Origin: a virus
Strand: one strand, 5' to 3'
IMG/VR virus record: IMGVR_UViG_3300027899_000008
Length of the DNA: 64,000 nucleotides
Below the pieces are notes generated by a model. It did no database searches and was not told where the DNA came from. It was given only the letters and a program-made list of their open reading frames with translations. Within the stretch, counting starts at the first letter, position 1. Each line of letters opens with the position of its first letter. Below, in pieces: positions 1 through 64,000 of this stretch. Both the position numbers and the translations under genes were made by a program.

Positions 1-996
1 CGTATTGCTATTGACGGTGGTGCTAGTTCCGTTGATTGTCAGATTGCCAGTAACAACCAAATTACCACCAATCGTGCCATCATTAGTGGTTGTGATTGAG
101 GTGAAACTTGGAGTAGCAGTTACCGCAATAGTAACTGCTCCTGTAGCACCAGAAACTGTTATTTGGTTTCCTGCAATCGCAGATTGAACACCAGTATTCG
201 TAAAGGTAACAGCTCCCGTAGACGCTGATACAGAAATTCCTGTTCCTGCAACCGCTGATGTAACCGCACTATTGAGAAGTGTTCCTGTAGTAGCTGGCAG
301 AGTATGAACTAAATTTCCAGTCTGTGTAGCCTGGGGTTTAATATCATTGTTATATGCAGTGACATCTCCATCATATCCCTTTAGTCTGAGAGTACCATTG
401 ACAGCACCTAACGTACTTGGAGTAATGCTGAATAATGCTGTTGCATTCTGAACGGTTGTAGTAGTTGAATTGAGATAAGTATTGGTTCCCGATAAAGTAA
501 TATCTCCAATATTAGCATTGAAGGCTGCTACACCAGCAACATTTAAAGTAGAAGCAGTAATACCTGCATTCATCACTTGTTTGACGCTATAGGTATTGCC
601 TTCGTTTATACGAGCAACATTGGTCACCGCACCAGTAACACCATTTAGGGATTGAACGCCTGTGTTCGTTAGGGTTATTCCACCACTGGCAGCAGCAACG
701 GAGATACCAGAACCACCATAAATACTAACCGCACCAGTAAGACCATTGACGGAAGATACGGAACCTCCTGCGATATTATTATCAATATAGGTCTTTACTG
801 CTTTTTGGGTTGGAATCTTATTATCACTAGTACCTAAAGTAACGGTGGTGTCAATTTCTGCACCAACTCGCAATGATGTTCCATCATTCTTTGCGACATA
901 TAATGAATTTAACCCATCAACAAATGCTGGTTCGCCGAAGGTAAGACCTGTGGGTGCTGTGCCTGATGTAGATCGTTTAATGCGAATTGTTGACAT
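1..996 (-). CDS. Tail/fibre-like virion protein, runs off the window edge (not in ORF track)
   Basis: ATG at 996 (MSTIRIKRSTSGTAPTGLTFGEPAF...), open to position 1. IRIKRS..P..L..GE is a common phage fibre N-terminus; SVNGLTGAV / SLNGVTGAV repeats; Gly/Thr-rich. Confidence 0.75.
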   Translation of the reverse strand, partial: MSTIRIKRSTSGTAPTGLTFGEPAFVDGLNSLYVAKNDGTSLRVGAEIDTTVTLGTSDNKIPTQKAVKTYIDNNIAGGSVSSVNGLTGAVSIYGGSGISVAAASGGITLTNTGVQSLNGVTGAVTNVARINEGNTYSVKQVMNAGITASTLNVAGVAAFNANIGDITLSGTNTYLNSTTTTVQNATALFSITPSTLGAVNGTLRLKGYDGDVTAYNNDIKPQATQTGNLVHTLPATTGTLLNSAVTSAVAGTGISVSASTGAVTFTNTGVQSAIAGNQITVSGATGAVTIAVTATPSFTSITTTNDGTIGGNLVVTGNLTINGTSTTVNSNT

Positions 997-997
997 A

Positions 998-1318
998 TTA
1001 GAAAGTCCCTCCGTCTATGTATATGGAACCGAACATTTGAATATCTCCTCCAACATTTAAATTTTCAGAAATTGTTACATTGTTGGGAAGACCAATAACA
1101 ATATTGGGACATATACTTGTTACTTCTATTTCTCCCGTTGTTCCTGTGATTCCGAGTATTCCAGTACAACCATTCAATGAAGTTACATTACCTGTAGAAC
1201 CAACAATAAAATTGGTACTACCCAATGAAGACCAATACGATCCACTCCATATCCACGATTTGGTATCGTAGGAGTAGATTTCATTTGTAGCAGGACTATT
1301 TGGAAAATTAATTGGCAT
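998..1318 (-). CDS. Small fibre-associated/virion protein
   Basis: FP.SP...W.W.G..W N-module, SLNGCTG motif, C-terminal IDGGTF; paralogous to 6298..7269. Confidence 0.6.
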   Translation of the reverse strand: MPINFPNSPATNEIYSYDTKSWIWSGSYWSSLGSTNFIVGSTGNVTSLNGCTGILGITGTTGEIEVTSICPNIVIGLPNNVTISENLNVGGDIQMFGSIYIDGGTF

Positions 1319-1322
1319 TTAG

Positions 1323-1330
1323 TATTTATC
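1323..1330 (-). promoter_or_regulatory. Putative T4-type late promoter (GATAAATA), leaderless
   Basis: 1 mismatch to TATAAATA, 4 nt before ATG at 1318. Confidence 0.55.
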
Positions 1331-1336
1331 TGCAAA

Positions 1337-1639
1337 TTAAATATCAGTTGCCCCAACAAACTCTCCATCAGCAATTGATTTGGCAAACAGATAGGCAGAT
1401 TTTACCTCGTTCATTCCCGCAGCATCAATGATAGCAGGAGCAAACCATGTATCAAAATCAACCACGGGAATGGTTCGTTCATCAAGAGGAATCTTGTTGT
1501 CTATTCTTGCTTGTTCAGAAACATATCCATCCAAAAGAACTGTACCTGTCTTGGCAGTATGATTCAGAGTCAGAGTACGAATCTTCCAATATTGCGAATA
1601 GGTTCCTGTTGGATGTTGAATAATTTGTTGTAGTGCCAT
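1337..1639 (-). CDS. Hypothetical protein, possibly fibre chaperone
   Basis: 100 aa, MAL...YWKI...GY.SE.AR...AY..K...EF.GA.D pattern seen in small genes next to fibres; its start overlaps the stop of 1639..1959. Confidence 0.55.
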   Translation of the reverse strand: MALQQIIQHPTGTYSQYWKIRTLTLNHTAKTGTVLLDGYVSEQARIDNKIPLDERTIPVVDFDTWFAPAIIDAAGMNEVKSAYLFAKSIADGEFVGATDI

Positions 1640-1959
1640 TAGGTTGACTCCAATACTGATACGATGATATCAAGTCCCGCAGTCAATCCTGCTGTAACTT
1701 TGAGTGTGTCTCCTGTTACGAGTGGAATTGGTGCATCAAGTGCTTGGTAGGTTGCTTGAATTGGAACTGCTGCTGCACGAACAATGTAATATCCTGTTGC
1801 TCCCTTGAACAACTGAACAGATACACTATTGGCTAATGTGGTGTTGCTGTTGGCAACATGAATAGCATTCACTATTGCAGTTCCTGTGATTCCTGCATAG
1901 ATTACGGTGGCTGCTGTGACACCGACTGAAGTTGCGTAATTTTTGTATGTGTCTGGCAT
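1639..1959 (-). CDS. Small beta-rich putative virion protein
   Basis: 106 aa with ..VAN.....GD.L.V....LD...S.LE pattern typical of T4-like small structural proteins; SD AGGA and late promoter upstream. Confidence 0.6.
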   Translation of the reverse strand: MPDTYKNYATSVGVTAATVIYAGITGTAIVNAIHVANSNTTLANSVSVQLFKGATGYYIVRAAAVPIQATYQALDAPIPLVTGDTLKVTAGLTAGLDIIVSVLEST

Positions 1960-1974
1960 TAGTATTTCCTTTAA

Positions 1975-1982
1975 TATTTATG
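1975..1982 (-). promoter_or_regulatory. Putative late promoter (CATAAATA)
   Basis: Intergenic, upstream of SD and ATG at 1959. Confidence 0.55.
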
Positions 1983-1983
1983 C

Positions 1984-2859
1984 TTATGGTGCGGAGGATT
2001 TGTACGGGTGATCGTTGGGAAGATTTGCTTGCAGTCCCCATTTGTGTGCAAGATAACCTTCTGTTCTTTGACGAGTATCTGTTGATACAGTTCCGTCAAT
2101 TACAATCAATTCATATAGATCCATGTTTCCCGCTTCCGTATTTATTGTATTTGCACCCACAGTCCAAACAGATTCCGTGTTTGCCCCAGTATAAACAGAT
2201 ACTAAGTGTGCAACAGTATTCTTTGTTGTTCCATTCGTATAACCAACAACAGAACCACCTGTTCTTATACAAGATATAAACAAATTTGCATTTTGGGTGT
2301 AATTATCAGAGTCTAAGTCAATGGCTCCATTGTTCCATAAACCCCAAGGAGCAAGATATGCAGCAATAGATTGACTTCCAAACAACAATTCAAAGTTTCC
2401 CGCGCTATAGTTTGCTAAAATTGTTCCGTAACCACTTGCTAATTTTGGTTTGTATGCAGCAAAAATACCAAAGTTTGAATTTCCGCTTGTAATCACAGTT
2501 GTGCTTGAAATATCTAGGTTGTCATTTGAACCATCAAATGAGATGATACCATAGCCATTTTGACTATTTGAAGTGTATGTTGGTTGTTGTAGTGCTGTTC
2601 CTTGAGTAGCATTTCTACCGTTTCCGCTCTTGTCGTTCCATTGAGAAACGGTAGTGCTATTAAGAGTGATTGTTGATGCATCTCCTGCATCCAACCAAAG
2701 GGATGTTGTGATTTGTGCAGGTGTCCATGCACCACCAACAGCAACAAACACTCCCAAATCTCTCTCTATGAAATGCTTCAGACTAGGAATGGTTCCTGCC
2801 GCTGTACGGCGTTGATCTGTGGTTCCACAGTATCCTGAATTGAGTCGCCATCTTCTCAT
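1984..2859 (-). CDS. Concanavalin A-like (LamG-type) lectin domain virion protein
   Basis: WLDA.D..T......V.QW.DKSGNG.NA.Q...P ... FDG..D ... [10 protein letters not shown]; start at 2859 overlaps the collagen gene stop (ATGA). Confidence 0.75.
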
Positions 2860-5792
2860 GATAAGAACCACCCTCTCTTGAAATCTACAATTGATTCAAC
2901 TGCACCTGTTGCTCCGTTGATGGAGACGACATAATCACCAACTGGTCCTGTTGCTCCTGTGACACCTTGAGAACCTGTAGCACCTGTTACTCCTGTGTTA
3001 CCTTGAGATCCAGTTGGACCTGTAACACCTTGAATGCCTTGAGAACCTGTGGCTCCTGTTGCACCATTTATTCCATTAGCACTAGTTGCCCCCATTGCTC
3101 CAGCATTCAACTCCACCCATATTACCCCCGAATCATCTGTAATAGCAGTATACAATCCACCGTTTGTTGTATTAAACCACATATCTCCTTTGATAGGCGT
3201 AGACGGAGCAGTTATTCCTTCAGAAAAATTAGCACCAACAATAAGTACTACATCTCCAGTTAATCCATTGACTGAAGTTACTGCTGTTATGTTACCTGTT
3301 AGACCATTTATACTCTTAACCACATTTTTGGTGATTTGGTCTTCTACATTGGTAACGGTAGAACTATATTGCCCACCATTAGAGGTATCGTAAAATGTGA
3401 ATTTTAAGGATGCTCCTAGTGTAGATGGAACATCTGTTGGTATTGAAGCTGGTCTGAGTGTATTAAGAAAATTACCAACAGTAATCAATTCATGTACTGA
3501 GTTTGGTTTTCTCTCTACCAGTATCTTATCACTTTCAGATACACTCGTAGTGGTTCCTAATGTTATTCCAGTATATCCAGCAGAGGAATAATCAATTCTA
3601 AATGTATGAGTTATTCCACTCAACGCATAAGATATTCCTGGTCCTCCATACAGATTCTGTATACCAGTTGCACCTCTGTCTCCAGTTGGTCCAGTATTTC
3701 CTGTTGGACCTATTGGACCTGGAACGAAAGAGTCAGCACCAGTTGCTCCAGTTGCACCTGTAGGACCTTGTGGTCCAGCGGAACCTACACCAATGGTAGT
3801 CTTTACATAAGAAACATCTTGTCCCTCATATGAGGTAACAACATCAAAACTCGTAGAACCGCTTACTCTAGCAGCATAAACTTTAAAAACTAATCTATCT
3901 GTTGTTAAAAACGAGAAAGCAGAAGCATATACAACAGTCCATCTAATTTCTGCTTTGGTTTCATTAGAAAAGTTTTCAGAATACCCACTTCGTAGTAAGG
4001 TTTCTGTTCCTGCAAGATCCCTTTTCCACAATTCAAAATTTAATCTTGCAACACCATTATTAGCAGTTTGATATGCATGAATGAGTCTCTCTGCAATGCC
4101 TGTAGGAAGAGATCCTACTCCTGGTTCGCCCACATCAGTTATGAAGGATGCAATAAAAACATCACTAGTGCCAGTGACACTAGTAGTAATACTTGTAATT
4201 GCATTAGGTGATGGAGATGTAACTGCTTTTTTGTATCCTACAACATCAGCAGTTACTCCTGCCCAAAGATAATAGATTCTACCAGCATTTCCACCTGCGA
4301 TTCCTTGAGGACCTGTAGCACCTGTTGCTCCAGTATTACCCTGAATTCCTTGAGAACCAGTAGCACCTGTTGGTCCTATTGGACCTGGAACAAACGAGTC
4401 AGCACCAGTTGCGCCAGTGGAACCAGTATTACCTTGAGAACCAGTAGCACCTGTTGGTCCTATTGGACCTGGAACAAACGAGTCAGCACCTGTTGCACCT
4501 GTGTTACCTTGAATACCTTGAGAACCAGTAGCACCTGTTGCTCCAGTATTACCCTGAATTCCTTGAGAACCAGTAGCACCTGTTGGTCCTATTGGACCTG
4601 GAACAAACGAGTCAGCACCTGTGTTACCTTGAATACCTTGAGAACCAGTAGCACCTGTGTTTCCTGTTGCACCTTGAGAACCAGTAGCACCTGTTGGTCC
4701 TATTGGACCTGGAACAAACGAGTCAGCACCTGTTGCACCTGTGTTACCTTGAATACCTTGAGAACCAGTAGCACCTGTGTTTCCTGTTGCACCTTGAGAA
4801 CCAGTTGCACCAGTTGCTCCTGTATATCCTGTTGCTCCAGTATTACCCTGAATTCCTTGAGAACCAGTTGCACCAGTTGCTCCTGTATATCCTGTTGCTC
4901 CAGTATTACCCTGAATTCCTTGAGAACCAGTAGCACCTGTTGGTCCTATTGGACCTGGAACAAACGAGTCAGCACCAGTTGCGCCAGTGGAACCAGTATT
5001 ACCTTGAGAACCAGTAGCACCCGTAACACCTTGAATGCCTTGATATCCTGTTGCGCCAGTATTACCCTGAATTCCTTGAGAACCAGTAGCACCTGTTGAA
5101 CCTATTGGTCCTTGAACGAAAGAGTCAGCACCTGTTGCGCCTGTGTTACCTTGAATACCTTGAGAACCAGTAGCACCTGTTGAACCTATTGGTCCTTGAA
5201 CGAAAGAGTCAGCACCTGTTGCGCCTGTGTTACCTTGAATACCTTGAGAACCAGTAGCACCTGTTGGACCTATTGGTCCTTGAATGAAAGAGTCAGCACC
5301 AGTTGCGCCAGTGGAACCTCTAGGTCCAGTAGCACCTGTTGAACCTATTGGTCCTTGAACAAAAGAGTCAGCACCTGTTGCGCCTGTGTTACCTTGAATA
5401 CCTTGGGAACCAGTAGCACCTGTTACACCGATTGGTCCTTGAACGAAAGAGTCAGCACCAGTTGGTCCTGTTGGTCCAGTGAAACCTCTAGGTCCAGTGG
5501 AACCTGTTGGTCCTGTTGGTCCCCGAACTGAGGAATCTGCACCTGTTGGACCAGCTGGACCTATAATTCCCTGTGGTCCTTGACCACCCATAGAAGTAAC
5601 ATATAATATAGTGGAAGATGTTACCTTTTCAACAAGAGTATTTGTTGTTGTATTTGGAATTATATTAATATCAAATTCATCTTGATTAGCAACAATAATG
5701 TTAGAAACATTCGCTTGATTTATAGCGATAGAAGAGTTAGTTCCACCAAATGTGGTAATAACCAATACAGCTAAATCGTTTGGCGTTTCCAT
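2856..5792 (-). CDS. Collagen-like (G-X-Y) fibre protein
   Basis: 978 aa; ~430-aa G-X-T/G-X-Q triplet tract, two shorter tracts, S(I/V)NG(L/A)TG motifs. Confidence 0.9.
4300..5585 (-). repeat. Tandem collagen-coding DNA repeats
   Basis: Near-identical units encoding GATGADSFV(Q/P)GPIG(P/S)[13 protein letters not shown]; exact ~63-nt duplication around 4794-4920. Confidence 0.9.
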
Positions 5793-5798
5793 ATAATA

Positions 5799-6236
5799 TT
5801 ATGTTCTTGTTATTTCGCGAGAAATTTCAAAAGAGCCTTCAATGAGTCTCAGCACTTCGTTGGTAGCAATATTTTTAAGTTCAAGATCGTAGAAATGCTT
5901 ACCCGTTGGAGTATTTTTCATTGTGACATAATCCACTCTCAATAATATTCCACCAGTATATCCTGTAGCGCCAGATGGAGATGTATTAAAACTAATACCA
6001 CCTACACCATTGACTCCATTGATACCAGGAATAAAATCACCTGTCAGACCACCACCAGTTACTCCGTTTTTGGTCAGATACAATATCGTGGAAGTATCCT
6101 TTGAGGATTTGCGAACTTGCATTTCTCCACCAAAGTTTGATAAATCTATACCAGTTGCACCCTTGTATTTGTAATCCAGATGTAATTTGAAAGTTGTTCC
6201 TTGTTCGGCATAAATATCGTATCTTGCTGCTGGCAT
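5799..6236 (-). CDS. Putative virion beta-sandwich (fibre adaptor-like) protein
   Basis: MPA.RYDI..EQG.TF ... Q.RK ... YDLE....R..EG.F.I..E.T pattern; SD AGGAG. Confidence 0.65.
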   Translation of the reverse strand: MPAARYDIYAEQGTTFKLHLDYKYKGATGIDLSNFGGEMQVRKSSKDTSTILYLTKNGVTGGGLTGDFIPGINGVNGVGGISFNTSPSGATGYTGGILLRVDYVTMKNTPTGKHFYDLELKNIATNEVLRLIEGSFEISREITRT

Positions 6237-6259
6237 TTATATCTCCTATTTTTCTATTG

Positions 6260-6267
6260 TATTTATG
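6260..6267 (-). promoter_or_regulatory. Putative late promoter (CATAAATA)
   Basis: Intergenic, upstream of SD AGGAG of 5799..6236. Confidence 0.55.
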
Positions 6268-6297
6268 ATAAAGAAAAAAATTATATAAATGTCAGAG

Positions 6298-7269
6298 TTA
6301 AAATACTCCCCCATCTATATTTCCATAATAATTACCACCAACATTTAAATTTCCAGTTATAGTTACATTGTCAGGAAGTCCCAATGTTAGGTTTGGACAA
6401 ATCTTTGTGATTTCTATTTCGCCACTGGTTCCTGTAATTCCAATAGCACCTGTACAACCATTTATGCTGGTTACTTTTAGTGGGTCCACCAACTGAGTCG
6501 GTAGATCAACCATCAACCATTTCTGCGCGGCATGATTGAATCTTATTACCTTACCATCGCCACCAGGACCATATTCTGATTCGGTGTCTATATTGACATC
6601 AAATAGTTCGTAAAGAGATTGAGGGCCTGTTGGTCCAGTTGGTCCAGTTGGTCCTAATGGTCCCACATATCCAGTTGGTCCCATTGGACCAATTAAATCA
6701 GATCCACCACCAAAGGAAACCCATTGACCAGTTTGTCCAATAGGGTCGTGGTCGTTGACAAATGTAAAAAGGAAAGCATTAGAGCTATCAACCCATCTAT
6801 GACCCACTCTTGGATTACTAGGTGCTGTCAATCCAAATGTGAATTCTGGATCAGTGGTATTCTGACATACCATCTTCCAGGCATATCCATTGTATAACCA
6901 AATTCGCGAATCATACTCGTAGGTGTCTCCAATACATTCGGTATTTGGAAAATCTATGCCAGTGAGTCCAGAACTACCACCACCATATGTGGGACACCCA
7001 TATCCTATCTCTATCCAATGACTCGTCTGATTAACATCCTGAATGTATGTGTATTCTACAGCATCATTCAGATGAAACCATTTATCACCAGTATCTGCTC
7101 CTGTTGGAGCAGTGATACCAATGATATATTTTACATTACCAGTTAATGTGACATTGACGGATCCAGATGCGCCTAGAAAACGCCATCCTAATCCGTCAAA
7201 TGCCCATAATCTATTTTCCGAAGAATAAGTATCACCAGATTGAGGTTGCGGGGAAACTGGAAATCCCAT
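6298..7269 (-). CDS. Modular fibre-like protein with short collagen segment
   Basis: Two FP...GDTY...W.(F/Y).G..W modules, two G.TAP...G..W modules, GPT repeats, C-terminal IDGGVF. Confidence 0.7.
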   Translation of the reverse strand: MGFPVSPQPQSGDTYSSENRLWAFDGLGWRFLGASGSVNVTLTGNVKYIIGITAPTGADTGDKWFHLNDAVEYTYIQDVNQTSHWIEIGYGCPTYGGGSSGLTGIDFPNTECIGDTYEYDSRIWLYNGYAWKMVCQNTTDPEFTFGLTAPSNPRVGHRWVDSSNAFLFTFVNDHDPIGQTGQWVSFGGGSDLIGPMGPTGYVGPLGPTGPTGPTGPQSLYELFDVNIDTESEYGPGGDGKVIRFNHAAQKWLMVDLPTQLVDPLKVTSINGCTGAIGITGTSGEIEITKICPNLTLGLPDNVTITGNLNVGGNYYGNIDGGVF

Positions 7270-7301
7270 TAAACATCATATCCTATCAGTAAACAAGGAA
7301 T

Positions 7302-8528
7302 TTAGCGACTAGCCTTTTCCTTCTTCTTATATTTATGATTTTTAATTACAGGATTTTGATTGGGAATATTTTGCGTAAAGGTTTGTTGCGGATACTGAGA
7401 TTTCATGTTTTCAGAAATTGTTTCCATTATCTTGCGATATTGATTGAAATTTTCCTGAACTCTAGGAATTTCCGTTGGAGGAATCTTTCCTTCATCAAGA
7501 AGACGCTTACAAGCAAGATATCCAAGTTCTGGTTTTCCAGCATAGAATGCGCTTGCTCCGACTTCATCTAGACATGCGTAATCATAAATCGCATTGGCAA
7601 CAAAGAGAATGTCATCCTTTGGAATAGGAATCTCAGCAGCTGCTCTAGCAAATATGAATGCTGCTGCTGGCATGTTGAATTTAGTTCTGAGCACCTGAGC
7701 AATGTGATACAGGGGTTCAGCACGAATTGGTCTAGAGTTATATGCGTCGATGAAGGATGCCTGTACCTCAGGCCACGGACGATCCAGCATTGCTCTAGCG
7801 ATTGCTATTCGATACAACGAATAATATATCTCTTCTGCCCATCCGCCCATCTTAGCTCTCTTCAGATAAGAGTCAATCGCCTTTTCCCACTGCTGTGAGT
7901 CAAAGTAGGATTGTGCTAGATAAAATTGATATCGTGTGTTTTCTGGTTCATCAATCAATGCTGCTTCAAGCATTTCAGCATCTTTGGTATATTTTTCAAC
8001 AGGAGTGATTCCAAGATTCCTATTACCAAGAGTTCTCGCATTTAGAAAATAATCACCCTCAATCTTCATCATTACTGGTTGTGTCTTGATAAGAGATGCT
8101 GGAAATTCATGAAGAACTCCACGATACTCCCATTGAGAATCAATCTTAAAGATTTGTGTTCTCCACCAAGAAAACTCTGGTCTTCCCATACGAATAATGT
8201 ATGCGTCTGCTTCCATGACCGCAGGAAACTTGAAATTTCCCTCAATCTTGTCATCAGCGTCAATCACCCATGCGTAGTCTGCCTTGCCATCACAATGACG
8301 AAGAGCAACGGATCGGTTGTGTCCAAATCCCTTCCATTCATCTTGATGAAGTTCTCCAGGAATTCCCTTCTCAGCAAAGAACTTGGTGATTAGTTCCTGA
8401 GTTCCATCAGTGGAACCTGTGTCAGAGATGACCCAGTAGTCGATAAGTGGGGCAACAGATTCAAGACACTCATGAATGATATGAGTCTCATTTTTAACGA
8501 TCATACACAATGTAATTTTTGGTTTCAT
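7302..8528 (-). CDS. GT2-family glycosyltransferase with TPR-like repeats
   Basis: LCMIVKNE...DTGSTDGT...W..F...R..AL...IDADD...Y.G.LHE, followed by helical FYLAQSY/EEIYYSLY repeats. Confidence 0.9.
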   Translation of the reverse strand: MKPKITLCMIVKNETHIIHECLESVAPLIDYWVISDTGSTDGTQELITKFFAEKGIPGELHQDEWKGFGHNRSVALRHCDGKADYAWVIDADDKIEGNFKFPAVMEADAYIIRMGRPEFSWWRTQIFKIDSQWEYRGVLHEFPASLIKTQPVMMKIEGDYFLNARTLGNRNLGITPVEKYTKDAEMLEAALIDEPENTRYQFYLAQSYFDSQQWEKAIDSYLKRAKMGGWAEEIYYSLYRIAIARAMLDRPWPEVQASFIDAYNSRPIRAEPLYHIAQVLRTKFNMPAAAFIFARAAAEIPIPKDDILFVANAIYDYACLDEVGASAFYAGKPELGYLACKRLLDEGKIPPTEIPRVQENFNQYRKIMETISENMKSQYPQQTFTQNIPNQNPVIKNHKYKKKEKASR

Positions 8529-8533
8529 ATTAT
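8449..8533. repeat. 85-bp direct repeat, copy 1 (5' end of GT2 gene)
   Basis: 81/85 identical to 9073..9157. Confidence 0.9.
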
Positions 8534-9048
8534 TTTATCCAATACCACACATGATTTTTTGTTTCTTTTATTGTTTTACCAACACTAAAAGCAAATTCAT
8601 TTACAGCACGATTCACACCTTCTATACCAGTATAATCATGACCAGAAAAAATGCCACCACTTTTTATCTTTGAATAATAATTTTTACAATCTTTCAATAC
8701 CTGTTCATAAGTATGTAGTCCATCTATAAACATGAAATCATATTCATCATTAGCAAAATCCATACATGCATCATCTGAAGTTTTGTTAATTAAATTGAAT
8801 CGCGATCCAAACTCTTTCATTCGTTCAATGACCATTTGTTTTTGATTTAAGTTAAATGAAACATGATGTCCGTGCCAATCTGTATATTGCATATACGGGT
8901 CAACTGAATTTATAATAATATCTTCTTTGGTTTTTAACAAAAAAAAAGTAGTATCACCATCAAGACATCCAATTTCTATTCCTCTTGGATTATTTTTGTC
9001 TTTAAGCAATTCACCTAAACCATATCCAGGAACATGTTCAAAATTCAT
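8530..9048 (-). CDS. Class I SAM methyltransferase (Methyltransf_24-like)
   Basis: GIEIG...G ... VDPY ... DFMFIDGLHTYE.V..D ... GG..SGHDY. Confidence 0.85.
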   Translation of the reverse strand: MNFEHVPGYGLGELLKDKNNPRGIEIGCLDGDTTFFLLKTKEDIIINSVDPYMQYTDWHGHHVSFNLNQKQMVIERMKEFGSRFNLINKTSDDACMDFANDEYDFMFIDGLHTYEQVLKDCKNYYSKIKSGGIFSGHDYTGIEGVNRAVNEFAFSVGKTIKETKNHVWYWIK

Positions 9049-9152
9049 TTAATCAACCTTTCTACTAACAGGGGGGCAACGGATTCGAGACACTCATGAA
9101 TAATATGAGTCTCATTTTTAACAATCATACACAATGTAATTTTTGGTTTCAT
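9045..9152 (-). pseudogene. 35-codon truncated duplicate of the GT2 N-terminus
   Basis: MKPKITLCMIVKNETHIIHECLESVAPLLVERLIK*; first 28 aa identical to 7302..8528; its TGA overlaps the methyltransferase ATG. Confidence 0.75.
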
Positions 9153-9157
9153 ATTAT
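9073..9157. repeat. 85-bp direct repeat, copy 2
   Basis: 4 mismatches to copy 1, all synonymous third positions. Confidence 0.9.
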
Positions 9158-9164
9158 ATACCTT

Positions 9165-10046
9165 CTACTTACTATTATGTATATTGAATGTGTCAATGAT
9201 CTGATCAACGCGATTACCAACTAAATGATATTTTGTTATCTTGTTGTATATGTTAGTTGCAAGATGATTTCTATAGTCATGATCATTATACAATCTTAGC
9301 ATTTTTTCATATGCTTCTTGTCCCGTGCTAAAGTAGCATATATCTTCGTCTTCAATAAACAAATCATATATTCCAGTTTCCGCAGAAATACGATTTGTTA
9401 TTATAGCATTACCACACCCACCAGATTCAAATATTCTGCGTGTTATCTCATCGAATCTAGCAAACTGATATGTAAATGTTCCAGAATTATAATAATCAGT
9501 ATTATCAATATTCCATACATGTTTATTTATAAATTTATCTTTAAATATATTTGAAAATTCTTGTATAAGTGGTCTATATCCCAAACACGATGTGACACAT
9601 ATATTTTGTCTATTTACATTTTCTTTTTTATAAAATATAGAATCATCACACCAATGAGTCATCCAATTGGAAGGAAGTCCTTGTTGTTTATATTGTGTAT
9701 GACATCGTATATCTGAAGTAAAAAATTCATCAACATATCGTATACGAACTTGATTATCAACTTGTGTTTGTGGTTCATCTCCTACTTCTAATAGAATTTT
9801 TGTTTTAGTTTTTGATTTTAATTTTTTAAGTTGTTCATCAAATGAAGTTGATGGTCCACACCATAAAAATAAAATAAAATCATAGTTATTAGATTCATCT
9901 ATTAATTTTTCTAAATTTACATTTTTTGGATCTTTGACCCCATAAAATGTAACATCGTGTCCTTTTTTAATAAATGAATTTTGAAGACCCAACGAAGAGT
10001 TCCAACCAGAAGATTCGCTATCTTGATATGATATTGCTATTTTCAT
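9165..10046 (-). CDS. GT-B glycosyltransferase (CgeB/Glyco_trans_1_2-like)
   Basis: GDEPQ motif; C-terminal RRIFE..GCG..IIT......LF.E.EDI.YF ... H....R. Confidence 0.75.
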   Translation of the reverse strand: MKIAISYQDSESSGWNSSLGLQNSFIKKGHDVTFYGVKDPKNVNLEKLIDESNNYDFILFLWCGPSTSFDEQLKKLKSKTKTKILLEVGDEPQTQVDNQVRIRYVDEFFTSDIRCHTQYKQQGLPSNWMTHWCDDSIFYKKENVNRQNICVTSCLGYRPLIQEFSNIFKDKFINKHVWNIDNTDYYNSGTFTYQFARFDEITRRIFESGGCGNAIITNRISAETGIYDLFIEDEDICYFSTGQEAYEKMLRLYNDHDYRNHLATNIYNKITKYHLVGNRVDQIIDTFNIHNSK

Positions 10047-10603
10047 TTGTTAACTTCATGAATCCAACATGCTGGATCTTTGACCTTTATATTAGTTAAA
10101 AATCTTTCATTCACTGCGCGAGTAACACCAGGCCAACCGCCATAATCATGTCCTGCTATTATTCCTTTATTTTTTATTTTAGGATACCATGCTTCTATAT
10201 CTGCCTTGACTGCATCATAGGAGTGATCCGCATCAATAAATACAACATCTAAACTATTATCTTCGAATAATTTAGATGCTTTAATAGAATTTTGACGAAT
10301 TGGTCTTATAACATTCAATAATGTTTTAATATTATTTAAAAATAATTCATATAATACATCTTCAATAATAATTTGATCTGACCTGTGTTCATCAGATCCC
10401 TTCCAAGTATCAACACAATACAATTTAATATTTTTGGTTGAATTAAGAATTTCTACAGCAAGATAAGAAGCACTTTTTCCCTTCCATGATCCAACTTCAA
10501 CAATTGTTGATCCATCGTTTAGACGATCAACAAATGATTTATATAATTCTTCATAACCAAACCAATTTTCTCCAAATTGTTCTTCTTGATATATGTGTTT
10601 CAT
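10043..10603 (-). CDS. Class I SAM methyltransferase (Methyltransf_24-like)
   Basis: VEVGSWKGKS, VDTWKGS, VFIDADHSY..V..D, AGHDY; start at 10603 by ATGA overlap. Confidence 0.88.
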   Translation of the reverse strand: MKHIYQEEQFGENWFGYEELYKSFVDRLNDGSTIVEVGSWKGKSASYLAVEILNSTKNIKLYCVDTWKGSDEHRSDQIIIEDVLYELFLNNIKTLLNVIRPIRQNSIKASKLFEDNSLDVVFIDADHSYDAVKADIEAWYPKIKNKGIIAGHDYGGWPGVTRAVNERFLTNIKVKDPACWIHEVNK

Positions 10604-11499
10604 AATGATTTTAATTTCTCCTTTATCCAATTTACAATATCAATCTGAGGATTCCAATTTAATATATTTTGTGATCGTGTTATATTTGCTAATGTAGTTT
10701 TTGCTTCGCCTATTCTATATGGAATAAAAACAATATTATTGGATATCAGTTTTGCTATATCTAAAATTTTATAATTCTTACCATTTCCAATATTAAAAAC
10801 TTGTGCATTTAAATTTTCTACAGAATTCATAGCACATATATTAGCATCAACTACATCATACACATGAATAAAATCTCTTTCGTTCATCCCATCTCCAACA
10901 ACCGTTAATGCTTGATTGGTTTTATGTTGATTTATAAAAATTCCAACTACTAGAGAATAAGGTCCAGAAACTGGACTTCTTTCTCCATACACATTGAAAT
11001 ATCTAAAAATACAAGCATCTAATCCATGCAATTTATTATAACACCTAATCATCTCTTCTCCAGCAAATTTAGTTGCTGAATATGGATTTAGACAATCAAT
11101 CTTTTCATCTTCATTAGTTGGTAATGAACAGGTCAATCCATAAACAGCAGATGTTCCAGAATAAATTACTCTTTTAATTTTATATTTTAAACTACATTGT
11201 AGTATATTAGTTGTTCCTATCACATTGACATTTACTGCATGTAATGGATTTTCGATTGCTGGTTGAATTCTAGATTCTGCCGCTAAATGAAAAACATAAT
11301 CAATATTATTAAAGATAGGTTCAATTTCTGCTAAATTACAAATATCAATATTGTGATAAATTGCATTTTTATTGTAATAAAAAATATCATTATTTGCACT
11401 TAGATTGTCTATAACTTGTACATGGTGACCCAGTGTTACTAGTTTGTCAACTAAATGACTTCCAATAAATCCACAACCACCAGTTACTATAATATTCAT
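10600..11499 (-). CDS. NAD-dependent nucleotide-sugar epimerase/dehydratase (extended SDR)
   Basis: TGGCGFIGSH, HLAA, YSATK, RYFNVYG, RDFIHV.D. Confidence 0.92.
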   Translation of the reverse strand: MNIIVTGGCGFIGSHLVDKLVTLGHHVQVIDNLSANNDIFYYNKNAIYHNIDICNLAEIEPIFNNIDYVFHLAAESRIQPAIENPLHAVNVNVIGTTNILQCSLKYKIKRVIYSGTSAVYGLTCSLPTNEDEKIDCLNPYSATKFAGEEMIRCYNKLHGLDACIFRYFNVYGERSPVSGPYSLVVGIFINQHKTNQALTVVGDGMNERDFIHVYDVVDANICAMNSVENLNAQVFNIGNGKNYKILDIAKLISNNIVFIPYRIGEAKTTLANITRSQNILNWNPQIDIVNWIKEKLKSL

Positions 11500-12488
11500 A
11501 GTTTATTTTCCAAAAAGTTACCAATCACCCTAGAACCAGTGTAGTCTATAGAATATGGTAATCTCCACATTCCTAAATTTTTCATAAATTTTTCTAACTT
11601 ATCGTGGTGTTGATTCACATATAGCATCAAAAAACCACCCCCACCAGCCCCTATAATCTTACCACCCAAAACATTATAGTTAGTTTTAACTTCTTCGTAA
11701 ATTTCATCTACAAAATTTAGACTAATTTTATTAGATAATTGTTTTTTTAGTTTCCAATAATCATCTAATAAAATTCCATACTCATCATAATTTTTATTTT
11801 GAAGTATATCTATTGTCTTGTAACCATATTCTTTAATTGTATTCAAAAGATATTCTGTGTTTCCAATCATTTTCTGCTGATATTGAAGAATATCAGATGC
11901 ATTTCTTTTTACATTTAAAGAATACACATGAACATTTCTAAGGAAATCACTCATATCGTTACAATTTATATTTAGATTTGTAGTTGTGACTTTTCCATCT
12001 TTAGCAATATTGAAAATCCTAACACCGCCATAAGAAGCAATATATTGATCTTGTTTTCCTACTGGTTCCTTTAATACATCAATCTCTATATGACATGCTT
12101 CATCTGCTACTACTTCTGATTCAATATTGATTCTTTTATATTCTCTAATTGATTTTAACAAACCAACTAAAAATGTACCAGAAGAACCAAGACCAGAATT
12201 GGCAGAAAGATCAGCGCAACTTGTTATTTCTATACCATTCTTAATATTATGAAATAACAATGCTTCTCTAGCACGACTATGTTTCAGCATATTTGCATTA
12301 GTCACACTTTCAATTTCAGAATATTTTAATTTACACAAATTATCAAAATAGTCTGGTTTAAGTGTAATATACATGTACTTATCAATAGCCATTGATATTA
12401 CTAAACCACCATTGAGTGAATAATATGATGGAATATCTGTTCCACCACCACCCAATGTAAATCTAAATGGTGTTCTTGTTATAATCAT
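11496..12488 (-). CDS. hddA: GHMP kinase, D-glycero-alpha-D-manno-heptose-7-phosphate kinase-like
   Basis: TP.R..LGGGGTD, GLGSSG, VGKQDQY...YGG, GGKIIGAGGGGF. Confidence 0.8.
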   Translation of the reverse strand: MIITRTPFRFTLGGGGTDIPSYYSLNGGLVISMAIDKYMYITLKPDYFDNLCKLKYSEIESVTNANMLKHSRAREALLFHNIKNGIEITSCADLSANSGLGSSGTFLVGLLKSIREYKRINIESEVVADEACHIEIDVLKEPVGKQDQYIASYGGVRIFNIAKDGKVTTTNLNINCNDMSDFLRNVHVYSLNVKRNASDILQYQQKMIGNTEYLLNTIKEYGYKTIDILQNKNYDEYGILLDDYWKLKKQLSNKISLNFVDEIYEEVKTNYNVLGGKIIGAGGGGFLMLYVNQHHDKLEKFMKNLGMWRLPYSIDYTGSRVIGNFLENKL

Positions 12489-13180
12489 ATAATGTAGTTT
12501 GATTTCTTGGCATCATTATAAAACATTTTAACAGTATCTAAAGAATAATCGTTTAAATTTTTACCATTTAGTGATAATTTATTGATTAAATCTGGAGTTA
12601 CTGTGATGATATGGCAACCTAGTTTATCTGCTTCATATATGTTAAAGACTTCTCTTGGACTTGCCCAAAGAATTTTAACATTAGAAGGTGATATCTTCAA
12701 TGCATATTTAACTATAGGTTTTGGATCTATACCCGTATCTGCAATTCTTCCAGCAAATATAGAAAGGATTACTTGAGTTGGTGAATCCAAATATGATTGT
12801 AACTCTTTAATTTGTTTTTTCGTAAAAACAGCAGTAATATTAACCTTTATACCCATATTCAATAATTTTTTAATTAGATGTTTTGTTGATTTTCCATCTG
12901 TATTTGTTACAGGTATCTTGACATAGATGTTAGTTCCATATGATGCTATTATTATTGCTTGTTTTTCCATCTCTTCAAGATCATCAGCAAACACTTCAAA
13001 AGAAATTGGCAAATCTTTTATTGTGCTTGTTATATCTTTCATAAATTCAATATAATTTACAACACCAGATTTGCGCATTAGTGTCGGATTTGTAGTAAAT
13101 CCAGAAACAAGTTTGTTGGATTCATATGCACTTATCATTTCAGTTTTATCTGATCCGTCCGAGTAAATTTCAATTTTCAT
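12485..13180 (-). CDS. tal: Short-type transaldolase (TalC/FSA family)
   Basis: GFTTNPTL, ISFEV, YVKIP (Schiff-base Lys), VN.TA.F, S.FAGRI.D, LWAS.R. Confidence 0.88.
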   Translation of the reverse strand: MKIEIYSDGSDKTEMISAYESNKLVSGFTTNPTLMRKSGVVNYIEFMKDITSTIKDLPISFEVFADDLEEMEKQAIIIASYGTNIYVKIPVTNTDGKSTKHLIKKLLNMGIKVNITAVFTKKQIKELQSYLDSPTQVILSIFAGRIADTGIDPKPIVKYALKISPSNVKILWASPREVFNIYEADKLGCHIITVTPDLINKLSLNGKNLNDYSLDTVKMFYNDAKKSNYII

Positions 13181-13746
13181 GTTTTATCCTTTAGATAAGT
13201 AACCACAAGATGCCAAATGATTCCTTGCCATTCTTCAGCGTGTGGTGTTATTGTATCATCATTCAGCACAGGAATCAATACACAAACATCAGATTTTTGC
13301 TTAGAATAACCACCATTTCTACTAACAATAGATAATACTTTGGCATTCACTTCTTTTGCCAAATCTATAGATTTTACTATGTTTTGTGATGTTTTTTCGC
13401 TTCCTCCACCCACAGAAAAAATTATAATAGCGTCATTTTTTGAAAGTTTAGATACCTTTAACCAATTAGAATAAGAAGTATCCCAACCATCATCATTTAC
13501 TCTTGCAGTTAATTCTGAAATATTATCAGATACAGAATAACTTTCTATATTCAGAATTTTTCTAAAATCATTGACGGCATGTGATGCATTTCCAGCACTA
13601 CCACCAACACCAATAAAAAACAATCTTCCATTGTTAGTTTTTACATTTTTAATTTCAGCGATAAACGATGCTATCTCCTTTAGAGACACTTTATCACATA
13701 TCATTTTTACATCATTTAAATATGATGCTATAAAAATTTCACTCAT
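13177..13746 (-). CDS. gmhA: SIS-domain phosphoheptose isomerase-like
   Basis: F.GVGGSAGNASH...D, TAR.ND.G, SVGG.S ... E..Q...H; SD AGAGGA. Confidence 0.8.
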   Translation of the reverse strand: MSEIFIASYLNDVKMICDKVSLKEIASFIAEIKNVKTNNGRLFFIGVGGSAGNASHAVNDFRKILNIESYSVSDNISELTARVNDDGWDTSYSNWLKVSKLSKNDAIIIFSVGGGSEKTSQNIVKSIDLAKEVNAKVLSIVSRNGGYSKQKSDVCVLIPVLNDDTITPHAEEWQGIIWHLVVTYLKDKT

Positions 13747-13751
13747 ATATT

Positions 13752-14447
13752 TCATTCCTCTATAATAAAACATGCTTGTGAATATGTCGATGGTTGATAA
13801 ACAATACAATTATAATTAAATTTAGTATCTAATAAGAATTCTGCAAATGCTTTGATTTCATGTTTTCTATAATCTGTATAATCATTTATTTCATCAAACA
13901 TAATCATAGTATTTGGAGTTATTCTCGATGAAAGTAAATCGAATACAGTTTTAGTCGAACTATAGATATCTGCATCTAAATGGATAAAATCAACTTCACC
14001 AGGATGTGTTTCTAAAAATGGAGCAATAGATGCATCAAAATAACCTTTAATTAATTTAATATTAGGATTCCATGGTTTTATATTAATAGTTGGAGATGGA
14101 TCATGATGTGTTCCCTGATGTGGTCCAAATATTGCACCCATAGGAATCTCGCCATTTAAATTGAAAGCATTCTTCAAATTATCAGAATCCCATTGTTCTG
14201 GTAATCCTTCAAAGCAATCAAATCCATAAAATTGTTCAGTTGGTTTTAATTCTGCAAAATGTTGCAAACTCCTTCCACGATATACACCAAATTCCATCCA
14301 CAACCCACCAGTTTTTCTGGTATGTTTCATACATTCAATTCGGTATGAAATACTAAAGTCGTAAGTTTGCTTGTGTTTTATCTTGCAGTCATGCAAAGAT
14401 ACCATAATTTCATTTATTTTGTTTTCTATAATTTGATTTGTATTCAT
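13752..14447 (-). CDS. TylF/MycF-like O-methyltransferase
   Basis: EFGVY.G.S, YGFD.FEGLPE.W, IKG.F, HLDADIYSST, FDE. Confidence 0.82.
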   Translation of the reverse strand: MNTNQIIENKINEIMVSLHDCKIKHKQTYDFSISYRIECMKHTRKTGGLWMEFGVYRGRSLQHFAELKPTEQFYGFDCFEGLPEQWDSDNLKNAFNLNGEIPMGAIFGPHQGTHHDPSPTINIKPWNPNIKLIKGYFDASIAPFLETHPGEVDFIHLDADIYSSTKTVFDLLSSRITPNTMIMFDEINDYTDYRKHEIKAFAEFLLDTKFNYNCIVYQPSTYSQACFIIEE

Positions 14448-15145
14448 ATTTTACACCTTTTTCTTAAATCACTGGATGACCAGTTATGATTCCTATCGTG
14501 ATAATAAATTTGTCTGCAATATTCTTCTCCAGTTATTGGATTTCCCTTGGCATCAGATCCAAGTATTCGAATATCTGGAGTTATACATGCAAGAAGAGCA
14601 CTTAACTCTTCTTCTGTTTTATATATAACAACTTCATCAACATACTTGTTACTTTCTAACTGAATTCTTCTCTCGTTTATAGATTGAATTGGTTTGTTTT
14701 TAAATTTTCTATCTATTGATGGATCTTCATGAAGAGCTGCTATTAGATAGTCGCATACAGATTTTGCATCTTTTAAATACAAACAATGGCCAGCATGTAG
14801 AAGATCAAAACTACTAGCGACAAATCCAACAATAATTATTTTGTTTTCGTGTCTCCATGTCTTTGTTGTGATTGCCTTATCATCGACAAAGACATCATAT
14901 GATGGTTTTCCCTTATCAATCAAATAATGGTATTTAACATTCCATTGTTTTAATTGTTTAACATTCAATTCATGATAATCTATACCAGAACTGGATCCTC
15001 TTGCTGTGAATATTGTAATTTCATGTCCTTGATGGTATAACAAATTTACTTCATCAATCATCTTGATATAAGGAATCGCTTCTTCATATTTACGAGATTT
15101 TGGAGTAAGGCAAAGAGTTTCATCTAAATCGAAACAATATTTCAT
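14444..15145 (-). CDS. HAD-like phosphatase fused to cytidylyltransferase-family (TagD/RfaE-II-like) nucleotidyltransferase
   Basis: N-terminal FDLDETL, FTARG, GKP..D.FVDDK; C-terminal FDLLHAGH, KP.Q...ER, SSS.LR.R. Confidence 0.82.
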   Translation of the reverse strand: MKYCFDLDETLCLTPKSRKYEEAIPYIKMIDEVNLLYHQGHEITIFTARGSSSGIDYHELNVKQLKQWNVKYHYLIDKGKPSYDVFVDDKAITTKTWRHENKIIIVGFVASSFDLLHAGHCLYLKDAKSVCDYLIAALHEDPSIDRKFKNKPIQSINERRIQLESNKYVDEVVIYKTEEELSALLACITPDIRILGSDAKGNPITGEEYCRQIYYHDRNHNWSSSDLRKRCKI

Positions 15146-15158
15146 GTATATACTTTCA

Positions 15159-16235
15159 TTATAGTATTTCTGAATATAAAGTCAACAACTTTGATTCTAT
15201 TGTTTTATAATAATAATTATTATTATACTTTTCTAAAGTCTTATTATGTTTTTCATAGTAATGATTCGAATCATCTCTCAATCGTTTCAATTCATCAATA
15301 TAATCACTTAAGGAATAGGCAATCAAACCACAATCAGATATCTGCTCAACATGACCCATATTTAAACCTGGATGACTAACAATAGGAATACCATGATACA
15401 TTGCTTCTATAATAGAAGCGGAGCAAACTTCTCCGTCAGATCTTCCATGTGTGTATACATCTATTCCATCTAAAAATTCATGAATAGTATCAACATTTGA
15501 ACTAAAATCTAAAAATACAATATTTTTCAATTTCAATTCAAGTGCTTGTTGGCGATGTATATCTGATCCACCCAACATAACAAAATAAGTATTATTTGTT
15601 TCTACATGGGAATATGCAAGTAGTGGAATGGGAGAAAAAATACCAGGATCATTTCTTTGATGCATCCCATAAACAAATGCATCATCTGGTATGTTAAATT
15701 TTTCCCTTAATTTTTTTGAATAAACATCTGGAACATACACAATACTAGGAATAATTATTATTTTTGAAGAATCTCCACCAGCAGCAATCCATTTATCTGC
15801 TTGCCACTTACAAAGCAATATTGATCTATCCACTATGCTTATATGATCCGACATATTTCCGTGAATGCTGTCTATTAATTTTGGTCCTATTATATCGGTG
15901 AATGGAAATTCTGGAAAACCAAATCTAGCAGTTTGCACAGCATCGTATTGTCTTGGATCAAATACATCCCATATATTAGAACCGATCCAGTTTTTCCTAT
16001 ACTCATCATATGCATCAACATGAATAGGAATGGTCCTAATACCATAAGATTCTACTACCTTTTTTCTTTCTTCTGAATTTTCTGGATGTTTCCAGTCTGT
16101 TCCTATCCTTGGAGCATTATTAGTATAGTAATAATCAACATCATATTTTGTCTTCAAAATACATGCCAACGTTTGGAGGTATTTTTCAGTTCCTCCAGAT
16201 CCAAGTCCCGCAAATTTAATACAAGCAATTTTCAT
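15159..16235 (-). CDS. GT4-like glycosyltransferase
   Basis: GLG.GGTEK N-motif; D.Y.HGR.DGE......EAM.HG.P.VS GT-B signature. Confidence 0.8.
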   Translation of the reverse strand: MKIACIKFAGLGSGGTEKYLQTLACILKTKYDVDYYYTNNAPRIGTDWKHPENSEERKKVVESYGIRTIPIHVDAYDEYRKNWIGSNIWDVFDPRQYDAVQTARFGFPEFPFTDIIGPKLIDSIHGNMSDHISIVDRSILLCKWQADKWIAAGGDSSKIIIIPSIVYVPDVYSKKLREKFNIPDDAFVYGMHQRNDPGIFSPIPLLAYSHVETNNTYFVMLGGSDIHRQQALELKLKNIVFLDFSSNVDTIHEFLDGIDVYTHGRSDGEVCSASIIEAMYHGIPIVSHPGLNMGHVEQISDCGLIAYSLSDYIDELKRLRDDSNHYYEKHNKTLEKYNNNYYYKTIESKLLTLYSEIL

Positions 16236-16866
16236 TTTTAAATAAATCATCATTATTACTAATTTTATCGTAGTAAATATAACCTTTAGACTTCATAAAC
16301 GAATGGATAATCTCTTGATATAATGGTCGAGATGAAGTTTCTATTAAAATATAATTTATATTGAATTCATTAAAATTAAAATTTTTAAGTGCTTCGAATT
16401 CATATCCTTCCAAATCTAAAGATAAAAAATCCACATGTATAATATTATTTTCTTTTAATATTGAATTTAAAGTTTTTGCTGAAACTGAAATTTGCTCTCT
16501 AGTTTTTATTTTTTGTATTATTTCGTTTTTAACTATTTCGTCATAGTAATCTAACTCAAGCAATGATGATGAACAAGCCATTAGACTTTCCCCACCACAA
16601 TCTTCGTTAAAATTCCCTGTCATGCAATTAATTGTTTCGTCGGGAGAAATTGCACAAGAATGAAAAATATTTAATGAACTTCTATGTTTTTTACAAAGTT
16701 CCATTTTTTTTATATTTGGTTCTATCAAAATACCTTTCCATCCTAGATTTTTTTCAAGATATAAAGTATTGGATTGCCTTATTCCATCATTAGCACCAGC
16801 TTCAATATAGAATCCGTTTTTAAAATTTAATTCAGAATGTATTAAATCAGGTAAGAGTTCACCCAT
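16216..16866 (-). CDS. FkbM-family methyltransferase
   Basis: YIEAGA.DG..QSNT..LE...GW.GILIEP, TL.SIL, DFLSLD.EGYE. Confidence 0.88.
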   Translation of the reverse strand: MGELLPDLIHSELNFKNGFYIEAGANDGIRQSNTLYLEKNLGWKGILIEPNIKKMELCKKHRSSLNIFHSCAISPDETINCMTGNFNEDCGGESLMACSSSLLELDYYDEIVKNEIIQKIKTREQISVSAKTLNSILKENNIIHVDFLSLDLEGYEFEALKNFNFNEFNINYILIETSSRPLYQEIIHSFMKSKGYIYYDKISNNDDLFKNENCLY

Positions 16867-17566
16867 TAGATTGCCTCAATGTACTTTTAAATTTTCCATG
16901 TTCAGATCCCTGCTTAACTAAAGAAGGTTCCCACCAATAAACTTTATGATTATGTTTAAAATGTTGGTGACCAAGTTCCCAATCTGAAATTAGATTAAAA
17001 GGAAACCATGTTGATGCTAAATCGACAATAGTTTTCTTTTTGAAAACAATCGAATCTGCACACCTCGATGCTGGATGTGATTTCAAATATGCAATTTGAT
17101 TTACATTGATATCTGATGGTTTTAAATTTGCACCACTCCCAAAATAAATAGCATCCCAATCGTTTGGGGTCTGCAAAAGATAGTCATAAAAACGAGTATC
17201 AAATTCATCACAAAGAATAACATCATCTTCAAAAAGTATAAACATTTCAGCATCAATTTTACTCAATTGCTGAAATACTTTTCCAAATTTTATAGTCAAT
17301 GATATTTCTGCGGGATTGCATTTTTTGGGATGATACCCTAATGCTGCTGTTCCCCAAAGACCTACCTTTTCTGACCATTCATTTGGATCTTCCATTCCAG
17401 ATATATAATGACACTTAACAAAGTGATCTGTTAATTCATTTGCATCATAATCTTCATAAAATGAATAATTAGAAAACCCAAATTTATTCAGCTGATCTAA
17501 CATATTTTGTTTGCGATCAGTAAGTCTTTTACAATGTAAAATAATGGTTTGAATATCAATACCCAT
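16859..17566 (-). CDS. GT25-like glycosyltransferase
   Basis: L..RK..M, EISL..K, ILFEDDV, P.DWD..Y.G, EP.LV.QGS. Confidence 0.72.
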   Translation of the reverse strand: MGIDIQTIILHCKRLTDRKQNMLDQLNKFGFSNYSFYEDYDANELTDHFVKCHYISGMEDPNEWSEKVGLWGTAALGYHPKKCNPAEISLTIKFGKVFQQLSKIDAEMFILFEDDVILCDEFDTRFYDYLLQTPNDWDAIYFGSGANLKPSDINVNQIAYLKSHPASRCADSIVFKKKTIVDLASTWFPFNLISDWELGHQHFKHNHKVYWWEPSLVKQGSEHGKFKSTLRQSNG

Positions 17567-18254
17567 AATCATCCTCTATTTGCAATTTTCCTGCATGTTC
17601 ACTTCTACAATCATACCTTCTATTTATAGAAGCAAGATCACCCCTCAAAACACACTCTGCTGTATCCTTGAAAAGTTCTACATTCTGCTTGAATCTTGTT
17701 TGAAACAAGTGATATATCTTATCATCAAAAATTGTACCAATTCCATAATATCCATATCCCGAGAGTCTCCATATTCCTCCAGCAGGAACGGATTGAAATG
17801 ATATAGGAAAGTTCATCTTCAATCGTAATTCGGCATCTACTGCTGCTCTTGTAAATTCTTGAGCAATATCAGATCGTATATTATTTACTGCACTTGGTTT
17901 TCCTATGCGTTCATAATATGGCTTACTAATCACTAAAAAAGAAGGAGCACAAAATAAATCATGTTTTGCTTTTATACAATTAGTAACCTGTGCGTTTCCA
18001 ACCATATACCCATTTGCACAATATTGTATTGCTTCATCTATTGCCTCTCGTTTAAGAGGTATGCAATCAGAATCCAGGAATACAAACACATCAGCATCTA
18101 TATTATTCATAACATGATCTATCCAAAGACCATGATTTATATTTTGCTGAGTGTAATTAACATCTAGATCAAAATGGGTCATTACCTTTTTGTGACATTC
18201 AATTACATTATGATCTGTATTATCCCAATATAAAGTGTTTACCGATACTTTCAC
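17556..18254 (-). CDS. Putative GT-A glycosyltransferase
   Basis: DxD motif FLDSDC.P; position within GT cluster. Confidence 0.55.
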   Translation of the reverse strand: MKVSVNTLYWDNTDHNVIECHKKVMTHFDLDVNYTQQNINHGLWIDHVMNNIDADVFVFLDSDCIPLKREAIDEAIQYCANGYMVGNAQVTNCIKAKHDLFCAPSFLVISKPYYERIGKPSAVNNIRSDIAQEFTRAAVDAELRLKMNFPISFQSVPAGGIWRLSGYGYYGIGTIFDDKIYHLFQTRFKQNVELFKDTAECVLRGDLASINRRYDCRSEHAGKLQIEDDYGY

Positions 18255-19093
18255 TTTACTCTCTTTATGATATTATTATAGACCCCATCAAGTGAGAAAT
18301 ATTCTTCATACACTTCCTTAAGTCGAGTTCTCATAGTTTCAACTTGTTCATCAGAAAATCCTGCCAAGACTTCGGGGATATATGGAATCTGATCTTCCTC
18401 AATCAATACTGAGAACTCTTCCCAATTCAACTCATCTTCCCATGGGAGATAATAATCATTTGTGATTATGACTGGAATTGTCTGCAACTGCATTGCTTCG
18501 TATAGTCTGAAACTATTCAACCCATATCCTCTCGGACACAACGCAAACTTGCTATTCGCTGTAACATTGACAAATGTCTCAAACTCAGAATTATTGATAT
18601 TTGGAAGAGACTCTCTCATATACATTGCAATATTCGTAGATGACTTACACGCTTCAAACATCTTCATACGGATGGGATGGGTGTTTGAACCAACAAACGA
18701 CGCTAGCAATTTCCTAGGCATGTTCTCTACCAATTGGATTGGCAACTTGGAACATACTAGAGGAATAGGTATGATGTTACTACCTTTCGCATTTCCACCT
18801 GCCGAAAAGCAAAGTGTATCTGGAGGAAGACCATGTGCTGGAGCATCGTCATGTTGACTGATTGTAAAATATTTTCCAGTGCTTGGAATAGTATTGAGAT
18901 ATGGTTGTAATTCACTGGTCTTATTATCACAATACAAAGTAGTCCAACTGACAGCAATGTAATCTCTACTTACCTCTGGATTTTCTTTAACAAATTTATT
19001 ATAGAAGTAATCCTCAAGATAATCACCTTGATGATAAGGTGGATAAACTGGATATTGGGGTGCTGGTCGGAATTGGTCTTCTGTATAAATCAT
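18251..19093 (-). CDS. Exostosin-family (GT47) glycosyltransferase
   Basis: ASFVGS.THP.R, SKFALCPRGYG..SFR.YEA.....IPV.I...Y.LPW...L.W. Confidence 0.85.
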   Translation of the reverse strand: MIYTEDQFRPAPQYPVYPPYHQGDYLEDYFYNKFVKENPEVSRDYIAVSWTTLYCDNKTSELQPYLNTIPSTGKYFTISQHDDAPAHGLPPDTLCFSAGGNAKGSNIIPIPLVCSKLPIQLVENMPRKLLASFVGSNTHPIRMKMFEACKSSTNIAMYMRESLPNINNSEFETFVNVTANSKFALCPRGYGLNSFRLYEAMQLQTIPVIITNDYYLPWEDELNWEEFSVLIEEDQIPYIPEVLAGFSDEQVETMRTRLKEVYEEYFSLDGVYNNIIKRVK

Positions 19094-19878
19094 AGTTTTG
19101 ATTCAATTTCATTAATAATGGAATATAATATTAAGTGTTCTGTGCTTATTGGTTCCAGCGTTTTATTAATAGGATTATATCTGATATGACCAAATGGTGC
19201 AGAATAAAATAAATAATCCGTAAGTTCAACTTTGTGGTTTATATCAGATTTAATAACAAACGCATGGGGAAACGGCAATCTATTATCAGGATTTAAATTT
19301 AATGAATTACTAGAACCTTCTCTCAAATCACTTTTATGATTATGATGAATTTTGATTGATTTGCATGGATTTTTCACCTTATATCCAGTGGTGATTAAAT
19401 CATAGGCAAATTTTCCGTCACATCCAATTTTGCCAAAAAAAGAATAATTAAAATTATTGATTATAGTTTTAAAATTTCCCTTATATAACCAACAATCCTG
19501 AGAAGTTCCAAATAAACATTTTGGATTGTGTAGTAGTCCATCATCTTCATATCTTGTTATTGTATAGATTTCATCATCTGCTATATCGTCTGCTAACTTT
19601 AATGTTTCATCGAATAAAATATCACTATTTGCTATAACATTGATGCTGTTAGAATCTGTGCGATTTTCTATAAATCGCAGAAAATCACTTAACATATCTA
19701 GATTTAATTCATATTTTACAATATCAGACTTAACAATGTTTGGCATATCATCACCAACAAATATATAAATTTCATCAAATAATTTTGATGTTATATTTGT
19801 ATTGATCGTAGTTATTATCTCATCATTTCTAACATCGTTTGGCGATTTCCAATATGAAATAAACAATTTATATTTCAT
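19090..19878 (-). CDS. Putative glycosyltransferase-like protein
   Basis: IANSDI.FD, SQD.W, G..GCD...A, NP...I...H.H.S pattern seen in phage GT clusters. Confidence 0.5.
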   Translation of the reverse strand: MKYKLFISYWKSPNDVRNDEIITTINTNITSKLFDEIYIFVGDDMPNIVKSDIVKYELNLDMLSDFLRFIENRTDSNSINVIANSDILFDETLKLADDIADDEIYTITRYEDDGLLHNPKCLFGTSQDCWLYKGNFKTIINNFNYSFFGKIGCDGKFAYDLITTGYKVKNPCKSIKIHHNHKSDLREGSSNSLNLNPDNRLPFPHAFVIKSDINHKVELTDYLFYSAPFGHIRYNPINKTLEPISTEHLILYSIINEIESKL

Positions 19879-20543
19879 ATAAACCACATTCCTTCTTCTT
19901 TGAATTTATTCATCTTAGTTTCAATTCCAACCATATGATTGTTATGAACCATAATTGCCTTGTCCTTTATTCCTTTGGTATAATACAGATGCCCATTTGG
20001 AAAATACTCTATAGGTAATAATGCCACAATGGTTGAGTATTCTGTCAGAGCAATTTGATTGATGAGAATTTGGTCATCTTCTGTTTCATTCAATCCACAC
20101 TGCTCAATCATCTTGGAGCACTCTTCAGTGTTGTTGAATACCATAAGACCAGAGCAAATCATACTACCTGGAACATCAGTCTGAAACAAAACATATTTAG
20201 AATTAGCATTAAAGAAATCGATTGGATTCTGACAAAACACGATATCAGTATCAACCCAACAAAGTCTCTTGTGATTTCTGTATGTCTCGGATATCAACTT
20301 CCACTTTGACTTCACAATCTGCCTAAAGTTACTACTCTTGTCAAAAGACCATTCCTGATATTCAGTATATTTCTGATTTTTATATAGAAATGCTGTTGGA
20401 TATTGCTTCATCTGTTCATACGCAGTAGCATCCAAACAAGCAATGATGAAGTTCTCTGAACCAATGCCCACATTCTCTGCGGACTTCAACATGTTCTTAC
20501 ATATCTCTACGCAACCACTATTCAGTTGTGTTAAAAATTTCAT
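19875..20543 (-). CDS. Nucleotide-diphospho-sugar transferase (GT77-like)
   Basis: K......., VDTDIVF..NP, CSG, DDQ..IN, LP...FPNG, VH.N...G...K. Confidence 0.8.
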   Translation of the reverse strand: MKFLTQLNSGCVEICKNMLKSAENVGIGSENFIIACLDATAYEQMKQYPTAFLYKNQKYTEYQEWSFDKSSNFRQIVKSKWKLISETYRNHKRLCWVDTDIVFCQNPIDFFNANSKYVLFQTDVPGSMICSGLMVFNNTEECSKMIEQCGLNETEDDQILINQIALTEYSTIVALLPIEYFPNGHLYYTKGIKDKAIMVHNNHMVGIETKMNKFKEEGMWFI

Positions 20544-21205
20544 AAATTCCTCGCTAGATTATAATCTATACTTTCCTGTGGCAATCCCATCTCGCGAAGC
20601 GATTGTTCCTTGGATTCGTTGTCTGAAATTCCCATGGTAATCATTGGATTCATTCCTTGTGGAATATGAGTTCCAGGCCATATGGCATAATTGATTGGAA
20701 GAGCAGCGATCTTTAGTTTTGGAAGATAGATGGGAAGAACAAATGCCATCAATATTTCATGGTCGAATACTTTTCGTTGAGTAGTTGATTTTATATTTTC
20801 CTCACATGAGGTAATCCAAAAATTCAAGAACTCAATCACCAGTTCATTGTAGGAGACATATATGGGAGATGCTTTTGGAATTGATAAATTTAAATTGGAA
20901 ATAATTGCTTGATAGGCAAATCCAATATCGCAATTTCCTTCCATCTCATCAAACACCTTCAATTCATCATGAAGTATAGAATCAACATCCATCCACACGA
21001 ATGGTTTCTTCTTTTCCATTAATACATCAAGAATGAACTTTGGTTTTGCTAGACAATTTAATCTATATTCGCCAAGAGATGGCAATTCCCGTATATCATG
21101 AGGCATATTATATTCATTACAATTTATACGCAATCGTCGTGCGTGATCGCTATAATATGTTTTATCGCCAATGTCACAATAAAAAGATACAATTTCAGTT
21201 TTCAT
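20540..21205 (-). CDS. Putative GT-A glycosyltransferase
   Basis: KP.FI...L, VW.D.DS (DxD), LP..Y. Confidence 0.6.
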   Translation of the reverse strand: MKTEIVSFYCDIGDKTYYSDHARRLRINCNEYNMPHDIRELPSLGEYRLNCLAKPKFILDVLMEKKKPFVWMDVDSILHDELKVFDEMEGNCDIGFAYQAIISNLNLSIPKASPIYVSYNELVIEFLNFWITSCEENIKSTTQRKVFDHEILMAFVLPIYLPKLKIAALPINYAIWPGTHIPQGMNPMITMGISDNESKEQSLREMGLPQESIDYNLARNL

Positions 21206-21206
21206 A

Positions 21207-22052
21207 TTAAAGTTGCTTTATTTTAGAATAAAGATAATCGTCTGCCATTTGTAAATCAATACATGTTTGATAATTTTTCAATGCTGATTCAATCTTGGAT
21301 TCAAACAATTCTTTGGTCAAGATTGTAACATCAAAATTAGGTGAAAGCAATACAAATCCATTGATATCAAAAATATCACCAATATCAGGAGCACCCCAAT
21401 AGATTGGAATGGTTCCAACCATAAAGCAATCAGTTAATTTTTCTGTGTAGTATGTGGTATAGCTATCATTCTCAACTACAAAGGAGAACATGTAATCCTT
21501 GAGTCCTGGTGTCTTATCCCAAGCGTCAATGCCAGAAATTCTTGGAGAGTCATTTACCCCACCATAAATGTCAATGACATCCTTGAATGTTGTAGCAATC
21601 GCATTTCTCAGTTTGTGTCCATATGCGTAATTCTTAGAAGAAGCAATTATAGAACACTGCTTAGTCTTCTCAATGGACATATCTTCCGATAGGGGCTTAA
21701 TCCATGGGAGATTACTACCAGCATATGCAAATTGTATCTTTGGGTGAATGGAGAGCAATTCTCTTTCGGAGGTGAACACAGCATCGTAGTGTTCACAAAT
21801 TTTCTCCAGATTATTCATCCATGTATCGCGAGGAACATGCATGGTGTGAAAAATGGTCCTAGATTCGCAAACCCATGCGACCTTTACCTCACCTTCCTTT
21901 TTCACATATTCAATACCAGACATAATAGCACCATCAATGAATACCTTGATGGGACAATCTTCCAATGTCCATTGAAATCTTTTTGGTTTTAAATCAGAAC
22001 AAGATGAATGTTCTATAACAAACGGCGCACCAATTGCTTGCACTTTTTCCAT
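21207..22052 (-). CDS. GT10 (fucosyltransferase-like) glycosyltransferase
   Basis: L.DY.FS...EN......Y.TEK..D.F..GTIPIYWG. Confidence 0.8.
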   Translation of the reverse strand: MEKVQAIGAPFVIEHSSCSDLKPKRFQWTLEDCPIKVFIDGAIMSGIEYVKKEGEVKVAWVCESRTIFHTMHVPRDTWMNNLEKICEHYDAVFTSERELLSIHPKIQFAYAGSNLPWIKPLSEDMSIEKTKQCSIIASSKNYAYGHKLRNAIATTFKDVIDIYGGVNDSPRISGIDAWDKTPGLKDYMFSFVVENDSYTTYYTEKLTDCFMVGTIPIYWGAPDIGDIFDINGFVLLSPNFDVTILTKELFESKIESALKNYQTCIDLQMADDYLYSKIKQL

Positions 22053-22073
22053 AATATAGACCTTTCTTTGGTA

Positions 22074-22472
22074 TCACTTACCTATATGGTATTTAGGTAT
22101 CAGTTCCCAGTTGTGTTTCTCTTTATGGGCAATTATCTTTAATCTTGCCAAAGAAAGTTGAGGTTCTGCGTATCTAACAGGATCGACCGCTGTCGCTAGT
22201 CCCCATTCAACCAAGAGTTTAACGATGGTGTTTCGTCGTGCGATGTCGTCAACTGATATATCGCTTTCGAGATTATCAAGAATAAACATCTCCTTAAAAT
22301 GCATAATCGCATAGCGACCTCGCTTATGCAGTATATGACAACTTTGGTATAGTTTGTTCTCTTTCTTTGAAGAGACACCTAATCGGGTTAGGGTTTCCTT
22401 TACCTTAAGGAAATCCTCCTCTGATTTTAATTTAATTTCCACGCCCAATCCCTCAAAAATATCTTCAAGCAT
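22074..22472 (-). CDS. regA: Translational repressor RegA
   Basis: DFLKVKETLTR.G..S.K...LYQSCHILHKRGRY.I.HFKE.F; SD GGAG before ATG 22472 (alternative start 22484). Confidence 0.95.
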   Translation of the reverse strand: MLEDIFEGLGVEIKLKSEEDFLKVKETLTRLGVSSKKENKLYQSCHILHKRGRYAIMHFKEMFILDNLESDISVDDIARRNTIVKLLVEWGLATAVDPVRYAEPQLSLARLKIIAHKEKHNWELIPKYHIGK

Positions 22473-22497
22473 GATATACTCCATGTTACTTAGAAGA

Positions 22498-22505
22498 TAT
22501 TTATA
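22498..22505 (-). promoter_or_regulatory. T4 late promoter consensus TATAAATA
   Basis: Exact match between gp62 stop and regA. Confidence 0.65.
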
Positions 22506-22508
22506 GTT

Positions 22509-22880
22509 TCACCTTTTTTGCCCCCCTTTTTGAGTGAGTTCACGCAATTTGTCCATGGGAAGCAGGTCGATCACCTCGCGAGCTCGAGCGTCAGAATACC
22601 CATATACCTCTTTGATAGTATCCAAATCTGCGTGTTGTTCAGGCTTTATCCATTTGGAAAACCTCTTACGCTTGGTTATTGAATAGACATAATAGTCATA
22701 TTGTAATTTTTTGTCTAGACAGGTCAACTGATTCATACGATTGGCATAGAAAATGGTATCAGTAAAGTAAGAAAAACACTTGTTGATGACAAAGGGAACA
22801 TAATCCTTCTCTAGACGGGGGTCTTTGGATAGGAGATTTTCCTTGGTCTGATTGATTGAGTTTAGGATATCGGAAAGCAT
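22509..22880 (-). CDS. 62: Clamp loader small subunit gp62
   Basis: L.SIN..K, Y.PF..N...S...DT...AN.MN, K.KRFSKW, YGYS...A. Confidence 0.9.
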   Translation of the reverse strand: MLSDILNSINQTKENLLSKDPRLEKDYVPFVINKCFSYFTDTIFYANRMNQLTCLDKKLQYDYYVYSITKRKRFSKWIKPEQHADLDTIKEVYGYSDARAREVIDLLPMDKLRELTQKGGQKR

Positions 22881-22881
22881 A

Positions 22882-23829
22882 TTATTTAAAAGCACAGGAC
22901 ATCATGAGTTGAACAAGACACGCTACAAGATTAATCTCTTGGTCAGCAACGAACGCAGAGCGATACTGCGCTTCTCCAATGATGAGAATTGCCTCTGGAA
23001 TGGTCTGATTCTCCAAACAATCCCCAAGAGCATCGTAGATTTTCCTATAGATTTCCTGTGGGGATGTCTCAGCATTTAACGCTGCCCAACGACGGACCAC
23101 GGCAAAGTCCTTATTACGCAATGCTGTCATGAGATTCTTAATCTCAATCTCTGACAAACTCGATAGAATGCCCACATCAATCGTTCCAGATACTCCATAT
23201 CGCTGTAGTTCATTTAGAATTCTACGCATATCGGGAAAGTGCTTGAGAATCAATTGACCAAGAACCTTCTTATCTGCCTTGACTCCTTCCTGCGCAAGAA
23301 TATAGGAACACCTTTCCATCATCTTTGCGGCAATGGTTGGTTTTTCGGAGGCAGTAAGACTGAAGTCAATACAAGTGCAACGAGAGTGAATTGGCTCAAT
23401 AATTCTTGATTTATAGTTACATGTAAGGATAAACCTGCAATTATTTGCAAACTCTTCGATAGCACCTCGCAGAGCAGGTTGAATGCTATTGGCATTGGAA
23501 TAATCAAACTCATCTAGAATAACCACCTTCTTGGTGTCGCCGATCAAAGATACGGTGCTAGCAAACTGACGAATCTTTGTTCGCAGTGTGTCAATGTTTC
23601 CTTCTTCAGAGCAATTAATGATAATCCAATCACACCCCATTTCATTACAGAGTGCTTTGGCAACCGTGGTCTTACCAACACCAGCAGTACCAGAGAAGAG
23701 TAAATTCTGTGGTTCTCCTTTAGCAACCATGTCGCTGAAGGTTGACTTCAGCGACATGGGGAGAACACACTCATCGATGGTTGCGGGACGATACTTTTCT
23801 ACCCACAGGAAATTTTCAGGTTTCATCAT
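22882..23829 (-). CDS. 44: Clamp loader large subunit gp44
   Basis: LWVEKYRP, G.AGVGKTT, ILDEFD, IHSRC, FPDMRR..NELQ. Confidence 0.95.
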   Translation of the reverse strand: MMKPENFLWVEKYRPATIDECVLPMSLKSTFSDMVAKGEPQNLLFSGTAGVGKTTVAKALCNEMGCDWIIINCSEEGNIDTLRTKIRQFASTVSLIGDTKKVVILDEFDYSNANSIQPALRGAIEEFANNCRFILTCNYKSRIIEPIHSRCTCIDFSLTASEKPTIAAKMMERCSYILAQEGVKADKKVLGQLILKHFPDMRRILNELQRYGVSGTIDVGILSSLSEIEIKNLMTALRNKDFAVVRRWAALNAETSPQEIYRKIYDALGDCLENQTIPEAILIIGEAQYRSAFVADQEINLVACLVQLMMSCAFK

Positions 23830-24512
23830 TTAGATCCATACTTAGAGGTGTTAGCTTCCATGGCAAACCAATAAGTCAGCGAAATAGTCTTATGTACAAA
23901 TTCGCCAACAACATTTTTCGCGAAATTAATCTTGTAATCTCCAGGAAGAATCTTGATATTCTCCATTTTGAAATTGAACAAAAACTCAGTTCCATTGTAT
24001 TTCTCCTCAACTACCACTTTATAGGTATTGGTTGTTGGATCGCCAAGATCCGACACCATTGCTACAATCTGTCCATTGTCAGTGGTAAAGGACAAATCGG
24101 AAAGTTGCATTACCGACGCTGCTTTTTGTAATTCTGAAAATTGCTTATCAGTCATTGTGATGCTGACATTCACTTCTGGCATGATGACATCCTTGGTGGG
24201 AACCGAAAGAAGTCTTGGTTCAGAATAATAGTAATTCACTACTGAATTGCCACCATTCTTAATCTTCATGCTTTTTTGACCAAAATCAAAACTAGGAGTG
24301 GAGAATAAACTGATAACTCCAAGAAATTTATTCAAATCCCAAATTCCAAATTCGACATCAAATTTCTCATCTACCTTGGCAATTGCCATTCCATTTTTGG
24401 AAGGTGTGATGGTCTTGATAATATCACCTGGTTTAATCAGGAGATTTGAATTTAGACTGGAAAAGTTTTTAAGAATTGATAATGTATTTTTCGAAAAGGT
24501 CACAGGTTTCAT
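23826..24512 (-). CDS. 45: Sliding clamp gp45
   Basis: S..TL.ILKNF...N, FGI.DL..FL, F.F.FK.EN.K..PGDY. Confidence 0.92.
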   Translation of the reverse strand: MKPVTFSKNTLSILKNFSSLNSNLLIKPGDIIKTITPSKNGMAIAKVDEKFDVEFGIWDLNKFLGVISLFSTPSFDFGQKSMKIKNGGNSVVNYYYSEPRLLSVPTKDVIMPEVNVSITMTDKQFSELQKAASVMQLSDLSFTTDNGQIVAMVSDLGDPTTNTYKVVVEEKYNGTEFLFNFKMENIKILPGDYKINFAKNVVGEFVHKTISLTYWFAMEANTSKYGSK

Positions 24513-24522
24513 ATTTTATCTT

Positions 24523-24702
24523 TCATTCAAAAGTTTCATCAGAGATTTCATATCTGTCGTCACTATTTCTATTGATATATTCTCGTAGAGTTTGTTTATT
24601 TTTATTCCGTTGGGAAATATTTTCCTGTTTTTCAACGGACTTTAGTTTAAATTCCTTACGCTTCTTTAACTTATCGCGATCTCTGTCATAATCCTTATTC
24701 AT
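24523..24702 (-). CDS. Small charged hypothetical protein
   Basis: 59 aa, SD AGGAG before ATG 24702. Confidence 0.6.
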   Translation of the reverse strand: MNKDYDRDRDKLKKRKEFKLKSVEKQENISQRNKNKQTLREYINRNSDDRYEISDETFE

Positions 24703-24717
24703 GTTTTCTCCTGTAGC

Positions 24718-24745
24718 ATTATACCACAATTATTTTATAATTCAA
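24718..24745 (-). promoter_or_regulatory. sigma70-like early promoter (TTGAAT-N16-TATAAT with extended TG)
   Basis: -10 at 24718-24723, -35 at 24740-24745, upstream of the gp45-44-62 operon. Confidence 0.65.
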
Positions 24746-25058
24746 CCCAAATCATATCAGTTTCTTGTTTAATTAAAGTATATAATACAGACACATCTGG
24801 TCTATACCAACGATCTCCTTCAGTAGCCGTACCTGGTAGAACATCTTGTATATAGAAGTTTCCACCACCCGCACCTAGTGCTTTCCATGTAGATGTTGCT
24901 GTGCTTGTAGTTGGAACAATAGAGGAAGTAGAAGTTAAGGCAACATATTTTGCTCCTTTATACTCTACTACATCTCCAATGCGATACAAATATGGTTTCC
25001 CATCTGCATCATATTGTCTAAACTTACCTCTAAAATTTAGATTGTCTGCATTGTTCAT
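24735..25058 (-). CDS. Hypothetical protein, CBM5/12-like plus fibre-type module
   Basis: Y.IGDVV.Y.G..YVAL......P......W and P..A..GDRWY......LY.......W(V)EL; GATAAATA late promoter 6 nt upstream (25065-25072). Confidence 0.6.
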   Translation of the reverse strand: MNNADNLNFRGKFRQYDADGKPYLYRIGDVVEYKGAKYVALTSTSSIVPTTSTATSTWKALGAGGGNFYIQDVLPGTATEGDRWYRPDVSVLYTLIKQETDMIWVEL

Positions 25059-25059
25059 A

Positions 25060-26790
25060 TCAGTTATTTATCATTCTACTGAAATTATTCTTCTTTTCAA
25101 ACAAGATTATATTAGAAAATTTATCAACAAGTTGGTCTGCTTTGTGACTAATTACATATACATTTGCCCTATCCGACACTATCTTTAGCAACTTCATCAA
25201 TTCATCCATTCCCATTCCATCCAAGGAAGAATCAAATACCTCATCCAAAATGAGAAGATTACAACTAACGCTATTCTTCATTCTTGCTATTTCTCTCCAT
25301 GCGAGAAGCAGTGCTAAATCTATGCGCATTTTCTCACCCTCGCTGAAGTTCATATAGGAGAATTCATCGCGGTGACGAGATTTAATCTGTTCATTGAATT
25401 CCTCATCCATATGAAATTGAACATAGAAATCCATAGATGCTAGAAACTTATTGATGAACTTATTCATGTATGGGAGATAATGCTTGATTATCTTAGTTTT
25501 AACCCCACCATCTCTCAGAAGTTCATTTGTAAGTTCATGATACATCAGGTCTTCTGATTCAGTTTCCTTTTGAAGAACAATAATGGAAAAGGATTCTTCG
25601 AATACCTTCAGTTTTTCCTTTTCCTCTACAATGCCATCCTTAATTGATGACTTCTGCATAGTGCCACGAATGCGTTCAATTTCTTTCTGATATGCTTCGA
25701 TTTCCTTGTTGAAGGAATTTACTTCATGAATCGTATTGATTATATCCTGAATTTGACTTTCAAGTCTAGTGACATCATCCTGAAGACTATTACTATGGTC
25801 TTTGGTCTTAATAATATCATCTTCTATATTAGAAATCTCGTAATTATTCATAAGCACCTTTTCCTTCTTGACTTTATCCTCAATTGGTTGAGTGCAAGTT
25901 GGACAGGTGCAATTTTCCTTAAAGAAGTGTATTTCCTTCTGCTTTTGTTCTTTTGAATTATTAAGTGTGGCGATATGTGTGCGGCAATCCTGAATTCTGT
26001 TGGTTTTGTCCTTTAGAATTTTCTTTCCACCATTCATATCTTCTTGTAGTTTTCCAACCGAAAGATTTTTGGATACTAAATCAAATTGAATTGTTTGAAT
26101 CTTTCTCTCTAGTTCAGTAATTCTTTCATTCTTCACATCATCATCTTCGTTGTTCTTTTTCTCAAGAGTAGAAATATAACTTCTCTGAACTTGAATCTTG
26201 TTCTTTTCAATTTCAATCTTTGTATTCAGTTCTCTAATTCCTTCCTTCAACGAAAAAATCTTACCCTTAAGAACAACATTCATTGTGCTGAAGATATCAA
26301 TGTCAAGAATATTTTCAATTACACTTCTGCGGTCAACAGCACTCAACTGCATGAATGGAACAAACGACGAACTACCAAGAATCACCACTTGAGTGAATGT
26401 CTTGTAATTCATCTTTAAAATCTGTGTCTCTAGCAATTCCTGATAATCAAGACTCTTCGCATCTTGATTGATTAATTCAGTATTCTTATAAATTTCAAAC
26501 AACCGAGGATTGATTCCTCTCTTGATTAAAAATTTATCAACACCCTTGGTGAATTCAACCTCTACTAAACAATTCTTAGTATTAATCGAATTAGGCAATT
26601 GTGGAATATTAATCTTCCGAAATGGTTTTCCGAACAAAGCAAATGTTATAGAATCGAGAAAGGCAAAAGATTTTCCACTTCCATTATTACCACAAATAAG
26701 AGTTGTGTTGTTTACATCAAGAATAATTTCTGTTAATGTATTTCCAAACGAACCAAAATTCTTGAATCTTACTTTCTCAAAACGAATCAT
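25060..26790 (-). CDS. 46: Recombination endonuclease ATPase subunit gp46 (Rad50-like)
   Basis: F.NF.S.GN, G.NGSGKS, CPTC zinc hook, FSEGEK.RIDLA, LILDEVFD, ISH. Confidence 0.96.
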   Translation of the reverse strand: MIRFEKVRFKNFGSFGNTLTEIILDVNNTTLICGNNGSGKSFAFLDSITFALFGKPFRKINIPQLPNSINTKNCLVEVEFTKGVDKFLIKRGINPRLFEIYKNTELINQDAKSLDYQELLETQILKMNYKTFTQVVILGSSSFVPFMQLSAVDRRSVIENILDIDIFSTMNVVLKGKIFSLKEGIRELNTKIEIEKNKIQVQRSYISTLEKKNNEDDDVKNERITELERKIQTIQFDLVSKNLSVGKLQEDMNGGKKILKDKTNRIQDCRTHIATLNNSKEQKQKEIHFFKENCTCPTCTQPIEDKVKKEKVLMNNYEISNIEDDIIKTKDHSNSLQDDVTRLESQIQDIINTIHEVNSFNKEIEAYQKEIERIRGTMQKSSIKDGIVEEKEKLKVFEESFSIIVLQKETESEDLMYHELTNELLRDGGVKTKIIKHYLPYMNKFINKFLASMDFYVQFHMDEEFNEQIKSRHRDEFSYMNFSEGEKMRIDLALLLAWREIARMKNSVSCNLLILDEVFDSSLDGMGMDELMKLLKIVSDRANVYVISHKADQLVDKFSNIILFEKKNNFSRMINN

Positions 26791-27518
26791 TCAATAATGC
26801 TTTCTGGTACAATCATTGACCTAAACTGAAGAGAATCTATTGAATTTTTGCCACATGTAGTACATGGAGTTTTTGTCATAGCCTGAGTGAATGCTGCTGG
26901 CATTCCCTCTGGAATATCAGACCTAGGATGTAACTTAGATATATCTTGAAATCTCTTTGCCATTTCTTTTCCATAATACCAAGTGATTTCTTCATCTTTG
27001 CGAATTGTTCGCAAAGCAATCATCTTGACTCGTTTGAATGGTTTTTCAAGTTGAATATATGCGTTTGGAGTATTGGAATGATTATATACCAAACCATTTC
27101 CTGTTGGCATATACATGGTATTTCCATTCATATTACAGATATCACAATCGCAATCCCAAACCCATGCGTATCTATTCAACACCCAATCCTTACAGGACTT
27201 AGTTGTCGTGTCAAGAATAATAGTTTTCATTTCCTCAATACATTCTCCGGAAACAAAATCTTTAGCAGCAAATACTCCATGCTCATGAATGTTTGATTTA
27301 CTCACATAACACTTGGGTGGCGCATATAATGCGGTATGAGAATATACGGATTTGCCATCTTCTGTATCTAATCGCATTCCAATATAATTGGAGTGTGAAG
27401 TACGAATCGGTAATCCCCGTTCATCAATTTTTAGTTTTTGATTATCCTCTGAGTTTTTATCCATTGTAAATTTAACTTGTTCTTCGTTTTCGATTTCAAT
27501 TTGTTCATTATTATTCAT
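26787..27518 (-). CDS. SET-domain protein (putative protein lysine methyltransferase)
   Basis: S.IH.HGVFA.KD...GE.I, YNHS..PNA, ALR.I.KDEEIT.YYG. Confidence 0.85.
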   Translation of the reverse strand: MNNNEQIEIENEEQVKFTMDKNSEDNQKLKIDERGLPIRTSHSNYIGMRLDTEDGKSVYSHTALYAPPKCYVSKSNIHEHGVFAAKDFVSGECIEEMKTIILDTTTKSCKDWVLNRYAWVWDCDCDICNMNGNTMYMPTGNGLVYNHSNTPNAYIQLEKPFKRVKMIALRTIRKDEEITWYYGKEMAKRFQDISKLHPRSDIPEGMPAAFTQAMTKTPCTTCGKNSIDSLQFRSMIVPESIIE

Positions 27519-28576
27519 AGTTTTAAACTTTCCATATACAAGTCTTTGATAATGTTTTTAAGTTTTAATTTATCAATATCTCGTTCAATCGCATCAATCT
27601 CGCGATTGATGATGCTCATTGTATCTTCGCCTTCGTCAAAGTCAACCCCTTCACTAGGAGTTAACACCGACATATCATCCACAATAGATATGTCTTGAAC
27701 TTGTTTACCCCACAATGCGTCTAATAATTTATCAAACATATTTTGTTTCGTTTTCATTCGCACAAAAATACGAACAAATCCACCCTTGAGGTCTGATTTG
27801 GAAACAAAATTAGCAATGTTCTTGATGCCTTGTTCTGTGGAATCATCATAGGTAAAGGTATGAAATATATCATTTTCGTTTTGAATAAATTCAAGTTCCA
27901 TTGTCGATGTGTCGAGAACATGAAATCCCTTTTTGGAATTCACATCTCCAAAATTCATCTGATATTGACTTCCAAGATAAAATATATTACCTTCGTTTTG
28001 CTTTATGTGGAAGTGACCAGAAAGAACCATTTCAAATTTATTGAATTGCTTGGATGTAAGACCATGGGTGTGCTTCACTCCACTCATTACTTGAAATCCA
28101 GCAATCTCTAAATGACCACAAAGAACCCTACACGATGAGTTCTCTATGAATTTCAATGTATGTTCTAGGTTATCGGGAGTAATCCAAGGAATGATTGATA
28201 AACATAGGTTATCAAATTTCATTTCAGTTGGTTTTTCGACCAATACAAAATTACTATAGTTGGCAAATAATTCCTTAATCGAATTAATTTCATTTGTATT
28301 TCTATAGTATGTGTCATGGTTTCCAAGCGTGACATACATCAGAATATTATGTTGTTGTAAAGGTTCAACAAATTGTTTGCGAACAGAAGCAAGAGTATTG
28401 AAATTTACATACTTCCGTCGGTCAAAGAAATCGCCAAGATGAATGATGGTGTCTATTTTATTTTCTAGTAGATATGGTATGAATGTATGCTGTAGATAAT
28501 TAAGAATATGCTGTAAGAATAAAGGTGAATCATTTCTTACACCGAAATGCGTATCATTCACAATGGCAATTTTCAC
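27515..28576 (-). CDS. 47: Recombination endonuclease nuclease subunit gp47 (Mre11-like)
   Basis: DTHFG.R, HLGD.FDRRK, GNHD, GHLE, SGHFH. Confidence 0.96.
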   Translation of the reverse strand: MKIAIVNDTHFGVRNDSPLFLQHILNYLQHTFIPYLLENKIDTIIHLGDFFDRRKYVNFNTLASVRKQFVEPLQQHNILMYVTLGNHDTYYRNTNEINSIKELFANYSNFVLVEKPTEMKFDNLCLSIIPWITPDNLEHTLKFIENSSCRVLCGHLEIAGFQVMSGVKHTHGLTSKQFNKFEMVLSGHFHIKQNEGNIFYLGSQYQMNFGDVNSKKGFHVLDTSTMELEFIQNENDIFHTFTYDDSTEQGIKNIANFVSKSDLKGGFVRIFVRMKTKQNMFDKLLDALWGKQVQDISIVDDMSVLTPSEGVDFDEGEDTMSIINREIDAIERDIDKLKLKNIIKDLYMESLKL

Positions 28577-29142
28577 TTCTTCTTCCTTTTCTTTTTAATT
28601 TTCTTCTCGGGTTCCATGTTTTTAACATCGGTTTCGCTCAGAGAGAAGTGTTTGGATAAAAAATCAGAATATGATGTAACATCTGGTTGTGATTTTAACC
28701 AATTGACTATTTTACCATCAAAATCATTCATCTGTAAGCATTTATATTTAACATATGCTTGTTTCTTTTCTTTTTCTATTCTTCTCAAGAACGCATAATA
28801 AATTATCTGAGTAAAATAAGAAAATGGATTTGATGATTTATCTGGATCAAAATTGTGAGCATATAATACGCAATTTTCTATTCCATCTCCAACCATATCT
28901 TCCCTAAATGGGTAGTTTATAAAGTTGGGACGATGAGACAGATGTTCTGCGATTTTTATAAAACATTCAGCAATATAATCGGTAAGAGGTGGTTTTTTCT
29001 CTTCTCCAGATTCTTCATATTCTTTTAAAGTTTTCTTCCACTCTTCCATTGATTTACAAAATCTTTTATTGTCAATATAGTGCTTTGCAGTATTGACTTC
29101 TTTTTCAATTATTGAATCTTTATCGTCTGGAGTGTTTTTCAT
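28573..29142 (-). CDS. 55: Late-transcription sigma factor gp55
   Basis: HY..N..F, YI..C...IA..LS.RPNF.NY..REDM..DG.EN, NPF.YFTQI.YYAF.RRI.KEK.Q; start moved to 29142 because the longer ORF start overlaps the promoter. Confidence 0.95.
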   Translation of the reverse strand: MKNTPDDKDSIIEKEVNTAKHYIDNKRFCKSMEEWKKTLKEYEESGEEKKPPLTDYIAECFIKIAEHLSHRPNFINYPFREDMVGDGIENCVLYAHNFDPDKSSNPFSYFTQIIYYAFLRRIEKEKKQAYVKYKCLQMNDFDGKIVNWLKSQPDVTSYSDFLSKHFSLSETDVKNMEPEKKIKKKRKKK

Positions 29143-29149
29143 ATACTTG

Positions 29150-29177
29150 ATTATATCATATCTAAAAAATTTGTCAA
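29150..29177 (-). promoter_or_regulatory. Perfect sigma70 promoter for gp55 (TTGACA-N16-TATAAT, extended -10)
   Basis: -35 29172-29177, -10 29150-29155, TGn upstream of -10; ATG 7 nt downstream. Confidence 0.85.
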
Positions 29178-29216
29178 GCATTTATACAATTTTTATAAAA
29201 AATGACTGCTGTACCC

Positions 29217-29246
29217 TTGACAAGAGTTGGAACATGCGAGTATAAT
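29217..29246 (+). promoter_or_regulatory. Perfect sigma70 promoter, antisense orientation (TTGACA-N18-TATAAT)
   Basis: -35 29217-29222, -10 29241-29246; no credible + strand gene follows. Confidence 0.7.
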
Positions 29247-29285
29247 CTCTGTGTGGGATTGAGAAGAAAAGAAGTGTTAAAGAAC

Positions 29286-30023
29286 TTACTTATACTCTTC
29301 TGAGCTAGGGTCAGGATTCCAATCACTATACTTGGAACCAAAATCCTTACGATCCTTCTCATCTCCAGTAAACCGATTCTTTCGCTTTACTTCCTTAATC
29401 ATTCTTAAAATATCTTTTGGATCAAGAAGTCCAGCAGTTATTAGATTCATAATTGCTTCGGATGGAAGCATCATACTTACATATATGCCATGACGATCCA
29501 TTTCTCTTGGATTCATTTCAGGAGATGGCATTTCATTATTATGTGATTTTCTTCTTCGTGGTCTTGGACGAGCAGACTCATAAGGATCAGATTCCTTTTC
29601 AGTCTCATCTGAAATACCACCATGTAATAATGAATTAAGAAAATCTTGAAATATATTCTCAGAACCAGTCGGGGCTTCTGAATTCGAAGCAGGTTCTTCA
29701 AAGGATGAATCGTCCCCATCCATCGAAACAACCTTTTCCTCTAATGTCTTTTCTGTTTCTATTTGAAGATGATATAATTTTTCTGTGTCTTTCTTTGGAT
29801 CACATTGAGTTACAATATGATTTTTAGGAATTTCCATGGTTTTATTTTCAGTGTGAATCAACCAATCACGCAATACCGTCATGTCATATGTGCCATTATG
29901 GTCTGCCATAGTGGAAGTGCGAAACACAAAAGGATTAGACACTATGAATTTAGTTTTAAATTCATCGATAATTTGACCTATAACTTCTTCACCGCTTCGA
30001 AGTTTGAATATTTTTAAATTCAT
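29286..30023 (-). CDS. Conserved T4-like hypothetical protein with Sm-like N-terminus
   Basis: K..KL.SGEE.I N-terminus; conserved position between uvsW and gp55; acidic/disordered tail. Confidence 0.7.
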   Translation of the reverse strand: MNLKIFKLRSGEEVIGQIIDEFKTKFIVSNPFVFRTSTMADHNGTYDMTVLRDWLIHTENKTMEIPKNHIVTQCDPKKDTEKLYHLQIETEKTLEEKVVSMDGDDSSFEEPASNSEAPTGSENIFQDFLNSLLHGGISDETEKESDPYESARPRPRRRKSHNNEMPSPEMNPREMDRHGIYVSMMLPSEAIMNLITAGLLDPKDILRMIKEVKRKNRFTGDEKDRKDFGSKYSDWNPDPSSEEYK

Positions 30024-31477
30024 TTAGTTTCTCCTAAATTTATTCGAATCTTGTCAAATTGGAAACTCTCATTAGTATATATGGTAGTTCGTTCATCTAG
30101 ATGTCTGAGAGCATGATTGCGATAACTCTTCCAACTCAGGTCATCGCCAATGTCATATATCGTCACTTTGCTCTTGGTATCTGATTTTCTCAAACCCCTT
30201 CCGATGGATTGTAATACTCGAATTACTGATTTAGATGGAGAAGCGAAAATAATGGCATTGATATTCTTAATATTGATACCAGTGCTACATGTGCCAAATG
30301 ATGCGACAAGAACGCTGTTATTGCTCTTATCAATGATTTTTCTTATTTGTTCTCTCTCTTCGATTTCTGTTTTACCACAGATAAGATACGACTGCTTTTT
30401 ATTAGTTTTTGAAATCTTCTGATATAAAGGTATTCCATGCTTTTCCACAAAGTTAAACAGAACAAGCACATTACCAGGAATACTAGTTGCGAGGTCTGTA
30501 ATAAATTTATTTCGTGTATCGTTGAGAACCAACCATTCAATTTCGTCAATGTATTTTGCACGCTTGATCTCCTGTACAGCTGTATTGGAATATCTAAGAA
30601 TCAAACACTCTATATTTAATTGAGCTAGAACCTCTTTATCTATAAGTTCTTTGGTGGATGTCACTTGATGAACTGCTCCAAATAATCCCTCAAGCACCAA
30701 TTTATGGACTTGTGTGCCATCAAGAGTTCCTGTAGTGCCAATTTTATACTCACAAGTTTTTAGTTTATGCATAATTTTAGTCAGTGATTTTGCTTTGAAC
30801 AGATGAGATTCATCACCAATGATGGCATCATATTCTGAGAAAAACTCTTCTGGTTGGTCATGTAGACTTTGCCATGTTGAAATTACCACTCTTGCGGTTG
30901 TTTGTTTTTCCTGTCCACCATATATCAAATGAATGCCCTTTGAAATTTCAGATGTATTAGCATAATCCTCAAAATCAGATTTTAATTGAGTCACAAGTCC
31001 TGTAGTTGGCACAACGATTAAAATCTTCTTCTTGGTTCGCTTCAGCAATTCTAAAATTATAAAATAAATGATAAGACTTTTACCAGAACCCGTTGGAGAT
31101 ATCAACATACATCTTTTGTTACTCAAAGCATGATGGACTGATTCTTTTTGATAATCATGAGGTTCAATTTGCTTTCCACCAGAGAATACTTTAGGAAATG
31201 TAATTTCACTGGTGTCTTCCAACAACGATGATTCATATTCCACCTTATATGCTCTATCCTTGGCAAACTGAAGAACATATGGAAGAAGTCCTTTGTATAT
31301 TCTCTGAGTTAGAAGATTATATAATCGAATCTTACCATCCCATTTCTTCTTGCGAAATGCTGGATTATATTCAGAATTAGGAACTTTGAAGGTGAAAAAC
31401 ATGCTCAATTCTTTTGAGATGGATTGTTCACAATCTATTTCGATGTGAACAGAATCTATGTTTTTGATTTTTATCAT
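30020..31477 (-). CDS. uvsW: RNA-DNA/DNA helicase UvsW
   Basis: WDGKIRL, SPTGSGKS, STWQS, DESH.FKA, QSIGRGLR. Confidence 0.96.
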   Translation of the reverse strand: MIKIKNIDSVHIEIDCEQSISKELSMFFTFKVPNSEYNPAFRKKKWDGKIRLYNLLTQRIYKGLLPYVLQFAKDRAYKVEYESSLLEDTSEITFPKVFSGGKQIEPHDYQKESVHHALSNKRCMLISPTGSGKSLIIYFIILELLKRTKKKILIVVPTTGLVTQLKSDFEDYANTSEISKGIHLIYGGQEKQTTARVVISTWQSLHDQPEEFFSEYDAIIGDESHLFKAKSLTKIMHKLKTCEYKIGTTGTLDGTQVHKLVLEGLFGAVHQVTSTKELIDKEVLAQLNIECLILRYSNTAVQEIKRAKYIDEIEWLVLNDTRNKFITDLATSIPGNVLVLFNFVEKHGIPLYQKISKTNKKQSYLICGKTEIEEREQIRKIIDKSNNSVLVASFGTCSTGINIKNINAIIFASPSKSVIRVLQSIGRGLRKSDTKSKVTIYDIGDDLSWKSYRNHALRHLDERTTIYTNESFQFDKIRINLGETK

Positions 31478-31908
31478 GATCCTTGAGTGAATCTAATCCA
31501 GTCAATAGTTGACCGAATATTCCAAATTTTATTCGCAATGATTTTCACTACACTCTCAAGATATGATACTTTTTCTTTTTGTACGAATATCTTATTTCCT
31601 AGAGTGATAACATCGATGTCGCTTTCGATAAATCGATCCAAATCTTGTTTTAATATGGATAAATCAAAAGGTTCCCATGCTCTTTTAGTTAGTTCTTCTT
31701 TGGACATTTTACCAGCATAATACAACCACTTATCTCGTTTGAGAATCTTTAATTTGGAATCCAAGGTTTCATAAATTATCTTCTCATCCATGAGAATACA
31801 GAGATATTTGTTATGTAATTGAGGAATACGACTAGATTCATCGTCTAGATGATTGGTGTCAATGATAACATCCAATTCCGCTTGTATTTTAATGTCAGTT
31901 AGAGTCAT
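31474..31908 (-). CDS. uvsY: Recombination mediator UvsY
   Basis: D...LD.ES..IP.LH.KY, K..YY.GK, PFD...LK.D, W.RF..G. Confidence 0.9.
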   Translation of the reverse strand: MTLTDIKIQAELDVIIDTNHLDDESSRIPQLHNKYLCILMDEKIIYETLDSKLKILKRDKWLYYAGKMSKEELTKRAWEPFDLSILKQDLDRFIESDIDVITLGNKIFVQKEKVSYLESVVKIIANKIWNIRSTIDWIRFTQGS

Positions 31909-31914
31909 AATATA

Positions 31915-31942
31915 ATAATACCTTAAATTAAGGATTTGTCAA
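31915..31942 (-). promoter_or_regulatory. sigma70-like promoter for uvsY (TTGACA-N16-TATTAT)
   Basis: -35 31937-31942, -10 31915-31920, ATG 6 nt downstream. Confidence 0.6.
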
Positions 31943-32512
31943 TACATTGATTTCATAATGGGTATAAGAGAATGTACATGTCGCGACTACTGCGTCAGTA
32001 TCAGTCAATGCGCTATCAAAATCTATTCCAGATAGGAATGTAGGAAACATATTCTGATATGTTACAGAGATAATTGGTTTATACTTGCTGTCTGTTATCA
32101 ACATCAATCCAGTCGCTACTTTTTGATGTTCTTCAATATGTTCACCTGTTGTATCATAAGAAATTCCAATTTGCCTTATCCATTCATATATCTCTAACCA
32201 ATTTGCTAGATTTTCATCAACTATGAATCCAACTTGAAGGTCTTCGTAGTTATATGCTGTTCCTGGTCTTTTAATGACCACACCGCCAGGTTGAGATTGA
32301 ATGGAAACACCAAAACTAAGTGAAGGAATATTTGCTCGTTGGCAAAAATAAGTGACCGTTGGGCAACGAGTTATTCTAAATTGAAACTTATTGTTAGTAA
32401 GAAAATTAGTATTGGTTGGTTGATTTGGACTTGTAGTATACAAATCGCCTGGAGTCCAAAATCCAAGTTTCTTAATAATATCATCGTATGTCTGAAATTC
32501 TGATTCTGCCAT
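31928..32512 (-). CDS. 3: Tail completion/tube terminator gp3
   Basis: NFL....F.F.I...P.V.YFCQ.AN.P, F.VDE.L.N..EI..W, F...FP..LS...F; position after gp23. Confidence 0.85.
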   Translation of the reverse strand: MAESEFQTYDDIIKKLGFWTPGDLYTTSPNQPTNTNFLTNNKFQFRITRCPTVTYFCQRANIPSLSFGVSIQSQPGGVVIKRPGTAYNYEDLQVGFIVDENLANWLEIYEWIRQIGISYDTTGEHIEEHQKVATGLMLITDSKYKPIISVTYQNMFPTFLSGIDFDSALTDTDAVVATCTFSYTHYEINVLTNP

Positions 32513-32517
32513 ACTAG

Positions 32518-32525
32518 TATTTATA
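32518..32525 (-). promoter_or_regulatory. Late promoter TATAAATA for gp3 (leaderless)
   Basis: Exact consensus 5 nt before ATG 32512. Confidence 0.75.
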
Positions 32526-32559
32526 AAAGAAAACCCCACAGAGTTTAGTCTGTGGGGTT
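32525..32559 (-). terminator. Rho-independent terminator after major capsid gene
   Basis: 11-bp stem AACCCCACAGA/TCTGTGGGGTT, 6-nt loop, followed by TTCTTTT. Confidence 0.88.
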
Positions 32560-32583
32560 CTAGGTAGTCTATTTCAGACTAGT

Positions 32584-34002
32584 TCAGTTACCAGTGTTAC
32601 CATGGAGATTCTTTACTGCAAAGAGTCTGTAGTAGGTATTGCTGTTGCTTGTAAGACCATCAGTATCGGTGGTGATAGCATCACGACCCTTACCGAATGG
32701 ATTACCAACTAGACCATAACGAGTCTTGAAACCAATCTTCGGTTGGAAGGTGTCTTGACCAACAGCGCGAACCATTTGTAGTGGAACATATGGGCAGTAG
32801 AACATACCAGCGTCATATGGGGATGTACCCTTATATCCAACGGTAACGAAGTTGGTGTTATTCTTGATGAATGGATCGATGTAGACCTTGAACTTACCAT
32901 TAAGAACACCTGCAAAGACATTACCAGTATCATCAACATTCATTTGAACATTGAGTGCTGGTGATATATTGAGGAATCCACCCATTGCCAATGCTGATGC
33001 AACATCAGAAGAGCAAAGAATGAAATTACCACGACCTCTACGAGTTTCCTTGGCAATTTGATTTGCTTCGCGTTCAATCTGGAACATCAGACCACGGAAG
33101 CGTTCTGCTGACCAACGACCATCAGAGTCTGCAACAAGGTCATATACACCCTTGTTTGCAAGGTCGGTTTGTTGAGCACCAGTCTTAGCGATGGTGTACA
33201 TTGCGCGAAGAATCTCGCGGTTGATTTCATTCATGATTTCAACTGAGAGAATATTAGCAAGTTCAGACTCAGCGTCAAGACCATGTACTGCTTTGAGATC
33301 CTGAGCAAGTTCAGTGGTATATTCTGCTTTGAGAGCACGCGAACGAGCTTGTACTGCGATACGCTCAATGCTGAATCCCATTTCACGGAAGAAAGCTGAT
33401 CCAGCAGCATCTCCGAGTTTTTCGGCAGTGCCGGTAAGCATTGCGCGGAAATCAGTGAAGAGATCGGTACGAGTTGCTGATTCATCAATTGGAGCAACAC
33501 CAAGAGTGTGTCCAGAAAGAATACCAGTTTCGCCGATACCAACTGCACTATTTATTGCTGCACCTGATGCACCAGAGAACTTTGGATATGCTTCATCGAA
33601 TAGTGCTTCTGGACCATCGATGCCATTATACTTAGCACGCATTGCAAAGATAAGACCTGTTGGTGCGCTCATGGGTTGAACACCAGCAATATCATATGCA
33701 ACGATGTTCGGCATTGCGCGGCGAACAAGACTAATCAGAATTGGGTCATAGCCAGCGAAGTTACCTGCTGGTGTTCCAGCTTGTCCTGCTGCAAATGCAC
33801 CACCCATATTCATGGTTGGTGCAGATTCGAAGAGATTTTGTGCTCCTCGTTCTTCTGCCATTGCTCGTACTTGATTCTCAAGAAGAACAGCAGTGACGCG
33901 CTTCTTGTGTAAATCGGTCAATTCGGGCATGTCAGCGTGATCAAGCACTGGGCTCCACTTTTCAACTAACATGTCATATGGGGTAGTTCCGTTAAAATCC
34001 AT
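32584..34002 (-). CDS. 23: Major capsid protein gp23
   Basis: EKW.P.L, LLENQ, DP.LISLVRRAMP, QPM..PTGLIFAMR, SR.LKAEY..ELAQDLKA.HG, FQPKIGFKTRYG. Confidence 0.98.
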   Translation of the reverse strand: MDFNGTTPYDMLVEKWSPVLDHADMPELTDLHKKRVTAVLLENQVRAMAEERGAQNLFESAPTMNMGGAFAAGQAGTPAGNFAGYDPILISLVRRAMPNIVAYDIAGVQPMSAPTGLIFAMRAKYNGIDGPEALFDEAYPKFSGASGAAINSAVGIGETGILSGHTLGVAPIDESATRTDLFTDFRAMLTGTAEKLGDAAGSAFFREMGFSIERIAVQARSRALKAEYTTELAQDLKAVHGLDAESELANILSVEIMNEINREILRAMYTIAKTGAQQTDLANKGVYDLVADSDGRWSAERFRGLMFQIEREANQIAKETRRGRGNFILCSSDVASALAMGGFLNISPALNVQMNVDDTGNVFAGVLNGKFKVYIDPFIKNNTNFVTVGYKGTSPYDAGMFYCPYVPLQMVRAVGQDTFQPKIGFKTRYGLVGNPFGKGRDAITTDTDGLTSNSNTYYRLFAVKNLHGNTGN

Positions 34003-34025
34003 TTTTCTCTCCTTGAGGTCTTTTG

Positions 34026-34033
34026 TATTTATT
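34026..34033 (-). promoter_or_regulatory. Putative late promoter (AATAAATA) for gp23
   Basis: Intergenic, upstream of SD AAGGAG. Confidence 0.6.
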
Positions 34034-34045
34034 ACTTTTGATATT

Positions 34046-35125
34046 TCAGATATACTGATCTGATACGATGTTGGTATTAAGCATGTTTAGAAGTCTTCCT
34101 GCGTTGGAATTTTCTTTAGCATTCACTTGTGGTTTTGGGATATTTTTGCCAAATCTAGTCATTGCATTAACCAATGCGCTCATTTCTGGATTTGCTGCAT
34201 CTCTCATAGAATTCGGATTGGTTGTTTCTTCAACAAGATTTTGCTGAGAAGCGATTCTATTTGAATTGATTCTATTTGAAGATGACCTGGTGAAATATGA
34301 TTCTCTGAGAAGTTTGACTTTTTCCGTATATTGATTAACATTTTGAAATTCAATTCCTTCCGCAAGAGTTGCAAGTTTTTCTACTTCGGTATCAGTCAAT
34401 CCACCTGATATCTCCATGAATGATTCTGCACATTGACGAGCAGTATTTTCATTCATGAGTTCCACATTCTTACGAATCTGGTCATTTAATTGATTCTGAA
34501 GATCTTCGTTTGCCTGTGCCATTTCATCTAATACATCATACTTTTCGTCTGGAACATCAATGAATGTTTCTTCTAATAGTTCTTTGATTCCAATCATAAA
34601 GTGTTCTGCGATTTCGGTGCGAAGACCTCTCTCGACAGCAACGGAATTATCTTCCATCCATTCAGTGATGACATAGTTGAGATAATTATCAAGTTTTTCA
34701 GTTAGAAATTCAGTTTGTTCTTCAACTTGTTCTTCGATGAGTTCTTTGCTAGCTTCGAGAATTGCTGCTTCGATAATAGTTACTTTTTCATGAATTGCTG
34801 CTTCGAATATCGTAGCTGCTTTCATCATGAATTCTTCAGTGAGGTTTTCACCATTGAATAGACTCTCTAAGTAGTCTACTGAAGTTTTTGCTTGTAATGC
34901 TTCATTATCATCTTCATCAGTTTCAATTGATTCTGATGCGTCTGCATTTTTGACGACTTTTCCAGGACCACCAGGAAGTTGAACATATGCTGCTCCACCT
35001 GGTCGTAATGTTTGTTGATTTGCCATTGCATTTTGTGGAGTAGCGACTGATTGGTTAATAACCGCACCTCGTCCACTGCCATCATCATATAATTTTGGGT
35101 CTGAATATAATTGTTCGTTTGCCAT
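34046..35125 (-). CDS. 22: Prohead core scaffold gp22
   Basis: L.EEF..KA.TIFEAA, YL.YV..EW...N..A.E.G.R.EI.E.F..G.K.L, EK...LAEG; SD GGAG before 35125. Confidence 0.92.
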   Translation of the reverse strand: MANEQLYSDPKLYDDGSGRGAVINQSVATPQNAMANQQTLRPGGAAYVQLPGGPGKVVKNADASESIETDEDDNEALQAKTSVDYLESLFNGENLTEEFMMKAATIFEAAIHEKVTIIEAAILEASKELIEEQVEEQTEFLTEKLDNYLNYVITEWMEDNSVAVERGLRTEIAEHFMIGIKELLEETFIDVPDEKYDVLDEMAQANEDLQNQLNDQIRKNVELMNENTARQCAESFMEISGGLTDTEVEKLATLAEGIEFQNVNQYTEKVKLLRESYFTRSSSNRINSNRIASQQNLVEETTNPNSMRDAANPEMSALVNAMTRFGKNIPKPQVNAKENSNAGRLLNMLNTNIVSDQYI

Positions 35126-35181
35126 AAGGTTCTCCAATTTTTGTCTATTTCTATTTAGAATAAAATAATATTACATATTAT

Positions 35182-35961
35182 CTATACAATTGTTCGTAAA
35201 TCATCCACTGACTTTTGGAATGTTCTTTTAAGTATTCGTTTAAATCTTTCCTTTGGTGCAATTCCTCTTGCCAATGGATCCGGCATACTTGCTCGGGTGA
35301 GAGCAAGATCTCGTTTTTGTTGTTGACGATCTGCTTCTAATGGAACCGCTTTGTTCTTAAGAAATTGAGGACTATTTGCAATTTGTGTTGTCAGTCTCTC
35401 TCGTGGAGCCTGTTGTGGCGCAAATATCCGTGTATTCATGTCTTTTCTAAATCTTGCTGCTGTTGGATTTGTAAGATCTTGTAGTTCAAAATCAGTTGCC
35501 ATATTAGCATGATGTATAGCACTATACCTAGACCTAGGCGTAGGAACACCATGCTGTGTAGGTCGTCCCGCTATAACATTATCCAAATCGTGAATGTGAA
35601 TATCTTTACCAGATGTCGATTTACTTAAAGCTTCTTGCGCTTTTGCTTTAGTATTCTGTTTTATAGATGCATCTGCATATGCTCTACTACTCATTCCATA
35701 TGCTGTTGCTATTTTTTCGTGCGCATCTGTTTGCATTTTATCGCTATACTTCATTAACGCTTCTCGTCCATTATTTGCTAATTTTTCACCAATTCCAGTT
35801 TTTAGTCTCTCTCCCACACGAAATCTTAATCCAGTTCCTTTGGCAGCACCAGCATCTAATTGTTTTTTTGCTCCATATAATCCACCAGCAATAGCACCAA
35901 TAGCAAGTGCTGTTCCTATGAATTCATTTAATACTAATTTTGTGTGTTGTCGAGTTGTCAT
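35182..35961 (-). CDS. Basic hypothetical protein, possible internal head protein
   Basis: 259 aa, ATGA-coupled to gp21; N-terminal LNE followed by a Gly/Ala hydrophobic segment. Confidence 0.6.
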   Translation of the reverse strand: MTTRQHTKLVLNEFIGTALAIGAIAGGLYGAKKQLDAGAAKGTGLRFRVGERLKTGIGEKLANNGREALMKYSDKMQTDAHEKIATAYGMSSRAYADASIKQNTKAKAQEALSKSTSGKDIHIHDLDNVIAGRPTQHGVPTPRSRYSAIHHANMATDFELQDLTNPTAARFRKDMNTRIFAPQQAPRERLTTQIANSPQFLKNKAVPLEADRQQQKRDLALTRASMPDPLARGIAPKERFKRILKRTFQKSVDDLRTIV

Positions 35962-36605
35962 TTAATTCTTCTCAAAAAATCAGAAAACAATCTAATTGCG
36001 TTTTCTTCTAAGTTTCTTTTTGATGTTTTCTTTAATGCGTGTTCGTATCTAGCAATTTCTTTTTCGACTAAAAGACCATTATCCCATATCCATTCCTTGC
36101 CCTCTAAAATGCCATTAACAAAGGCATTTGGAGCAGATGGATCGGCAACGATATCAATGGCAGCAAGAGTAAAGTCATTTTGAACAACATTTACTCCATT
36201 TTGGGACTTCAAAGACCCCATGCCACGAGAAGAAACTCCAAGTTGAGCACCTTCATCAATCAAGTTCTTTACAATTCTACCCATTGGGGTGTCTATAATT
36301 TTGGCTTTTCCATGAATTTGTCTTCCACTTTCGGTGAGATTGACAATCATATGAGAAACCCGATCCAAATTGACCGTTGGTCCAGTTGGATGATTTAACT
36401 CCCCAAGTGCTCTATTTTTATTTACATATTCTGCGATATACCGCTTTGTTTCGGTCTTTAGAACATCTTCATTATATAATCTTTTATTACGATTAACCAC
36501 GCCAGCTTCCATCATAACACCCTTTATGAAGTAGTTTTTAGCACCAGCTTCATTGGATTCCACAATTGTTTGTACGTCTTCTACGGTTTCTGTTATGAGT
36601 CTCAT
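35958..36605 (-). CDS. 21: Prohead protease gp21
   Basis: MRLITE, N.NKR.Y, RALGEL.HP..P.VNL.RVSH, GVSSRG.GSL, DIVADPSAP.AFV. Confidence 0.97.
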   Translation of the reverse strand: MRLITETVEDVQTIVESNEAGAKNYFIKGVMMEAGVVNRNKRLYNEDVLKTETKRYIAEYVNKNRALGELNHPTGPTVNLDRVSHMIVNLTESGRQIHGKAKIIDTPMGRIVKNLIDEGAQLGVSSRGMGSLKSQNGVNVVQNDFTLAAIDIVADPSAPNAFVNGILEGKEWIWDNGLLVEKEIARYEHALKKTSKRNLEENAIRLFSDFLRRIK

Positions 36606-36620
36606 CTGAAGTCCTATCTG

Positions 36621-37019
36621 TTATGTGGTTTCTTCTGAAATATATTTGAGATATTGTTCGCCAAGAGTTTTGATTTCTTCATCACTAAGTTCTTCGCCTG
36701 TTTCTTCTTCAATCTCTTCTACAATTTCTTGAATTTCGTCAACAAATAATTCATACTCTTCATCTAGTTTACTATCTTTTTTATCTTTTTTGGCAAAGTC
36801 AGTGACTGCTCTCTTTTTCTTGAGAATCTTATTTTCTTCTTTTTCTTTGCTTTCTGGTGCTGGATCTCTCTTTTCAGAAATCATGCTCGGAGCAACTTCT
36901 TCAATCTTGGATTCAAGCATAACACCGATTCGTTGAATGAGAGTTTGCTTGATTAATTTTTTTGTATCTACAAGATTATCTTCCATAAGATTTTTAATTA
37001 TATTTTTTGCGTTTGACAT
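36621..37019 (-). CDS. Prohead core protein (gp67/gp68-like)
   Basis: Position between gp20 and gp21; highly charged; late promoter TATAAATA (37036-37043) and SD AGGAG. Confidence 0.6.
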   Translation of the reverse strand: MSNAKNIIKNLMEDNLVDTKKLIKQTLIQRIGVMLESKIEEVAPSMISEKRDPAPESKEKEENKILKKKRAVTDFAKKDKKDSKLDEEYELFVDEIQEIVEEIEEETGEELSDEEIKTLGEQYLKYISEETT

Positions 37020-37035
37020 TTTAATCTCCTAGTCG

Positions 37036-37043
37036 TATTTATA
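37036..37043 (-). promoter_or_regulatory. Late promoter TATAAATA
   Basis: Exact consensus right after the gp20 stop. Confidence 0.75.
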
Positions 37044-38606
37044 TTATTTTTGTTCTGGTTCAAGGCCCATTTGCTGCATTCTAATTTGTTGCTGCATTTG
37101 CTTCTGTCTTTCCTCGTCCATTTCCTTATCCATTTGTGCTATTTCTTCATCCGTTTGCTTTAAAATATGCTTTCGAATGTACTTATTAGAAAATAATGTA
37201 CCGCTATAAGCTGCTAATGTAGTTAACATTTCAACTTTTTCTCTTAGTATTTCATTTTCCTTGAGTTCAGTAAAATATGAATCCTTGGAGTAATCAAATC
37301 GAACATCATGATATATGACACTCCAATCATCAGCGGTCATTATTCCCTTTAAGATACATTGTTTCTTCAGTATATCCATGAATAAGTATGAAAATTTACT
37401 TCGGAGTCTTTCTATGAACTTATAGAACTTGACTTCATCTCTTGTAATTTCACTACTTCTTCCTAGATTAAACCCTGTTTGAACTTCTGCACGGGTGAGT
37501 GGAACATTCAATGCTCTGTATAATTTACGAAGTAAATACTCGACATCTTCCATCTCTCCCAGATTTTGTCCACCTGGAAGAGTAGTGATTTCGGTTCCTC
37601 TTCCACCTTCTCGGCGGGGAATCCAGAAATCTTCAAGCATGGACATATGGTTTCTGCTATCTTTAATCTCACCAGTTGCAGAATCATATACCAATTTGTT
37701 TCGATATCGATTCATCAAATCCTTGATGTATTGCTCTGCTTTTTGCTTTGGTAGATTTCCAACATCGACATAGAATATTCTTCGCTCTGGCGCTCTTGAA
37801 ATTCTATAAATGACCACAGCATCCTCAATTTGACGAAGCATATTTAATGGACGAATTCCCTTGTGGAGATATCCAACAACTCTTTTTGTGGTCTGATCCA
37901 TATATCCAGAATTACAATAGGCAATGGAATCAGTGCTGATTTTAATACCAGCAGCGGTTGTGGAAGTGATAGAACTAGTGCTTAAGTCGCAATAGACATA
38001 ATGCTCATCAACTTTCTTGATGAGAGGAACCTGCATAGATCCCACTTTCTTCATTTCCTTTTCAATTTTTCTAACCTTGGTAATCTTAGTTGGATCGATT
38101 GAACGGAGTTCCAATATACCTTTTTCTGGTTGTTCAGTGTCTATGATTAATTGATAATATACTTTACTTTCAATATACCATCTTCGGAATATCTCATATC
38201 CCTTATTCTTGAAATCCAACATCTTCATAATATCTTCAAATTCATTATAAACTTTACTTTTGATATTATCAGATAAGTCTACATTATCTAAATTCAACTT
38301 GACCGCTACACCATCAGAATCAAACACAATCGATTCAGTGACAATATCTTCAATCGCCATATCCACTTCAGGATAGAGAGACATAGAACGATATTGATGA
38401 ATCAATGAGTTCTCATTGAGGAACGATCCACCAAAGTCATAGACGGAACTCATGAATCCGCCTGTCTCTAGTACATTGGTTCCGTCAAAATTATCTGGTG
38501 CTGCAAATGACAAAGTAGAGGGAGAGCCTCCTGAAAGGCCCTCCCCCGTACTTGTTATTTCATTTGACTTCTTATTAAATGAAAATCCAAACAATTCAAA
38601 TGCCAT
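37044..38606 (-). CDS. 20: Portal protein gp20
   Basis: LFGF, YR.M...PEVD.AI.DIV.E, EDA.VIYR.SRAPERRIFY.DVGNLP..KAEQY, EDFW.PRREGGRGTEI.TLPGG. Confidence 0.98.
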   Translation of the reverse strand: MAFELFGFSFNKKSNEITSTGEGLSGGSPSTLSFAAPDNFDGTNVLETGGFMSSVYDFGGSFLNENSLIHQYRSMSLYPEVDMAIEDIVTESIVFDSDGVAVKLNLDNVDLSDNIKSKVYNEFEDIMKMLDFKNKGYEIFRRWYIESKVYYQLIIDTEQPEKGILELRSIDPTKITKVRKIEKEMKKVGSMQVPLIKKVDEHYVYCDLSTSSITSTTAAGIKISTDSIAYCNSGYMDQTTKRVVGYLHKGIRPLNMLRQIEDAVVIYRISRAPERRIFYVDVGNLPKQKAEQYIKDLMNRYRNKLVYDSATGEIKDSRNHMSMLEDFWIPRREGGRGTEITTLPGGQNLGEMEDVEYLLRKLYRALNVPLTRAEVQTGFNLGRSSEITRDEVKFYKFIERLRSKFSYLFMDILKKQCILKGIMTADDWSVIYHDVRFDYSKDSYFTELKENEILREKVEMLTTLAAYSGTLFSNKYIRKHILKQTDEEIAQMDKEMDEERQKQMQQQIRMQQMGLEPEQK

Positions 38607-38632
38607 ATAAAAATCACTTTCTTAATTTAAAA

Positions 38633-39277
38633 TTATCGGGTATTAGCAGCTGCATCATATCCTGGAATTGCTGGAGAACCTTGAAGATCCTCAAGTGGAA
38701 CCCAGTAATCGAATCCTAGGGTAACTGGAAATACTGAGAAACTATCTGCAAGATCGTAATCCATCTGTAGAGTACCAATATTAATTGGGAAGCAGTTCTT
38801 GAGTTTAATTCCTCTTGTGAAACCAGCTGGATTGGTGACGGTGTCATTTTGCTTGACATCGTTGTACCAAACTTCCCAGTCAGCAGTTACATTGTAACTG
38901 ATGTTGTGGGTATTTCTGTTATCCATTGCTTCCATCCAGATTTCGAAATTTCTGCGAAGATCTGCGATAGAGTTATTTGACTCATAGATTTGGATAGACC
39001 AATCAACATATGTTCTTTCGCCTGAGAACTTGATTGCTCTGCCCATCCAAGGTACGGTGATAACACCGATGCTTGATTCTGGAATATCTGCTGCCTTGAT
39101 ATAGATTGAGGTTTCATTTGGATTTTCAGAACCGCCGACGATACCACCGCCGCCGCCGCTGTTTGCTCCGCCTGTTCCTAGAGTTGGCCACTTGACTTTG
39201 ACCAAGAATCTATTCTGACGAACACCTTTGAAATTATCTCTAAAGGTTTTTAGTGTATTTGGTTGAATTTCTGGCAT
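38633..39277 (-). CDS. 19: Tail tube protein gp19
   Basis: R.NRF.V, AA..P.S..G.I.VP..GR..K..G.R.Y.DW, FE.W, FP..IG, F.VT...DYW. Confidence 0.9.
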   Translation of the reverse strand: MPEIQPNTLKTFRDNFKGVRQNRFLVKVKWPTLGTGGANSGGGGGIVGGSENPNETSIYIKAADIPESSIGVITVPWMGRAIKFSGERTYVDWSIQIYESNNSIADLRRNFEIWMEAMDNRNTHNISYNVTADWEVWYNDVKQNDTVTNPAGFTRGIKLKNCFPINIGTLQMDYDLADSFSVFPVTLGFDYWVPLEDLQGSPAIPGYDAAANTR

Positions 39278-39342
39278 GTTTTACCTCTTATTATTTGTAA
39301 TTGCTACTGTCTAATTTATTTATTATTTACTTTAGTTTAAAC

Positions 39343-40635
39343 TTAATTCAATTTTGTTTCAAGATCAACATTAGTTAGGGTAATGGTGATAAAATTGATG
39401 GAAGTTAGTGGTTTGATGAGAACTTCTGCATAGAATTCGTTTGCTTCAACTGTTGATGCTGGATTATTTGATTCATCACATATTACTTTATAATCACTAA
39501 TGCCATTCTGAGATTGAACTGTTTCAAGAATCTTATCCGCAGTAGATTTGAAGGAAGAACGTGTAGCAGCATTATTGACTTCAAACAGAGTTCTACGAGC
39601 AACTGCTCCAAGAGTCTTCTTAAGATTAATGAAGAGTCTAGCAACATTTACTCTAGAGAGTGTAGAAGTATTTGAATAGGTAGTCTTATCGCCGAAGAGG
39701 AATGTTCCTTCTCCTGGGAATGTAACTACTGGATTGATACCAGCATCATAGAGGTAATCTTGTTCTGCTGCTCTGAGAGTTCTAGCGAGTCTGGTAACAT
39801 TGAGAATCTTACCTCTCTTTGTACCTGCTGGAGAGAACCAAGGATAATAATCTCTATCGGTTCTTGCCATACATCCAGCAATATCTGGAGCAAGAATGGT
39901 GGTAATTAGAGTTTCATTCGCACCATTGGCGCCAAGATGTACCTTCTCACCATAGACAACGGTCAAGTGATAATCATCATAGGTAGCACCATTAAATCCT
40001 GTTGGTGCAGTTGCAATTGAAGCAGTTCCTGATGGTGTATTTAGGATACCCATGACTGCGAGTTCATTTGCTTTCTTAGCATCAACGACTTTGATGACAT
40101 TGGCAACAGCATCAGCAGAAGAAATACCTTGGAAGATAACATCATAGATTGCGTTATCGGAAATTGCTTGGAATCCGGAAATACCACCGCAAAGACCATT
40201 ACCACCAATACCAACATAACATGGTGATCCATATTGTAGATAATTGTTAATCGCCCAGAATTGTTGAGCGAATGCTGTTCTACCACCGGTAAGGCCTGCA
40301 CCAACATTGGTAACTACGCCTCCCTCGAATGCCGTGCCAGTATATGTATTATTAATATATCCTGCTGCGCATTCGCCTTGAGAATATAAAGTAATACCTG
40401 CCATAAAAGTAGCACCACCTGCAAATTCGACGATCATATTAGAAAGTCTAGCATATAGATCGTTGGTGTTTGGCATATACATCAGTCCAGCAGCTCTTTC
40501 TGGCAATGTTGCGAGTGCTCCCATGTTAGCATCATCTGCCAACATAGCAGCAACGAGTTTAATACTGGGTGATTCGGACACGGGTCCAACGATTGAAAGA
40601 TCGTTTAGTTTGAATGTTACATTTGGTCTGGCCAT
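39343..40635 (-). CDS. 18: Tail sheath protein gp18 (short form)
   Basis: N.LQYG, D.AG..ARTD....PWFSPAG..RG, LY...INPV..FPG.G..LFGDKT, R.NV.RLF, LFE.N, CDE.NN. Confidence 0.93.
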   Translation of the reverse strand: MARPNVTFKLNDLSIVGPVSESPSIKLVAAMLADDANMGALATLPERAAGLMYMPNTNDLYARLSNMIVEFAGGATFMAGITLYSQGECAAGYINNTYTGTAFEGGVVTNVGAGLTGGRTAFAQQFWAINNYLQYGSPCYVGIGGNGLCGGISGFQAISDNAIYDVIFQGISSADAVANVIKVVDAKKANELAVMGILNTPSGTASIATAPTGFNGATYDDYHLTVVYGEKVHLGANGANETLITTILAPDIAGCMARTDRDYYPWFSPAGTKRGKILNVTRLARTLRAAEQDYLYDAGINPVVTFPGEGTFLFGDKTTYSNTSTLSRVNVARLFINLKKTLGAVARRTLFEVNNAATRSSFKSTADKILETVQSQNGISDYKVICDESNNPASTVEANEFYAEVLIKPLTSINFITITLTNVDLETKLN

Positions 40636-40705
40636 TTATCTCTCCTTTTAAATGAGTTACCTATTGAATATATAGGAAATTTTATTTTTGGCAAAATACA
40701 TACAT

Positions 40706-43582
40706 TTAAAACAAACCACTATAATTATCCATGTCTTTAATATGTAGATTAAGTGATATTTTGATATCTTTTTTATCTTGTATCAACCATCTGTCTACTC
40801 CATCTCCGGTCCAATTATCCTCTTCTTCTTGAATTGAGATGTCTTCAGAACCATCATCATAATATCCAAATGGCAGCAAATCATCTTCAATCTTTTCGAT
40901 TTCGCGAGAATACATCGCAAGACGAACATCCATATCGGTTAGATTCTTAAAGAAGTCCTGTCGTGTACACCAAGCAAACATTGTGAGGCATGATACTAAA
41001 TCGTCATTGTGTCCATCATCTGCTTCATAACTATTTTTTCTAGCAACGAATGTCGTTAATTCATTGATGATATCAAAATCTTCAATGATTAATTTATCTT
41101 CTTCAACTAGATTCTTTAAAACTGCACATCCTACCTTTTTAGTAACTACAGATGCCTTCAATCCAAGATGATTTTGTTTTGCGCCACCAAATCCTTCGGT
41201 GATGACCTGTCCTTTTCTTCCTAGGAAACTTGTCTTGATTATATGTTCATATTCCAAGTCAGTATGTAAAATATCAGCAACCTGAGAACCAATGTCATTT
41301 ATCTCAACCATAACATACGCATTGTTATACTTCTTGGCAACGGTCTTTATCATCGATGGGTATAGCAATGGAGATATTGTATTATTTCTATATGTAGCAA
41401 CTATTCTGTAAGGAAATTGAGTGACATCAACGACTACGAATGCGCTATAATCCTTTCCCTGTCCCCGAGCAGTATCGACCGTTATGAAATAAATATGGTC
41501 GTGAGTCTTGGCATCTTCATTTTCCCGTATTGGTTCTTCATAAATGGTGAGTCCTTCCTTTGTTCTCAATAAGGGTTTGGAAAAAACCAGTGTGTGTAAT
41601 TTTTGGGAAGATATGAGTGTATTGGATGAACCTACGAAATCGCACTCAAACTCGCTCTGAAATTGCTTTTCCGAAGTCTTGCTAATCATCTCTTGTTTCC
41701 ACTTGTCTGTTCTAAGTGGACCACCTGGATATAATGGAACCTGACTCCAGTGAACTTCTACTGGAACATAACCATTTTGTTTGTTGATAGCACCCTTCCA
41801 ATAGTAATAGAACATATTCAACCCATTTGGGGTTGAGATTATAAACATCTTGGTTGATTGACCCGATGTAATCGTAGGATATACGGATGAAAAGAAGTCT
41901 TCGGCAATTTGAATGGGAATGTGGGCAAATTCATCGAGCAGGATACAATTGCTGATTCGAACTCCATTTGCATAATATGATGTGTGTTCTTCGACTTCCA
42001 TCAAATCATAGACATCCACTACACCCCAATCTTCAACACCCAATACACAAACATCACCATCACATCCATCAACAAATTCTCCAACCCTCAAAGACATAGC
42101 AGAAACAAAACCTCTGTCTGACGACATTATTTTGTGATCCGATGTGCAGATTAGTTCTTCATTGTTTTCAAATGTTACTTTAATAGTTTTTTGATTTGGT
42201 GCTTTACTTATTCCGTGGAACTTTTTAAATCCTGTATGAGTAAGTACTTCCCATCTACCATCTTCGTCCCCTTGTTCCAAGCACCACCTTGTCGCTCTAT
42301 TCGAGCAATCGCTGCTAATCGCATCTTCTCTTTTGCTTCGGGAGATCGTTTCATTCCACGATGCTTTTCTGCTGTCTTTCGAATTTTCTCTGGATTCTTG
42401 TTGATTTTGTCGGAGTGTTCTTTGGTCTTCTTTACTCCCTTGAGGAGTTTCGATATATGTTCCCCAAATTCCTTTGGCCGAATCATCCCCAATAATCGAC
42501 CTTTGTTCGCATCTGATATTTTCTTTCTTGTTGCTTCTGTATTTTTCTTGCCTTTGTGTCGCTCTGAAATTTTTTGCTTGGTTTCTTCGGTGTGTTTCAT
42601 TCCTGTTCGCATTAGTCTTCTTGCTTCCGAATAGTTTTTCTTGACTTCCAACAAAGCACTCGGTGGTAATTTTACTTGGGTTCCCTGTCGTCCAGTTACC
42701 ATCTTGTGATAAGCATGACACATCTTGGCCTTCTCTATTCCATCCAAGAAGTGCGGCAGAAGTCGATGTGCTAACAAATGTTCTCGTATTGTCAGAACTA
42801 CTATGTTCGCCTTGATGTTTGCTCCACCCAATGATTTTGGAATTATGTGATGTTTCTCTGTTGATATCAAATCTACCATAACACGATTTTGCCCATTCTC
42901 CATAAGGGAAAAGTACCACTTCTTGTATTTGTTGTCTATCATTTCCATATTCATATATATGATTATGGTTATTTCTAGACGAGTTCGCATATAACTCTCC
43001 GATGGTAGTGTGAATCACCTCATCAGTAAGTGTATTTTTAATTATCAGTTTACTATTAGCAGATATACAATTAAAGGAACCGCCACGAATAGCAGAGGAA
43101 GAAGTAGCACTTGCTAGAATCTTGGAACCATTCTCCAACATAATGGAACCTTTGTTCCATTCGACTACGCCCTGCTGTAACCATTTGGGAAGATATTCAA
43201 ATGCCATCTTGATTCTGCTTAGAATTTCAATAGCGGTTGCTTGCTTATTTGCTAGAATCGCAACATTCACATTTTGATTAAATAGAACATAATGAAGAAG
43301 ATACGACCCAACCGTAGTTGTTTTTCCAGTTTGTCTTGGAAGTTTTCCAATTACGAATCGATTATCATGTAATGTCTTAATTAAAGATTCCTGATAATTA
43401 TACATGTTGAAGGGAACTAATCCCTGATCGACAGCAACAATCTTAACATAATTCTTAATGAAATATATTGGGTCATTTGAGCATTTTATATATTCTTGAA
43501 CTTGTTCTGGAGTAAATTGCTGTTGAACACCAACAGGTTTAAGATTTGGGTTACCTAAATATCCATCTTTATGTTTCGTCAT
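40706..43582 (-). CDS. 17: Terminase large subunit gp17 precursor containing an intein (spliced ~584 aa)
   Basis: YLGNPNLK, PRQTGKTT (Walker A), RGGSFN|CILLDEFAH (Walker B restored after splicing), STPNG, nuclease VDTARG.G.DYS ... DDLV. Confidence 0.96.
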   Translation of the reverse strand: MTKHKDGYLGNPNLKPVGVQQQFTPEQVQEYIKCSNDPIYFIKNYVKIVAVDQGLVPFNMYNYQESLIKTLHDNRFVIGKLPRQTGKTTTVGSYLLHYVLFNQNVNVAILANKQATAIEILSRIKMAFEYLPKWLQQGVVEWNKGSIMLENGSKILASATSSSAIRGGSFNCISANSKLIIKNTLTDEVIHTTIGELYANSSRNNHNHIYEYGNDRQQIQEVVLFPYGEWAKSCYGRFDINRETSHNSKIIGWSKHQGEHSSSDNTRTFVSTSTSAALLGWNREGQDVSCLSQDGNWTTGNPSKITTECFVGSQEKLFGSKKTNANRNETHRRNQAKNFRATQRQEKYRSNKKENIRCEQRSIIGDDSAKGIWGTYIETPQGSKEDQRTLRQNQQESRENSKDSRKASWNETISRSKREDAISSDCSNRATRWCLEQGDEDGRWEVLTHTGFKKFHGISKAPNQKTIKVTFENNEELICTSDHKIMSSDRGFVSAMSLRVGEFVDGCDGDVCVLGVEDWGVVDVYDLMEVEEHTSYYANGVRISNCILLDEFAHIPIQIAEDFFSSVYPTITSGQSTKMFIISTPNGLNMFYYYWKGAINKQNGYVPVEVHWSQVPLYPGGPLRTDKWKQEMISKTSEKQFQSEFECDFVGSSNTLISSQKLHTLVFSKPLLRTKEGLTIYEEPIRENEDAKTHDHIYFITVDTARGQGKDYSAFVVVDVTQFPYRIVATYRNNTISPLLYPSMIKTVAKKYNNAYVMVEINDIGSQVADILHTDLEYEHIIKTSFLGRKGQVITEGFGGAKQNHLGLKASVVTKKVGCAVLKNLVEEDKLIIEDFDIINELTTFVARKNSYEADDGHNDDLVSCLTMFAWCTRQDFFKNLTDMDVRLAMYSREIEKIEDDLLPFGYYDDGSEDISIQEEEDNWTGDGVDRWLIQDKKDIKISLNLHIKDMDNYSGLF
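41948..43069 (-). mobile_element. Intein in TerL (374 aa, residues 172-545)
   Basis: Block A CISANSKLII, block B LICTSDHKIM (TxxH), block F DVYDLMEV...YYANG, terminal SN followed by Cys+1; removal restores a normal gp17. Confidence 0.92.
42208..42990 (-). CDS. HNH homing endonuclease with NUMOD3 repeats, overprinted (+1 frame) inside the intein
   Basis: EKHHIIPKSLGG.N...N.V.LT.REH..AH.LL (Mob-type HNH); repeats GMKHTEETKQKIS, GKKNTEATRKKIS, GMKRSPEAKEKM; SD GGAG 6 nt upstream. Confidence 0.9.
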   Translation of the reverse strand: MRTRLEITIIIYMNMEMIDNKYKKWYFSLMENGQNRVMVDLISTEKHHIIPKSLGGANIKANIVVLTIREHLLAHRLLPHFLDGIEKAKMCHAYHKMVTGRQGTQVKLPPSALLEVKKNYSEARRLMRTGMKHTEETKQKISERHKGKKNTEATRKKISDANKGRLLGMIRPKEFGEHISKLLKGVKKTKEHSDKINKNPEKIRKTAEKHRGMKRSPEAKEKMRLAAIARIERQGGAWNKGTKMVDGKYLLIQDLKSSTE

Positions 43583-44066
43583 TTAATAACTCTTCATGAT
43601 TTATATGCTTTATCTGACTTCTAGATTGATTGATTATATTCTGTAAATCTTTAGTAGAACCAACAAATATAGAATTATTCGTAGTGTTCTTGATTTGTTT
43701 TGTTATTTCTGGTTCTGCCTTGTTTGCTTTTTCGTGTAACTCAACCAATCCAGTATTCATCTCTGTAATCGTTTTGAGTAAGATAGAAACCACCTCATAT
43801 GCTCGCGGAGAATCACTAGCAGTTGCGACTTTCATCATTCCATCTATAGCATTGAAGCCAGTGGATATGAGTTCTTTCATATTTTTTCTTGCTTCTAGAA
43901 AATCCTGTCGAACAAGGTCTTTCTTTTCTCTCTTTATTGATTTGACTGGTGATATCACGATATCAGCATCGACTATAGTCTCACTCACAACCTGCTGAAG
44001 TTCTTCTTTAATGGGTGCTGGAATATCCAGAATATTTGCTAAATATGTGTCACTATCTTCTTTCAT
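43569..44066 (-). CDS. 16: Terminase small subunit gp16
   Basis: D....R.N...LI..G..A......VA..SD.PRAYEV, NN..FVGST.DLQ. Confidence 0.92.
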   Translation of the reverse strand: MKEDSDTYLANILDIPAPIKEELQQVVSETIVDADIVISPVKSIKREKKDLVRQDFLEARKNMKELISTGFNAIDGMMKVATASDSPRAYEVVSILLKTITEMNTGLVELHEKANKAEPEITKQIKNTTNNSIFVGSTKDLQNIINQSRSQIKHINHEELLNDET

Positions 44067-44786
44067 TTAACCCTCTGTATTTATTACATAAACTGGTTCA
44101 TTATAATCACTCACATACATTGAATTTCCTGTAAATCCTTCTGCTGTAATTCCTATATCCAAATCTATATTCTTGATGATTCCTGTTGTCGGTTCACAGA
44201 ATTTATTATAAACATAACCCTTTACCGTGAAGTCAAAAAGACTGGTAACGGATCGCCTGACATCATATGAACCTTCATAATCCTCATTCATGGCAACACT
44301 ATTCAATGTGATTGGTATGTCTACCGATGGATATAGTTCATCTATATTTATGGATATCATAAATTCTGGCGCAAAATACGGAAGTATTTGTTCTACAATC
44401 TGTAGGTTATCATCAATGTTTCTAGTGAATACATACAGACCAAAACTAATATTGTAAGGCACTTCAGAATAAGAACTTCTTCCTTGCTGAACTTTACGAG
44501 TTAATCTATTAATTTTTCTATTAACATCATACATTATGCTAGTCATATCAAATCCCATTAAAGGTAATGTGGTTTGAACGTGGGTTTCATCAGATATCTG
44601 ACTTTCATTCTTCAATCTGTATATGAATTTTTCCTTTGGTCCATACATCAATGGAACTCTTAACTTCTCCGTTATTTGTTGATTTTCATCCTTACGGATA
44701 ATATAAATTGAATTAAATAACGCACCAAACGCAGTTACTAGTTTTCGTATCGATTCGTTGTAGTATGTGTTTTCTATTGATAACAT
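44067..44786 (-). CDS. 15: Tail sheath terminator gp15
   Basis: Y.E.IRK...AFG.LFN.I, VPL.YGPKEKF, LP..GF, VPYN, QIVEQILPYF.P. Confidence 0.93.
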   Translation of the reverse strand: MLSIENTYYNESIRKLVTAFGALFNSIYIIRKDENQQITEKLRVPLMYGPKEKFIYRLKNESQISDETHVQTTLPLMGFDMTSIMYDVNRKINRLTRKVQQGRSSYSEVPYNISFGLYVFTRNIDDNLQIVEQILPYFAPEFMISINIDELYPSVDIPITLNSVAMNEDYEGSYDVRRSVTSLFDFTVKGYVYNKFCEPTTGIIKNIDLDIGITAEGFTGNSMYVSDYNEPVYVINTEG

Positions 44787-45664
44787 TAGCAGTTCTCAGA
44801 AAATGGGTTGTCTGATGAAAATTCAATGGCAAATGATTGCTTTTGGAGTGTATCGTTGTTTCTCAACGCACTATTGACTGGATCTTTAGTGATATTAATA
44901 TTTGTTGTGGTAGAACTGAATGCGGTATATACTGCGCCAGATTCTACGCCAGCAAGAGTCATTCCTGATGTAATTGCTCCTGTGATATTCGCAAGATAAA
45001 GTGTATTTGGTTTTCCTGCGGATGAAATCTCTTCAATGACCAACGCAGAACCATTTTTCTGCGTTACTATTTCTCCACCAATATAATGAGTAACTCCAGA
45101 TATACTAAATCCAGTAAGTCCAATCATTGTTGCGTAGTCTGTACGTTTTGTAAATACGCTATCAATTTCTGAAATACCAGTATCCATTTCTTCGTGTGAA
45201 TATGTGAAGAGTTCACATGTTACGGTAAAAGTTGTAAGGATGCCAAATTGGTAGAATGGTTCCTCATCCTTTACATAATTTATTTCAAAGATAGAACCAG
45301 ATAGAGGATAATAGATTAAATCACCTTCTCTTGGTCTGTTTATCTCTGGTTGCTTTGAGGTTACTTCATCAAAGAATCTGGTTTTTGCAAATTCCATAGT
45401 CAATCTATCGGTGATGGCGATACCAAACTTGGTTATGATATCCTTGTTTCCACCAAACTTCAAAGTTTCAACTACATACATTTCAAGAGTATATCCATTT
45501 TTAAATGAACTCTTGGGGTCTTCTCCAAATATCGTATCAAGATTCAGATACTCTCTTGGTAAATAGATATGGTCCCTACCCATTGCCTGTATGGTTTCAA
45601 TGGTAAGGTCGTTGAGTAATCTTTGCTCTCCTGAATAATCTTTGAAGTATGGATTTGTTGCCAT
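44786..45664 (-). CDS. 14: Neck protein gp14
   Basis: MA.NPYF, EQ.L..DL..E.I...G.D..YLPR, RP.EGDLIY.P, FYQ.G, CELF.YS.E, FS..NPF. Confidence 0.93.
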   Translation of the reverse strand: MATNPYFKDYSGEQRLLNDLTIETIQAMGRDHIYLPREYLNLDTIFGEDPKSSFKNGYTLEMYVVETLKFGGNKDIITKFGIAITDRLTMEFAKTRFFDEVTSKQPEINRPREGDLIYYPLSGSIFEINYVKDEEPFYQFGILTTFTVTCELFTYSHEEMDTGISEIDSVFTKRTDYATMIGLTGFSISGVTHYIGGEIVTQKNGSALVIEEISSAGKPNTLYLANITGAITSGMTLAGVESGAVYTAFSSTTTNINITKDPVNSALRNNDTLQKQSFAIEFSSDNPFSENC

Positions 45665-45667
45665 ATG

Positions 45668-46474
45668 TTAACCTAACATGAAATTCACTGGCAGTTCGTA
45701 GGAATCTCGAAGTTCTTGTTCTATGAAGTTCAACTCATTCATTGCTTCCTGATATATCACAGCACCCTTGAATGTGATGCCACCTGGTAATTGAACACCA
45801 TCGTATTTTGACATATTCGCACCCCATTGCTTCTTAATGAGTGCGGTTACATATTTCTTCAGCAGACGATCATTGTATATCTTTGGATAATCAGATGCGT
45901 CAAGAACAGCATATGCTTCAACTATGACATATTCTCCAGCAACAATTCCTGCCATATCTCCATCAATGTATATCTTATCTGTTACTTTGCTGAATCTTAT
46001 TGCTTTCTCTGGATCAAAGAATTGCTCAATAAGACTAATATACTGCATGGTCGAATCGTAACCAGCTAATGGTATAGAAGTGTTTCCCTGTAATCCTCTG
46101 TTAATGCCAAAGTAATCAGTCAATGCCATTTGATACTTCACATCAAACATATTGGAACCAGTGAGATTGCCAAATCTAAATAATTTGATGACACTCACTA
46201 TATCAGTTCCATTTGGACGATCAATTCCACCTATTGGCGATTGAATGTTATTCGTCGATATATACCGCCCGTCGATATCCTGTTGAGTGAGTTGATAACG
46301 AAAGAAACATTTTTGCACTCCATCAAAGTGATATTCTGAAAAGAATTGAAGTGCTTCTTCGAGACGATCTTCACATTGCTGCCAATCAACATTCACCTGG
46401 ACAACGGGATGTCCCAAGGAGCGAAGAGCATACTCAATAAGAGTTTGTCTTGAATTTGGATTTTGTGATGACAT
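45668..46474 (-). CDS. 13: Neck protein gp13
   Basis: P.SR..L..Y.LR.LG.PV...NV...Q..DR..EA.Q.F..YH.DG, LK.Y.TALIK.QWG.N..KY.G.QLPGG.T..G. Confidence 0.95.
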   Translation of the reverse strand: MSSQNPNSRQTLIEYALRSLGHPVVQVNVDWQQCEDRLEEALQFFSEYHFDGVQKCFFRYQLTQQDIDGRYISTNNIQSPIGGIDRPNGTDIVSVIKLFRFGNLTGSNMFDVKYQMALTDYFGINRGLQGNTSIPLAGYDSTMQYISLIEQFFDPEKAIRFSKVTDKIYIDGDMAGIVAGEYVIVEAYAVLDASDYPKIYNDRLLKKYVTALIKKQWGANMSKYDGVQLPGGITFKGAVIYQEAMNELNFIEQELRDSYELPVNFMLG

Positions 46475-46477
46475 ATG

Positions 46478-46510
46478 AAAATCTCCTTATATTATTTATA
46501 AGGAGATTTT
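46478..46510 (-). promoter_or_regulatory. 14-bp perfect hairpin containing late promoter TATAAATA and the gp13 Shine-Dalgarno
   Basis: AAAATCTCCTTATA-aataa-TATAAGGAGATTTT; promoter 46493-46500; AAGGAG in the 3' arm, 8 nt before ATG. Confidence 0.8.
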
Positions 46511-46513
46511 AGT

Positions 46514-47089
46514 TTAAGGATTGGAACCAGTGTTTCCTTGATTATTCTTTACTTCTGGTGGAGGGTCAAATACATTGACTGATATCTTCTCTAATTTTTC
46601 ATATGGATAGTTTTCAATGTAATGTCTTCGAGTAATCGGAGTAATTGCCTCATCTGGTTTGGATTGCTCGTAGTTTGAGAATCCTGGCATCTGTAAAGGA
46701 CATGCCAAACGAGGATAATCTAATTTAGAATACTTATCACCATCAGAGATTAACCAAGTTCCTTGACGATCTCCACACCCGCATCCAGCACAGAAGGACT
46801 TATTCTGTGTCTTGCTATTCTTGAGGTGTTCGCAGGGAGGAAGAACACCTCCAGTTTCTTTATCGCCGAAACAAGACAAAACCCTCAATTGTTTTATGGG
46901 TTTTGTAACTTTTTCGTTCTTGAATCCTCTAGAAGTAATCGCAGACGCAAAACTCTGCATCATGTTTAATTTCTTCTTGATTTCACCTTCGGGTTGCTTA
47001 ATTTCTTCTTTTCTGAATTCAATATTTTCATTTTGCATAGAAGCACCTTTGCATTTGCATTTTATATTTTTTCCACAAGCACACGACAT
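46514..47089 (-). CDS. Cys-rich hypothetical protein
   Basis: N-terminal CACGKNIKCKC; R...C ... C..L ... C..CGC ... CP motif; SD AAGGA. Confidence 0.65.
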   Translation of the reverse strand: MSCACGKNIKCKCKGASMQNENIEFRKEEIKQPEGEIKKKLNMMQSFASAITSRGFKNEKVTKPIKQLRVLSCFGDKETGGVLPPCEHLKNSKTQNKSFCAGCGCGDRQGTWLISDGDKYSKLDYPRLACPLQMPGFSNYEQSKPDEAITPITRRHYIENYPYEKLEKISVNVFDPPPEVKNNQGNTGSNP

Positions 47090-47114
47090 GTTACATCCTT
47101 ATTATGTAGTATCA

Positions 47115-48701
47115 CTATTCAATTACAATTCTTCTAAAAAAACTAAATTTTGCTTTTGTATTTTTTGGAATCAACAGAGTATTATATGTCAAGGCATATG
47201 TGCTATATTTATATTTCTTCTTCAATGATTGAGCATATATCATTCCACTATTGTTGATTTGAACTTTATTGCTATTGTTATTTATATAGTTTGAATTGAA
47301 CATTGTGGAAGAATAATAATATCCATTCATTTCATCAGAAAATGTTTCTTCATGAGTAGTTAAATAATTTGCGTAGAAATATAATTCATATAGAGATGGA
47401 ATATAATAATCAATGAATCCATTTCTAGGTTTATACTTTATGGTATTTGTCAACTTAGTCTTGATTCCACTAAATGTTAGATTATTTCCATATGTGTTGT
47501 AATATCCATCCCACAATGATGTATTATAATAGATGTCATTTTCATCTTCCTCAACGAATGGAATATTGATATTGTGAGTCATGTCAACGATGACTGCCCA
47601 CTTCTTATCAGTTCCTCCTACTCCAATATTCTGAGGATAATGAGTAGATGCTAGGTCAAAATCAATATTTCCATATAATGCCGACCCCTTTGGATTAACT
47701 GGAGAACCAGGTTCATATATTCCAATATAGATTCCACCTTGATATTCCATTCCTATTTCCAACTTCAGAGAATCAAAATCTTCCTGTGTTATTCTCTGTG
47801 AATCGTATGTATTTTGAATCTTTGTTGGATTCGTCGGTGTATAGGTATCATTACAGAATGGATTTATTGGATACTGAGATTCAACCCAATATCCAGTAGC
47901 ACAAAGCGATTCTGGTGTTATATTACAGGTATATTCATATGACTTTGTATCACTTGATAACTCCAAGGTATAGCAGGAACCAAAGGGTGAGTTCTTGTAT
48001 GCCGTTGATTTGTTCATCATTTGTGCTAGTGATCTGTTTCCCGAGCAATTTGCCATTCCCCCAGTACCACCATTCAATCTATATAAAGATTGATTACATG
48101 CTGCTGTAACTCCATAGATTGCGGGATTTGATAATGAACCTAATGCTGCGCATTCTGATGAGAGACAGACATTATCACAGATGACATCAGTTGGAAATCC
48201 TGTCTCTGGATCTCGTGATATGTGGCAACATGCTCTTGGATATCTCGCATCAATCACAAGATTGTCACCAAATTCTGGTGCTGGTTTATAGCAATACTCT
48301 GCTATATTATTAACATTCAAGGTTATACTTGTTTCTGATGTTGGAGTGAACTTTCCCCTTATTCGTTCACATTCACATCGTGATACATTACATACCACTC
48401 CAGAATCAAGATATAACCCTCCTGATGCTGTAGGACTTGTTGTGAAATCCCACGGATATGAAAGAAGAGAAGTATCATCCACGAATGAACAAGCACAGCA
48501 ACAACCCCTTTCAGTGACGACTCCTGGACAATTTACCGCATCAAGGTTTTCTCCTGGAAAATAATTTCCACCATCATCAAAGCAATCATAGAATGCCTTG
48601 AGTGATTTATTTCCATCCTTATCGCAGCACACACCAATTCCATTCAAAACCTTTGAATAGTCTATTGTTGATTTGATTCGTGAACGAAATTGAATGGACA
48701 T
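47115..48701 (-). CDS. Cys-rich fibre-like protein with degenerate DUF1566/Lcl C-terminal domain
   Basis: GVCC/GCCC/ACC repeats; G..YQGG.Y.G ... DG.YNT ... DYYIPS..EL ... YSST ... RRI. Confidence 0.65.
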   Translation of the reverse strand: MSIQFRSRIKSTIDYSKVLNGIGVCCDKDGNKSLKAFYDCFDDGGNYFPGENLDAVNCPGVVTERGCCCACSFVDDTSLLSYPWDFTTSPTASGGLYLDSGVVCNVSRCECERIRGKFTPTSETSITLNVNNIAEYCYKPAPEFGDNLVIDARYPRACCHISRDPETGFPTDVICDNVCLSSECAALGSLSNPAIYGVTAACNQSLYRLNGGTGGMANCSGNRSLAQMMNKSTAYKNSPFGSCYTLELSSDTKSYEYTCNITPESLCATGYWVESQYPINPFCNDTYTPTNPTKIQNTYDSQRITQEDFDSLKLEIGMEYQGGIYIGIYEPGSPVNPKGSALYGNIDFDLASTHYPQNIGVGGTDKKWAVIVDMTHNINIPFVEEDENDIYYNTSLWDGYYNTYGNNLTFSGIKTKLTNTIKYKPRNGFIDYYIPSLYELYFYANYLTTHEETFSDEMNGYYYSSTMFNSNYINNNSNKVQINNSGMIYAQSLKKKYKYSTYALTYNTLLIPKNTKAKFSFFRRIVIE

Positions 48702-48708
48702 ATGTTAG

Positions 48709-51700
48709 TTACTCGCAAAGTTCATAAGCATCGCAATTATCTACACATAGAATGGGAATACAGGTATCTAGATTATTTAGAGAAACTTTCACTAGTACTA
48801 TATTAGAATCTTTAAATCTGTTTACGGGAGGAGGTATAATTGTATCTGTAGTTTGAATTCCAAGAATTCCCTCACAATCTCCAGCATCTGCTCCTTCAAA
48901 TCCTTTTGGAGTTCTCTTTCTATCTGATGGATTCTCTATCCATTGTTTATCAAGACCAAGACGAGCCGGCCGATAAAACTTAAGAGGTATACACAGAGTG
49001 TCATACGGATCCCAAGTAGAGGGCGCCGATGGAATACCCAATCCTGGAATATATGGAATCCAGTAGTCACCAGTGTTGGTTTCACCGAAATCACCTGGAA
49101 GACGATCATATTTACCTAAAATCCACCAGTTTCCATAGATATCTTGAATCCACCAATGTCCTTCATGCTGATATATTTTAGTGCATCTATCACATACATA
49201 TTCTAATAATCCAGGTTGATTAGGAAGATCAAGTTCAATACATTTTGGATTTTCTGGATCTAAAGTACAAAGCTTACATAAATTGCATTCATCACTTTTA
49301 TATACTGGGCATTTTCCTGCTGATACTGGATCTAGATCTGGAACTTTAAATGTTGGTGCTCCATCGATACCATCATCTGGAAGTTCAGGCATTACATACT
49401 TTGGAGAATAGAAAAAGCATGGTTTATATCCTTCAATCTCTATTTCTGGACACCATGGAAGTATTCCTGGATATGCTTCTGGTGTATACCAAGACGGCAT
49501 AGGCGAACATTCGACTGGATCGATTGTTTGAACTTCTTCTATTAGAGCATTAATGTTTTCAATTTTATCTATTTGTCTGAATACTCTAAATGATGATGCT
49601 GGTGATGGTGTGAAAATAGGATCAACTTCAGAATCTGGACATCCTCTATATCCTCTACCAGGTATTGGACATCCACAACCAGAATATATCCAAACTCCTG
49701 GACATGGATATATTCCTGCTAATTCGCATTCGTGTTTTCTACACACATCTCGTAAAGCAATACATTGGGCAAGACATGGATCTACTGCATGAAGAAAATC
49801 ACATTGATTAACACCATTGATTGTTCGACATGTTCCATAATCAACCCAAAATCCCTGTGAAGGTGATGGTGATTCGGGTGGTAATGTTCCAGAGTTTATG
49901 CATGTAGCACTATTTGCAGGTATAGTTTCAACACTAGTGGTGTTATTAGTTTGATTTGTGCAAGGAGTACCATCATATGTACACAGAGAAGTTTCACATG
50001 ATGGGTTACAACAATATAAAGTTCTATCTAAATTAGCCTTAGTACAACCACTTGTGGCGGATTCGCATAAAGTGGTTTTCAATCTTAAATATTGTTCAGC
50101 TTCAGTATTTGTAATGCTTGAACATATAGTCCAATCAATGTCCGTATTATCACAATCTATTCCGCACTTATCTGGACTACTAGTATCATTAGGATCAGAA
50201 TTTGTACAGATGATGCCGTTGTTTCTTCTATAACAGCATCTTACAAGATCAGATAGATCTTCATCTTTACATTGCATAGCGGTAACTATCTGACATAAAT
50301 CTTGTGGAGGAGTGCCACCTACCTGATTACAAATTCTTCTAGTAACATCATTCCATACTGAGACATAACCATTTGGACCATTTTTTCTCTTATCACACCA
50401 TCCAAAATTTACACAACAACAAGTACCAGCACCCCATTCTGCACAACCACTATTGTCTGGTCCTCCACTACCTCCACCTGGAGTTGTTGGTCCATCTGGT
50501 CCACCATTTCCTCCACCTTCATCGCCAGCACCTGTATCTGTTGGTGGTGGATCCACGAGACACGCAGAAGTACATTCAGCTTGAGTAACAACAATTCCAC
50601 CATCAACTGGACCTTCGACACATGTTCCACTTCCATTACAAATCCATGTTGTTGTTGGTACGCCATCACAACCAACACAAGACCCAGTGTTTTGTCCACT
50701 AGTGTTTTGTATAACTCGACACACACCATTGTCACAAAAAGAATGCGATCCTGGTGTACCACCGCCACCTCCACCGCCACCTCCAACCTGACAACCTTGA
50801 AGACAATCATTCAATTCATAAATACCATCTGGTGAAGCAAAACATTGTCCTGTAGTAGTATTACAACTATATTTTTGTGGTGATGTGCCGTTACACAAAC
50901 ACCCACATGAAATTTCATTACACTTCTCATTCTCACCCATGAATATACCACCCAGAGTAGTACATGCTGTTTTTGATGTATCTGGCAAACAAGTTGTTGA
51001 CCCAGTGTTACATATACAGCAAGCACCTGTGGTTGTCGTAAAATCACAACAATCTATAGTCTCACATGTAGATTCATCAGTAGCAATTCCACCTAGTATT
51101 TGTTCACATTGAATTCGTGAATATAATCCAAGGCATTTGCCATCCTTACAGCAGGAAACAGATGTGCTACATGGATCGTAACAAAATCTTCCAGCAGTGA
51201 TTGGTTCTGCCCAATTCTCTCCATCTGGATTGTTTGGATATGTTCCACATGTAATTCCGCTATAAAATACACCACCAAAGGTATCACATTCAGAAACTGA
51301 TGTGGTTTCTAAACATTTACCATTTGTGCAGCATATTCCATTTCCAGAACCACATGTATCTTTACATGATTTCAACGGAGAGAAATTACCAAAATAAAAA
51401 TCACATTCCCTCTTTGTTGAATAATCCAAACATTCAAGTGTTCCATCAGCATTTTCATAGCAGCATGAACCAAAAAAATGATTGGGAACACATTGAACAT
51501 CAGGATTTCTGATGTTGTGTCCTCGTTGAGCAACACTTGCTAACCAAGTTGCGCCTTTATCATAAGACATGAATCCAACGATATTTCTACCACAAGTCAG
51601 ATAATTTTCACCTTGTTCAAAATAAACATTCTGTGGAAAATGCCAAACATTATCAGATTCAAATACAATTGTAAAGGAAATGATTTCATTTATTGAAAAT

Positions 51701-52434
51701 GAACTCATTCCAGTGAATCCACGAATACCGATTGGAGTCTCTGCTAAAAATGTTCCTGCCTTTGATATATCAAGAGTGATTGTGTCTTCAAATGGTTGAA
51801 CTGGACCAATGTTTGAAATCAAAGATCCAGAATTCAAATGATATCCATAATCACCAGATGATCCAGAATCTTTTGTTGTTTTTATGAAATTAATGGAACC
51901 TGTATGTCCAAGAAATCCTTGATTCTGAAATATCTTTACAGGAACACCAGATGCCATCGTGTTCGTTGACAGATAAAGTAACCCATAATTGTAAAGAGAT
52001 GCGGTATCTAATGAACCTTGAATATTAGAACCATAATATATGCTGTCTATGGAGATATATTCCTGATTGGGTCCAGTGTATGAAAGATAGATAGATCCAG
52101 TTGCTGTTAATCCTCTGAAGTAGAAGGTTCCACCAACAACTTGACTAAATAACTGATATCCCGTTCCTGCTCTATTTGAACCAGTGACTGCTGCTGTATC
52201 AAAGTATGTGAACCCCTTAAAGGAACCTACTATTTCAGCAGTGCTTCCATCAGAAAATTCAAGAATTAAATTATTTCCTGTAGCACCAGATGATATGAAA
52301 TATTTACCCCTAGGTCCAGTGCCTCCAGTTATTCCAGTTGCTCCGGTTGCTCCGGTTGCTCCTGTTGGTCCTTTTGGTCCGCGTGGTCCCTGTGGTCCGT
52401 ATAGATTAATTGATGAAATCGCACTGCTGCTCAT
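48709..52434 (-). CDS. Very large Cys-rich fibre-like protein
   Basis: N-terminal collagen triplets, GSCC/GICC/GACC repeats, poly-Gly linker; ATG 52434 overlaps the upstream stop. Confidence 0.7.
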   Translation of the reverse strand: MSSSAISSINLYGPQGPRGPKGPTGATGATGATGITGGTGPRGKYFISSGATGNNLILEFSDGSTAEIVGSFKGFTYFDTAAVTGSNRAGTGYQLFSQVVGGTFYFRGLTATGSIYLSYTGPNQEYISIDSIYYGSNIQGSLDTASLYNYGLLYLSTNTMASGVPVKIFQNQGFLGHTGSINFIKTTKDSGSSGDYGYHLNSGSLISNIGPVQPFEDTITLDISKAGTFLAETPIGIRGFTGMSSFSINEIISFTIVFESDNVWHFPQNVYFEQGENYLTCGRNIVGFMSYDKGATWLASVAQRGHNIRNPDVQCVPNHFFGSCCYENADGTLECLDYSTKRECDFYFGNFSPLKSCKDTCGSGNGICCTNGKCLETTSVSECDTFGGVFYSGITCGTYPNNPDGENWAEPITAGRFCYDPCSTSVSCCKDGKCLGLYSRIQCEQILGGIATDESTCETIDCCDFTTTTGACCICNTGSTTCLPDTSKTACTTLGGIFMGENEKCNEISCGCLCNGTSPQKYSCNTTTGQCFASPDGIYELNDCLQGCQVGGGGGGGGGTPGSHSFCDNGVCRVIQNTSGQNTGSCVGCDGVPTTTWICNGSGTCVEGPVDGGIVVTQAECTSACLVDPPPTDTGAGDEGGGNGGPDGPTTPGGGSGGPDNSGCAEWGAGTCCCVNFGWCDKRKNGPNGYVSVWNDVTRRICNQVGGTPPQDLCQIVTAMQCKDEDLSDLVRCCYRRNNGIICTNSDPNDTSSPDKCGIDCDNTDIDWTICSSITNTEAEQYLRLKTTLCESATSGCTKANLDRTLYCCNPSCETSLCTYDGTPCTNQTNNTTSVETIPANSATCINSGTLPPESPSPSQGFWVDYGTCRTINGVNQCDFLHAVDPCLAQCIALRDVCRKHECELAGIYPCPGVWIYSGCGCPIPGRGYRGCPDSEVDPIFTPSPASSFRVFRQIDKIENINALIEEVQTIDPVECSPMPSWYTPEAYPGILPWCPEIEIEGYKPCFFYSPKYVMPELPDDGIDGAPTFKVPDLDPVSAGKCPVYKSDECNLCKLCTLDPENPKCIELDLPNQPGLLEYVCDRCTKIYQHEGHWWIQDIYGNWWILGKYDRLPGDFGETNTGDYWIPYIPGLGIPSAPSTWDPYDTLCIPLKFYRPARLGLDKQWIENPSDRKRTPKGFEGADAGDCEGILGIQTTDTIIPPPVNRFKDSNIVLVKVSLNNLDTCIPILCVDNCDAYELCE

Positions 52435-55400
52435 TGTTGACAAAATCTTTCTAATTTATCTATACACGAAGCGCATTTATTATCCGGATCAGTGTAATAC
52501 AATCCATTCATAATATCTTCGTTGTAGAAGAATCCATCGCAAGTGACTACCAATGGTATTCTGCGAACAGGTCTTAATGCTGCTCCCTTTATTCTTCTAT
52601 CCTTGCTGTTCATTCTTCCCATATCGGTTGGATTTGATGAGTTGAATGTCTGTGTCAACATCTTCTGACCATTACAGACTGACATGGTGAATTTATAAGC
52701 ATCGTCAGATGTGAATTGAAATGTTTGATTTGAACTGGTCAATCTGCTTGTAGCTAAATATGGTTCTAGTTTAGCATCTATTTGTTCTAGACGATAATAA
52801 TCCTTGTTCTTGAAGTCTTGTTGGTCCCATGATTGTAATCTACCTACACTAGTAGAACTCCAATATTCCTTTTCTACAAGAGGTTTAGAACCATCAATCA
52901 TCAATCCATTATTCAAATCTTCTATATTGTTGTAGATATAATTCAATTCAGTTATACTTGGAATATACCAATCCCCATAACCATACAATGAAGATGAATT
53001 TATATTTGATATGACTCTCAGAGCAGAATCAAATGGATTGTTATCTTGCCAAACTTGAGTATATGCTTCTTTGAACTTTTGCTTATTTGTTGTAATTTCT
53101 GTTTGATTTACAGAAGGATTCCAGAATGAACCAGAACCAGTTGAGAATCTTAGATACGCATATTCATCAACGTCATTTCCATCCATATCACGAAACCATA
53201 ATCCTGGTGTCTGTGTTGAGGTTTCGTCATAAATTCTTGTAGTCAATAATCCATCAACGGGATATGTTGTGACTTCCTCAAGTAGTGCCTTTTGTGGGAC
53301 TCCACTAGCATTTGCCTTGTGTCTTCCTTCTACCATTCCCCATCTCAAGTTTCTACTTTGACCAGATGTCGCATCCTCGGGAGCAACAATCAATGCCCAC
53401 ATGATATGAATGTTATTAGCACCATATACTTGTTTTGCGAGATACTTGTATAGATTATTGCTTGCTTCAAAATATTCAACAGCAAGTCCAGTGTCAATTA
53501 GATTATAGGAATATGTTCCATTATTTGCGCTGTATGCTATAGTTCCCTTGAACATCACATCTGCTGGCCAGGAAACATTACCCAATTCAAATACTTGTTG
53601 AATGAATGGAACACCAGTTTTCAACAAGCACTTTGTCTGTAACGCTTCAACTGGAAGAATCTCTGGATAGGTTCTCGCAAAATACTTAATGGAACCATTA
53701 TTCGATCCAGTGGCATTTCCAATACAAGTCTTACATCTCCATCTTGTATCTAAGTAATTTGCGCCTCTTGGTTTAATCAAGCATTCCAATGGTTCTCCAA
53801 AAGCAACATTTGGTTGACTGAAATTGGAACATGGATTTGGCATACCGACAAATCCTGCGAAATAACCACCTGCGAGTTTATCACCAATATTCAAGCAATT
53901 GAAATTTTGATTTTCCCCATATGCCTTACAACTATTTGCGCACACTCCTGTGAAATAATTATCTTGATATACTTGTCCACAGCAACTCTGTGTGCCACAT
54001 GTTGTACCAGAGCCCATGAATGTTCCAATATCATTACAAGCTGCTGGCATTGTGTTCTCACAATTACCACCAGTTAAACAACAAGCACCAAATAAATTAT
54101 TTGCTGCGCAGCACACAGCATCATCTAATTCAGAGGTACATGTCGCTCCTGCTATAAATAATGACGATGGAATTCCAGAGCATTCTGCTTCTGTTAATTG
54201 AAAGCATCGTCCCTTTACACAACATTTACCTCGTTGATTTATAGTACAGAAATTTGTTGGGCATGAGAAATATTCTTCACCTTCCCATAGATTACAAACT
54301 TTTCCAGGAAAGAAATATCCATTGTATAGAGAACATTTTTCCTGAGTTGTATTCAAGCACTTGGATTCGTTTGTTTCATTATCGTATATACAACAAGAAC
54401 CTTCAAAGAAGCAATCGCTTCCAGTGGTTCTATTATCGCATGAATTTGTGTTGAATATACCTCCAACAGAAATACAAAATTCCTGTGAGATATAATCAAG
54501 ACATGTCTTTTGCTTAGAATCATCATCGCAATAGCAGCAAGAACCTATCTTGGTTCTGTCGAAATTCTGTGGTGTGAAAGTATCACGAGCGGTATAACCA
54601 CTCAATGGCATGAAGTTGATTTGATTAACCAACGACCCACCAGTCACTCCAAAATACATTGTCAGATTTATCTTGTTTGGAATATTGGCAGCAGAACTTG
54701 CTGGATTCAGAACATATATCCCACTTGAATTATCAATAAAATCTGGTTCGAATGTGGTAGCAAAACTACCAGTTCCATTCGTAACTCCACCTACATTACC
54801 GGTATTGTAGAATATAAATGATGTTGGATTATCAAGATTGCGATATGATTGAAATTCAAATGACCCACTTACACCAACCCCATAATTCTTATTCCATTCC
54901 ATTGGTTCGCGCATGGAAACAAAATCAAGATACATCTGATTTTGTTTTGGGTCCCATTTAGTGTTTTCAGCACCTCTCGCTTTTGTGATATCCTGACTTG
55001 AGACATATAATAACTCTCCGGTATTCCCAAGAACAAAAATATTGCCTAGGGTAGAACCAAATAAACTTAAGGTATTGTCACCTTGAGTACCAGTAAAAGT
55101 TACTAGATTTGATGTGAGATTTAATCTGTCAAATACAACAGAAGGATCTGACTTTAAATAATCTGTTTCGATATCTGAACCAATATTATTGGAAACATCT
55201 TCTTTATACACACCCATTGGTTTAATTGTGAAGAAGGATGTGGTATCATTCGCACCATCATCAAATAGTCCCTTTAGCGACACAAAAGCAAATGAAAGTC
55301 CATTTGCGAAGAACTTAATAGCGGTTGAAAGACTACCATTATCACCAGTTGCTCCAGTGATTCCATTTCCAGTTGAACCAAATACAGAATTAGAGCCTGT

Positions 55401-55505
55401 TGGGCCTGTTGGTCCAGATGGGCCTGTTCCTCCGGTTGGTCCTGTTATGCCAATGGCGTTTTTGAAACTTACATTTGTTTGAAATGATATTCTTGATGAA
55501 CTCAT
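52431..55505 (-). CDS. Cys-rich fibre-like protein with DUF1566/Lcl (C-type lectin-like) C-terminal domain
   Basis: Collagen triplets, four GxCC units, IG...AGG.FAG ... GYGDWYIPS..EL ... YWSST ... LRPVRRI. Confidence 0.72.
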   Translation of the reverse strand: MSSSRISFQTNVSFKNAIGITGPTGGTGPSGPTGPTGSNSVFGSTGNGITGATGDNGSLSTAIKFFANGLSFAFVSLKGLFDDGANDTTSFFTIKPMGVYKEDVSNNIGSDIETDYLKSDPSVVFDRLNLTSNLVTFTGTQGDNTLSLFGSTLGNIFVLGNTGELLYVSSQDITKARGAENTKWDPKQNQMYLDFVSMREPMEWNKNYGVGVSGSFEFQSYRNLDNPTSFIFYNTGNVGGVTNGTGSFATTFEPDFIDNSSGIYVLNPASSAANIPNKINLTMYFGVTGGSLVNQINFMPLSGYTARDTFTPQNFDRTKIGSCCYCDDDSKQKTCLDYISQEFCISVGGIFNTNSCDNRTTGSDCFFEGSCCIYDNETNESKCLNTTQEKCSLYNGYFFPGKVCNLWEGEEYFSCPTNFCTINQRGKCCVKGRCFQLTEAECSGIPSSLFIAGATCTSELDDAVCCAANNLFGACCLTGGNCENTMPAACNDIGTFMGSGTTCGTQSCCGQVYQDNYFTGVCANSCKAYGENQNFNCLNIGDKLAGGYFAGFVGMPNPCSNFSQPNVAFGEPLECLIKPRGANYLDTRWRCKTCIGNATGSNNGSIKYFARTYPEILPVEALQTKCLLKTGVPFIQQVFELGNVSWPADVMFKGTIAYSANNGTYSYNLIDTGLAVEYFEASNNLYKYLAKQVYGANNIHIMWALIVAPEDATSGQSRNLRWGMVEGRHKANASGVPQKALLEEVTTYPVDGLLTTRIYDETSTQTPGLWFRDMDGNDVDEYAYLRFSTGSGSFWNPSVNQTEITTNKQKFKEAYTQVWQDNNPFDSALRVISNINSSSLYGYGDWYIPSITELNYIYNNIEDLNNGLMIDGSKPLVEKEYWSSTSVGRLQSWDQQDFKNKDYYRLEQIDAKLEPYLATSRLTSSNQTFQFTSDDAYKFTMSVCNGQKMLTQTFNSSNPTDMGRMNSKDRRIKGAALRPVRRIPLVVTCDGFFYNEDIMNGLYYTDPDNKCASCIDKLERFCQQ

Positions 55506-58489
55506 GATGGACCATTTATGATATTATTTATTGCCAAATTTGGAACTTTCCAGAATCTATAATATTTAGATGGATTACTATTCGTATCATAATATCTACC
55601 ATCACATCGCATCATTCTTACAGGTCTAACTTCATTTTTATCTAATCTATCCGCTTTCTTGATCTTCACAGAAGTTAGATTTGTTGTATCAATCTGAGTT
55701 GCCCATGCTTTAGTGCCATGTGATACTGGAAAGGTTTGATTACCTTCAAGTGTAATTCCTAGAGGATTTGTGGTTTGCCAATATTCACCTGTATTACCTT
55801 CATTAAATGTTCCAGTGGACGACCAAACCCATCCATTAGCACCCAAATTAGGTTCGCCAATTGGAACACCTCCAGCATTCACTATAAATCCATTCAAATC
55901 TTCACTTGCTATTTTATCGGCAATGAATGAAAGCTCATCCATACTTGGAATATACCAATTAGATATTTTTGGAAAATATATACTAGATTCCATTGTTTTT
56001 ATGTTGAATGCCGATATTGCTTCTCCAGCACTTTGCTGACTTGTGTTCCATGGTGAAGGATTAAATGTAAATCCTTCACCAAATGTATAACTGAGTCCAT
56101 AACCAGCATTAAATGCTGTATCAGTATTATTCGCATGTCTTTCAGCACAAACCATTCTTATAGTGTTGTATAGTCCCCAACTTGGATTCCATTTTCCATT
56201 GAATGTTGTTCTTCCTCTTTCTAATCCGTGACCACTTCTATAGAATGGATTTGAATCATATTTCTGAACACAAGTTTCAAACGAATAGGCATTTCCATAA
56301 TATGTCAATCCACTTGGCGTATTAAATACATACCAACCTTCATCTCTAGTTACATCTCCTGGAAATGGTTCATCGCCAACTGGTATGTTTTCGTTATAGT
56401 CTGCGAAACCACCAGTATCAGTCATGATGTTACCAAAATATGTTCCACCATGACTCCATGTGAATTTCTTAAGATTGGTTTTATCGAGAGTATTTGTTGA
56501 TATTATATTTTGGGCATCATTATTCAACATCACTGGATACTTGGAAACAATCAACAACCAGGAATCTTCATCACAACTAGTTTTAGTAAATCCATAACCA
56601 TTATTGTTATACTTGCTAAAATAACGTTCAGCAACTCGCTCATCTCCATTTGTCAATAGATTGAAAATAGATGAATTGGTATCAGTAGATCCCAGAACAC
56701 CACCAAATGCTGTATTTCCTAGGCATATAGAACCATTTGGATTGAAAATACCAACTACAATTCCACCCTCAATCTCTTCTCCATATTCTACCAACGGAAT
56801 ACCTGGAATTGGATTCCAACATGTCTTCACACAATCAAACTCGCCACAAGTACTACATTTGCCAAAATATAGATGTCCTTGCTGTATACAGAGATTTCCA
56901 TTCACTGCTTCTGTACATGTTTGTATTGAAGGGTCACAACAACCACCAGACCCACCAACACATCTTTCTGTTCCATTTATTAAATCACAATTATAACCAT
57001 ATCCTTGAAAATAACCAGCACTAGCTGTACACGCTTCTGGTGTAATATCTGGTTCACAACCTCCACGACCATCACAACATGGTCCAAGACCAAGAAACGC
57101 ATTTTCACAATTTATATCTTCCACAGCATCAAAATTACAATTCCTTGGACTCCAGATATACTCAACACCATCATGTGATTTTGCCAGCGATGCGCACGCG
57201 CAAGAAGTGACAAAATCATTGATTCTCTCAATTGAATTATTTGTGTGTTTGATACAACAAACTCCAAGTTCGCCACATAGTGTATCGCAAGTAGCAAGAG
57301 TCATTCCTTGGTAGAATGTGCCATCACATAATACTTCTATTGTTTCAAACGCGGAAAGACCGCAATCAGTTGGACAGCAGACACCAAATATATTTACACC
57401 AGATGCGCATTTATAGTTTACATTTCTGATGTCAATTATTGTTGGAATTTTACCAACTATTCCAGTTTCATCTGCTGTTGATGCGCTGAAGGTAAATCCA
57501 AGATGACTGAAATCAGCGTGCCAGACATCTCCAATTGAAATTAAATTCAATATATCAACATGGTCAGTCAAGCATGGTGGAAGTGATATTGGCCATGATA
57601 TTCCATACTCTAGATTGTCAATATCCGGAGTTGCTGTGATATCATCTGTAGTCGCATATAGTGTGCTGAATTCCATCGAAGAAGTCACACCATCAGGAAC
57701 AATTATAGTCAATCCTCTAGATACCAATTCATTTGCTGGTGAGCGAATATTGATTATTTGACTCACCACATCTTTTCCAACAGAATTGTAACTATTGAGT
57801 CTAAATATATTTCCTTTTTCCCAGTCAATATTCCAATAGTAAAATCCTCTTGTAGCATCAGTTCCAAGCGGAGAAAACTCCGCATTGACAAACAAAATCT
57901 TTTCTGAATAATTTCCAATTTGAGTGTTTATTGTTTTTGTTGCTTCATCATAGAAACTTCCAGTATGACCATATTGTTTATCACCTGGTTTGTTGTATAG
58001 AATCTGATTGGATGACCCACCAGATACTCCAATATAAGCAAGATTGAATATGGTATAATCTACTTTAATATTTCCAGATGTATCATCTCTTATTGATATG
58101 ATATTTGGAGAACCTGTGGTCAGTCCTCTCAACTTGATTAGATTATGTGGACCCTTATTGTCATTGGGATTATTATATTGAGCAGAAACCCCATAGACTA
58201 TATTGAAGCCAAGAGATAATACATCTGCTCCCGCTTGAATATAGTAATTGCCTGTCGCTCCTCTTAACTTATTGATTGAAGTTGCTACAAACCCATCATC
58301 ATACTGCGTAGCAATAAATCCTGAAGCATTGAGAGTCATTCCAGTTATAGAAGGACCCGTTGCTCCCGTTCTTCCTGCGTTGCCTGTATTGCCCTGTGCG
58401 CCTGTAGGACCGATAGGACCAGATATTCCAGTCTTTCCTGTTAATCCGGATATCTTTGGATTTATTAATGGACTACTTCCGTAAATCAT
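55502..58489 (-). CDS. Cys-rich fibre-like protein with DUF1566/Lcl C-terminal domain
   Basis: Collagen triplets, four GxCC units, G.E.EGG.V ... NWYIPS.DEL ... WSST ... AW ... VRPVR. Confidence 0.72.
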   Translation of the reverse strand: MIYGSSPLINPKISGLTGKTGISGPIGPTGAQGNTGNAGRTGATGPSITGMTLNASGFIATQYDDGFVATSINKLRGATGNYYIQAGADVLSLGFNIVYGVSAQYNNPNDNKGPHNLIKLRGLTTGSPNIISIRDDTSGNIKVDYTIFNLAYIGVSGGSSNQILYNKPGDKQYGHTGSFYDEATKTINTQIGNYSEKILFVNAEFSPLGTDATRGFYYWNIDWEKGNIFRLNSYNSVGKDVVSQIINIRSPANELVSRGLTIIVPDGVTSSMEFSTLYATTDDITATPDIDNLEYGISWPISLPPCLTDHVDILNLISIGDVWHADFSHLGFTFSASTADETGIVGKIPTIIDIRNVNYKCASGVNIFGVCCPTDCGLSAFETIEVLCDGTFYQGMTLATCDTLCGELGVCCIKHTNNSIERINDFVTSCACASLAKSHDGVEYIWSPRNCNFDAVEDINCENAFLGLGPCCDGRGGCEPDITPEACTASAGYFQGYGYNCDLINGTERCVGGSGGCCDPSIQTCTEAVNGNLCIQQGHLYFGKCSTCGEFDCVKTCWNPIPGIPLVEYGEEIEGGIVVGIFNPNGSICLGNTAFGGVLGSTDTNSSIFNLLTNGDERVAERYFSKYNNNGYGFTKTSCDEDSWLLIVSKYPVMLNNDAQNIISTNTLDKTNLKKFTWSHGGTYFGNIMTDTGGFADYNENIPVGDEPFPGDVTRDEGWYVFNTPSGLTYYGNAYSFETCVQKYDSNPFYRSGHGLERGRTTFNGKWNPSWGLYNTIRMVCAERHANNTDTAFNAGYGLSYTFGEGFTFNPSPWNTSQQSAGEAISAFNIKTMESSIYFPKISNWYIPSMDELSFIADKIASEDLNGFIVNAGGVPIGEPNLGANGWVWSSTGTFNEGNTGEYWQTTNPLGITLEGNQTFPVSHGTKAWATQIDTTNLTSVKIKKADRLDKNEVRPVRMMRCDGRYYDTNSNPSKYYRFWKVPNLAINNIINGPS

Positions 58490-58495
58490 GAGTTA

Positions 58496-59854
58496 TTATG
58501 GAATCCCTGCGTTGTCTAGTCTTGATTCTAGGTCTGCTATCTTTGTTATCAAGTCATAGGTTGGAAGAGTGATGGTATCTGCGGTTATCGTATCTGCGGT
58601 TATGTTCTGAGGAACAACTACGCTAATACCTCTATTCTTTACCTTCATGAATATCTTAGAAAATATTCCAATTATTTCTGGAGTATTGTCAGCAAATGGG
58701 TCATACCTAGTAGTAGCACTGAAAGGACCAAGTGATCCACCAGATTCACCATCCCATCGGAACCATGGCATTAAATAACCAACAAATTGAATTGCTGTAT
58801 CAGTTGCGTTTATTTCTATGGTAGGTCCTGAACTATCTGGTGTGCTTCCATTATTTACTATTAATGGTGATGTTCTCTTTGCTAATAGGTTACCCAGTAA
58901 TCCAGTTTTAAGTTCAGCATTCCATACTGCTGGTCTTTCAATATACAAATACCTAGTTGCTGAATCCCAATATCTTATTATTCCATACCAAGTTTGTTGT
59001 GCTGGAGCAGGCGAATAACTCGGATGAGATAATTGTTGAATAGATCTGTCGATATACGAATCATCAACTTGATAATCTGTATCAACTTTTACTCTTTCAA
59101 TCCATCCTGAATTGAACATTGGAAATACTTTTTGAGTCATTTCTGGAAAATCTATGCTTCTGAATACTTGAAAGTCAGCATCATCATCAATTCTAATATG
59201 TTCGAATTTCCAATCAACTGGTGTCGATGCTTCCAAATCATAATACTTTGTATTTCTAAAAGTTGTAACTTCTGAATCGTAATCAGATTCTACATCTACC
59301 CCTTCAAATACAAATTGTAGACTTCCCACCCGAGCAAGCATATTTATTGTGTCTAATGTTGCTTGAACATCTCCACCCATCTTATATCCAGAATAATTCA
59401 CAACACTTCCACTATAGGTTCCGTGTGGAGCTCGTTGATATATTGGTTTGATGACATGATTAATATCTGATGGAACTAAATTCTGAAGAGCACCAGCGGT
59501 CGTTCCACTTAGAAAGTAAATATCATTTCCACCTGACGCTCCTGTTGGATCCAGTGGTAGATTGACTAAATTTGTATCGCTGATATTAATTGAACCATTC
59601 ATTACAACATTTAGTTTATTCAATACTATATTATGAGATTCAATTATACCAAATACCTCTGCGTGCGCTGGAGTATCTGCTTTTGATCCAGTATAACCAG
59701 ATGTAGGAACATCATAACGAATAACTTGACCAGTGGTTAATCCAGCAACATATGGTATAGAAATCAAAAGTCTAGACCCACCAGAACCTTGTGTTACGTT
59801 CAGTGAATTTATTGTTGATGTTATATTTGAACTATTGCTGCTACAACTTGGCAT
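58496..59854 (-). CDS. Putative virion decoration/fibre protein
   Basis: G...G.VIR.....A.A.....AE..G.. G.I ... YFL..T.AG ... KP domain; C-terminal coiled coil; SD AGAGG. Confidence 0.6.
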   Translation of the reverse strand: MPSCSSNSSNITSTINSLNVTQGSGGSRLLISIPYVAGLTTGQVIRYDVPTSGYTGSKADTPAHAEVFGIIESHNIVLNKLNVVMNGSINISDTNLVNLPLDPTGASGGNDIYFLSGTTAGALQNLVPSDINHVIKPIYQRAPHGTYSGSVVNYSGYKMGGDVQATLDTINMLARVGSLQFVFEGVDVESDYDSEVTTFRNTKYYDLEASTPVDWKFEHIRIDDDADFQVFRSIDFPEMTQKVFPMFNSGWIERVKVDTDYQVDDSYIDRSIQQLSHPSYSPAPAQQTWYGIIRYWDSATRYLYIERPAVWNAELKTGLLGNLLAKRTSPLIVNNGSTPDSSGPTIEINATDTAIQFVGYLMPWFRWDGESGGSLGPFSATTRYDPFADNTPEIIGIFSKIFMKVKNRGISVVVPQNITADTITADTITLPTYDLITKIADLESRLDNAGIP

Positions 59855-59866
59855 AGACTACCTCTT

Positions 59867-62128
59867 TTATAGTGGATATGTTGAATCTGCGATTATATGA
59901 TAACTTATATTGTCAAACGGAACCACACCATTTACTAGATTTACTCTGAAACTTGTAGTATCAGCAGTAGATGAAATTGTCGTTGAGTTCAATGCTGCTG
60001 TTCTAGTCTTGCGGTCATATCCAATAGTTCCAGAAGTCTGCCGCATATCGACATTCGCAGTCATGTTATAGGCATCATTTAGTGCTCCAGTTGATGGAGA
60101 ATATAGACTGATTGTTGGAGTTGTTCTCATCTTAGTTGGAAACTTTTCAATTGCGAATGACGCATTTGGAATAGATTGAAGTATGTATGAGTTAAGTGCT
60201 ATTTCACCATTCGCAGCGAGTGTGGATGTTCCAGATACCTGTGAATCTGTATATGATGTAAAATAAAATCTCTTTGCTTTGAGTTGCTTGTCTACTATAG
60301 ATTCAAATAGGTGCTTGGGATTTGAATATGTTCCCTTATATACACACATAGACGCAAAACTTACAAATACATTTGTTCCTGTCGCAACACTATTAGTGTT
60401 TGCTGTTTTAGTTAATGGTCGTAAATCAAAACCAATTTCAACAAAATCATTTGAATATGATCCAGCACTCAATGCTGGCATAGTGTAACTGACCGCATAC
60501 TTATCCCAAGTTGTAGTTGGAGAAATATTATCAATTATTGCTTTGCTTACCAATGTTGTTCCATTATATCTGGCAACATATACATCTATGTTGTAGTTAT
60601 TGTGTGAACATTTAGCATAGAAGCTAACGGTAATGTCAGAGTTATTGAAACTTTCAATTCCTGGAATAACATGACCAAGAGAGTAATAATCATTTGAATT
60701 ATATGATATTCCAGGAGTCACAAGACATTTAGCATTGATATAATATTCTGGAGAACCCTCTACTAGTATTTGTGTTTTATCAAAGGATTGTCGTTCAATA
60801 TATTGTGACACATTGGAAGTCTTGGATGTTCTACGAATCCATTGGTCAGCGAAATACATCTTACTCGTATTGGTGGTATATTGAGTATCTCTGCCAGTGT
60901 CTCTCTGCCATACACTGAAATCACCATTGAATGTTTCGTTGGTGATAGCACCGAGAGATTCTGAAGATTTTGGAAGAAAATTTGATGCTGTTGTGCTAGT
61001 TATACTTCGTATTTGTGGTCGTATATCAACAACGAATGAAGTGTTATTGTAATTAAAACCAACATACAATCTTTCAGAATCATTTTCAGCAATGTTATTT
61101 GACGACAGATATAACTGGTCCGGTAGTTCTTGTGTGCTTTGCAGATACCACCAACCAACATCTCCTCCAGCTGAAGATACACTACTAGGTAATATTTCAG
61201 TAGCACCTTTTGTCACAATCTGATAGATTTTATCAGTTCCATATGTTGCGGAAGTTTCAATCATTCCAACTACAAAATCCTCTTCATATGGAAGTGGTGA
61301 AGGAGCACTAGTTGATGTTGAGAGACTTGGAAACCATCCGTCATAGGCAGTTCTTCCCGTTGCTACAAGATAATCATTGAAACTAACACCTTTAGTGCCT
61401 ACATTTGGTAAATATGAAACAAATGTACCAAGTTCAAATCCATTACTTGCGGATGCAGTGGGAAGTATCACATACAATCTATTATTACCAGATAATCCAA
61501 TGGTAGATGACCCATTTAGATAATTTCCTCTATATTGAAGAATAATACCAGCATCCGCACTCAATCCCATTATCATTGGTTTTGAAACCTGACCAACGGT
61601 GACTGGTTCTGTTGTTGTAATTTTTCCAGCAGTGGTCGGATCCAGAAAGTAAATACATCCTGGAGATAAGGTAGCACCAGATGTTGTTGTAAAATCGCCA
61701 GTGATTTTACCTAAAATAGTTACAACAGAATAATTAGAATTCATGGAAGATATAACGCCAATGGATTCTGCGTTGTCTGGATCATTTGCCTTTGCCAATG
61801 TAAATCCAAAATCATTCGACCGAATTACAGACCCAAATGTATATCCAGAAGTTCCTAGAGTAATACCAGTTATCTTGAATGAAATATTTGGCATTACCGC
61901 TTCACCTGCGAACGATACATTTCCTGTAAAGGTCAATCCAGAGGATATAGCACCAAGTGTGCTTCCAAGAAGAGCAGTTAAGACATTAGATGATACATTT
62001 AATCGTATATCATTACCACTGGTTGCTCCGTAGATATTCATTTGATTCAATTGGTCAATGATATCATCGTTGGTCTTTAGATACCAATCGTAAAATGTTG
62101 ATGTTCCTGTAAGTGGTGAAATTGCCAT
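59867..62128 (-). CDS. Putative virion fibre protein with carbohydrate-binding-like C-terminal module
   Basis: TF..W...TN..I..LN N-terminus, same domain as 58496..59854, NGDFSVWQR ... ADQW ... FP.KMR..PT module; SD AGGAG. Confidence 0.62.
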   Translation of the reverse strand: MAISPLTGTSTFYDWYLKTNDDIIDQLNQMNIYGATSGNDIRLNVSSNVLTALLGSTLGAISSGLTFTGNVSFAGEAVMPNISFKITGITLGTSGYTFGSVIRSNDFGFTLAKANDPDNAESIGVISSMNSNYSVVTILGKITGDFTTTSGATLSPGCIYFLDPTTAGKITTTEPVTVGQVSKPMIMGLSADAGIILQYRGNYLNGSSTIGLSGNNRLYVILPTASASNGFELGTFVSYLPNVGTKGVSFNDYLVATGRTAYDGWFPSLSTSTSAPSPLPYEEDFVVGMIETSATYGTDKIYQIVTKGATEILPSSVSSAGGDVGWWYLQSTQELPDQLYLSSNNIAENDSERLYVGFNYNNTSFVVDIRPQIRSITSTTASNFLPKSSESLGAITNETFNGDFSVWQRDTGRDTQYTTNTSKMYFADQWIRRTSKTSNVSQYIERQSFDKTQILVEGSPEYYINAKCLVTPGISYNSNDYYSLGHVIPGIESFNNSDITVSFYAKCSHNNYNIDVYVARYNGTTLVSKAIIDNISPTTTWDKYAVSYTMPALSAGSYSNDFVEIGFDLRPLTKTANTNSVATGTNVFVSFASMCVYKGTYSNPKHLFESIVDKQLKAKRFYFTSYTDSQVSGTSTLAANGEIALNSYILQSIPNASFAIEKFPTKMRTTPTISLYSPSTGALNDAYNMTANVDMRQTSGTIGYDRKTRTAALNSTTISSTADTTSFRVNLVNGVVPFDNISYHIIADSTYPL

Positions 62129-62148
62129 TTTGAATCAAAACTCCTGAG

Positions 62149-62886
62149 TTATACTATTTTAATTAAATAATTATTTGGAAATCTAATAGTTCTTGTTGCT
62201 ATATCTACTACAAATATCTGAGCAAATTCATCATATTCAATAGTAGAACCTGTTGAAATATTATATGACTCAACAAGGACTCCTAGATTTATCTTAAATC
62301 GCGAAGCACCACATGTGAATTCCTGATAAGATGATTGAGAAGCATCTCGCAAGGTGGGGTCTTGACCAGTACATGATTCATCCGTCTGACAACAATCAGC
62401 ATATTCTGTTGTCACATTGATACCAAAATATGCGGTGTTATTTGAGATTACATTTGTTGGACCGAATGTGGTTGGATTCCATATCCAAAAACTCATCTTA
62501 CTAAGGCTATCTGTGTATAGATACCATCCTTGAGATAATGTATATGTAAATTCTACAATAGGAGCATTAATTGCACTAGTAAGAGTAACACTAACATAAT
62601 CTGGACTTAGTGGAATCAATCCTTGCCAGAAGGGTGCGGTAAATGCTGTTGTTTGTCCACTATTGATGCGAATCCAATTGGCATTCATTCGTTGTGTTAA
62701 GTTTTGATTAACAAAGAACAATTCCTGAATTTCATTCAGTTCTGCTGCTTGTAGAGCGTATCCAGGATTAAATGCGAGCATGGAGTAATTCTTACCAGCT
62801 TCAGCATGAGTTGATACCCTGCTATGATATGGTGTTTTATTTAGTGGAAAACTATTAGATGCTGTATTCAGTGGTAACAATGCCAT
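62149..62886 (-). CDS. DUF4815/VrlC-like N-terminal domain protein (short)
   Basis: LN..PY........NY....F.PG.ALQA.ELNE.Q motif; follows gp8. Confidence 0.6.
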   Translation of the reverse strand: MALLPLNTASNSFPLNKTPYHSRVSTHAEAGKNYSMLAFNPGYALQAAELNEIQELFFVNQNLTQRMNANWIRINSGQTTAFTAPFWQGLIPLSPDYVSVTLTSAINAPIVEFTYTLSQGWYLYTDSLSKMSFWIWNPTTFGPTNVISNNTAYFGINVTTEYADCCQTDESCTGQDPTLRDASQSSYQEFTCGASRFKINLGVLVESYNISTGSTIEYDEFAQIFVVDIATRTIRFPNNYLIKIV

Positions 62887-62889
62887 AAT

Positions 62890-64000
62890 TTACATTCCTT
62901 TAACCATATTTATACGAATGATTGCGGTATCTACATCCTGTATATCAATTGTTGTGGTTTTATTTGCTGATAATACTTTACCTGTATATTGAACTAGATT
63001 TGGAGCACTAACCGATGTTATCGTATAATCAACACCATCTACAGACAAATTTCCACCAATCAATTGAGTCGATTCGGAATATTCAAGATGCTTGAGTTCC
63101 AATTTTGCTTCCGTAAGAGGAGCAAAAAACGCGACATCAGTAACATCAGTAGATGTGGCAATTTCTATTCCTGTTACAATTGTTCCAACTGGTTTTGTGA
63201 TTGTAGTTATGCCATTCTTGGAAGGTGGTTGCTTTCCGTCCAACGCAACCAATACCTTTGTTGTCGTGCGATACAAAGTTGATTGATATTTACTTTCAGT
63301 AGTTCCAGCGATATATTCAAAGTTAGAGTTATTTCCATATTTTGGATTTTGAATCAAACTATAAAAATTAATAGCAGTTGGAATTGATACATCTGAGTTG
63401 AAAAGAGTTTGCTTGTCTACTTTAACATCAATCATGGTATGCTGAACATTTAACACCTTCATTGGGTCAAATCCAAGACCATCTATTTCATCCAAATTAA
63501 CTTGTATATTGGAGATAATGTCATTTGCTGTTCTAGTTCCTAACAGATTGGCAGATGTCAGAGAAAGAGAGATATCCTTATATCCCTGTCCACCTGATAT
63601 GATTTGTATTCCACTCACATAATGATTATTATCATTACCCAGATAAGTCCTCAAGATGATGGAAGCATCCGTTCCTGTGTTGCTGGTAATAGTCAATTCT
63701 GGATTTTCGCTGCTTATCTTACGATCAACAAGGTCAAAGGAAGACAAATCTATACTAGCAGATACAATATATCCTTCGTTTGGAGAAGTCTTATTTGCTT
63801 GATACAGGTAAAAATAAGGAGAGGATGTTGAAATCTTATTAGCATTTACTAAATCTGCTATGGCATCATACGCATCCTGTATCTCTATCTCCGAATCAGA
63901 TTCATTGGAGTTGAATCGTGAGACATATGTGGGATGGTCTTTGAATATATTATAGCATTCTGTACAAGTTAGAGTTGTAAATATTGTATTCAACGACCCC
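62890..64000 (-). CDS. 8: Baseplate wedge gp8, C-terminal part (starts outside window)
   Basis: I...G.GY, G.G.DP...L ... LI.NP ... P....YTG motifs of gp8 in T4-like phages; frame is open to the window edge. Confidence 0.65.
   Translation of the reverse strand, partial: GSLNTIFTTLTCTECYNIFKDHPTYVSRFNSNESDSEIEIQDAYDAIADLVNANKISTSSPYFYLYQANKTSPNEGYIVSASIDLSSFDLVDRKISSENPELTITSNTGTDASIILRTYLGNDNNHYVSGIQIISGGQGYKDISLSLTSANLLGTRTANDIISNIQVNLDEIDGLGFDPMKVLNVQHTMIDVKVDKQTLFNSDVSIPTAINFYSLIQNPKYGNNSNFEYIAGTTESKYQSTLYRTTTKVLVALDGKQPPSKNGITTITKPVGTIVTGIEIATSTDVTDVAFFAPLTEAKLELKHLEYSESTQLIGGNLSVDGVDYTITSVSAPNLVQYTGKVLSANKTTTIDIQDVDTAIIRINMVKGM

Follow-up and report, generated by a model that had tools for sequence, protein, structure and literature searches.

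The large terminase gene of a T4-like myovirus was found to contain a contiguous intein whose homing endonuclease gene, an HNH-NUMOD3 gene, lies in a second (+1) reading frame, with the terminase frame remaining free of stops throughout. The whole insert is very probably a two-protein selfish element which would combine a spliced intein, a separately started nuclease and homing. The window, the stretch of viral DNA of 64,000 nucleotides that was analyzed, is a T4-like myovirus segment with the gp13-gp23 region, a UvsW-like helicase, gp46/47 and a clamp loader, and it occurs in freshwater metagenomes.

The genes and features of the locus are listed in Table 1. The earlier note on this DNA described a 958-codon terminase ORF with a complete intein and a spliced product of about 584 residues; these coordinates were reproduced, with the addition that TerL, intein and HNH ORF are all on the minus strand, which it had left unstated. 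The first residue of the intein is Cys and its last is Asn, the +1 residue being Cys, and TerL minus the intein is 584 aa in length. The HNH ORF is open up to position 42990 (42208-42990, 260 aa), is offset by 592 nt relative to the TerL ORF, and overlaps the intein C-part with its last 15 codons. In near-identical loci the neighbours of the terminase gene were labelled T4-gp15, DNA_Packaging and Phage_sheath.

Table 1. Features of the terminase locus and its intein in the window.
Feature	Position	Strand	Remarks
T4-like large terminase (gp17) precursor, 958 aa	40706..43582	(-)	Pfam Terminase_6N and 6C above cut-off
gp16	43569..44066		flanks terminase gene
Tail sheath gp18	39343..40635		flanks terminase gene
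Class 1 intein, 374 aa (TerL residues 172-545)	41948..43069	(-)	GGSFN/CILLDE, just before Walker B
Intein N-part (Cys1, block A, helix), residues 1-30	42980..43069	(-)	pLDDT 76-93; C1 invariant
Conserved 5' boundary (NSSR/NSSK codons; TCTAGAA or TCTAAATA)	42971..42985	(-)	common to split allele L095
Terminase-frame spacer, stop-free and polar, by-product translation of HNH gene	42254..42979	(-)	pLDDT <50 for residues 31-261; dN/dS pattern; natural in-frame deletions
T4 late-promoter-like box, CATATATA in window	42954..42961	(-)	exactly 5 nt before ATG 42948
HNH-NUMOD3 homing endonuclease gene (predicted), +1 frame, 246 aa	42208..42948	(-)	from conserved ATG
Stretch lost in common deletion allele, 462 nt	42259..42720	(-)	in frame, at short AAGATG repeat
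Intein C-part, 102 aa	41948..42253	(-)	homologous to CatC of atypically split TerL intein
Block B TxxH	42134..42148	(-)	within intein C-part
Block F Asp	41999..42013	(-)	within intein C-part
Terminal Asn		(-)	within intein C-part

The terminase frame acquires a stop wherever an HNH codon ending in T is followed by an AA-, AG- or GA- codon. Eighty-four codons of the window HNH ORF stand before such a codon and none of these ends in T; at the risk sites which permit T it was used in 0 of 56 cases, compared with 47 of 122 elsewhere, which bears out the earlier remark that stop-making codon pairs are avoided. Based upon the codon usage of the window approximately 23.5 terminase-frame stops would be expected. 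No stop-free outcome was obtained in 20,000 resamplings, 100,000 codon shuffles or 100,000 synonymous permutations, the last being a check proposed in the earlier note and giving a mean of 13.4 stops with a minimum of 3. The longest open run in the corresponding frame of 27 other window genes was 63 codons.

The best 12 HNH homologues in IMG/VR (44-99% identity), together with one partial sequence, all reside in terminase inteins at the same site and have both frames open, whereas 67 other HNH homologues contain 5 to 39 stops in the corresponding frame. Scans with DNA patterns of the junctions, in which allele counts are lower bounds and from which about seven unrelated chance matches were left out, increased the number of overprinted alleles among the matches listed to at least 27-28, with both frames open. 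Pooled over 27 alleles, which are related and do not amount to 27 independent tests, T was present at 0 of 1454 risk sites versus 1368 of 2930 safe sites (47%). In 52 non-overprinted homologues it occupied 1604 of 3377 risk sites, the rates at risk and safe sites both being 47.5%, and in split or fused alleles 35-40% of risk sites had T. Across the whole overprinted clade, changes that would create a stop are purged. In the HNH tree, built by a quick method with SH-aLRT support only and giving no direction of evolution, the overprinted HNHs grouped as a single clade (SH-aLRT 97); the split alleles L095 and L013 lie close to it but are less well supported there.

Pairwise dN/dS values, suggested earlier along with the search for further dual-open alleles described above, ranged from 0.04 to 0.32 for the HNH frame and from 0.7 to 5.5 for the terminase frame; values above 1 in the latter are read as a by-product of the overlap and not as positive selection. 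The HNH protein is under purifying selection, while the spacer is kept only as an open frame. The claim that both frames are selected was supported, with the refinement that inside the insert selection on the terminase frame is directed against stops and frameshifts only and not at amino acids. The spacer had also been called polar and motif-less; it is polar and is predicted to be disordered. A search for related loci with the terminase-frame intein found only a near-identical copy, because the spacer sequence is not conserved. Gene callers mostly miss the nuclease (the precursor protein cluster has 23 members versus 2 in the HNH cluster), so that elements of this kind are counted too rarely and are taken for inteins whose domain has decayed, much as had been anticipated for single-frame annotation.

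The +1 product matched the homing endonucleases of PHROG 655 (E=1e-30) and contained NUMOD3 repeats above the Pfam cut-off. Pfam HNH matched the window product below the cut-off, at E=0.003 and with 18.2 bits versus a gathering score of 21.4, and was matched in 11 of 11 family members (best E=2e-5); residues E31, H33, H34, N48, H57 and H61 of the HNH core (HH...N...HxxxH) were invariant. A PDB sequence search with the HNH product gave no significant match, and the INPHARED cultured phages contained no close full-length homologue; to the Mob-like genes of cultured phages the identity was about 30%. By these matches the product is a member of the Mob-like homing endonuclease family with predicted cutting activity.

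Signs of mobility were found in the exteins. Alleles L004 and L006 have exteins which are 72% and 80% identical in DNA and inteins which are 98-99% identical; the extein identity climbs to 83% and 97% beside the junctions, resembling co-conversion. The extein of the window is nested within a group of 21 intein-free alleles (support 97), its sister being L220 (99), and in one lake sample the intein-containing form was present at 13.5x and the intein-free form at 13.8x. The patchy distribution and the near-identical inteins in diverged terminases are consistent with homing. The earlier reading of the insert as a dual-coding element, in which a splicing domain excises the junk translation and the nuclease confers mobility, gained support from the homologues, the intein-free alleles and the near-identity of these inteins. 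It is quite unlikely that the HNH is kept as a service to the phage, either as a packaging helper or for the exclusion of co-infecting phages, with mobility being secondary. HNH proteins assist some terminases (PMC11855218, PMC4422536) and the strong purifying selection would suit such a role, but the whole element is absent from close relatives, nuclease-less deletion alleles are common in the same phage, and the family is that of Mob-like homing endonucleases.

Upstream of the conserved ATG of the HNH gene the relatives carry the box TATAAATA or one- or two-base variants of it, the window box having two mismatches to TATAAATA. The combination of box, 5 nt and in-frame ATG, with no SD, was found in 22 of 27 alleles versus 0 of 289 internal ATGs, and four of the other five alleles have an SD-like site and a longer leader. 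TAAATA boxes precede the late genes of the window, a few of them at a similarly short distance from an ATG. T4 late promoters consist of an 8-bp box that precedes the start by approximately one helical turn (PMC2988020), and this geometry would place the transcript start at or next to ATG 42948. ATG 42948, behind the late-promoter-like box, is the likely HNH start, and the nuclease mRNA is probably leaderless and produced only late, its start being placed by the T4 geometry. In metatranscriptome X18 the RNA contig covered the intein-free junction only.

The HNH had previously been assigned its own SD at ATG 42990. With its GGAG this ATG is a competing SD-led start in the window; it was rejected as the conserved start, as only 8 of 27 alleles have an open in-frame ATG as far upstream as 42990, several alleles having a stop there, and the SD is found only in the window and the near-identical copy. 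At the conserved 5' boundary the NSSR/NSSK motif provides the IntN stop codon in the split allele L095 and reads through in the overprinted alleles L011 and L146, one base deciding between stop and read-through (L095 versus overprinted alleles). This boundary looks like an older box.

Production of the HNH by a programmed +1 frameshift, as an N-extein/IntN fusion and not from its own start, is very unlikely. Alleles in which IntN and HNH are fused in frame do occur at the same site (L161, L175), and the window has 28 open +1-frame codons ahead of the NKY motif; however, no conserved slippery site was found, and none in the window, several alleles have a +1-frame stop 6-12 codons before NKY, and it is the ATG at a fixed position behind the promoter box that is conserved.

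The residues C1, T309, H312, D355 and N374 were invariant in an alignment of 27 intein sequences, and the +1 residue is Cys in all overprinted alleles. The penultimate residue is Ser in the window intein, Lys or Ala in a few relatives and His in most. A penultimate His before the terminal Asn is usual in class 1 inteins and is not universal. AlphaFold modelling of the single intein sequence was uninformative (pLDDT 34) and was repeated with the 27-sequence alignment, which gave high confidence for residues 1-30 and approximately 270-374 and none for residues 31-261. The confident part of the model forms an entire HINT domain, which superposes on VidaL (6VGW) with Z=19.9 and an rmsd of 2.1 A for 136 residues. 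The sole PDB sequence match of the intein was CatC (6DSL chain B, E=1.8e-7), which is the C-terminal piece of a consensus atypically split TerL intein, and this match starts at intein residue 274, directly after the nuclease insert.

Judged by these alignments, the nuclease gene falls after block A and ahead of block B, at the point where the atypical TerL inteins are split and not at the usual site. A canonical full intein has an in-frame endonuclease between blocks B and F, whereas the present nuclease precedes block B and uses another frame. The frame of the window intein is continuous, unlike the two ORFs of a trans-splicing intein, and its insert after about 30 aa and its 102-aa C-part fit the atypically split TerL inteins. 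An exact intein-free allele was found, the junction of which skips 1122 nt. We infer cis protein splicing to a 584-aa TerL from the essential role of TerL and the invariance of the catalytic residues; the fold is predicted.

An RNA intron comprising the insert, or only the HNH part of it, with the open terminase frame incidental, is hardly credible. A contig from an RNA library joins the exteins exactly, but the same joined form in a DNA run is the intein-free allele. Rfam at E<=5 gave no intron match (two chance matches were both outside the intein), the protein-splicing residues are invariant in a predicted HINT fold, and an intron would need neither the avoidance of stops at all 1454 risk sites nor deletions that are exclusively in frame. 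An assembly artefact or chance open frame, for which nothing but the metagenomic origin and the mis-assembled copies L204 and L182 could be cited, can be dismissed on the basis of divergent homologues, the 23-member precursor cluster and independent assemblies from three other studies in which the intein is free of indels.

The insertion site is represented by a series of alleles. All 80 of the nearest C-extein loci are intein-free, the closest being 92% identical, and intein-free alleles join exactly at the GGSFN/CILLDE insertion point; many intein-free neighbours have Ile, Val or Ala at +1 and are unable to host the intein. Split inteins were identified with a free-standing HNH gene between IntN and IntC (L095, L013), with a GIY-YIG-NUMOD3 gene in that position (L218, L303), and with HNH fused in frame to IntN (the two alleles mentioned above). 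Short inteins of 144-160 aa (L149, L158, L166, L173) retain the two ends of the HNH gene as scars and nest at several places in the overprinted clade, while L159 is a plain 137-aa mini-intein. The 462-nt deletion allele of the window's own phage encodes an 804-aa TerL (P0006-P0011), and its HNH remnant has a nonsense change. Every deletion allele retains the terminase frame, through at least four separate in-frame deletion events, as expected of a translated insert with a dispensable loop. A search of prokaryotic genomes gave one split GIY-YIG allele and nothing else.

A typical free-standing HNH homologue has approximately 20-25 stops in the corresponding frame. A nuclease gene may have invaded a mini-intein, as proposed in the earlier note; the first stop-free overprinted copy may have been a rare lucky insert, may have come from a G+C-richer donor, or may have arisen stepwise from a split allele. 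The splicing-domain tree, which has long branches, did not place the split, fused and overprinted forms in order. As a tentative proposal, the overprinted family could be the contiguous counterpart of the atypically split terminase inteins and their evolutionary link, one invasion of the early loop by a nuclease having led to the split, IntN-fused and overprinted forms, with the nested nuclease being expressed only late via a leaderless transcript from inside the intein. If this is true, about 25 stops have been removed from a natural second frame of 240 codons, and selection acting on a discarded protein keeps that frame open.

For the two-protein element the following course of events is proposed. 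Ribosomes would read the terminase mRNA across the 374-codon insert without a break, residues 1-30 and approximately 270-374 would fold as a HINT domain with a disordered loop of about 240 aa, and cis protein splicing would remove the whole 374-aa insert. Late in infection the putative T4-type late promoter inside the intein would give rise to a short transcript from at or near ATG 42948, which would be read in the +1 frame, probably leaderless, to yield the free HNH-NUMOD3 nuclease; having no SD, the nuclease would presumably be poorly made from the long terminase mRNA. During co-infection the nuclease would cut or nick the intein-free gp17 gene near the insertion point and repair would copy the whole intein, as the distribution suggests. 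Selection keeps the HNH protein and purges stops and frameshifts from the terminase frame, the amino acids of the loop being free to vary. Once homing stops paying, in-frame deletions drop the nuclease and leave mini-inteins with remnants, as found in at least four separate events.

The layout of an intein with an out-of-frame nuclease is itself not new (2015, 2025). A brucellaphage terL intein carries an out-of-frame HNH (PMC4422536, 2015); compared by its description, which is a mention in passing, it differs in having a zinc-ribbon HNH and in residing in a non-T4 phage. Endonuclease VII-like, antisense LAGLIDADG and antisense Vsr-like nucleases are present in actinobacteriophage inteins, some of them in terminases, and invasion by a free-standing HEN was proposed as their origin (Gosselin 2025 preprint, bioRxiv 10.1101/2025.01.02.630785). 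The likeness to the window element consists of a contiguous intein, a same-strand nuclease in another frame and an open host frame. There, however, the nuclease is endonuclease VII-like, in frame 3 and within the HEN region, whereas here it is HNH-NUMOD3, in the +1 frame and before block B, in T4-like phages, with per-frame selection, mobility and a decay series having been measured. The ShiLan element, an out-of-frame HNH in a phage methylase (PMC11855218), shares the HNH in another frame, the stop-free host frame and the homing-like distribution; it has no splicing domain and its junk translation remains in the host protein. Free-standing Mob-like HNH genes of T4-like phages (PHROG 655) belong to the same sequence family, but use T freely at risk positions and have the 5-39 stops given above.

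Among the fractured genes, a terminase split intein with a free-standing nuclease has the same early break point (Dassa 2009, PMC2677866), and the atypically split TerL inteins comprise AceL-TerL (25/104 aa), GOS-TerL (37/115 aa) and Cat (30/104 aa) (PMC11766414). In these, as in the window, a nuclease with a T4 late promoter (late-promoter-like in the window) is located inside the intein, free-standing in the split forms, and the 3' end of its gene overlaps IntC; they are split and trans-splicing, whereas the window intein is contiguous. An intein able to accommodate an unstructured loop of 240 aa at the atypical split point is a source of new short-IntN split inteins for protein labelling. 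With all stages of the life cycle (free site, overprinted, split, fused and deleted) present at one insertion site, the models of Dassa 2009 and Gosselin 2025 for nuclease gain by inteins and for the origin of split inteins become directly testable. An incomplete search of the literature found no paper describing a Mob-like HNH-NUMOD3 gene that overprints T4-like TerL inteins at their atypical split point. The HNH-NUMOD3 version at this point is a new and well supported variant of a layout which was reported earlier from a few phages without tests, and which is now represented by about 28 alleles with per-frame selection and signs of homing.

Among the related terminase loci, L218 and L303 (the latter on a contig of 164 kb that was assigned by binning to a Flavobacteriaceae MAG) carry a free-standing GIY-YIG-NUMOD3 gene within a split TerL intein, inserted at the same site as the window intein. 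This gene and the HNH family have a C-terminal DNA-binding block (NKNPEKI...HRG) in common, which points to a domain swap within one locus. At this same site L161 and L175 also have a split intein, with the HNH-NUMOD3 in frame with the N-extein and the N-part of the intein (IntN); a stop follows the fused nuclease, and an overlapping ATG starts the C-part (IntC).

The overprinted allele of L156 has lost 21 codons, and with them one NUMOD3 repeat, while both the intein and the nuclease frame stay open. The copies in L204 and L182, with duplicated or chimeric NUMOD3 repeats plus frame breaks, are probably mis-assemblies. The window's antisense ORF over the NUMOD3 region, which was not seen to be conserved, is most likely a by-product of the codon bias.

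Features located in the window and at related terminase loci
Feature	Location	Strand
TAAATA box and ATG	window 1318-1328	-
TAAATA box and ATG	window 25058-25070	-
TAAATA box and ATG	window 32515-32523	-
Antisense ORF, 147 codons	window 42191-42634	+
Overprinted allele with deletion	L156 2742-3794	-
Split TerL intein with GIY-YIG-NUMOD3	L303 339-3304	
Intein	L161, end at 2875	+

At three places, further window genes have an ATG 4-6 nt downstream of a TAAATA box, a spacing which suggests that this phage makes late transcripts that are leaderless. For ORF 31928-32539, the ATG near 32512 is probably the real start. A long cluster (about 7300-22050, minus strand) of glycosyltransferase, GT47-like and GHMP-kinase genes, flanked by tail-fibre and replication genes, probably functions in virion or DNA glycosylation.

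The terminases of L088, L096 and L146 each contain two or three tandem inteins, one at the same pre-Walker-B site as in the window; the early loop of L096 holds a long in-frame insert of another nuclease type. In L086, L090 and L093 (around 2400-2800) the TerL inteins are likewise split but occupy a second site, with their end just ahead of CEF. There an HNH-like ORF overlaps the IntC start by 28-61 nt, a layout resembling AceL.
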